Shown: one piece after another, positions 1 to 32,000 of the stretch
Layout of the letters: each line of letters starts with the position of its first letter
How positions within the stretch are numbered: the stretch's first letter is position 1
Source: an uncultured Eubacteriales bacterium
GTDB lineage: Bacteria; Bacillota; Clostridia; Christensenellales; Aristaeellaceae
Direction of reading: 5' to 3'
Length of the DNA stretch: 32,000 nucleotides
NCBI GenBank assembly: GCA_902787835.1
Contig: CADAHU010000003.1
Coordinates: 6,890-38,889 of the forward strand
Position numbers and translations under genes: made by a program
The notes under the pieces: generated by a model
Database searches by the model: none
Seen by the model: only the letters and a program-made list of their open reading frames with translations
Told to the model about the DNA's origin: nothing

Positions 1-262
1 GGGGCTCACCGCGGGGCATATGGAGATGCTGGGCGTGTTTTCCGGGCCGGAAATGGGCTTCGTTTATCCCAACGGCGATCAGACCAGCGTGGTGGATGTG
101 GTTTTTGTATGCCGGGAGTATACCGGCGCGCTGCATGCCCAGGAAGAAGAGGTTTCGGAGCTTCGCTGGTTTAATGCGGACGCCCTGCCCGGGGATCTGA
201 CGCCCAACTGCCGTCCCGCGCTTACAAAATGGGCCCGGGAAGCGCTGGCCTCCCGGGCGTAA
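1..262 (+). CDS. NUDIX-family hydrolase, C-terminal fragment (5' end outside the window)
   Basis: The frame is open from the window edge to TAA at 260-262. The tail ...EEEVSELRWFNADALPGDLTPNCRPAL... resembles the C-terminal part of NUDIX hydrolases. The NUDIX box would lie upstream of the window, so the family call is tentative. Confidence 0.5.
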   Translation, partial: GLTAGHMEMLGVFSGPEMGFVYPNGDQTSVVDVVFVCREYTGALHAQEEEVSELRWFNADALPGDLTPNCRPALTKWAREALASRA

Positions 263-269
263 CTGCCGC

Positions 270-494
270 TTATTTGCCAAACAGGCCCTTGATCTTGTCC
301 AGGATCCCGCCGGCGGCGGCGCCGCCGATCTTGGCCTTGATGCCTTCGATCACCTGCTTGATCTGCTCGTCGGGCAGATCGATGCCCAGCTTCTTTTCCA
401 GCGTGCCCACGGGGTCGGAGAGGAAGGCGGTCTTCAGGCCGTCGTCCACCTTGAGCTTGGCCAGTACGTCGTTGATGATTTTTTCGATATCCAT
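270..494 (-). CDS. small hypothetical protein (74 aa), helical, no TM segment
   Basis: ATG at 494-492 sits 7 nt downstream of AAGGAGG (plus-strand cctcctt, 502-508). The composition looks coding (K/D/E/I/L rich, unlike the antisense artefacts). It has a Gly/Ala stretch followed by a Lys-rich amphipathic tail, GGILDKIKGLFGK. No family recognised. Confidence 0.6.
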   Translation of the reverse strand: MDIEKIINDVLAKLKVDDGLKTAFLSDPVGTLEKKLGIDLPDEQIKQVIEGIKAKIGGAAAGGILDKIKGLFGK

Positions 495-584
495 GGGGAT
501 GCCTCCTTATTGATTGCTGTGGATATTATACGCTTTCCCGGGGAATTTTTCAATTGTCTTTTGCCTTGAGGGCGGAGGTTGTCT

Positions 585-2195
585 GTGTCAGAAAAAAACA
601 AATCGCTGATCGGCGGTATTTCCATCCTGGGCCTGGCGGGCATCATCTGCAAGGTGGTGGGCGTGCTGTACCGCATCCCGCTGGCCGATTATATCGGCGG
701 CGAGGGCCTGGGCATTTATTCCAAGGTATTCACCGCCTATAACATGATGCTCACCATGTTTACCGTGGGCATCCCGGTGGCCATCTCCCGCATGGTATCC
801 CACTACGTCACCCGCCATGACCCGCGCAACGCCCGGCGGGTGTTTGGCGTGGCGATGCCGATGCTGGCGGCGTTTGGCGCCATCGGCACGGTGCTGCTCA
901 TATTGGGCAGCGGCTACCTGAGCCGGCGCGTGGGCACGCCGGAGACCAGGCTGGGCTATATCGCCATCGCGCCCAGCGTTGTGCTGGTGTGCGTCATGAG
1001 CGCCTTCCGCGGCTATATGCAGGGGCACCGCCATATGATGCCCACTGCCATTTCCCAGCTGATCGAGCAGGTGGGCAAGGTGGCCGTGGCCCTGCCCCTG
1101 GCGGTGATCGGCATGAAGCGCGGCGGCCCGGGCATGGGCGCGGCGGGCGCGCTGCTGGGCACCAGCATGGCCGAGGCGGTGGCCCTGGCCTATATGGTGT
1201 TCGCCAAGGCCCGCAGCGCCGCCGCCTTCCGCCAGGAGGAGCAGGCCGATATGCCGCCCCTGTCCCGCAAAACCATCGGCGTGCGGCTGGCGGCCATCTC
1301 CATCCCCATCACCCTGGGCGGCTGCATCGTGCCCCTGGCCAGCCTGATCGACAGCTTTATGATCACCCAGCTGATGGAGCAGGACGGCATGGCCAGCGCC
1401 GAGGCGCTGGTGCGCTACGGCCTGTACAGCGGCATGGTGATCACGCTGATCAACGTGCCCACCGCCCTGGCCATGGCCATGAGCACCAGCCTGGTGCCCG
1501 ATATCGCCGCCGGCATGGCCCGGGGCGACCGGGACTACGTTGCCCGGGAGGCGCACACCGGCATGCGGGTGGCGGCCGTGGTGGGCTTCCCCTGCTCCGT
1601 CGGCATGAGCCTGCTGGCCAAGCCCATCCTGTACCTGTGCTACGGCTATTCCGGCCGGTATACCCCGGCGCAGCTGGATGTGGCGGCGGAGCTGCTCACC
1701 ATCAGCGCGCTGACCATCGTGCTGTTCACCATGGTGCAGGCCACCACCGGCATCCTGCAGGGAGCGGGCAAGCAGCGCATCCCCATGTATACCCTGCTGG
1801 CCGGCGTGATCTGCAAGGTAACGCTCAATTACATCCTGATCGGCATCCCATCCGTCAACATCCACGGCGCGCCCATCGCCAGCCTGGTGTGCTATACCGT
1901 CAGCATGGTGCCCAACCTGTATTTTACCGCCAAATACGCCGCGCGGCGCATCCCCTGGCGGGATATCCTGCTGCGCCCGCTGGCGGCGGCCCTGCCCATG
2001 GGCGCGGCGGTCTGGGCGCTGTGGCGGTTTGTGTTTACCGAGCGGTATCTGCATCTGGGCCGCGCCCGGCTGCTGCTGGCGGTGCTGGTCTGCGTGCTGG
2101 CGGGCGTTATGGTGTACGCGGCGCTGGCCCTGAAGGTGAAGGCCGTCGGGAAAGAGGATCTGCCCGCCCGCCTGCGCAAAAAAATCGGACGCTGA
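585..2195 (+). CDS. MOP-superfamily polysaccharide/lipid II flippase (SpoVB / MurJ / YabM-like)
   Basis: About 14 hydrophobic segments. The N-terminus ...KSLIGGISILGLAGIICKVVGVLYRIPLADYIGGEGLGIY... is typical of SpoVB/YabM-type flippases. GGAGG at 574-578 favours GTG 585 over the TTG 579 given in the ORF track. The position upstream of mazG/yabN and hup mirrors the Bacillus yabM-yabN locus. Confidence 0.85.
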   Translation: MSEKNKSLIGGISILGLAGIICKVVGVLYRIPLADYIGGEGLGIYSKVFTAYNMMLTMFTVGIPVAISRMVSHYVTRHDPRNARRVFGVAMPMLAAFGAIGTVLLILGSGYLSRRVGTPETRLGYIAIAPSVVLVCVMSAFRGYMQGHRHMMPTAISQLIEQVGKVAVALPLAVIGMKRGGPGMGAAGALLGTSMAEAVALAYMVFAKARSAAAFRQEEQADMPPLSRKTIGVRLAAISIPITLGGCIVPLASLIDSFMITQLMEQDGMASAEALVRYGLYSGMVITLINVPTALAMAMSTSLVPDIAAGMARGDRDYVAREAHTGMRVAAVVGFPCSVGMSLLAKPILYLCYGYSGRYTPAQLDVAAELLTISALTIVLFTMVQATTGILQGAGKQRIPMYTLLAGVICKVTLNYILIGIPSVNIHGAPIASLVCYTVSMVPNLYFTAKYAARRIPWRDILLRPLAAALPMGAAVWALWRFVFTERYLHLGRARLLLAVLVCVLAGVMVYAALALKVKAVGKEDLPARLRKKIGR

Positions 2196-2204
2196 GGAAG
2201 ATAT

Positions 2205-3476
2205 ATGCAAAAGATCATGGTGGTATCCCTGGGCCCGGGGCCTCGGGAGCAATTGACCCTGGGCGCGCTGGAGCGCCTGCGCGGGGCAAAACGCCTGCTG
2301 CTGCGCACCGGATTGTGCGATGCCGCCCGGTATTTGACCGAGCAGGGTATAAAATACGAAACGCTGGACAGCCTGCATGAGGAGTGTGAGGATTTTGACG
2401 ATTTTATCGCCGCCGCCGTGCAGAAGATCGCCAAAGCCGCCGCCCGCACCCAGGCGGTTTACGCCGTGCTGGACGCCCTGAGCGACGAGACGGTGGCCGC
2501 CCTGCTGCGGGCGTATCCGGAGCAGGTTACGCTCTGCGGCGGCGCGGGGCTGGCGCTGCCCCTGCTGCAGGCCGCCGGGGCGCAGCTGCCCGTGCGCGTG
2601 GTATCGGCCACCAGCCTGACCGTGCCCGCCACCCAGGACGGGCTGCTGGTGGTGGAGATGAACACCCGCATGCTGGCGGGGGAATGCAAGCTGAAGCTGG
2701 CCGCCTGGTATGGCGACGATGCCGAGGCGCTGTTCTTCCCGCCGGCGGAAAAGGAGCAGCGCCGGTGCATCCGCCTGCCGCTGTGCGAGATCGACCGCCA
2801 GCCCAAGTACGATCACACCGCCGCCGTGTACCTGCCCGCCCTGCCCCTGGAAAAGCGGCAGCGGTTTGACCTGTGGGATCTGGTGCGGGTGATGCGCGTG
2901 CTGCGCGGGCCGGACGGCTGCCCCTGGGACGCGGCCCAGACCCACCGCACCCTCAGCCGCTATCTGATCGAGGAGGCCTACGAGGTCAGCGAGGCGGTGG
3001 AGCAGCAGGACTGGGAGCACGTGGCGGACGAGCTGGGCGACGTGCTGCTGCAGGTGATCTTCCACAGCGATATCGGCGCGCAGTACGGCACCTTTGAGCT
3101 CAGCGACGTGACCACCGCCATCTGCCGCAAGATGATGGACCGGCACCCGCACCTTTTTGCCGAGGGCGAGGACGCCAATAACGACGCCACCTGGGAGGCG
3201 CTCAAGCAGAAGCTGCGGGGCCAGACCACGGCGGGCGCGGTGCTGCGGGACGTATCCGATACCCTGCCCGCCCTGCTGCGGGCGGAAAAGCTGCTGCGCA
3301 AAATGGAGGGCCTGGGCATCGATCCCTCGGCGCTGGAGGCGGAGAGCCCGGCGCTGGGATTGTTCCGGGAGGTGCGCCGGCTGCGCGGGGCGGGCCTGTG
3401 CGCGGAGGAGGAGCTGCAGATCCTGCTGCTTCGGATGATCGAGCGCGCGGAAACCCGGGAAAATGCGGGGAAATAA
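2205..3476 (+). CDS. mazG: YabN-type fusion: tetrapyrrole-methylase-like N-domain plus MazG NTP pyrophosphohydrolase domain
   Basis: The N-terminus MVVSLGPGPREQLTLGALERLRGAKRLLLRTG is TP-methylase-like. The C-terminal half has the MazG motifs RLRGPDGCPWDAAQTHRTL...EEAYE...ELGDVLLQV. Confidence 0.85.
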   Translation: MQKIMVVSLGPGPREQLTLGALERLRGAKRLLLRTGLCDAARYLTEQGIKYETLDSLHEECEDFDDFIAAAVQKIAKAAARTQAVYAVLDALSDETVAALLRAYPEQVTLCGGAGLALPLLQAAGAQLPVRVVSATSLTVPATQDGLLVVEMNTRMLAGECKLKLAAWYGDDAEALFFPPAEKEQRRCIRLPLCEIDRQPKYDHTAAVYLPALPLEKRQRFDLWDLVRVMRVLRGPDGCPWDAAQTHRTLSRYLIEEAYEVSEAVEQQDWEHVADELGDVLLQVIFHSDIGAQYGTFELSDVTTAICRKMMDRHPHLFAEGEDANNDATWEALKQKLRGQTTAGAVLRDVSDTLPALLRAEKLLRKMEGLGIDPSALEAESPALGLFREVRRLRGAGLCAEEELQILLLRMIERAETRENAGK

Positions 3477-3507
3477 CGTAAAAAATCCGTGAACAGCGCG
3501 CAACTGC

Positions 3508-3535
3508 TTGACATTTGGCAAAAACGCGGTATACT
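3508..3535 (+). promoter_or_regulatory. sigma-A type promoter candidate for hup
   Basis: TTGACA (3508-3513), a 16-nt spacer, then TATACT (3530-3535). It lies about 80 nt upstream of the hup ATG. Confidence 0.55.
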
Positions 3536-3613
3536 TTACAAGGAGAGTGTGACCATCATCCTGCTGGATGTTGATAAAAGAAACTGTCCGCTATTAAAAG
3601 GAGGAAAAAACCC

Positions 3614-3889
3614 ATGAACAAGACTGAACTGATCAACGCCGTTGCCAAGAATGCCGAAATGAGCCGCAAGGACGCGGACAAGGCTGTTAACGCCGCTTTT
3701 GATGCCATTACCGCTTCCCTGAAGGCCGGCGAGAAGGTGGCCGTGGTGGGCTTCGGCGCTTTTGAAATCAAGGAGCGCGCCGCCCGCACCGCCCGCAACC
3801 CCCGCACTGGCGAAGAGATTGAGATCGCCGCTTCCAAGGCCGTTTCCTTCAAGGCCGGCAAAGCGCTGAAGGACGATATCAACAAGTAA
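3614..3889 (+). CDS. hup: HU-family DNA-binding protein
   Basis: 91 aa. MNKTELINAVA...GFGAFEIKERAARTARNPRTGEEIEIAASKAVSFKAGKALKD is a canonical HU/Hbs sequence. RBS AAAGGAGG at 3597-3604. Confidence 0.95.
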   Translation: MNKTELINAVAKNAEMSRKDADKAVNAAFDAITASLKAGEKVAVVGFGAFEIKERAARTARNPRTGEEIEIAASKAVSFKAGKALKDDINK

Positions 3890-3904
3890 TCTCCGCGTGT
3901 TTCG

Positions 3905-3928
3905 GCGAGGCGTTTGCCTCGCTTTTTT
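3905..3928 (+). terminator. rho-independent terminator after hup
   Basis: Stem gcgaggc (3905-3911), loop gttt, stem gcctcgc (3916-3922), followed by TTTTTT (3923-3928). Confidence 0.8.
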
Positions 3929-3939
3929 GTTTGCCGTCA

Positions 3940-3968
3940 TTGACGGCCCTGCGGCGAAATTATATAAT
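3940..3968 (+). promoter_or_regulatory. sigma-A type promoter candidate for the two-component operon
   Basis: TTGACG (3940-3945), a 17-nt spacer, then TATAAT (3963-3968). It lies about 45 nt upstream of ATG 4014. Confidence 0.5.
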
Positions 3969-4013
3969 AGACGCAGGATGATCAAGGCTCCGTCAGGGAA
4001 AGGAGGGCGCTCC

Positions 4014-4712
4014 ATGGCCCATAACAAGCTGATCCTCATCGCGGACGATGAGGCGGGCATTCATGAATCGCTGCGCATGTATTTGAAGCGCGACGGCTAC
4101 GATACCTATTCGGTGTACCGGGGCAGCGATGTGATGGAGGCGTTTACCCGCCTGCGGCCCGATCTGGTGATCCTGGACGTGATGATGCCCGGCCGCAGCG
4201 GCACCCAGGTGTGCGCCGATATCCGCGCCGTCAGCATGACGCCCATCATCATGCTCACCGCCAAGGGGGAGGAGACCGACCGCCTGCTGGGCTTCGCCCT
4301 GGGGGCGGATGATTATATCGTAAAGCCCTTCAGCCCCCGGGAGGTGGTCAGCCGCATCCAGGTGATCTTCCGCCGCATGAACATGCTGGAGAGCGCGCCG
4401 GAAAAGAGCCGTCTTTCCCTGGGCAATACGGAGATCAACCTGGCGCGCTATGAGGTGCTGGTGTCCGGCGAGCCGGTGGTGATGTCCCCCAAGGAGGTGG
4501 AGATATTGCACCTGATGGCCGCCCATCCCGGCCAGGTGTTCACCCGGGAGCAGCTGCTGGATTCCATTTGGGGGTTTGATTTTGACGGCGACGACCGGGT
4601 GGTGGATACCTCGGTGAAGCGCATCCGCAAAAAGCTGCCGGAGGGCTGCGGGCTGCAGCTGCGCTCGGTGTACGGCGTGGGCTATAAGCTGGAGGCGGCG
4701 GACAATGCGTAG
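4014..4712 (+). CDS. OmpR-family response regulator
   Basis: Receiver domain (LIADDE..., LVILDVMMPG, ...LTAKG) plus a winged-helix C-terminus (RVVDTSVKRIRKKL...GVGYKL). ATG 4014 follows AGGAGGG (4001-4007). The longer track ORF starting at 3897 runs through the hup terminator, so it is not used. Confidence 0.9.
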   Translation: MAHNKLILIADDEAGIHESLRMYLKRDGYDTYSVYRGSDVMEAFTRLRPDLVILDVMMPGRSGTQVCADIRAVSMTPIIMLTAKGEETDRLLGFALGADDYIVKPFSPREVVSRIQVIFRRMNMLESAPEKSRLSLGNTEINLARYEVLVSGEPVVMSPKEVEILHLMAAHPGQVFTREQLLDSIWGFDFDGDDRVVDTSVKRIRKKLPEGCGLQLRSVYGVGYKLEAADNA

Positions 4713-6372
4713 GCTGCCCAATTTTACCCGCACCATGGTGGCCGTGCTGGCGATATGCGTGGTGATCTTTACCTGCATGATGTATTTTGTTTCCGGGGCG
4801 CTGGCCCGCAGCACGGTGCAGCGGATGGCCCGGGAGGAGGCCGGGGCCGGGCTGGAGGCCGGGCTTGCGCTGCTGCGGCAGCGGGCCACGGGGCAGAGGA
4901 GCGATGAGGCGGTCCGCGGCGCGCTGGATCCTGCGGTCAACCCGGCGGAGGTGTATCTGTATTTGCGCTGCGCCGACGGTACGGCCTTTGCCGCGCGGGG
5001 CCTGGGCGAGCTGACGGCGGAGGCCCTGGCCTTTGCCCAGCGCGCGGGGGAGGAGATCGCATGGCGGCAGTCCGGCGATCTGCTGCTGGCGGCCCGGGCG
5101 GTGCCGGAGGGCGTGGCCGTGGCGGTCAAATCCCTGGCGGCCAGCAATGCCGCGGAGATCAGCTTCCGCTCCATGATGCTGCCCTACGCCCTGCTGGGCC
5201 TGGCCTTCATGGGCGTGGCGGTGCTGCTGCTGGCCCTGCGCATCATGACCCCGGTGGATACGCTGGTCAGCGCCGCCCGGCGCATCAGCGAGGGGGAGGA
5301 GCCCGAGATCAGCGAAAAGCTGCCGGTGGAGCTGCGGCCCCTGGGCCGCGCCTTTAACCAGATGTCCCGCCGCCTGAGCAGCTCCATGCAGCAGCTCACC
5401 GACGAGCGCGATACCCTGTCCCAGGTGATCGAAAGCCTGGATGAGGGCGTGCTGGCGGTGGACCAGGCGGGCGATGTGCTGCGGGAAAACAACGCTGTGG
5501 CCCGATTGCTGGGCGGCCGCGGATCGGAGGCCTATTCCCAGGTGCTTGCCAGCCTGCGCGGCGCGGCCCAGGAGGACGCCATGCTGCAGGTGGGCGAGAC
5601 CGTCGTGCTGGCGGTGTACCGGCCCCTGGCCTCGGGCCAGGGCGCGCTGGCGGTGCTGCGGGATGTGACCGAGCACGAGCGGCTGGAGCGCACCCGGCGG
5701 GATTACGTGGCCAATATTTCCCATGAGCTGCGCACGCCGCTGAGCAGCATGCGCGGCATCACCGAGGGCCTGCGGGACGGGTTGGTGACCGACGACGCCG
5801 AGCGCCAGCGCTGTTATGAGCTGCTGCTGGGCGAGGTGCAGCGCCTGTCCCGGCTGGTCAACGATCTGCTGGAGCTCAGCAATCTGCAGTCCAACCCCGC
5901 CGCCTTCTCCGTGGAGCCGGTGGACGCCCTGGAAACGCTCTACGAGCTGGCGGACCGCACCCGCACCCTGGCCAAGCGGAAGGGCGTGGAGCTGATCCTG
6001 GATGCGCCGGAGGCCCTGCCGTCGGTGATCACCAACGAGGACCGGCTGCAGCAGGTGCTGACCATCCTGCTGGACAACGCCATCAAGTTTACGCCCGCGG
6101 GGGGAAAAATCACCCTGTCCGCCGCGGAGGAAGGCCGCTTTGTGCGCTTCTCCGTGCGCGATACCGGCATCGGCATGGACGCCTATACCCAGGAGCACGC
6201 CTTTGACCGCTTCCATCAGGCGGACAGCAGCCACAGCCTTCAGGGCAGCGGCCTGGGGCTGGCCATCGCCCGGGAAATCATGCAGCGGCTGGACGGGCAT
6301 ATCGGCGTCAAAAGCAAGCCCGGAGCGGGCAGCGAGTTTTTCTTCCTGATGCGCGCGGGCGGGCAGGATTGA
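4705..6372 (+). CDS. sensor histidine kinase (2 TM, HAMP, PAS-like, HisKA, HATPase_c)
   Basis: H-box ISHELRTPL, N-box LLDNAIKFT, G1 DTGIGM, G2 GSGLGLAI. The start overlaps the response regulator stop by 8 nt. Confidence 0.9.
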   Translation: MRRLPNFTRTMVAVLAICVVIFTCMMYFVSGALARSTVQRMAREEAGAGLEAGLALLRQRATGQRSDEAVRGALDPAVNPAEVYLYLRCADGTAFAARGLGELTAEALAFAQRAGEEIAWRQSGDLLLAARAVPEGVAVAVKSLAASNAAEISFRSMMLPYALLGLAFMGVAVLLLALRIMTPVDTLVSAARRISEGEEPEISEKLPVELRPLGRAFNQMSRRLSSSMQQLTDERDTLSQVIESLDEGVLAVDQAGDVLRENNAVARLLGGRGSEAYSQVLASLRGAAQEDAMLQVGETVVLAVYRPLASGQGALAVLRDVTEHERLERTRRDYVANISHELRTPLSSMRGITEGLRDGLVTDDAERQRCYELLLGEVQRLSRLVNDLLELSNLQSNPAAFSVEPVDALETLYELADRTRTLAKRKGVELILDAPEALPSVITNEDRLQQVLTILLDNAIKFTPAGGKITLSAAEEGRFVRFSVRDTGIGMDAYTQEHAFDRFHQADSSHSLQGSGLGLAIAREIMQRLDGHIGVKSKPGAGSEFFFLMRAGGQD

Positions 6373-6432
6373 CTTTGCCCCGGCGATGGAGTAAGATACA
6401 AAATACAGATAGAATATACAGGAGGGATCACG

Positions 6433-7458
6433 ATGGCCAGAATCACCCTGGGCCGCACAGGCATCACGGCGGAACAGAACGCCTTCGGCGCGCTGCCCAT
6501 TCAGCGCGTATCCTTTGATATGGCCGGGCAGCTGCTGAACCGCGCCTTGGACGGCGGCATGGATTATATCGATACCGCCCGGGCCTACAGCGACAGCGAG
6601 GAGAAGATCGGCCGGGCGCTGGCGGCACGGCGGGGTGAATATACCCTGGCCACAAAAACCATGGCCACCACGCCGGAGGGCTTCTGGCGGGATCTGCATA
6701 CCTCGCTGGAAAAATTAAAGACTGATCATATCGATATTTATCAGTTCCATTGCATGGGCCAGTGCTGGCGGCCCGGCGACGGCAGCGGCATGTACGAGTG
6801 CATGGAGGAGGCCAAGCGCCAGGGCAAGATCCTGCATATTTCCGCCACGGCGCACAAGATCGGCGTGGCCCGGGAGATCGCGGAGAGCGGCCTGTATGAT
6901 ACCCTGCAGTTCCCCTTCAGCTATCTGAGCGGCGAGCAGGAGATCAGCCTGGTGAAGCTGTGCCGGGAGAAGAACGTGGGCTTCATCGCCATGAAGGGCC
7001 TGAGCGGCGGGCTGATCACCAACAGCGCCGCGGCCTACGCCTTTATCGCTCAGTACGATAACGTGCTGCCCATCTGGGGCGTGCAGCGGCCCCATGAGCT
7101 GGAGGAGTTCCTGAGCTATACGGATAACCCGCCCGCCATGACGGAGGAGATCAGCGCGCTGATCGCCAAGGACAAGGCGGAGCTCAGCGGTGATTTTTGC
7201 CGGGGCTGCGGCTATTGCATGCCCTGCCCGGCGGGGATCGAGATCAACAACTGCGCCCGCATGATCCAGCTGATCCGCCGCTCGCCCTCTGCCCGCTGGC
7301 TGGAGCCCGACGCTCAGGCAAAAATGGAAAAGATCGCCGGCTGCCTGCACTGCGGCAAGTGCATGACCCACTGCCCCTATGGGCTCAAGATCCCCGATCT
7401 GCTGGCCAAAAACCTGGAGGATTACCGCCGCATCGTATCGGGAGAAATCACTGTATAA
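6433..7458 (+). CDS. aldo/keto reductase with a C-terminal 2x[4Fe-4S] ferredoxin-like domain
   Basis: AKR N-terminal motifs (GRTGI...FGALPIQR, DYIDTARAYSDSEEKIG). The C-terminus has CRGCGYCMPCP and CLHCGKCMTHCP cysteine clusters. RBS AGGAGGG lies upstream. Confidence 0.85.
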   Translation: MARITLGRTGITAEQNAFGALPIQRVSFDMAGQLLNRALDGGMDYIDTARAYSDSEEKIGRALAARRGEYTLATKTMATTPEGFWRDLHTSLEKLKTDHIDIYQFHCMGQCWRPGDGSGMYECMEEAKRQGKILHISATAHKIGVAREIAESGLYDTLQFPFSYLSGEQEISLVKLCREKNVGFIAMKGLSGGLITNSAAAYAFIAQYDNVLPIWGVQRPHELEEFLSYTDNPPAMTEEISALIAKDKAELSGDFCRGCGYCMPCPAGIEINNCARMIQLIRRSPSARWLEPDAQAKMEKIAGCLHCGKCMTHCPYGLKIPDLLAKNLEDYRRIVSGEITV

Positions 7459-7470
7459 GAAGGAAAAACT

Positions 7471-8199
7471 ATGAAAAGCTATCAGGAAAACATTCTTTTG
7501 CGCACCTGCGATTGCGACGTCAGCGGCCAGTGGCGGCCCAGCGCCGTGCTCACCGCCATGCAGGAGCTCAGCGGCACCCATTGCGCATTGCTTGGCTGCG
7601 GCCGGGATGATCTGCTCAAGCGTGGCATCGTATGGATCCTGGCCCGCAGCGAGGTGCAGATGGACCGCTACCCCAATATCGGCGAGACCATTACCGTGCA
7701 GACCTTCCATAAGCCGGTGCGCCTGCGCTTCTTCCCGCGGTATTATATCTTTAAGGACAGCGCGGGCGATGTGATCGGCAAGGCGGGCACGCTGTGGCTG
7801 CTGATGGATATCCACACCCGGCAGACCATCCCCGCCGGGGATATCGCCGCCCTGCTGCCCGATAACAGCGAGCTGGCCGCCCCCATGGCGCTGCCTGCCA
7901 CCGTGGGCCAGCTCCAGGGCGAGGAGACCGTGACGCGCTACGACCCGGTGTATACCGATCTGGACGTCAACGGCCATGTGAACAACACCCGCTACGCCGA
8001 TTGGCTGTGCAACGCCCTGGGCATCGATACCATGGCCCATTATATCCCCGAGAGCCTGATCCTCAACTACAACGCCGAGGTGCGCCCCGGCCAGCATGTG
8101 GAGCTGCACCTGACCCGCCAGGGTCTGCAATACCGCCTGGCCGGCTATCATGGCGAAAAGCTGGCCTTCGAGATCGGCGGCCGGCTGAAGGAACGGTAA
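7471..8199 (+). CDS. acyl-ACP thioesterase (FatA/B-like double hotdog)
   Basis: 242 aa. The opening resembles acyl-ACP thioesterases in my recollection, and the motif DLDVNGHVNNTRYADW is characteristic of them. It sits 12 nt after the AKR stop and is probably co-transcribed. Confidence 0.85.
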   Translation: MKSYQENILLRTCDCDVSGQWRPSAVLTAMQELSGTHCALLGCGRDDLLKRGIVWILARSEVQMDRYPNIGETITVQTFHKPVRLRFFPRYYIFKDSAGDVIGKAGTLWLLMDIHTRQTIPAGDIAALLPDNSELAAPMALPATVGQLQGEETVTRYDPVYTDLDVNGHVNNTRYADWLCNALGIDTMAHYIPESLILNYNAEVRPGQHVELHLTRQGLQYRLAGYHGEKLAFEIGGRLKER

Positions 8200-8205
8200 G
8201 AACGG

Positions 8206-8391
8206 ACGGGGGCGTTCCTTCTTGGAGCCCAAGAAGGAACCGAAGAAGGCTGCGTTTGTCGCCGCTGATGCTGCGGGCTTTTCCGGCAACGGGAGGTTAC
8301 GGGGGCGTTCCTTCTTGGAGCCCAAGAAGGAACCGAAGAAGGCTGCGTTTGTCGCCGTTCCTGTTGCGGGCTTTTCCGCCAACTGGCTTTG
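8206..8391. repeat. tandem duplication (2 x 93 nt), each unit carrying a perfect 12-bp/3-nt-loop hairpin
   Basis: Units are 8206-8298 and 8299-8391. The first 59 nt are identical and the remaining 34 nt match at 24 of 34. Each unit contains gttccttcttgg-agc-ccaagaaggaac (8214-8240 and 8307-8333). Confidence 0.9.
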
Positions 8392-8478
8392 ACGCCTGCA
8401 ACCGTTCCCGGGCCCGTAGCGCCCGGAAAACCTGCCCTTGGGCCGGTTTTCAGAGGAGGGCGGGCCGGAAGGCCCCGG
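8391..8478. repeat. 88-nt GC-rich structured repeat core, copy A
   Basis: Its reverse complement matches 12573-12660 at 85 of 88 positions (aligned by hand in 10-mers). It contains three stem-loops: ccgggc/gcccgg (8408-8426), gaaaacc/ggttttc (8426-8451), and gggcc-GGAA-ggccc (8462-8475). Confidence 0.9.
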
Positions 8479-8530
8479 GTAAGGCCAGCTTTGCTGGCCG
8501 CGCGGTGCGCGAAGCGCACCGCTGAACACA

Positions 8531-8578
8531 GAGAAAAACCGTCAAAAACAAGCGAGCTTGCTTTTGACGGTTTTTCTC
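8531..8578. terminator. bidirectional rho-independent terminator between the thioesterase and the radical SAM gene
   Basis: A-tract gagaaaaa, stem ccgtcaaaaacaagc (8539-8553) pairing with gcttgcttttgacgg (8556-8570) with one mismatch, then the T-tract tttttctct. Confidence 0.7.
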
Positions 8579-8708
8579 TGTATTCTGATTGTCCGGGAAC
8601 TCGCTTGACGACCCTGGACGAACAGGCGGAAACAAGTTTGTTTTCCGATTCAACCCGGTTCGCCGGCTGCTTCTTTGCAGCTTTCTTCTCAGAAGAAAGC
8701 GCGTAACC

Positions 8709-9809
8709 TTATCCTTTCAGATCCTCCATGATCTGCTCCACCTGGGCCTTGCGCTCAAAGAGCACGCAGCCGCCGGCGTGGTCCTCCTCCAGCAGATGAC
8801 CCTCCCGCAGCCGCTCAAACAGGCCGGAGGCGATGGCGTCCTTGAGGGAGGTATCCTTCACATTGATATCGGAGTAGGGGGAGAAGGGGCAGGGCTCCGC
8901 GCCGCCGTGGCTGTTGATGTGGAAGAACCCGCGCCCTGCCGCCAGGCAGCCGCCGATGTCCTTTTCATCCCCGGGGAAGGAGATGAACAGCATTTCCGGC
9001 CGCTGCCGGCGCAGCGCATTCAGCTTTTCCCGCAGGAAATCGCGCTCTTTGTCGCCCGGAGCCAGGTGCTTGCTTTCCTCGGTGACAGGCACGTATTCGA
9101 TATAGAAAACCACCTTGCAGCCCCGTGCCGCCAGGGAATCCAGGAAGGCGTCGGACACCGATTCCTGCATATTTTCGGTGGTGGCGGTCACCGACGCGCC
9201 GAAGATCAGCCCCCGGCGGTTCAGCTCGTCCATGTTTTTGATCAGCTTTTCATACACCCCGGGGCTGCGGCGGGCGTCGGTCTCCGCCTTGCCGCCCTCG
9301 ATGCTCATCACCGGCAGCAGGTTGCGGCATTTGTCCAGCAGCTCAAAGTATTCCGCGTCCATAAAGGTGCCGTTGGTAAAGATGGGGAACAGGATATTCT
9401 GCCGCTTGCCCGCCGCTGTGATGATATCCCGGCGCAGCATGGGCTCGCCGCCCGCCAGCAGGATAAAGCTGACGCCCAGATCATCGGCTTCCTCAAAAAT
9501 GCGCAGCCATTCCTCGCTGGTCAGCTGCTGGGTGGGCGCGCAGTCCATCGTGGCGTGGTTGCTGCGGCTGTAGCAGCCCGCGCAGTGCAGGTTGCAGCTG
9601 CTGGTGATGCTGCAGATCAGGAAGGGCGGCACGTGCAGGCCCTCCTTTTCCTGCTTGGCGCGCAGGCGGCTGGCCTTGGCGCTGGCCAGGCCAAACCTGG
9701 CCATAAAGGCGCTCTCCCGGGGATTTTTAAGGGTGGCGCGCATGGCGTCGCGCACCAGATCCTCAATGCCGTGCTTCATATACTCCTGTACGCGGAAAGT
9801 GTCGGACAT
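8709..9809 (-). CDS. radical SAM enzyme of unknown function (366 aa)
   Basis: CX3CX2C cluster motif in ITSSCNLHCAGCYSR, followed by the GGEP motif (LLAGGEPMLRRD). The C-terminal region has three further Cys residues (GGCLAAG, EPCPF, AGGCVLF), suggesting an auxiliary or twitch-like cluster. I chose Met31 of the track ORF because AAGGAGG precedes it (plus-strand cctcctt, 9816-9822). The longer form would overlap the upstream gene by about 80 nt. Confidence 0.85.
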   Translation of the reverse strand: MSDTFRVQEYMKHGIEDLVRDAMRATLKNPRESAFMARFGLASAKASRLRAKQEKEGLHVPPFLICSITSSCNLHCAGCYSRSNHATMDCAPTQQLTSEEWLRIFEEADDLGVSFILLAGGEPMLRRDIITAAGKRQNILFPIFTNGTFMDAEYFELLDKCRNLLPVMSIEGGKAETDARRSPGVYEKLIKNMDELNRRGLIFGASVTATTENMQESVSDAFLDSLAARGCKVVFYIEYVPVTEESKHLAPGDKERDFLREKLNALRRQRPEMLFISFPGDEKDIGGCLAAGRGFFHINSHGGAEPCPFSPYSDINVKDTSLKDAIASGLFERLREGHLLEEDHAGGCVLFERKAQVEQIMEDLKG

Positions 9810-9820
9810 GGGCGGCCTCC

Positions 9821-11293
9821 TTATTCGGTCTTTTCGATATCCAGGGTAATATCCCGGCAGTGCTTCAGATGGATGGAAGCGTCCGGGTTCAAGGCGCATT
9901 GAATAAAGCGCATATGGGCGGCTTCATAGCCGGGCACATCAAAGCCCGAAAGATCGATGCCCGCTACGGGGTGATCCTCTTTTTCCCAGTAATCCCGGGC
10001 CCAGCCGGTCAGGCGCACCCGCTCGCAGGTAAAATCGCTGAACACCGGCGGCACGTCGGAGCCCTCGCCGTCATCGTTGTACAGCACGGCGCAGGCCAGG
10101 AAGCGGGAGAGCACCGAATCGCGCACGGAGATGTTTTTTACGTATCCGCCGCGCTTTTTGGTGCCCTTGATCTGCACGCCATAGAGGGAATGGGCCAGAT
10201 CGCAGTGCCAGATCTTTACATTCTCCACGCCGCCGCTCATCTCGCTGCCGATGGCCACGCCCAGGCCATACTCGCTCTGGCAGTCGAACACGCGGATATT
10301 GCGGGTGGGCCGGGCAATGCGGTTGCCCTCCGGGTTTTTGCCGCTCTTGATGGCCACGGAGTCATCCCCGGTGTGGAACTGGCTGGCAAACAGCGTGCAG
10401 TCTTCACTGCTGTCCGGGTCCCAGCCGTCGCCGTTCCATACGCCCTCGGAGCGGAACACGCAGTGATCGGTGACGATGTTTTTGCTGTATACCATGTGCA
10501 CGTTCCAGCTGGCGCCGTTCTCCAGCGTCAGGCCGGTGATGCGCACGTTTTCGCAGTTGCTCAGGTTAATCAGCCGTCCCCGGGCACGCCCGGCGATGGT
10601 GTGGTCGTTCTCGTATTCCTTGATTTTGTCGCCCAGGCTTTCGATGTACGCCCTGAGCCGCCGCTGCTCGGCGTCGATGATGTTCAGCGCCAGGGGCTGG
10701 CCGCCGCCGCAAATGGTGCCCTCGCCGTAGATCAGCACGTTGCGGCAGTTGGGCCCGGCGGCGTGGTTCAGTTCGCCCAGGTTCAGCAGGCTCTGGTAGC
10801 ATTCCTGCTCCGTGCCCTCAAACCGGCTGCGGATCTTGGGCAGGTAATCGGCGGGATCCTCGGTGCCCAGCAGCACGGCGTCCTTCTCCAGCCGCAGCGC
10901 CATATCGCTGTGCATTTTCAGCGCGCCGGTGCGGTATACGCCCGCGGGCAGCACCACCTCCTGCTCCTTGCCGCAGGCGTCGATGGCCCGCTGCAGGGCG
11001 GCGGTGTTCAGCGTTTTGCCGTCGCCCACCGCGCCGAAATCGGCGGCGTTCAGCGGCTCGCGCGCGGCGGCGGTGGCGGCGTCCAGCGCGCCCAGCGTCC
11101 GCCCCACGGCGGACAGCGTAAAATGATAGGCGGCGGCTGCATCCAGCCCGGTGAAGGCGCAATGGGTGCGGTCGCTTTCCTTGGGGGCCTGGCCATCCAG
11201 GCAGGCGGTGTACACAAGCCCCGCGGGGGAATTCTCGGGCTGATCCCACCAGAAGGTCAGGGTGTGGGCGGTGGCGGCATAAAAAATCTGCAT
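9821..11293 (-). CDS. glycoside hydrolase family 28 (exo-polygalacturonase-like), no signal peptide, with an N-terminal FN3-like domain
   Basis: GH28 motifs: NGDGWDPDSSED, HTGDDSVAIKSG, GVAIGSEMSGG. A pectate-lyase-type start, FGAVGDGKTLNTAALQRAIDAC, follows an approximately 75-aa beta-rich N-domain. The N-terminus MQIFYAATAHTL lacks a signal peptide. Confidence 0.85.
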   Translation of the reverse strand: MQIFYAATAHTLTFWWDQPENSPAGLVYTACLDGQAPKESDRTHCAFTGLDAAAAYHFTLSAVGRTLGALDAATAAAREPLNAADFGAVGDGKTLNTAALQRAIDACGKEQEVVLPAGVYRTGALKMHSDMALRLEKDAVLLGTEDPADYLPKIRSRFEGTEQECYQSLLNLGELNHAAGPNCRNVLIYGEGTICGGGQPLALNIIDAEQRRLRAYIESLGDKIKEYENDHTIAGRARGRLINLSNCENVRITGLTLENGASWNVHMVYSKNIVTDHCVFRSEGVWNGDGWDPDSSEDCTLFASQFHTGDDSVAIKSGKNPEGNRIARPTRNIRVFDCQSEYGLGVAIGSEMSGGVENVKIWHCDLAHSLYGVQIKGTKKRGGYVKNISVRDSVLSRFLACAVLYNDDGEGSDVPPVFSDFTCERVRLTGWARDYWEKEDHPVAGIDLSGFDVPGYEAAHMRFIQCALNPDASIHLKHCRDITLDIEKTE

Positions 11294-11437
11294 AGCAATA
11301 AACCTCTCCGGCTGTATTTTCTTGAATTATAGCATGCGCACAGGATAAATAACAAGGAACAGAAGCTAATAAAAGGAAAAAAACATCGCACGTCGAAAGA
11401 TTTACCGTATATTTTATCGTCAAGGAGGCTTTCTGCC
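11294..11437. promoter_or_regulatory. AT-rich divergent promoter region between GH28 and GH105
   Basis: This is the only strongly AT-rich stretch in the neighbourhood. A plus-strand candidate is TTGAAT (11322-11327), 17 nt, ATAAAT (11345-11350). RBS GGAGG at 11424-11428 serves GH105 and GGAGAGG (minus strand) serves GH28. No operator was recognised. Confidence 0.4.
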
Positions 11438-12523
11438 ATGATGACCCTGCTGGATTATGCCCGCGCCGCCTGCGATACCATGATGCGGCGCTACGCCCCG
11501 GAGCAGCTGCCGCCCGAGGGACGCTTCCATTATCACCAGGGCGTGTTCCTCTCGGGCATGTACCAAACCTATCTGCTCACGGGCGAGGAAAAGTATTTTG
11601 ATTATATCAAAGCCTGGGTGGATTCGGTATTCGACGCGGAGGGGAAGATCAAGCATTATATCCATGCCGATCTGGACGATATCATGCCGGGAATATTGCT
11701 TTTCCCGCTGCTGGAGCGCACCGGCGATCCCTTTTACCGCGCCTGCCTGCAATCGGTGTATCAGCAGGTGTTGGATATCCCGCGCAACCCGGAGGGCGGC
11801 TACTGGCACAAGACCACGCTGCGGGATCAGATGTGGCTGGACGGCCTGTACATGGCCGGGCCCTTCTGCGCGGAATACGGCAAGCGCTTCAATTTGCCGG
11901 AGCTGCAGCGGGATACGGTGCATCAGGCGCTGCTGATGCGGGAAAAGACCCGGGATGATAAGACCGGCCTGCTCTACCACGCCTGGGACGGCGCGGGGGA
12001 AGCGCCCTGGGCCGATCCGGTCACGGGCCGCGCGCCGGAGTTCTGGGGCCGCTCCATGGGCTGGGTGCCCGTGGCGCTGCTGAATGAGCTGGATCATTTG
12101 GCGGAGGATGTGCCGGGCCGGGAGCAGGTGATCGCTATGGCGGCCGATCTGCTGCGGGCGCTGTGCCATTTCCAGTCCGGGGACGGGCGTTGGTATCAGG
12201 TGGTGGATAAGGGCGACCGGCCGGAAAACTGGCTGGAAAACAGCTGCTCCTGCCTGTATGTGGCGGGGCTGTGCAAGGCCATGCGCCGGGGCTTCCTGCC
12301 CGACGATTACGCCGAGAACGCCCGCCGCGGCTATGAAGGGGTCGTGCGCTCCCTGACCTGGGAGGGCCCCGATATCCAGATCGGCAACGTTTGCGTCGGC
12401 ACCGGCGTGGGCGATTATGCCTTCTACTGCGGCCGTCCCACCCGCGCCAACGATCTGCACGGCGTGGGCGCGTTCCTGATCATGTGCACCGAGATGCATC
12501 AGTGGGAAGCGGCGCTGAAGTGA
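11438..12523 (+). CDS. glycoside hydrolase family 105 (unsaturated rhamnogalacturonyl / galacturonyl hydrolase, YteR/YesR-like)
   Basis: Motifs of the YteR family (Pfam Glyco_hydro_88): HYHQGVFL, DDIMPG, WLDGLYMAGPF, LLYHAWD, FWGRSMGW. No signal peptide. Confidence 0.85.
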   Translation: MMTLLDYARAACDTMMRRYAPEQLPPEGRFHYHQGVFLSGMYQTYLLTGEEKYFDYIKAWVDSVFDAEGKIKHYIHADLDDIMPGILLFPLLERTGDPFYRACLQSVYQQVLDIPRNPEGGYWHKTTLRDQMWLDGLYMAGPFCAEYGKRFNLPELQRDTVHQALLMREKTRDDKTGLLYHAWDGAGEAPWADPVTGRAPEFWGRSMGWVPVALLNELDHLAEDVPGREQVIAMAADLLRALCHFQSGDGRWYQVVDKGDRPENWLENSCSCLYVAGLCKAMRRGFLPDDYAENARRGYEGVVRSLTWEGPDIQIGNVCVGTGVGDYAFYCGRPTRANDLHGVGAFLIMCTEMHQWEAALK

Positions 12524-12572
12524 AAAATCAGGATTTGACGGGGAGGGGAACGTTGGGCTTCCGCAGCCCAGA

Positions 12573-12740
12573 CCGGGGCCTTCCGGCCCGCCCTCCGCTG
12601 AAAACCGGCCCAAGGGCAGGTTTTCCGGGCGCTACGGGCCCGGGAACGTTTGCAGGCGTTAAAGCCTGTTGGTGGAAATCCAGCAGCATTTACGGCGACA
12701 AAGCAGGTTTTCTGCTTCTCTTTTGACTCAAAAGAGAAGC
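12573..12740. repeat. structured repeat, copy B (inverted relative to copy A): 88-nt core plus one hairpin module
   Basis: 12573-12660 matches the reverse complement of 8391-8478 at 85 of 88 positions. The flanks are colinear but diverged (aaagccNgttggNggaaa, acggcgacaaa). It ends in a perfect 12-bp/3-nt hairpin, gcttctcttttg-act-caaaagagaagc (12714-12740). That hairpin occupies the same position as the copy A hairpin but has a different stem sequence. Confidence 0.9.
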
Positions 12741-12806
12741 GTATCCCTTTTCCACAAATCCTAATTTGCTGGCTTATAAATGATCACAGGATAAAGCTGC
12801 TCGCCG

Positions 12807-14993
12807 TCAGCCCTTCTTTTCGTAAACGATCGGCATCCGGGCGGAGGGGGCGTCCGCGCCAGTGGGGGTGAAGGTCAAATTGCCGTCGGCCAGGGCCAGG
12901 GTACCGGTACTGCCCTTTACCTGGCCGTCCTTTAATAACAGCTGAATGATTTTGACGTTGAGCTGCGGGCCGCCGCTGCGGGCCAGGCCGTCCTTCCAAA
13001 GGGTAAAATGGCAGCCCTGCTTCCAATTGGAGCAGCCGAAGGCTTTGGTGTTCTCCTGCACCGGCTTGCCGCACAGGGGACAGACCGCGCCCTCAATGGG
13101 CTTGACGGCTGCGGCGCGCTTCGTCCCGCCCTTGCCCCGGCGCATCTCCTCGGGAAAATCGATCTTGGGCGCGTTATCCCGGGCGAACTCCACCAGGAAG
13201 GCGCTCATGCGGCGGATCCCCTGCATAAAACGCTCGGTATCCCGCTGGTTTTTGGCGATCTCATCCAGCGCCAGCTCCCATTTGCCGGTCATCTCCGGGG
13301 AGGCGATCTCCTCGGGGACTACGGCAATGAGCTGCACGCCCTTATCGGTGGCGTTGATGGCGCGGCCCCGGCGCTGGGCGTAGCCCACCTGCAGCAGCCG
13401 CTCGATGATGGCCGCCCGGGTGGCCGGGGTGCCCAGGCCCGCGCCCTTCATGGATTCCCGCAGGGCCTCGTCCTCGATCTCCCGGCCCGCATGCTCCATG
13501 GCGGCCAGCAGGCTGGCGTCGGTGTGCGGCGCCGGGGGCTTGGTGGCGCTCTGCTGCACATCGGCCTTCTTGACCGTGCGCGTATCCCCGGCGGCAAGCG
13601 GCGGCAGGGCGGCGGTATCCTCCTCCTCGTCGGCTTTCTTTTTGCTCCGGGTCTTTTGGGCGGGCTGCTCCTGCTGATAAAGCGCCTTCCAGCCCAGCGC
13701 CTTGACGGCGCGGCCGGTGGAGCGGAAGGCCTCGCCCTCGCAGTCGGTGATCACCCGCAGGGCGTCGTACACGTGGGCGGGGTAGAAGGCCGCCAGCATG
13801 CGCCGCACCACCATATCGTACAGGTTCCGCTCGTCCGGCGGCAGCTTATCCAGCTGCGCTGTTTTGGGCGTGGGCAGCAGCGCGTGATGATCGGATACCT
13901 TGCTGTTATCAAAAATGCGCTTGCTGATATACAGCTTGCCGTCCTCCTTGCGCTCCATGCCGCCCTCCAGGCTGCGGTAGGGCTCGGGCAGGGCCTTCAG
14001 CGTCTGGTACAGCTTGGGGATCATATCCATGGGCAGGTAGCGGCTGTCGGTGCGCGGATAGGTGAGCAGCTTCCATTTTTCGTAGAGCGACTGGGCGAGC
14101 TTCAGCGTTTTATCCGCGGTGAAGCCCAGGGTGCGGTTGGCGTCCCGCTGCAGGCTGGTCAGGTCGTACAGCTGGGGCGGCAGCTCTTTTTTTTCTTCGC
14201 TGGTGGCGCTGCGCACCGTGGCCGGCTTGCCCTTGACCCTGGCGGCCAGCTCGTCAGCCTTCTCCCGGGAAGGAATGCGGTTGGCGGTTTTTTCTTCCTC
14301 CGCCTTTTCATCAAACCATTGGCCGGTATAATCGCCAAAATCCGCGGTGACGGTGTAATACTCCACCGGCTTGAAATCCTCGATCTCCCTGCGGCGCTTG
14401 ACCAGGATGTTCAGCGTGGGCGTCTGCACCCGGCCGATGCTCAGCAGCGCGTTATAGCGCAGGGTAAATGCGCGGCTGGCGTTCATGCCCACCAGCCAGT
14501 CGGCCTCGCTGCGGCAAACCGCGCTTTTGCGCAGGCCCTCGTATTCGCTGTCAGGCTTGATTTGCTCGAACCCCTCCCGGATGGCCTCGTCGGTCATGGA
14601 GGAGATCCACAGCCGGTCCACGGGCTTTTTGCATTTGGCCTGATCGTAAATATAATGGAAGATCAGTTCGCCCTCGCGCCCGGCGTCGGTGGCGCAGATC
14701 ACGCGCTCGGTCTCCTTGTCGTTGATCAGCTTTTTGATCACGCCAAACTGCTTTTTGGTTTTGCTGATCACCTTGGTGGGGATATCCGCCGGCAGGATGG
14801 GCAGATCGTCCATGCGCCATTTTTTATATTTTTCATCGATCTCGTCGGGCTCGCACAGGGTAACCAGGTGCCCGATGGCCCAGGTGACGGTGTACTTTTC
14901 CCCGACGATGCAGCCATCGCCGCTTTGCCTGCACCCCAGCACCCGGGCGATATCCCGCCCCACGCTGGGCTTCTCGGCTACGATTACGATCAT
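12807..14993 (-). CDS. topB: DNA topoisomerase III
   Basis: Toprim start MIVIVAEKPSVGRDIA, acidic motif TDAGREGE, active-site tyrosine motif LLTYPRTDSRYL. C-terminal zinc ribbon CPLCGKPV...FGCSNWKQGCHFTLWK. Confidence 0.95.
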   Translation of the reverse strand: MIVIVAEKPSVGRDIARVLGCRQSGDGCIVGEKYTVTWAIGHLVTLCEPDEIDEKYKKWRMDDLPILPADIPTKVISKTKKQFGVIKKLINDKETERVICATDAGREGELIFHYIYDQAKCKKPVDRLWISSMTDEAIREGFEQIKPDSEYEGLRKSAVCRSEADWLVGMNASRAFTLRYNALLSIGRVQTPTLNILVKRRREIEDFKPVEYYTVTADFGDYTGQWFDEKAEEEKTANRIPSREKADELAARVKGKPATVRSATSEEKKELPPQLYDLTSLQRDANRTLGFTADKTLKLAQSLYEKWKLLTYPRTDSRYLPMDMIPKLYQTLKALPEPYRSLEGGMERKEDGKLYISKRIFDNSKVSDHHALLPTPKTAQLDKLPPDERNLYDMVVRRMLAAFYPAHVYDALRVITDCEGEAFRSTGRAVKALGWKALYQQEQPAQKTRSKKKADEEEDTAALPPLAAGDTRTVKKADVQQSATKPPAPHTDASLLAAMEHAGREIEDEALRESMKGAGLGTPATRAAIIERLLQVGYAQRRGRAINATDKGVQLIAVVPEEIASPEMTGKWELALDEIAKNQRDTERFMQGIRRMSAFLVEFARDNAPKIDFPEEMRRGKGGTKRAAAVKPIEGAVCPLCGKPVQENTKAFGCSNWKQGCHFTLWKDGLARSGGPQLNVKIIQLLLKDGQVKGSTGTLALADGNLTFTPTGADAPSARMPIVYEKKG

Positions 14994-15448
14994 CCGTTTT
15001 CTCCAGTCATTAAAACAAACTCAATTTCGCGCAGCGTTTCGCTCAGCGCGTGCGCTTTGCCCGTGGGCCGAAAGCCGTATCGCTCGTACAGCCGCCGCGC
15101 GCCGTCATTATTATTCAGGATCCACAGCGTGGGCGCGCCCGCGCACTTGTTGACCGCGAACGCCAGCAGCGCGCTGCCATAGCCGCGGTTTTGGCATTCC
15201 GGCAGCACGTACAGATCCTCGATCAGGCTGCCGGCGACCGATACGATGCCCGCCGGCTCCGGATCGGCGAGCAGATAGACCTGCGCGCCGCGGACCATTT
15301 TATTCGAGAGATACTTCCTTTGCCGCTCCGGCGTATGCAGCGCGATAAAATCCGGCGCGCAGAAGGATCTGTGCGATTCCTGCCAGGAGCGGGCGTGGAT
15401 CCGCGCCGCTGTATCCAGGCTTTTTTCGTCCACTGCCGTTATTTTCAT
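14990..15448 (-). CDS. GNAT-family N-acetyltransferase
   Basis: 152 aa. Acetyl-CoA motif A LPECQNRGYGSALL, and the C-terminal ARRLYERYGF. ATGA overlaps at both ends, with prfA upstream and topB downstream. Confidence 0.85.
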   Translation of the reverse strand: MKITAVDEKSLDTAARIHARSWQESHRSFCAPDFIALHTPERQRKYLSNKMVRGAQVYLLADPEPAGIVSVAGSLIEDLYVLPECQNRGYGSALLAFAVNKCAGAPTLWILNNNDGARRLYERYGFRPTGKAHALSETLREIEFVLMTGENG

Positions 15449-16515
15449 CCCAGCGCCTTCAGCTTTTCCGCCTGATCCTCCACGGTCAGGGCATCGATGA
15501 TCTCGTCCAAATCGCCGTCCACAATGGCGTCGATCTTGTACAGCGTCAGTCCCACCCGGTGGTCGGTCACCCGGCCCTGGGGGAAGTTATAGGTGCGGAT
15601 GCGCTCGTTGCGCTCGCCGGTGCCCACCTGGGCCCGGCGGTTTTCCGCATAGGCGCTGTCCGCCTGGCTGCGGTACAGATCATAGAGGCGGCTGGCCAGC
15701 ACCTTCATGGCCTTTTCCTTGTTTTTGAGCTGGCTCTTTTCGTCCTGGCAGGTGACCACCAGGCCGCTGGGCATATGGGTGATGCGCACGGCGCTGTCGG
15801 TGCGGTTGATGTACTGGCCGCCATGGCCGCTGGCGCGGTAGGTATCGATGCGGATATCCTCCTGCCGGATATCCACCTCCACGGTTTCGGCCTCGGGCAG
15901 TACGGCCACGGTGGCGGTGCTGGTGTGGATGCGGCCCCCGGCCTCGGTGACCGGCACCCGCTGGATGCGGTGCACGCCGCTTTCAAATTTGAGGCGGCTG
16001 AAGGCCCCGCGGCCCGCGATGGTGACCACGGCCTCCTTGACGCCGCCCAGCTCCGTATCGCTGATACTGGTGACGGAGGCCTGCCAGCCCCGCCGCTCGG
16101 CGTAACGCATATACATGCGCAGCAGCAGCGCCGCAAACAGGCTGGCCTCCTCGCCGCCCGCCCCGGCGCGCACCTCCAGTATCACGTTGCGCTGGTCGTT
16201 GGGGTCCTGGGGGATCAGGAACAGCTTGAGCCGTTCGGCCGCGTCCCTTTCCTGCTCGGTCAGCTCCCGGACCTCCTCCTTGGCGATATCGCCCATATCC
16301 GGGTCGTCCAGCAGCTCCCGGGCCTCCGCCAGATGAGCGCACAGCCGCTTGTAATCCAGCCATGCGGAAACAGCGGGCTCCAGTTGGGCCCGCTCCCGCA
16401 GCATGGACTGCCAGCTCGGCACGTCCGCCATGATATCCGGCTGCGCCACCGCCTCGCTGAGCTCCTCCAGGCGATTCTGCATCCATTCAAATTTTTCGGC
16501 GTATTTTTCTTCCAT
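15445..16515 (-). CDS. prfA: peptide chain release factor 1
   Basis: GGQ motif (RASGHGGQYINRTDSAVRITH). The RF1-type PVT tripeptide in RIQRVPVTE. Overall RF1 layout of 356 aa. Confidence 0.95.
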   Translation of the reverse strand: MEEKYAEKFEWMQNRLEELSEAVAQPDIMADVPSWQSMLRERAQLEPAVSAWLDYKRLCAHLAEARELLDDPDMGDIAKEEVRELTEQERDAAERLKLFLIPQDPNDQRNVILEVRAGAGGEEASLFAALLLRMYMRYAERRGWQASVTSISDTELGGVKEAVVTIAGRGAFSRLKFESGVHRIQRVPVTEAGGRIHTSTATVAVLPEAETVEVDIRQEDIRIDTYRASGHGGQYINRTDSAVRITHMPSGLVVTCQDEKSQLKNKEKAMKVLASRLYDLYRSQADSAYAENRRAQVGTGERNERIRTYNFPQGRVTDHRVGLTLYKIDAIVDGDLDEIIDALTVEDQAEKLKALG

Positions 16516-16527
16516 GCCGTTCCCCGG

Positions 16528-16695
16528 TTAGTACCGGATCACAAAATAGATCACGTACGCCCAGCTGAGCAGGCCGTGCAGGATGGCCCAGCCCACGGAG
16601 TGCCAGGTGGTGTAGCTGATGACCATGGCCAGGGCGCTGCCGAAGGTGATGCCCGTCTTGATCGAGGTTGAGGCGATTGCTCTTTTATCTTCCAT
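16528..16695 (-). CDS. small membrane protein (55 aa, two predicted TM helices)
   Basis: MEDKRAIASTSIKTGITFGSALAMVISYTTWHSVGWAILHGLLSWAYVIYFVIRY. ATG at 16695-16693 sits 7 nt after GGAGGAAG (plus-strand cttcctcc, 16703-16710), immediately after the lepA stop. The longer track ORF (107 aa) has an artefact-like Arg-rich N-terminus and overlaps lepA. Confidence 0.6.
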   Translation of the reverse strand: MEDKRAIASTSIKTGITFGSALAMVISYTTWHSVGWAILHGLLSWAYVIYFVIRY

Positions 16696-16712
16696 TTTTT
16701 TACTTCCTCCCG

Positions 16713-18521
16713 TCAGTCGTCGTTCATTTTTAGTACTTTCATGAAGGCCTCGCTGGGCACCTCCACGGTACCGAACTGGCGCATCTTCTTTTTGCCTTCC
16801 TTCTGCTTTTCCAGCAGCTTCTTTTTGCGGGTGATGTCGCCGCCGTAGCACTTGGCCAGCACGTCCTTGCGCACGGCCTTGACGGTTTCCCGGGCGATGA
16901 CCTTGCCGCCGATGGCCGCCTGGATGGGGATATCGAACTGCTGGCGCGGGATCACGTCCACCAGCTTTTCGGCGATGCTGCGCCCCCGGGCGTAGGCCCG
17001 GTCGCGGTGCACGATCATGGTAAAGGCGTCGCAGATATCGCCGTTCAGCAGAAAATCCAGCTTGACCAGATCGCTGGTCATATACCCCTTCAGCTCGTAA
17101 TCCATGCTGGCGTAGCCGCGGCTGCGGCTCTTCAGGCTGTCGAAGAAATCAAAGATCACCTCGTTCAGCGGGATATCGTAGGTCAATTTGACCCGGCCGC
17201 CCTCGTACTGCATATCCTTGAATACGCCGCGCTTGTCCTGGCACAGATCCATCAGCGTGCCCACGTATTCCTGGGGCGTGTAGATGGTCACCAGCACGAA
17301 GGGCTCGCGCATTTCGGCGATCTCGGTGATGGGCGGCAGGCTGGTGGGGTTATCGATCATCAGCGTATCGCCGTTGGTCTTGATCACCTCGTAAATCACG
17401 CTGGGCACGGTGGTCACCAGGTCCAGATCAAACTCCCGCTCCAGGCGCATCTGGATGATCTCCATATGCAGCAGGCCCAGGAAGCCGCAGCGGAAGCCGT
17501 AACCCAGGGCCACGCTGGTCTCGGGCTCGTAGCTGAGCGCCGCGTCGTTCATGCGCAGCTTTTCCAGGGCGTCCTTCAGGTTTTCGTAGTCCGCGCCGTC
17601 GGCGGGGTAGATACCGCAGTACACCATGGGCGTCACCTCGCGGTAGCCGGGCAGCGCCTCCGCAGCGGGGTTGGCGGCGTCGGTGATGGTATCGCCCACC
17701 CGGGTGTCCCGCAGGTCCTTGATGCTGGCGGCCACGTAGCCCACCTCGCCGGCCAGCAGCTCCTTCATAGGCTCGCAGCCGGGGGTGAGGCAGCCGGTTT
17801 CCACCACGTCGAATTCCGCCCCGGTCTGCATCATGCGCATGCGCATGCCGGGATAGATGCGGCCCTCCATCACGCGCACATAGCAGATGGCGCCGCGGTA
17901 ATTATCGTATTTGGCGTCGAACACCAGGGCCTTGAGGGGCTTGGTTTCGTCACCCTCCGGCGGGGGCATATGGGTGACCACGGCCTCCAGCACATCCTCG
18001 ATGCCGATGCCCTGCTTGGCGCTGGTCAGCGGCGCGATGGAGGCGTCCAGGCCGATCACATCCTCGATCTCCTGGCGCACCACTTCGGGCTGGGCGCTGG
18101 GCAGGTCGATCTTATTGATCACCGGGATGGTTTCCAGATCGTGCTCCAGGGCCATGTACACGTTGGCCAGGGTCTGGGCCTCGATGCCCTGAGTGGCGTC
18201 CACCACCAGCAGCGCGCCCTCGCAGGCCGCCAGTGCGCGGCTCACCTCGTAGGTAAAGTCCACGTGGCCGGGGGTGTCGATCAGGTTGAGCTCGTAGGTT
18301 TCGCCGTCTTTGGCCTTATAGCGCATGCGCACCGCCTTGCTCTTGATGGTGATGCCGCGCTCCCGCTCCAGATCCATGCTGTCCAGGATCTGCTCCACCA
18401 TCTCGCGCTTTTCAAACACGCCGGTGAGCTCCAGTATGCGGTCGGCCAGGGTGGATTTGCCGTGGTCGATGTGGGCGATGATGCAGAAATTGCGGATGTG
18501 GGAAAGCCTGTCGTTTGCCAT
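16713..18521 (-). CDS. lepA: translation elongation factor 4 (LepA)
   Basis: G1 [16 protein letters not shown]3 DTPGHVDF, G4 NKIDL, and a LepA-specific C-terminal domain. I chose the start [12 protein letters not shown] (ATG 18521-18519) because AAGGAGAA lies upstream of it. Confidence 0.95.
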
Positions 18522-19597
18522 TATTGATTCTCCTTGAACACCCAATTGCGCTGGATGCGGTAGCTGAGGAAGTAGAGCAGCGTATCACAGAGGATCTTGG
18601 CCAGCCATTTGGCCATGCCCAGGGCGGAGAGCGCCTTGATGCCCAGGGTGCTGAGGATGATGACCACCACGCAGGTGATCAGATACCGCGGGAAAGCGCC
18701 CCGCACGCCCTTTGCGCCGAACACCAGCCGCCGGTTGAGGGAAAAATTCAGAATGGAGCTGAACACGCGGGCGGAATAGTTGGAAACCGAGGTGGCCGTG
18801 CCGCCTGTCAGCTTCAGCGCCGGCATCAGCCAGCCGTCAAAGACGTTGAACAGCAGCTGATCCACCAGGAAGCAGAGCAGCGAGGAGCCCATGAACTTAA
18901 AGAAGCTGCCCAGCATCAGCTTGTAAATGCGCCAGCTGTCCTTCAGGGGATTAAAGTGGGAGCTCTTGTTCTCCTCCAGATAAATGGTCTCGATGGGGAT
19001 GATCTCAAAACGGATCTTGTGGCCGGCGCAGTAGATCAGCATGTTCATCTCGTACTCAAACCGGTCGCCGGTGATCGCCAGCAGATCGTCGAAGCACGCC
19101 CGGTTCACCGCCCGCAGCCCTGTCTGGGTATCGGGCAGCCAGTGGCCGTACAGGGCGGCAAAGATCACGCTGGTCACCCGGTTGCCGAAGCGGGAGCGGC
19201 CCGGGATGTTTTTGTTGCGGCGGGAAAAATCCCGGCTGCCCAGCAGCAGCTCCTTCTGATCGGCGCTGAGCCGGATCGCCAATTTGAGCGTATCGGCGGC
19301 GATGTGCTGGCCGTCGGCGTCGGCGGTGATCACGCCCGCAAAAGCCGTATGATCGCGGATATACTGCACGCCGGTGCGCAGGGCCTGACCCTTGCCGCGG
19401 TTGACCTCGTGGCGCAGCACATGGCAGCGCTCCCGGGCGGCGATGCTGTCAAATATGGGGTCGTATTCCGGCCCGCTGCCGTCGTTGACCACCAGGATCT
19501 GGCCAAAGCCCGCCGCCAGCAGGGAATCGACGTATTGGGGGAGCCGGTCATCGGGCTCCAGGGAGGGGATCAAAACGCAAAGCTCGTTTGCTTTCAT
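18521..19597 (-). CDS. GT2-family glycosyltransferase fused to a GtrA-like membrane domain (polyprenyl-phosphate sugar synthase-like)
   Basis: GT-A motifs [24 protein letters not shown]. The C-terminal about 120 aa has four TM helices and ends in the GtrA-like motif [10 protein letters not shown] chose the start at MKANEL (ATG 19597-19595) because AAAGGAG lies upstream. Its stop overlaps the lepA start as TAATG. Confidence 0.85.
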
Positions 19598-19649
19598 GCT
19601 GCGCTCCTTTGTTTGCATTGAAGCCGTGCCTGCGGGCATAGCTTTTATT

Positions 19650-19678
19650 ATTGTAACATTTTTCGGGCGCTTTCACAA
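19650..19678 (-). promoter_or_regulatory. sigma-A type promoter candidate for the GT2-lepA-prfA-topB string
   Basis: On the minus strand: TTGTGA (19678-19673), 17 nt, TACAAT (19655-19650), with TGT immediately 5' of the -10 box. Confidence 0.4.
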
Positions 19679-19695
19679 GAGCGGAGTTCATAAGG

Positions 19696-19724
19696 TGGAC
19701 AAAAGGGCGTCGGGAGGCTATAAT
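19696..19724 (+). promoter_or_regulatory. sigma-A type promoter candidate for the eight-gene MoxR/vWA/ABC operon
   Basis: TGGACA (19696-19701), 17 nt, TATAAT (19719-19724). It lies about 100 nt upstream of ATG 19824. Confidence 0.5.
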
Positions 19725-19731
19725 AGTCGGT

Positions 19732-19746
19732 GTCCGCGGGCCGCGG
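19732..19746. promoter_or_regulatory. 7-1-7 perfect palindrome at the predicted transcription start (possible operator)
   Basis: tccgcgg-g-ccgcgga begins 8 nt after the TATAAT box. A 1-nt centre rules out an RNA hairpin, so a DNA binding site is more likely. Confidence 0.3.
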
Positions 19747-19823
19747 ATATGAAAAAAGAATGGAACAAAACGCTGTTTATATTCGTCTGATATACGAAGA
19801 TCGAAAATTTGGGGAGGTTTTCC

Positions 19824-22328
19824 ATGGGCTTTCTGAATCGATACAAGCTGCTGGCCGCGTGCCTGCTGCTGGTCTGCGCGCTGTTTTTGGCCGCGCAGGC
19901 GGAGCCTGCCGTTACGGTGGCGGCGGAGATGGGCTACGAGCATACCATCACCTATCTTTCCGCCATGCCCCTCAGGGTGCGGCTCAAAAACGCCGGGACC
20001 GACGCCGAGCTGACGGTGGCGGTCAACCTGTACCGCAACAGGCAGGAATACGACCGCTATGAATATCCCGTCTTTCTGGCGGGCGGGGCGGAAACCGCGC
20101 TGACCCTGCCGGTGAGCATTACCTATAAGCAGCCCGCCTATACGGTGGAGGTGCTGGCCGACGGGCAGACGGTGGCCCAGGCCGACGTGCGCCCCCAGAA
20201 GGTCATGGCCCCCGATACGCTGCTGGTGGGCGTTCTGTCCGATCAGCCCCAGGCGCTGCGGGCGCTGAATATCAACGAGACCAACGACCCCATGATGCGC
20301 GGCGAAACCTGGCAGACGCTGGTGCTGGACGCGGCCACCTTCCCCGATCGGTATGAGCTGCTGCGGGCCTTCCGCATCCTGGCGGTGGATGGGTTTGATA
20401 TCGCCACGCTTTCCGAAAACCAGCATGAGGCCCTGAGCCGGTGGCTGCGGGAGGGCGGCATCGTGCTGGTGGGCGGCGGCGCGTCGGCCTCGGTGAGCGG
20501 CCGGGGCTTTATGGCCTATACCGGGGTCATGATGGGCATGCCCGCGCCCGCGTCCCAGGTGGAAAAGGCGCTGGAGAGCGCCCTGGCGGAGGGCTCCTTT
20601 GCCCTGAAATCCCAGCCTGGCCGGGGCGGCTCGGTGCTGGTATCTTCCCTTTCCGGCAGCCGGAACGCCGTGGCGATGCTTGGCGGCAAACCGCTGATCG
20701 ATCGCTGCCCGGTGGGCCAGGGCGTGGTGTATACCGCTGGCTTCTCCCTGGGCGACGCCGCGCTGAACGCCTGGAGCGGCATGAGCGGCTACTGGCAGCG
20801 CCTGCTGCTGACCTGCGACAGGACGCGGTATCAGGGCGTGATCACCGCGCTGCAGAATTATCAGGATACCTATAACAGCAACAGCTATGTGGATACCTGG
20901 CTGCTGCGCCAGATGCCCATGGAGAACCCGGACAGCGTATGGCTGATCGTGGGGCTGACGGCGGCCTTCCTGGTGCTGGGCGGCATCGGCGGCTATCTGC
21001 TGCTCCGCCGCTTCGATAAGCGGGAATGGCTGTGGCTGGCCGCGCCGGCGCTGTGCCTGCTCTGCGCCGTACTGACGCTGACGCTCAGCCGCGGCATGCA
21101 GCTGCGCAAGCCCGCGGCGGCGGCCTACGCGGTGCTTGCCGTGGGGACGGACGGCCAGACCAAAACCAACATCATGGCCGGCGTGGCCTCCTCGGAGCGC
21201 ACGCCCATGCGCATCTCCGGCGGGGCGGGTGAAACGCTGTCCCTGGGCTCCCTGGATTACGGCTATTATGAGGATGACGAGGAAGCCGAAAAGGCCGCGC
21301 CCAAGCTGCGCTATACCTATGCCTACGGCGAGCCCATGACCATCACCCTGCCCGCGGCGGCGGCCTGGGAGGTGCATACGCTGTTTGCGGAGCCCGCCCA
21401 GAGCGTTGCCTGTCCGGTTTCCGCCACCATCTGGTGGGAGCAGGACGGCCTGCACGGCGAGATCGTCAACGGCTCCGATCTGACGCTGGATGCGGGCTAT
21501 GTGTTTACCAACCAGGGCTTCTGCCCGGTGCCCGCGCTGCAGCCCGGGGCGCGCCATGCCTTCTCCATCCTGGAGAATCCGGAGCGCACCGCCACGGGGG
21601 ACAGCGTTACGGCCTATCCGGGGGAGATCGTGCCCGGCGGGTATGCCGAGACCTATTCCATCGTCTCCTCCGCCCTCTATCCCAACGGCTATGACGCCGC
21701 CGTCAGCGGTGAAATGGCCTTCAAGCGCAATATGATCGAAAGCTGCCAGGGCAAATGGAACCAGCGGGCGGCCTTCCATTACGTCGCCTTCAGCGATCAG
21801 GTGCCCAGGCCCCAGCTGCTGATCAACGGGGAAAACGTGGGGCGCATGGCGTACAATGCGGTGATCGATACCGAAATCGCTTATCAGGCCGTGGGCGCGG
21901 ATGGCCTGGTGCGACTGAACCGCGGCATGATCCCGGCCTATTCCGCGGAGCTGAACGGCCAGGGCAAGCCCGCCTCCATCAGCCAGTCGCTGCAGGATTA
22001 TACCTATTTTGCGCTGCGGGATGAGCCCGCGCTGTGCTTCGCCCTGGGAGAGTGCGCGGCCATCGATCTGGAAAGCCTGACCATCGATCAGGCGCAGTTC
22101 ACCTGCGAGAGCTATGGCGCCAAGCCCCGGCTGTACCTGTATAACGCCCCCGCCGGCAGCTGGCTGGAGATCGCGTACAGCGCCCTCCCCGCCGCCATCG
22201 ACGGCGATACGCTGCGAGCGTGCCTGGATGAGGACGGGCGGCTGTACCTGCGCCTGATGCCCGGCACGGGCGGCGCGAACAGCGAGATCTATAACCCCGC
22301 GCTGACGCTGGAAGGAAGGATGCTGTAA
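19824..22328 (+). CDS. large uncharacterised envelope protein (834 aa): signal peptide, N-lobe, TM hairpin, C-lobe
   Basis: ATG 19824 sits 6 nt after GGGGAGG (19811-19817). Signal-like N-terminus MGFLNRYKLLAACLLLVCALFLAAQA. Two central TM helices (VWLIVGLTAAFLVLGGIGGYLLL and WLWLAAPALCLLCAVLTLTL) flank a basic loop, RRFDKRE. The segment FRILAVDGFDIATLSENQHEALSRWLREGGIVLVGGG resembles non-catalytic GATase1-like modules of GldG/DUF4350-type ABC auxiliary proteins; that is an impression only. Confidence 0.75.
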   Translation: MGFLNRYKLLAACLLLVCALFLAAQAEPAVTVAAEMGYEHTITYLSAMPLRVRLKNAGTDAELTVAVNLYRNRQEYDRYEYPVFLAGGAETALTLPVSITYKQPAYTVEVLADGQTVAQADVRPQKVMAPDTLLVGVLSDQPQALRALNINETNDPMMRGETWQTLVLDAATFPDRYELLRAFRILAVDGFDIATLSENQHEALSRWLREGGIVLVGGGASASVSGRGFMAYTGVMMGMPAPASQVEKALESALAEGSFALKSQPGRGGSVLVSSLSGSRNAVAMLGGKPLIDRCPVGQGVVYTAGFSLGDAALNAWSGMSGYWQRLLLTCDRTRYQGVITALQNYQDTYNSNSYVDTWLLRQMPMENPDSVWLIVGLTAAFLVLGGIGGYLLLRRFDKREWLWLAAPALCLLCAVLTLTLSRGMQLRKPAAAAYAVLAVGTDGQTKTNIMAGVASSERTPMRISGGAGETLSLGSLDYGYYEDDEEAEKAAPKLRYTYAYGEPMTITLPAAAAWEVHTLFAEPAQSVACPVSATIWWEQDGLHGEIVNGSDLTLDAGYVFTNQGFCPVPALQPGARHAFSILENPERTATGDSVTAYPGEIVPGGYAETYSIVSSALYPNGYDAAVSGEMAFKRNMIESCQGKWNQRAAFHYVAFSDQVPRPQLLINGENVGRMAYNAVIDTEIAYQAVGADGLVRLNRGMIPAYSAELNGQGKPASISQSLQDYTYFALRDEPALCFALGECAAIDLESLTIDQAQFTCESYGAKPRLYLYNAPAGSWLEIAYSALPAAIDGDTLRACLDEDGRLYLRLMPGTGGANSEIYNPALTLEGRML

Positions 22329-23269
22329 TGCTGCAAATCAAGGAGCTGACCAAGCGCTACGGCGCGTTTACCGCCCTGGACCGGCTGAGCATGGAGATCA
22401 GCGACGGCGAGCTGCACGGCTTTGTGGGGCCCAACGGCGCGGGCAAAACCACCACCATGCGCATCCTGGCCACCCTGCTGCGCCCCACATCGGGCACCGT
22501 GGTGATCGATGGGGTGGATGTGCTTCAGAACCCCCGCCGGGTGCGGGAGCTGGTGGGCTATATGCCCGATTTCTTTGGCGTGTACGATCACCTGAAGGCC
22601 TGGGAATATTTGGATTTTTACGCCCGCTGCTACGGCTTTGGCCATGCGGACCGCATGCGCATGATCGATCAATTGCTGGAGCTGGTCAACCTGTCCGACC
22701 GGCGGGATACCTATGTGGATGTGCTGTCCCGTGGCATGAAGCAGCGGCTTTGCCTGGCCCACGCCCTGATCCACGATCCCAAGCTGCTGATCCTGGATGA
22801 GCCGGCCTCCGGCATGGACCCCCGGGCCCGGGCGGAGATGAAGGGCATCCTCAAGACGCTAAAGGACATGGGCAAGACCGTGCTGATCTCCTCCCATATC
22901 CTGCCCGAGCTTTCGGAGATGTGCGACAGCCTGACCATCATCGATCACGGCTCCCTGGTGTTCTCCGGTTCGGTGGAGGAGCTTTCCCGCCGCATGACCG
23001 GGCAGAGCGATATCCATCTGCAGCTGCTGCCGGGGGATGATTCGGCCGTCGAGGCCGCCGCCGCCCTGCTCAAGCAGTATCCCGGCGTCACCGGCATCAG
23101 CCGCGGCGATGAGGATAACACGCTGCTGGTGGCCTTCGGCGGCGATGAGGGCGGCATGGCCGATCTGCTGCGCGCCCTGCTGGAGGGGCATGTGCCGGTG
23201 TGCGGCTTCCACCGCCCGCCCATGAATCTGGAAAAGGTGTTTATGGAGGTGACCCGCGATGACGGTTAA
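22328..23269 (+). CDS. ABC transporter ATP-binding protein (ABC-2 / CcmA-NatA type)
   Basis: Walker A GPNGAGKTT, signature LSRGMKQRL, Walker B LLILDEPASGMD, H-loop ISSHIL. ATG overlaps the upstream TAA as TAATG (22326-22330). Confidence 0.92.
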   Translation: MLQIKELTKRYGAFTALDRLSMEISDGELHGFVGPNGAGKTTTMRILATLLRPTSGTVVIDGVDVLQNPRRVRELVGYMPDFFGVYDHLKAWEYLDFYARCYGFGHADRMRMIDQLLELVNLSDRRDTYVDVLSRGMKQRLCLAHALIHDPKLLILDEPASGMDPRARAEMKGILKTLKDMGKTVLISSHILPELSEMCDSLTIIDHGSLVFSGSVEELSRRMTGQSDIHLQLLPGDDSAVEAAAALLKQYPGVTGISRGDEDNTLLVAFGGDEGGMADLLRALLEGHVPVCGFHRPPMNLEKVFMEVTRDDG

Positions 23270-24185
23270 TCCCATCCTGGCGTTCTCTGCCCGGCGGCGC
23301 ATGCGCTCGGCGCGCACCGCGTGGCTGCTGACGCTCTACGGCCTGGCGGTGCTGATCTTTGGCCTGCTGGTGTCCTTTGGCAGCTTCCTCAAGCCCACCC
23401 TGTCCATCTATACCATGAGCCAGGGCCAGGAGGGCTACGCCTATATGCTGGCCTTCCAGTTTTTCCTGCTGCTGCTGGTTACCCCGGCCATGACCGCCGG
23501 GGCCATCTCCGGCGAGCGGGAGCGGCAGACGCTGGACCTGCTGCTGGTCACCCATACGGGCAGCCTGGGCATCGTGGTGGGCAAGCTGCTGGAGAGCCTG
23601 GGGCTCATGCTGCTGCTGGTGTTCTTTACCCTGCCCGCCATGTGCCTGGTGCTGATCACCGGCAGCATGACGCTGTCCCAGGTGCTGGTGGGGCTGCTTT
23701 TCCTGGGCGTCACCGCCTTCGCCATGCTCAGCGTGGGCATGCTGTGCTCCGCCCTGCTGCGGCGCACCGTGGCCGCCACCGTGGCGGCCTACCTGGCGGT
23801 GTTCGCCATCGGCCTGGTAACGCTGATCCCGCTGATCGGCGATCTGAGCAACGTGGTCACCGCCTATGACGCCATGTCCAGCAGCTATTACGGCGGCGTT
23901 CCCGCGGTGGATCCCGCCCAGGCGGCGGATCTGCATCTGATCAGCTTTGTGATCAATCCCGCGCTGGGGCTCATGTCGCTGATCGCCGCCCAGACCGGCC
24001 TTCTGCGCGGCACCATGGGCAATTACAGCTACGCCATCTATAACCTGTACGATTATATGGATTTCATGGGCATGGCCTGGGCGTCGATGGCCTTTATGGC
24101 CGGGGCCGGGCTGGTGCTGGATGTGCTGGCGGCCTGCTTTGTGCGGCCCCGCCGGGAGCGCGTCCGGAAAGGAAAAACGGCATGA
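23259..24185 (+). CDS. ABC-2 family transporter permease
   Basis: Six or seven hydrophobic segments. The N-terminus MTVNPILAFSARRRMRSARTAWLL... and the motif ISGERERQTLDLLLVT are typical of ABC-2 (NosY/GldF-like) permeases. It overlaps the ATPase gene by 11 nt. Confidence 0.85.
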   Translation: MTVNPILAFSARRRMRSARTAWLLTLYGLAVLIFGLLVSFGSFLKPTLSIYTMSQGQEGYAYMLAFQFFLLLLVTPAMTAGAISGERERQTLDLLLVTHTGSLGIVVGKLLESLGLMLLLVFFTLPAMCLVLITGSMTLSQVLVGLLFLGVTAFAMLSVGMLCSALLRRTVAATVAAYLAVFAIGLVTLIPLIGDLSNVVTAYDAMSSSYYGGVPAVDPAQAADLHLISFVINPALGLMSLIAAQTGLLRGTMGNYSYAIYNLYDYMDFMGMAWASMAFMAGAGLVLDVLAACFVRPRRERVRKGKTA

Positions 24186-25654
24186 AAAAAGCGCTGGGGC
24201 CGGCGCGCCGCCGTCTGCGCTTGCGGCGCGGCGTGATCGGCCTTTGCTGGGGATTGCTGGCGGGGCTGGCGCTGGCCGCGGCTGTGCTGACGGCCTCCTT
24301 CCTGACGCCGCTGCGCCAGCGGGGAGCGCTGCTGCTTTGCTGCGCCGCCGCGCCGCTGCTGGGCATGGCTGCGGGCTTCCTTTGGCCGGTTTCCCTGCTG
24401 GATGCCGCCCGGGCCGCCGATGGCTGCGGGCTGATGGCCCGGGCGCAGACCGCCCTGAGCCTGGGAGACCGGCAGGACGCGATGGCCGATCTGCAGCGGA
24501 AGGACGCCCTGCGGGCGTTGGCAGCGCTGGATGTGCGCCGCGCCATGCCCCTGCGGGCGGAAAAGCGGGCGCTGATCCCATCGGCTGCCTGCGCCGCGGC
24601 CTGCCTGGCGCTGCTGCTGATCCCCAATCCCCAGGATGAGGTATTGCGGACGCAGAACCGCTTCCGCCAGGCCATGGAGAAGCCCGCTCAGGCCATCGAG
24701 CAGGCGGCGGAGCAGATCGATGAGCAGGCGATGGACGCCGATACCGTGCAGGAGCTGCGCCGGCTGCTGGGCGATCTGGCCCGGGAGCTGCGGCAGGATC
24801 GGGACGCCCGGGAGGCGCTCACTGATATCAGCCAGGCCCAGCAGGCGCTGGAGCGCAGGCTGGGCGAAAGCCGCGCGGCGGCCTCGGAGGCCCTGGGGCA
24901 GGCCGGGCTGAACAGCCTGGCCCAGGCGCTGCAGAGCGGCGATGCTCAGACGCTGGAAAACGCGCTGGAGCAAATGACGGAGCAGGATGCCGATCAGATG
25001 ACTCAGGCGGCGGAGAACGCAGCAGCCGGGAACGCCGCCGCGGCCAACGCCCTGCAGGCGGCGGCCAACGCCCTGTCCCAGGGCAACAGCGCCCAGGCGG
25101 CCCAGGCTCTCTCCCAGCTTTCCCCGTCCAGCCTCTCCTCCGGAAAGGTAAGCGCCGCCCTGCAGGCCGCGCGCGCCATGGCGGGCGGACAGGGCCAAGG
25201 CCAGGGTCAGGGTCAAGGACAGGGCCAAGGTCAAGGACAAGGCCAGGGACAAGGTCAGGGCCAGGGAGCCGGGCAAGGCCAGGGTCAGGGCGCCGGGAGC
25301 GGCGCGGGCCAGGGCAGCACCAATCAGGAGAGCGCCGGCAGCGGCTCCCCGGGCAGCGGCGGCCCGGGCCGGGAGAAAGGCCGCTACAAATTGGGTCAAT
25401 ATGAAACGATCTACGATCCCACCCGCCTGGGCGATGGCGGCGAGGTCAGCCAGAGCACCGGCCAGGTGGACCCGGACGCCCAGCTCAGCGAGATGACGCT
25501 GGGCCCGGGCCTGGGCGATGCCTCCGGCGATGTGCCCTATGATCAGGTGGTGGCGGAGTATCAGGCCGCCGCCGTGCGCCAGGCCCAGGAGGCCGCCCTG
25601 CCGGATTACGCCCGGCAATGGGTCACCGATTATTTTACCGCGCTGACGGAGTAA
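24182..25654 (+). CDS. uncharacterised membrane protein (490 aa): three TM helices, an Ala/Gln-rich helical region, a (Gly-Gln)n repeat and a conserved-looking C-terminal domain
   Basis: ATGA overlap with the permease stop. Basic N-terminus (RRRLRLRR) followed by TM helices. An A/Q/L-rich region from about residue 150 to 330, then the GQ repeat. The C-terminus ends ...VPYDQVVAEYQAAAVRQAQEAALPDYARQWVTDYFTALTE. No family recognised. Confidence 0.75.
   Translation: MKKALGPARRRLRLRRGVIGLCWGLLAGLALAAAVLTASFLTPLRQRGALLLCCAAAPLLGMAAGFLWPVSLLDAARAADGCGLMARAQTALSLGDRQDAMADLQRKDALRALAALDVRRAMPLRAEKRALIPSAACAAACLALLLIPNPQDEVLRTQNRFRQAMEKPAQAIEQAAEQIDEQAMDADTVQELRRLLGDLARELRQDRDAREALTDISQAQQALERRLGESRAAASEALGQAGLNSLAQALQSGDAQTLENALEQMTEQDADQMTQAAENAAAGNAAAANALQAAANALSQGNSAQAAQALSQLSPSSLSSGKVSAALQAARAMAGGQGQGQGQGQGQGQGQGQGQGQGQGQGAGQGQGQGAGSGAGQGSTNQESAGSGSPGSGGPGREKGRYKLGQYETIYDPTRLGDGGEVSQSTGQVDPDAQLSEMTLGPGLGDASGDVPYDQVVAEYQAAAVRQAQEAALPDYARQWVTDYFTALTE
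25187..25318 (+). repeat. in-frame hexanucleotide-period repeat encoding (GQ)13-GA-(GQ)3-GA-GS-GA-GQ-GS
   Basis: 22 consecutive Gly-X codon pairs, read directly from the sequence. Gly codons alternate among gga/ggc/ggt/ggg and Gln codons between cag/caa, so the DNA repeat is imperfect while the peptide repeat is nearly perfect. Confidence 0.95.
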
Positions 25655-25667
25655 AGGAGACAAAACG

Positions 25668-26645
25668 ATGCCCACTGAACAGGAAATCCTGTCCTTCCGC
25701 GGACAGCTGGAGAATATCAAAACCGAGATCGCCAAGGAGATCGTGGGCCAGGAGGCCGTGGTGGAGGCCATGGTGCTGGCGCTGGTGGCGGGCGGCAACG
25801 TGCTGCTGGAGGGCGTGCCCGGCCTGGGCAAAACCCGTCTGGTGCGCACCCTCTCCCGGGTGCTGGATCTGCCCTTTTCCCGCATCCAGTTTACCCCCGA
25901 TCTGATGCCCGCCGATATTACCGGCACCAACATCATCGAAAAGACCGAGCGCGGCAACGAGTTCCGCTTCCAGCCCGGCCCGCTGTTTGCCTCCATCGTG
26001 CTGGCGGACGAGATCAACCGCGCCACCCCCAAAACCCAGAGCGCCCTGCTGGAGGCCATGCAGGAGCATGCCGTCACGGTGGCCGGCGTCAGCCGCCCCA
26101 TGACGGAGCCTTATTTTGTGCTGGCCACCCAGAACCCGGTGGAGCAGGAGGGCACCTACCCCCTGCCCGAGGCCCAGCTGGACCGCTTCCTCTTTAAGGT
26201 GCTGGTGCCCTTCCCCACGCTGGCGGAATTGGACGCCATCGTGAATTTGACCACCACCGGCGAGGAGCAGCAGGCCCAGAAGGCCGCCGACGGGGCCGAT
26301 ATCCTGCGCCTGCGCGCCATTGCCCGCCAGGTGCCTGTGGCCCAGGCGGTGCAGCAGTACGCCCTGCAATTGATCCTCAACACCCATCCGGAGATCGAAA
26401 CCAGCCCGGCGGTGAGCCGGCAGTACCTGCGCTTCGGGGCCAGCCCCCGCGCCGCCCAGGCCATCCTCAGCGCCGCCCGCGTCCGCGCCCTGGCCCAGGG
26501 GCGGTTCAACGTGGCCTTTGAGGATATCCAGGCCCTGGCCAAGCCCTGCCTGCGCCACCGCATCGCCCTGAACTTTGAGGGCATGGCCCAGGGGCGCACG
26601 CCGGATGATATCATTGACGAACTGCTGAAAGAGGGCAAGCACTGA
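25668..26645 (+). CDS. MoxR-family AAA+ ATPase
   Basis: Walker A LEGVPGLGKT, Walker B IVLADEINRATPKTQSALLEAM. The MoxR hallmark VLATQNPVEQEGTYPLPEAQLDRF is present. RBS AAGGAG at 25654-25659. Confidence 0.93.
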   Translation: MPTEQEILSFRGQLENIKTEIAKEIVGQEAVVEAMVLALVAGGNVLLEGVPGLGKTRLVRTLSRVLDLPFSRIQFTPDLMPADITGTNIIEKTERGNEFRFQPGPLFASIVLADEINRATPKTQSALLEAMQEHAVTVAGVSRPMTEPYFVLATQNPVEQEGTYPLPEAQLDRFLFKVLVPFPTLAELDAIVNLTTTGEEQQAQKAADGADILRLRAIARQVPVAQAVQQYALQLILNTHPEIETSPAVSRQYLRFGASPRAAQAILSAARVRALAQGRFNVAFEDIQALAKPCLRHRIALNFEGMAQGRTPDDIIDELLKEGKH

Positions 26646-27505
26646 TGCTCAGCGACGGTTTTCTGCACCGGCTGGACGCTCTGCGGCTGACGGCCCGGTC
26701 CCCGGCCCAGGGCGGCGCGGGGGGCCTCCGGCGCTCCAAGGCCCTGGGCACGTCGGTGGAGTTCTCGGATTTCCGGGAGTACGCCCCCGGCGATGATCTG
26801 CGCCGCCTGGACTGGAACGCCTACGCCCGGTTTGACCGGCTGTTCCTAAAGCTCTTTATGGAGGAGCAGGAGACCCAGGTGAACCTGCTGGTGGACGCCA
26901 GCGCCTCCATGGGAGAGCGGGATAAATGGCCCTTTGCCCGGGATCTGGCGGCGCTGCTGGCCTACCTGGCCCTGCGGGGCGGCGATCGGGTAACGATGTA
27001 CGCCCTGGGCGGCGGGGAGCGGCATTCCGCCAGCCTGTCCGGCCGGGCGGGATATATGCGGGCGGCGGAGTTCCTGGACGCACTGACGCCCGCCGGTGAA
27101 ACCCGGCTGTGCGCCGATATCGCCCGGCTGCCCCTGCGGCCCGGCCGGGGCATCAGCCTGCTGATCACCGATCTGATGAGCCCGGACGGGTATGAAAAGG
27201 CGCTGCAAAGCCTGCAGTACCGCAGGCAGGAGGCTGCGCTGCTTCACGTGCTCTCGCCCTGGGAGATGAACCCGGAGCTGCAGGGCATGGTGCGGCTGGT
27301 GGACAGCGAGACCGGCGAGGAGCGGGAGCTGTCCGTTACCGGCAGCCTGCTGGAAAGCTATCACAGGGCGCTAAGCGATCTGCTGCGGGGGGCGGAGCGC
27401 TTCTGCCATGGCCGTGGCATGCCCTATCTGCGGCTCACATCGGATATGGATCTGGAAAAAGAGGCCCTGCGGGCGCTGTCCGCCTCGGGCCTTGTGGAAG
27501 CATAA
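26645..27505 (+). CDS. DUF58-family protein (MoxR partner with a degenerate vWA-like fold)
   Basis: Hallmark FREYAPGDDLRRLDWNAYARFDRLFLKLFMEEQE, followed by LLVDASASMG. TGATG overlap with the MoxR stop (26643-26647). Confidence 0.88.
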   Translation: MLSDGFLHRLDALRLTARSPAQGGAGGLRRSKALGTSVEFSDFREYAPGDDLRRLDWNAYARFDRLFLKLFMEEQETQVNLLVDASASMGERDKWPFARDLAALLAYLALRGGDRVTMYALGGGERHSASLSGRAGYMRAAEFLDALTPAGETRLCADIARLPLRPGRGISLLITDLMSPDGYEKALQSLQYRRQEAALLHVLSPWEMNPELQGMVRLVDSETGEERELSVTGSLLESYHRALSDLLRGAERFCHGRGMPYLRLTSDMDLEKEALRALSASGLVEA

Positions 27506-27514
27506 GGAGAGCGT

Positions 27515-29272
27515 ATGCACTGGCTTCATCCGGCGGGGGCGTGGGCCCTGCTCAGCCTGGCGGCGATCGCCGCGCTGTACCTGCTCAGGCGGCGCAGCGA
27601 ATCGCATACCGTGCCCAGCCTGCTTTTATGGCAGCGGGCGGTCCAGGAGCAGCAGGCCATGCGGCCCTTCCAAAAGCTGAAAAAGAATATACTGCTGTTT
27701 TTGCAGCTGGCGCTGGCGGCGCTGCTGGCGGTATCGCTGATGCGGCCCGCGGTCAGCGGCGGCGTCCGGGGCGAAACGGTGTTTGTTTTTGATCTTTCCG
27801 CCAGCATGCAGACGGTGGAGGACGGCCAATCCCGGCTCCAGGAGGCCCAGCGCCGGGCCGATGCGCTGATCGACAGCATGGAACCGGGCGACCGGGTGAC
27901 CGTGCTGGCCGCCGGCGCGCAGGCGAATATCGCCCTGTCCCGCTCGGCGGATCTTTCCCGCGCCCGGGCGGTGATCGACGGCCTGAGGGCGGGCAACGGC
28001 GGGGCCGATCTGCCCGCGGCGGTCTCCCTGGCCCAGGCCATGGCCCGGGATATCGACGGGCTCAACATCCTGGTGTTCTCCGATACCTATGCCGGCGCGG
28101 ACGCCCAGGTGATCCGGGTGGGGCAGCCGGCGCAGAACCGCGCCCTGCTCTCCCTTTCGGTGGGCGAGGGCGGCCAGGCCTTCGCGCGCGTGGCCAATTA
28201 TGGGGACGCGGCTTCCGTGACCCTGGAATGCTATGCAGACGGCAATCTGTGCGATATGGCCGCGGTGGAGGCTGGGGCGGGGGAGACCGTTTCCGCCCTT
28301 CTGCAGGCGCCCGCCGGGGCGCGGACCGTGCAGGTGAAGATCGCCGGGGAGGATGCCCTGGCCGCCGACGACAGCCGCTGGTATGCCGCCCGCTCCGCCG
28401 CCTCCTACCGGGCGGTGCTCTGCGGGGATAACCTGTTCCTGGAAAAAGCGCTCTCCCTGCGCGCCGATCTGACGCTGCTGCGCGCTTCCGTGGAGGAGAT
28501 TTCTGATTTGACCGATATTGACCTGTTTATCTTTGACGGCGCGCTGCCCGAAACGCTGCCCGAAACGGGCATGCTGCTGTGCGTCGCGCCAACGGGCACC
28601 GTGCTGGGCGTTTCGCCCGGGGAGACAGCCTCCGCCTCCGGCGCGCTGCGGGCGGGAGCCGGCGATCTGGCCGGGCGGCTCACCGAAAACCTTTCGCTCA
28701 GCGATATCGCCCTGCGGCGCTGCACGCCCCTGGAGGGCGGTGAGCCTGTGCTGACCCTGGGCGGCAAAACACTGCTTGCGGCGGCGGAGGCCGATGGCCG
28801 CCGGGCCGCCGTGCTGGGCTTTGATCTGCACGACAGCAATCTGCCCCTGAAGGGCGATTTTCCCGTATTGATCCAGAACCTGCTTTCCTGGCTGCTGCCC
28901 GACGCCCGCAGCGCGCTGGCGGACGGCGTCTGCGGCCAGACCGTTGCGCTGCCCGCCGATGTCCGCGCCCAGCATGCCCGGGTGATCACGCCCTCGGGCC
29001 GGACGCTGCCGGCGGAGGGCGCGCTGGAGGATACCGGCGAGATGGGCGTTTATACCCTGGAATACGCCTATGCGGATGGCGCTGTGCGCAGCCTGCCCTT
29101 TGCAATGCACATGGATACCGATGAGAGCGACGTGCGCCAGGTGGGCCCGGCCACGGGAGATGTTTCCCTGGGCGGCACGGCCCCGGCGGGCATGGAGCTG
29201 ACGCACTGGGTATTGCTGGCGCTGCTTGCGCTGCTGCTGGTGGAATGGGGGGTGAGCCGCCGTGTCGGTTGA
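27515..29272 (+). CDS. BatA-like membrane-anchored von Willebrand factor A (vWA) protein (585 aa)
   Basis: N-terminal double-TM module (HPAGAWALLSLAAIAALYLLRRR...ILLFLQLALAALLAVSLMRP) like the Bat/aerotolerance N-domain. MIDAS DxSxS in VFVFDLSASM. C-terminal TM LTHWVLLALLALLLVEWGV. RBS AAGGAGA at 27504-27510. Confidence 0.85.
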   Translation: MHWLHPAGAWALLSLAAIAALYLLRRRSESHTVPSLLLWQRAVQEQQAMRPFQKLKKNILLFLQLALAALLAVSLMRPAVSGGVRGETVFVFDLSASMQTVEDGQSRLQEAQRRADALIDSMEPGDRVTVLAAGAQANIALSRSADLSRARAVIDGLRAGNGGADLPAAVSLAQAMARDIDGLNILVFSDTYAGADAQVIRVGQPAQNRALLSLSVGEGGQAFARVANYGDAASVTLECYADGNLCDMAAVEAGAGETVSALLQAPAGARTVQVKIAGEDALAADDSRWYAARSAASYRAVLCGDNLFLEKALSLRADLTLLRASVEEISDLTDIDLFIFDGALPETLPETGMLLCVAPTGTVLGVSPGETASASGALRAGAGDLAGRLTENLSLSDIALRRCTPLEGGEPVLTLGGKTLLAAAEADGRRAAVLGFDLHDSNLPLKGDFPVLIQNLLSWLLPDARSALADGVCGQTVALPADVRAQHARVITPSGRTLPAEGALEDTGEMGVYTLEYAYADGAVRSLPFAMHMDTDESDVRQVGPATGDVSLGGTAPAGMELTHWVLLALLALLLVEWGVSRRVG

Positions 29273-31856
29273 ATTCCTGCGCCCCTGGGCGCTGGCGCTG
29301 CTGCCGGCGTGCCTGGCGCTGGCGCTGTATATTGCCCATCGCAGCCGCGGTCCGCATCGGGTGGCGGCGGCCTCGCGCTGCCTGCTGATCCTGCTGTGCG
29401 TGCTGGCGCTGGCAGCGCCTTCCCTTTCGCTGCCCGGCGGCCGCGGCGCGGTGTGGATCCTGGCCGACGCCTCCGATTCCCTGCGCGCCATGCAGGGCCA
29501 GGTGACGGCCAGCGTGCAGTCCGCCCTCAATGGCAAGGATCAGAATACCGACGCCGGGGTCATCGCCTTTGGCGGCGACGCCATGGTGGAGGCTCCGCTG
29601 GGGGACAGCCCGGCCTTTTCCGGCGTGCGCACGGCGGTGGATCCCGGAGAATCCGATCTGAACGCCGCGCTGACGCTGGCCGGGGCGCTGCTTCCCTCCG
29701 ATGGCGGCGGCCGTATTGCCGTGATTTCGGACGGCCAGACCGGCGATGTATCGGCGGCGGCCAAAGCGCTGTCGGCCCGGGGTGTGCCGGTGGACGTGCT
29801 GCCCCTTTCGCCTGAGAGCGCGGCCGATGCCCAGATCTCGCAAATTACCCTGCCTGCCGCGGCCTACGCGGGCCAGGCGTTCTCTGTGACCGTGCAGGTG
29901 GATTCCACCCTGGATACCACTGCCACCCTGGTGCTCAGCCAGGATCGCCGTGCGGTGGATACCCGGCAGGTGACGCTGCGCAAGGGTGAAAATACCTTTG
30001 TTTTCCGGGATACAGCGGCGGTACCCGGGGTGATCACCTATGAGGCCCGGCTGATCGCCGAGGGCGATACCGTGAGTCGCAACGACAGCCTGGGGGCCTA
30101 TATCACCGTCAGCGGCGCGCCGCGCATTCTGCTGGCGGAGGGCAAGGCGGGCGAGGGCAGCGAGATGGCCGCCATGCTGACCGCCGCCGGGATGGACTGC
30201 GATACCGTGCAGCCCTCCGCCCTGCCCGCCGACGCCGAGGGGCGCAGCCTGGGCCGCGGGCTGACCGTCATTGGCGGCGACAGCAGCTATGCCCTGGGCG
30301 GTTACCGGGGCACCGATCTGGAGGAGATGCTGCCCGTTACCATCGACGTGCGCAGCAAGCTGGAGCTGCCCTCCCTGGCGCTGATGCTGGTCATCGATAA
30401 ATCGGGCAGCATGACCGAGGGCATGTTCGGCACCACCCGGCTGGAGCTGGCCAAGGAGGCCGCCATGCGCGCCTGCGAGGTGCTGACCGAAAACGACCAG
30501 GTGGGCGTGATCACCTTTGACGACGCCGCCAAATGGGTGGTGGGCCTGCAGAACGTGACCGATGTTGCCGCCATCCAAAGCCAGATCGGCACCATCCGTC
30601 CCGGCGGCGGCACAGCCTTTTATACCGCGCTGTACGAGTCCCTGGCGGCGCTCCGGGACAGCGATGCCGCCCAGAAGCACGTGATCTTCTTAACGGACGG
30701 CGAGCCCGGCGATTCGGGCTACGAAGGCCTGGTGGAGGAGATGGCGGCCAGCGGCATCACCCTGACCACCGTGGCGGTGGGCAGCGGCGCGGATCAGCGC
30801 CTGCTGCGGGGCCTGGCGGTGCTGGGCGGCGGCCGCGCCTATGCCGCCAACGAGTTTGACAACCTGCCCAAGATCTTTACAAAGGAAACCTATCTGGTTT
30901 CCGGCGCGTATGTGCAGAACCGGGCCTTTACGCCGGTGATCGTTCATGAATCGAGCCTGACCGATTTTTCCGGCTTCCCGCGGATGACCGGCTATCTGGC
31001 GGTCACAGAAAAGGACCTGTCCACGGTGGAACTGGTCAGCGATCGGGAGGATCCCCTCCTGGCCTGGTGGCAGTATGGCGCGGGCAAGGTGCTGTGCTTT
31101 ATGGGCGACAGCCGCGGCGCGTGGACGGCGGAGCTGCTGCAATGGAGCGACGCGGCGGCCTTTTATGGCGGCATGGCGGCCTTTGTGCTGCCCGCCGAGG
31201 AGCGGTCCGGTTCGGTCAGCGCTCAGCGGGAGGATGGCCGCATGCGGGTGACCTATACCGCACCGGAGGAAGCCTCCGGATTGGATACCTGGGTCACCGC
31301 TCTGCTGCCCGACGGCAGCCAGGAGCGCATCCAGCTGACCGAGACCGCCCAGGGCGTTTATACCGGCGCGCTGGCCGCCGATCAGGAGGGCGCGTACGCC
31401 CTGCGGGCGGAGCAGTTTGACGCCCAGGGTGATCTGCTGCGGGTCATGGAGGGCGGCGCGGTGGCCGGATATTCCCGGGAATACGATCTGCGCCAGACCG
31501 ACGGCGCAGGCACGCTGGAACGCCTGGCTGCCATGACCGGCGGCACGGTGTATACCGATCCCGCGCAGCTGCTGGCTGCCGCCGTGCCCGGCGCTTCCCG
31601 GCGGGTGGAGCTGACCCGGCCGCTGCTGCTGGCGCTGCTGGCGCTTTTGCTGCTGGATATCGCCATGCGCCGTCTGGGCTGGGACGCCTGGCTGGAAAAG
31701 AAGCTGCGCGCGCCCAAAGCGGCGCCCGCAAAGCCCCAGGCGCAGCCCGCGGCGGCTGTCAAGCCGGCCCGGGAGCAGCCGAAGCCCGCCGCGCCCGCGC
31801 CTGCCGATACCGCCCAGGCTTTGCTGGATCGCAAAAAGAACAAAAAGCTGCTGTGA
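29262..31856 (+). CDS. large membrane-anchored double-vWA protein with GATase1-like modules (864 aa)
   Basis: GTG start overlaps the upstream gene by 11 nt. BatA-like N-terminal TM pair (FLRPWALALLPACLALALYIAHR...). First MIDAS WILADASDS and second MIDAS LMLVIDKSGSM. PLLAWWQYGAGKVLCF is typical of the non-catalytic amidotransferase-like domain seen in Bat-type proteins. C-terminal TM (LLLALLALLLLDIAM) followed by a Pro/Ala/Lys-rich tail. Confidence 0.85.
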   Translation: MSVEFLRPWALALLPACLALALYIAHRSRGPHRVAAASRCLLILLCVLALAAPSLSLPGGRGAVWILADASDSLRAMQGQVTASVQSALNGKDQNTDAGVIAFGGDAMVEAPLGDSPAFSGVRTAVDPGESDLNAALTLAGALLPSDGGGRIAVISDGQTGDVSAAAKALSARGVPVDVLPLSPESAADAQISQITLPAAAYAGQAFSVTVQVDSTLDTTATLVLSQDRRAVDTRQVTLRKGENTFVFRDTAAVPGVITYEARLIAEGDTVSRNDSLGAYITVSGAPRILLAEGKAGEGSEMAAMLTAAGMDCDTVQPSALPADAEGRSLGRGLTVIGGDSSYALGGYRGTDLEEMLPVTIDVRSKLELPSLALMLVIDKSGSMTEGMFGTTRLELAKEAAMRACEVLTENDQVGVITFDDAAKWVVGLQNVTDVAAIQSQIGTIRPGGGTAFYTALYESLAALRDSDAAQKHVIFLTDGEPGDSGYEGLVEEMAASGITLTTVAVGSGADQRLLRGLAVLGGGRAYAANEFDNLPKIFTKETYLVSGAYVQNRAFTPVIVHESSLTDFSGFPRMTGYLAVTEKDLSTVELVSDREDPLLAWWQYGAGKVLCFMGDSRGAWTAELLQWSDAAAFYGGMAAFVLPAEERSGSVSAQREDGRMRVTYTAPEEASGLDTWVTALLPDGSQERIQLTETAQGVYTGALAADQEGAYALRAEQFDAQGDLLRVMEGGAVAGYSREYDLRQTDGAGTLERLAAMTGGTVYTDPAQLLAAAVPGASRRVELTRPLLLALLALLLLDIAMRRLGWDAWLEKKLRAPKAAPAKPQAQPAAAVKPAREQPKPAAPAPADTAQALLDRKKNKKLL

Positions 31857-31901
31857 GCGGCGCTGGATGCATAAGGATGCTGGAGCAATGGAGGAAACGC
31901 A

Positions 31902-32000
31902 ATGGAGCTTTTGCGGCTGGAGCACGCGCTGACGGTGTGCAAGGTGGCGGACGCCGGAGAGATCGATCTTGCCAGGCCGTTCTATTTTATCGGCAGGACG
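31902..32000 (+). CDS. ACT-domain protein (ACT_7-like), N-terminal fragment running off the window
   Basis: ATG 31902 sits 7 nt after GGAGG (31890-31894). MELLRLEHALTVCKVADAGEIDLARPFYFIGRT matches the usual start of small ACT_7 proteins (L..L...L.VC.L......D......FF.I.RT). Only 33 codons are visible. Confidence 0.5.
   Translation, partial: MELLRLEHALTVCKVADAGEIDLARPFYFIGRT

Follow-up and report, generated by a model that had tools for sequence, protein, structure and literature searches.

A conserved eight-gene cassette of Clostridia joins a Bat-like MoxR/DUF58/vWA module to an ABC-2 transporter and two large unannotated protein families

The window analyzed here, a 32,000-nt stretch of a contig from an uncultured Eubacteriales bacterium, contains eight genes (g1 to g8) that form a chromosomal cassette inherited as a block and not a chance adjacency. 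One half of the cassette (g1 to g4) includes an ABC-2 transporter, and the other (g5 to g8) is a Bat-like MoxR/DUF58/vWA module. The gene order was the same in every related genome checked, which argues for one real envelope system. We favor, at a probability of roughly 0.55, the reading that the cassette encodes the components of a single membrane-anchored envelope assembly, powered by two distinct ATPases in the cytoplasm. Its composition is apparently undescribed: the initial annotation could name no described system of this kind, and none was found in the literature searched, where the nearest cases were the Bat operon and the predicted archaeal DUF4350-MoxR-vWA complex. The features of the locus, in window positions, are as follows.

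19696-19724, + strand: sigma-70-type promoter-like site, TGGACA-17-TATAAT (11 of 12 consensus positions), about 100 nt 5' of g1
19824-22328, + strand: g1, 834 aa, predicted GldG-like accessory protein
22328-23269, + strand: g2, 313 aa, ABC ATPase
23259-24185, + strand: g3, 308 aa, ABC-2 permease
24182-25654, + strand: g4, 490 aa, protein with three predicted TM segments
25668-26645, + strand: g5, 325 aa, MoxR-type AAA+ ATPase
26645-27505, + strand: g6, 286 aa, DUF58 protein
27515-29272, + strand: g7, 585 aa, BatA-like vWA protein
29262-31856, + strand: g8, 864 aa, double-vWA protein
30238-30242, + strand: position at which the g8 allele of the window has lost 87 bp in frame, located by blastn and translation comparison with contigs L001 and L002

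The eight ORFs are tightly packed between 19824 and 31856 and show coding-type GC3 values (0.83 to 0.88). All seven junctions are as previously described: g1/g2 share TAATG (1-nt overlap), g2/g3 overlap by 11 nt, g3/g4 share ATGA, g4/g5 are 13 nt apart, g5/g6 share TGATG, g6/g7 are 9 nt apart, and g7/g8 overlap by 11 nt. The ORF calls and the strong promoter-like match agree with the earlier view of eight same-strand genes behind a single promoter-like site, and the RBS GGGGAGG precedes the g1 ATG at 19824. The companion claim of no internal terminator was only weakly testable: a consensus terminator scan of 19000-32000 on both strands gave 15 weak matches against 6.4 expected, none of them with a real T-run. 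An Rfam search of the operon leader and the whole window returned no family match and no riboswitch, and a tRNA search of the window found none. A ninth + strand gene, encoding an ACT domain, begins 46 nt past the g8 stop, and no terminator is visible between them. The ACT and His_Phos_1 genes downstream and the GT2-GtrA gene upstream were rejected as cassette members, since they are not conserved beside the cassette elsewhere.

The conservation of the arrangement was analyzed in a scan of species-representative genomes seeded on one motif of the g4 alignment (YExIYDPTR), so the synteny is to be read as conditional on the presence of g4: the order and strand of g1 to g8 were kept in 68 of 68 loci, without exception, wherever the contig reaches. 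Among these loci are those of the cultured Caldicoprobacter oshimai and of one Chloroflexota MAG. Homologs of g1 and g4, with g1 identities down to approximately 21%, led to nine additional contigs, Proteiniborus among them, which showed the same order; at locus L008, the g8 gene was not called. The flanks of the cassette are unrelated between genomes, and the neighbors found in the window are not kept beside it elsewhere. Most junctions across loci overlap or are shorter than 30 nt. Those of g1/g2, g2/g3, and g7/g8 overlap in 75 to 98% of the loci, and the loosest of the seven is g4/g5, the junction between the halves, with a median gap of 17 nt and a gap of 30 nt or less in 85% of loci. The identities of the two halves co-vary (Spearman 0.73 across 54 complete loci). 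Per-position conservation is complete or nearly so (89 to 100%) in the four MIDAS DxSxS motifs, the Walker A and B motifs of MoxR, and the Walker A, Walker B, and signature motifs of the ABC ATPase. The same gene order, tight junctions, and catalytic and MIDAS motifs occur in many lineages of Clostridia and in at least one MAG of the Chloroflexota. The initial annotation had proposed that the ABC and MoxR halves belong to one envelope machine and had suggested a gene-neighborhood tabulation as the check; the tabulation supports one conserved unit, the halves co-occurring as a block in g1-to-g8 order throughout the loci scanned. The cassette is common among gut and rumen Christensenellales-type bacteria and is also present in the cultured Caldicoprobacter oshimai DSM 21659, Proteiniborus sp. 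MB09-C3, and Bacillota bacterium Meth-B3.

Pfam and NCBIfam searches supported the domain calls made earlier for the ABC ATPase, ABC-2 permease, MoxR, DUF58, BatA-like vWA, and double-vWA proteins. The g2 protein is an ABC ATPase (ABC_tran, PF00005, 1e−30) of the DrrA/GldA-like branch, with 248.2 bits on TIGR01188 (DrrA subfamily), below its cut-off, and 217.2 bits on TIGR03522 (GldA), whose cut-off is 402.6. Its Walker A, Walker B, and signature motifs are conserved at 89 to 100% per position in 56 sequences. The g3 protein is an ABC-2 permease with six to seven hydrophobic segments (ABC2_membrane_2, PF12679, 28.9 bits against a cut-off of 27.2); it scored 22.6 bits on the GldF equivalog TIGR03518, whose cut-off is 288.5, and showed no solved-structure relative by sequence. 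Combining an ABC_tran ATPase with intact motifs and an ABC-2 permease, g2/g3 are predicted from sequence to form an ABC-2 exporter.

The g1 protein is predicted to carry a signal peptide, a CARDB-like Ig domain (residues ~30-128), a GATase1-like alpha/beta domain (~132-305), a helical stalk, a TM hairpin (373-423) with the conserved cytoplasmic turn Y..LKR.DKRE..W...P, and a beta-rich C-lobe (431-834). In its AF2 model (pLDDT 85), one domain matched 3soz (STM1381, a GATase1-like protein) with a Foldseek TMt of 0.54, and 3soz was also the top match by sequence profile, at a nonsignificant score. The relatives of g1 showed weak, sub-threshold matches to DUF7408, DUF4350, ThuA, ABC_transp_aux, IFT52_GIFT, and CARDB. 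For PF09822 (ABC_transp_aux), the g1 of the window had no match and 1 of 28 relatives matched at an E value of 0.043. The fold assignment is a resemblance, based on one Foldseek domain match and sub-threshold HMM matches. Whole-chain Foldseek matches of g1 (transglutaminase 3, glycosidases) had RMSDs above 30 Å, reflected merely beta-sandwich repeats, and were rejected as functional leads. No significant hhalign link was found between the alpha/beta domain of g1 and those of g7 or g8 (probability below 8%), and we accordingly do not claim a common ancestry of the GATase1-like domains within the cassette.

The g1 family comprises 8,925 representative clusters. In two loci (L084 and L085), just a g1-like gene and an ATPase 46% identical to g2 were present, without the MoxR half, and the ABC ATPase is the sole cassette partner kept alongside the more distant g1 relatives. 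Within the superfamily, the hairpin turn belongs to the best-conserved parts. These data suggest that g1 is, or at least resembles, a GldG-like accessory (GldG/DUF4350/DUF1355 type) of the ABC module, with the ABC ATPase as its deepest partner. Like GldA/GldF/GldG and the wider ABC-2/GldG-type family, the cassette would thus combine an ABC-2 ATPase and permease with a large extracytoplasmic accessory of GATase1-like/GIFT fold, and the best NCBIfam matches of g2 and g3 include GldA and GldF, at scores far below the equivalog cut-offs. The architecture of g1 differs from that of GldG, with a signal peptide, Ig-like and GATase1-like domains, a TM hairpin in the middle, and a beta-rich lobe, and the likeness was seen at the fold level only. 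The cassette also differs from GldAFG in lacking a gliding/T9SS context and in having its transporter joined to a MoxR module.

Alignment of the g4 proteins revealed a basic N terminus, a TM hairpin, a conserved small domain (WPV..AAR.AD..GL.ER.QTA), and a third TM segment followed by IPNPQ. Their C-terminal part is a long Ala/Gln-rich helical region, a disordered Gly/Gln repeat (338-450), and a conserved helical hairpin (YE.IYDPTRLG ... LP.Y...WV..YF.AL). This protein has no Pfam family, and its AF2 model found no structural analogue in the PDB (best E value, 0.66). A possible kinship with DUF4175-type or low-complexity membrane proteins of proteobacterial MoxR operons was discarded, as PF13779 and related profiles gave no match at E ≤ 1 with 20 relatives and two distant ones; a below-cut-off TrAA12 match was also set aside because it falls in the Ala/Gln/Gly low-complexity region. 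The initial annotation had called g1 and g4 two orphan envelope proteins. This description does not hold, as both lack a Pfam family yet belong to large families, that of g4 with at least 412 homologous clusters.

In the second half, g5 is a cytoplasmic MoxR-type AAA+ ATPase (AAA_3, 2.8e−62, 208.8 bits, plus AAA_lid_2) whose closest solved structure is 2R44 (E value, 1.5e−75) and whose Walker A and B motifs are 100% conserved. The g6 protein is a DUF58 protein (1.1e−32) of vWA-like fold with an intact MIDAS DxSxS, the D/S/S positions being 98 to 100% conserved; without any hydrophobic or TM segment, it is predicted to reside in the cytoplasm. The g7 protein contains a BatA N-terminal double-TM domain (PF07584, 8.9e−12, 45.7 bits against a cut-off of 25.9), a vWA domain (VWA_2, 1.7e−13) with MIDAS positions 96 to 100% conserved, one more domain, and a TM anchor at the C terminus. 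In g8, an N-terminal double TM is followed by a vWA, a GATase1_like domain, a second vWA, and additional domains; the protein ends with a C-terminal TM and a cytoplasmic tail rich in Lys, Pro, and Ala. The hhalign comparison of g7 and g8 gave two separate segments (98.5% and 97.5% probability), and DNA repeat D2 joins the two C-terminal anchors. By sequence comparison, g8 is an internal duplication of a g7-like module, and the two are paralogous BatA-type proteins. Through its deletion, the g8 allele of the window has lost 29 residues, YMAYDAAVLVNVDYDAADENQWQALRTAV, from the GATase1-like core, and the protein has 893 aa in the 99.9% identical contigs L001 and L002 versus 864 aa in the window. 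No TPR, BatD-type, or effector domain was found in the eight proteins by Pfam/NCBIfam searches, and TPR BatC/BatE and BatD were also absent from the cassette in the other loci inspected. These domain searches, together with PADLOC, agree with the earlier statement that TPR BatC/BatE-like genes and effector domains are absent.

The TM segments, charge distribution, and positive-inside rule predict an extracytoplasmic location for the vWA domains of both g7 and g8, as found experimentally for the BatA-type vWA domain of Borrelia BB0173, which is periplasmic (PMC5700661). A cytoplasmic MoxR could not act directly on domains placed outside the membrane, and this calls for a correction of the earlier proposal that the AAA+ chaperone would act on the membrane-tethered MIDAS adhesin-like proteins. 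Contact via DUF58 and short conserved cytoplasmic loops is therefore likelier, and MoxR probably acts through them.

MoxR-vWA chaperone pairs are expected to mature or assemble a partner complex, and their clients include RipA, respiratory complexes, NOR, and Rubisco. Like MoxR1-Rv1480-Rv1481 of Mycobacterium, RavA-ViaA, NorQ-NorD, and CbbQ-CbbO, the cassette pairs a MoxR-family AAA+ protein with a vWA-fold adaptor; unlike the pairs with an identified client, it encodes none. PMC12067865 deals with the mycobacterial operon.

In the envelope assembly that we favor, TM anchors whose cytoplasmic loops are short and conserved would hold each of g1, g4, g7, and g8, and these proteins would expose Ig-like and GATase1-like domains as well as three MIDAS vWA domains on the outer side of the cytoplasmic membrane. 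The ABC-2 pair g2/g3 would work with g1 as GldG-like accessory, and may either export an envelope component or pass ATP-driven movement to g1. From the cytoplasmic side, MoxR, with the soluble DUF58 protein as adaptor, would assemble or remodel the membrane complex of g7, g8, and g4. The output would be the assembly, anchoring, or remodeling of a cell-surface structure and not a cytoplasmic or defense function. The two halves may be made stoichiometrically and may form a single physical machine. None of the eight genes encodes a substrate, a cargo, or a surface structure.

The cassette could possibly be a dedicated secretion or surface-protein assembly system of monoderms that exports or anchors cargo encoded elsewhere, a bacterial counterpart of the archaeal complex, though we hold this to be clearly less probable than the favored assembly. 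In archaea, arCOG01314 (DUF4350) together with a MoxR/GvpN ATPase, vWA, and Ig-like membrane proteins was predicted to be a secretion or membrane-remodeling complex (Makarova, Galperin and Koonin 2015, PMC5898192). Both operons contain MoxR and a DUF58-type vWA protein and, on the predicted fold of g1, would group these with a GldG-like flavodoxin-fold ectodomain and Ig-like membrane proteins, and GldAFG is required for the gliding of Bacteroidetes, whose apparatus is now classed with type IX secretion (PMC5898192). The large ectodomains and three predicted extracytoplasmic MIDAS sites also fit such a role. However, no conserved cargo gene adjoins the cassette, whose flanks differ in every lineage, no channel former is recognizable beyond the small ABC-2 permease, and the archaeal system is itself a prediction. 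The archaeal complex also lacks an ABC transporter, BatA-type proteins, and a g4-like protein, and with respect to its DUF4350 ectodomain, the DUF4350/DUF7408 scores of g1 relatives are sub-threshold, the Foldseek match being 3soz.

The nearest Bat relatives are batA-E of B. fragilis with its upstream MoxR and DUF58 genes, Borrelia bb0170-bb0176, Leptospira bat, and Rhizobium RL3499-RL3502. They share with the cassette MoxR AAA_3, DUF58, BatA with its double TM and a MIDAS vWA, which faces outward in BB0173 and is predicted to do so in the cassette, and a second vWA membrane protein, in the same order. Unlike them, the cassette adds the ABC-2 pair, g1, and g4, lacks BatC/BatE and BatD, and has as second vWA protein a duplicated module with a GATase1_like domain. 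Its hosts are Clostridia, which are typically monoderm, whereas the Bat hosts compared are diderm. The original hypothesis for the Bacteroides operon, reportedly that of Tang et al. (1999), was protection from oxygen and included no exporter. A redox or aerotolerance system, in which the ABC-2 transporter delivers a small reductant or protective molecule to the outside where the Bat-like proteins use or organize it, shielding strict anaerobes from oxygen, would supply this missing element, but we regard it as unlikely. In its favor are the BatA N-terminal domain, MoxR, and DUF58, the strictly anaerobic life of the hosts in gut, rumen, and digester habitats, and the response of Borrelia bat-like genes to oxygen (PMC5700661). 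Against it, the eight proteins have no thioredoxin, cytochrome, or Fe-S domain in Pfam/NCBIfam searches, the Bat components named above are missing, and Leptospira biflexa deleted for its entire set of bat genes showed no phenotype, including under oxidative stress (PMC3557215). This last result also implies that Bat-like modules do not necessarily play a strong role in the envelope.

It is very improbable that an ABC-2 efflux pump with its accessory and a Bat-like operon are merely adjacent and co-transcribed as two systems that do not cooperate. MoxR-DUF58-vWA operons generally lack ABC genes in the Bat literature, some g1-like/ATPase pairs lack the MoxR half, and the g4/g5 junction is the loosest, but the arrangement persists across several Clostridia lineages and the Chloroflexota MAG with fully reshuffled flanks, the halves co-vary, and g4, which bridges them, was found in this context alone in every locus inspected. 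MoxR-vWA modules occur in conflict systems and g5 also matches PF20030 (bpMoxR; 49.8 bits, far under its AAA_3 score), but an anti-phage role is scarcely credible, since PADLOC gave generic P-loop matches and nothing system-specific, the beta-propeller of the MoxR-vWA-beta-propeller ternary systems and any effector or nuclease/protease domain are missing, tblastn found no plasmid or phage copy, the neighbors are housekeeping genes, and the cassette is kept stably and in synteny from species to species, whereas defense islands are typically patchy.

To our knowledge, few bacterial clusters without a known molecular function are as widespread as MoxR-DUF58-vWA (Bat-like) operons. In the cassette, such a module is joined to an ABC-2 transporter and to two large families without annotation, of which one has thousands of members, and this fixed partnership offers testable partners and a topology; its occurrence in cultured organisms makes experiments possible. 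A putative shared theme of a GATase1-like ectodomain would connect Bat, GldAFG-type ABC, and the predicted archaeal DUF4350-MoxR systems. More tentatively, the cassette may be a hitherto unrecognized two-motor envelope machine of Clostridia and some Chloroflexota, in which an extracytoplasmic vWA/GATase1-like scaffold would be built or operated jointly by the ABC ATPase, acting through the 2-TM hairpin of the g1 family in a mechanotransmission-like manner, and by the MoxR/DUF58 chaperone. If this were true, the two-motor machine would be a new secretion or surface-assembly system and would give a first molecular handle on Bat-type MoxR-vWA operons.

The operon consists of eight open reading frames, all on the + strand, which span positions 19824-31856 of the window and show a coding-type codon bias (GC3 0.83-0.88) in DNA with a GC content of about 60-70%. 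We call this block the cassette and divide it into an ABC half (g1 to g4) and a MoxR/DUF58/vWA half (g5 to g8).

Genes of the cassette in the window
19824-22328, + strand: g1, 834 aa, protein with a signal peptide and two lobes
22328-23269, + strand: g2, 313 aa, ABC ATPase
23259-24185, + strand: g3, 308 aa, ABC-2 permease
24182-25654, + strand: g4, 490 aa, all-helical protein
25668-26645, + strand: g5, 325 aa, MoxR ATPase
26645-27505, + strand: g6, 286 aa, DUF58 protein
27515-29272, + strand: g7, 585 aa, BatA-type vWA protein
29262-31856, + strand: g8, 864 aa, double-vWA protein

As in the initial annotation, five of the seven junctions are overlaps (1, 11, 4, 1, and 11 nt) and two are gaps (13 and 9 nt). 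Positions 19696-19724 form a strong sigma-70-like site (TGGACA-17-TATAAT), and the ATG of g1, at the position chosen by the gene callers on identical contigs (19824), is preceded by a ribosome-binding site. The claim that the operon has no internal terminator is plausible, if not proven, since the terminator scan of its interior returned just weak hairpins, none of them with a real T-run. No terminator was visible in the 46 nt 3' of g8. An ACT-domain gene with its own ribosome-binding site starts at 31902, 46 nt past the g8 stop (window 31902-32000, continuing at 16322-17469 of L001, a contig near-identical to the window), and is followed by a His_Phos_1 phosphatase gene; both may be cotranscribed with the cassette in this genome. 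On the other side, a GT2-GtrA fusion gene (polyprenyl-phosphate glycosyltransferase type; 18521-19639, - strand) diverges from the promoter region. It adjoins the cassette in L001 and in a second near-identical contig, L002, and not in other species.

Repeats were found elsewhere in the window. Two inverted-repeat arms of 106 nt (8373-8478 and 12573-12678; 95% complementary) surround a 4.1-kb segment encoding a radical-SAM protein and two pectin-related glycoside hydrolases (GH28 and GH88), and the element recurs a third time past the end of the window, downstream of the operon (L001 17552-17865). The element, which had no match in Rfam, may be an intergenic repeat of the dispersed type or may form the ends of a segment that is mobile or invertible. 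Its left arm abuts an intergenic tandem direct repeat (8206-8386; 88-nt unit, 93-nt spacing, two copies 93% identical) located after an acyl-ACP thioesterase gene, each copy of which contains the palindrome GGTTCCTTCTTGG...CCAAGAAGGAACC.

The initial annotation had left it to be checked whether the ABC and MoxR halves co-occur as a block, and they do. Four contigs with g1 homologs (33-41% identity) showed the identical gene order between unrelated flanks, with no g8 gene called in one of them (L008), and the order was again identical in three further contigs reached through g4 homologs. The scan of species-representative genomes, seeded with the g4 motif YExIYDPTR, yielded 68 loci, including Candidatus Limiplasma, Avichristensenella, Faecivicinus, metagenome-assembled genomes (MAGs) labeled Oscillospiraceae, a Mahella MAG, one Chloroflexota MAG, and the isolates or cultured strains Caldicoprobacter oshimai DSM 21659 and Bacillota bacterium Meth-B3. 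The tblastn searches with the eight window proteins showed that the order and strand of g1 to g8 were kept in 68/68 loci up to the contig limits, without exception. The g1/g2, g2/g3, and g7/g8 junctions were overlapping in 75-98% of the loci. Between g4 and g5, where the halves meet, the median gap is 17 nt (≤30 nt in 85% of the loci), and sequence identity in one half co-varies with that in the other (Spearman 0.73, 54 complete loci). The window's neighbors LepA, GT2-GtrA, ACT, and His_Phos_1 were not conserved beside the cassette elsewhere, a result that for the latter two covers 68 other loci.

Most of the initial domain assignments were confirmed with Pfam and NCBIfam. The g2 ATPase belongs to the DrrA/GldA-like branch and scores under every NCBIfam equivalog cutoff; the g3 permease matches PF12679 barely over the cutoff. 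The MoxR AAA_3 ATPase (g5) has 2R44 as its nearest solved structure, and the DUF58 protein (g6) lacks a transmembrane (TM) segment. The Walker motifs of MoxR, the Walker and signature motifs of the ABC ATPase, and the four MIDAS DxSxS motifs were all at or near 100% conserved.

The g1 protein matches no Pfam family. Its AF2 model is good (pLDDT 85). In it, a signal peptide is followed by an Ig-like beta-sandwich and an alpha/beta domain; a helical stalk then leads to a TM hairpin (373-423), after which comes a C-terminal lobe rich in beta structure. The alpha/beta domain resembles STM1381 (3soz; Foldseek TMt 0.54), a solved representative of the DUF1355/GATase1_like family, and 3soz also ranks first, below significance, in the sequence-profile search. 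The relatives of g1 gave subthreshold matches to DUF7408, DUF4350, ThuA, ABC_transp_aux (GldG), and IFT52_GIFT. On this fold-level basis, and without claiming family membership, we read g1 as a putative GldG-like accessory protein with a noncatalytic GATase1-like ectodomain. Word searches returned 65 homologs, from uncultured Clostridia. The description of g1 as an orphan did not hold, since the exhaustive profile search gave 8,925 representative clusters at an E value of ≤1e-3 (1,791 at ≤1e-30); among the best 150 matches listed, most are full-length, at about 800 aa. Two relatives at ~21-25% identity, in Proteiniborus sp. MB09-C3 and in a high-GC metagenome contig, keep all eight genes in order. 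Two distant members of the family (P0358, L084 4165-7741; P0365, L085 10001-13430) are followed just by an ABC ATPase ~46% identical to g2, with no ABC-2 permease or MoxR half within 10 kb. Because these distant relatives retain the ATPase alone nearby, the pair of g1-like protein and ATPase looks like the evolutionary core. It may represent an ABC ATPase whose sole nearby membrane partner is a two-TM hairpin protein with large ectodomains. The most conserved positions of the whole superfamily include the cytoplasmic turn of the hairpin (Y391, D398, R400, W404, and P408), which could dock the ATPase.

The basic N terminus of g4 is followed by a TM hairpin, then by a small conserved domain and a third TM segment. 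A long Ala/Gln-rich helical region comes next, and the protein ends with a disordered Gly/Gln repeat (338-450) and a conserved hairpin (YE.IYDPTRLG ... LP.Y...WV..YF.AL). Homologs of g4 form at least 412 clusters; the protein matches no Pfam family and has no structural analog in the PDB. A long antisense open reading frame covers the g4 region (24053-26101). In L005, a 2.2-kb contig with an identical MoxR protein, a 315-aa minus-strand gene was called at the place of g4 (2-946). The call probably fell on the wrong strand because g4 has an unusual composition.

The g7 protein carries a BatA N-terminal domain and VWA_2, and g8 carries a weak vWA, a GATase1_like, and a strong vWA domain. Judged from their alignment, g7 and g8 are paralogs: g8 corresponds to two g7-like modules (hhalign of g7 versus g8, 98.5% and 97.5%), and the relationship of their C-terminal anchors is still detectable in the DNA (repeat D2). 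The g8 of the window lacks 87 bp (29 residues, YMAYDAAVLVNVDYDAADENQWQALRTAV) at ~30238-30242, which are retained in L001 (14575-14661) and L002, both otherwise 99.9% identical to the window. The deletion takes out a core strand and a helix of the GATase1-like domain. It could reflect strain variation, a defective allele, or an assembly error.

Hydrophobic segments and the positive-inside rule put both lobes of g1 and the long helical stretch of g4 putatively outside the membrane, together with the whole portion of g7 and g8 that separates the N-terminal double TM from the C-terminal anchor. This agrees with the BatA-type protein BB0173, whose vWA domain is periplasmic by experiment (PMC5700661). 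The cytoplasm would hold only the two ATPases and DUF58, along with parts of the membrane proteins: short conserved loops in g1, g7, and g8, the small domain conserved in g4, and a Lys-rich tail in g8. The proposal that MoxR acts directly on the MIDAS domains of g7 and g8 is contradicted by their predicted location, which would put them out of its reach; DUF58 is the likely adaptor between MoxR and the membrane proteins.

We give a probability of about 0.55 to the general picture of one membrane-anchored envelope assembly, and less to its finer details. The conservation of the block, its domain content, the intact motifs, and the core pair of g1 and ATPase are direct findings. We infer the topology, the physical association, and a division of labor in which g1, g4, g7, and g8 would present Ig-like, GATase1-like, and MIDAS vWA domains on the outer face, the ABC-2 pair with g1 would export an envelope component or pass ATP-driven movement to g1, and MoxR with its DUF58 adaptor would act from the cytoplasm to assemble or remodel the BatA-type proteins. 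Less probably, the cassette could be a redox or aerotolerance exporter. The literature on the Bacteroides aerotolerance (Bat) operon and its relatives offers no mechanism, and complete deletion of bat in Leptospira gave no phenotype (PMC3557215). It could also be a dedicated secretion system; the nearest description that we found is a predicted archaeal secretion or membrane-remodeling complex in which a GldG-like DUF4350 protein is combined with a MoxR ATPase, a vWA protein, and Ig-like membrane proteins (PMC5898192). Two unrelated systems as neighbors are a further, unlikely reading, as is a defense system; PADLOC returned generic P-loop matches only. TPR, nuclease, and protease domains are absent from the eight proteins in Pfam and NCBIfam, as initially claimed.

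All parts of the cassette are of known kinds, belonging either to an ABC-2 exporter accompanied by a GldG-like accessory protein or to a Bat-like module of MoxR, DUF58, and vWA proteins. The full-text literature search found no MoxR/DUF58/vWA module joined to an ABC-2 transporter, in agreement with the initial annotation, and no description appears to exist of the fixed eight-gene combination, the architecture of g1, or the g4 family. The Rhizobium operon RL3499-RL3502 is reported to affect morphology and envelope integrity. The cassette gives the long-unexplained Bat/MoxR systems a concrete set of conserved partners and cultured hosts.
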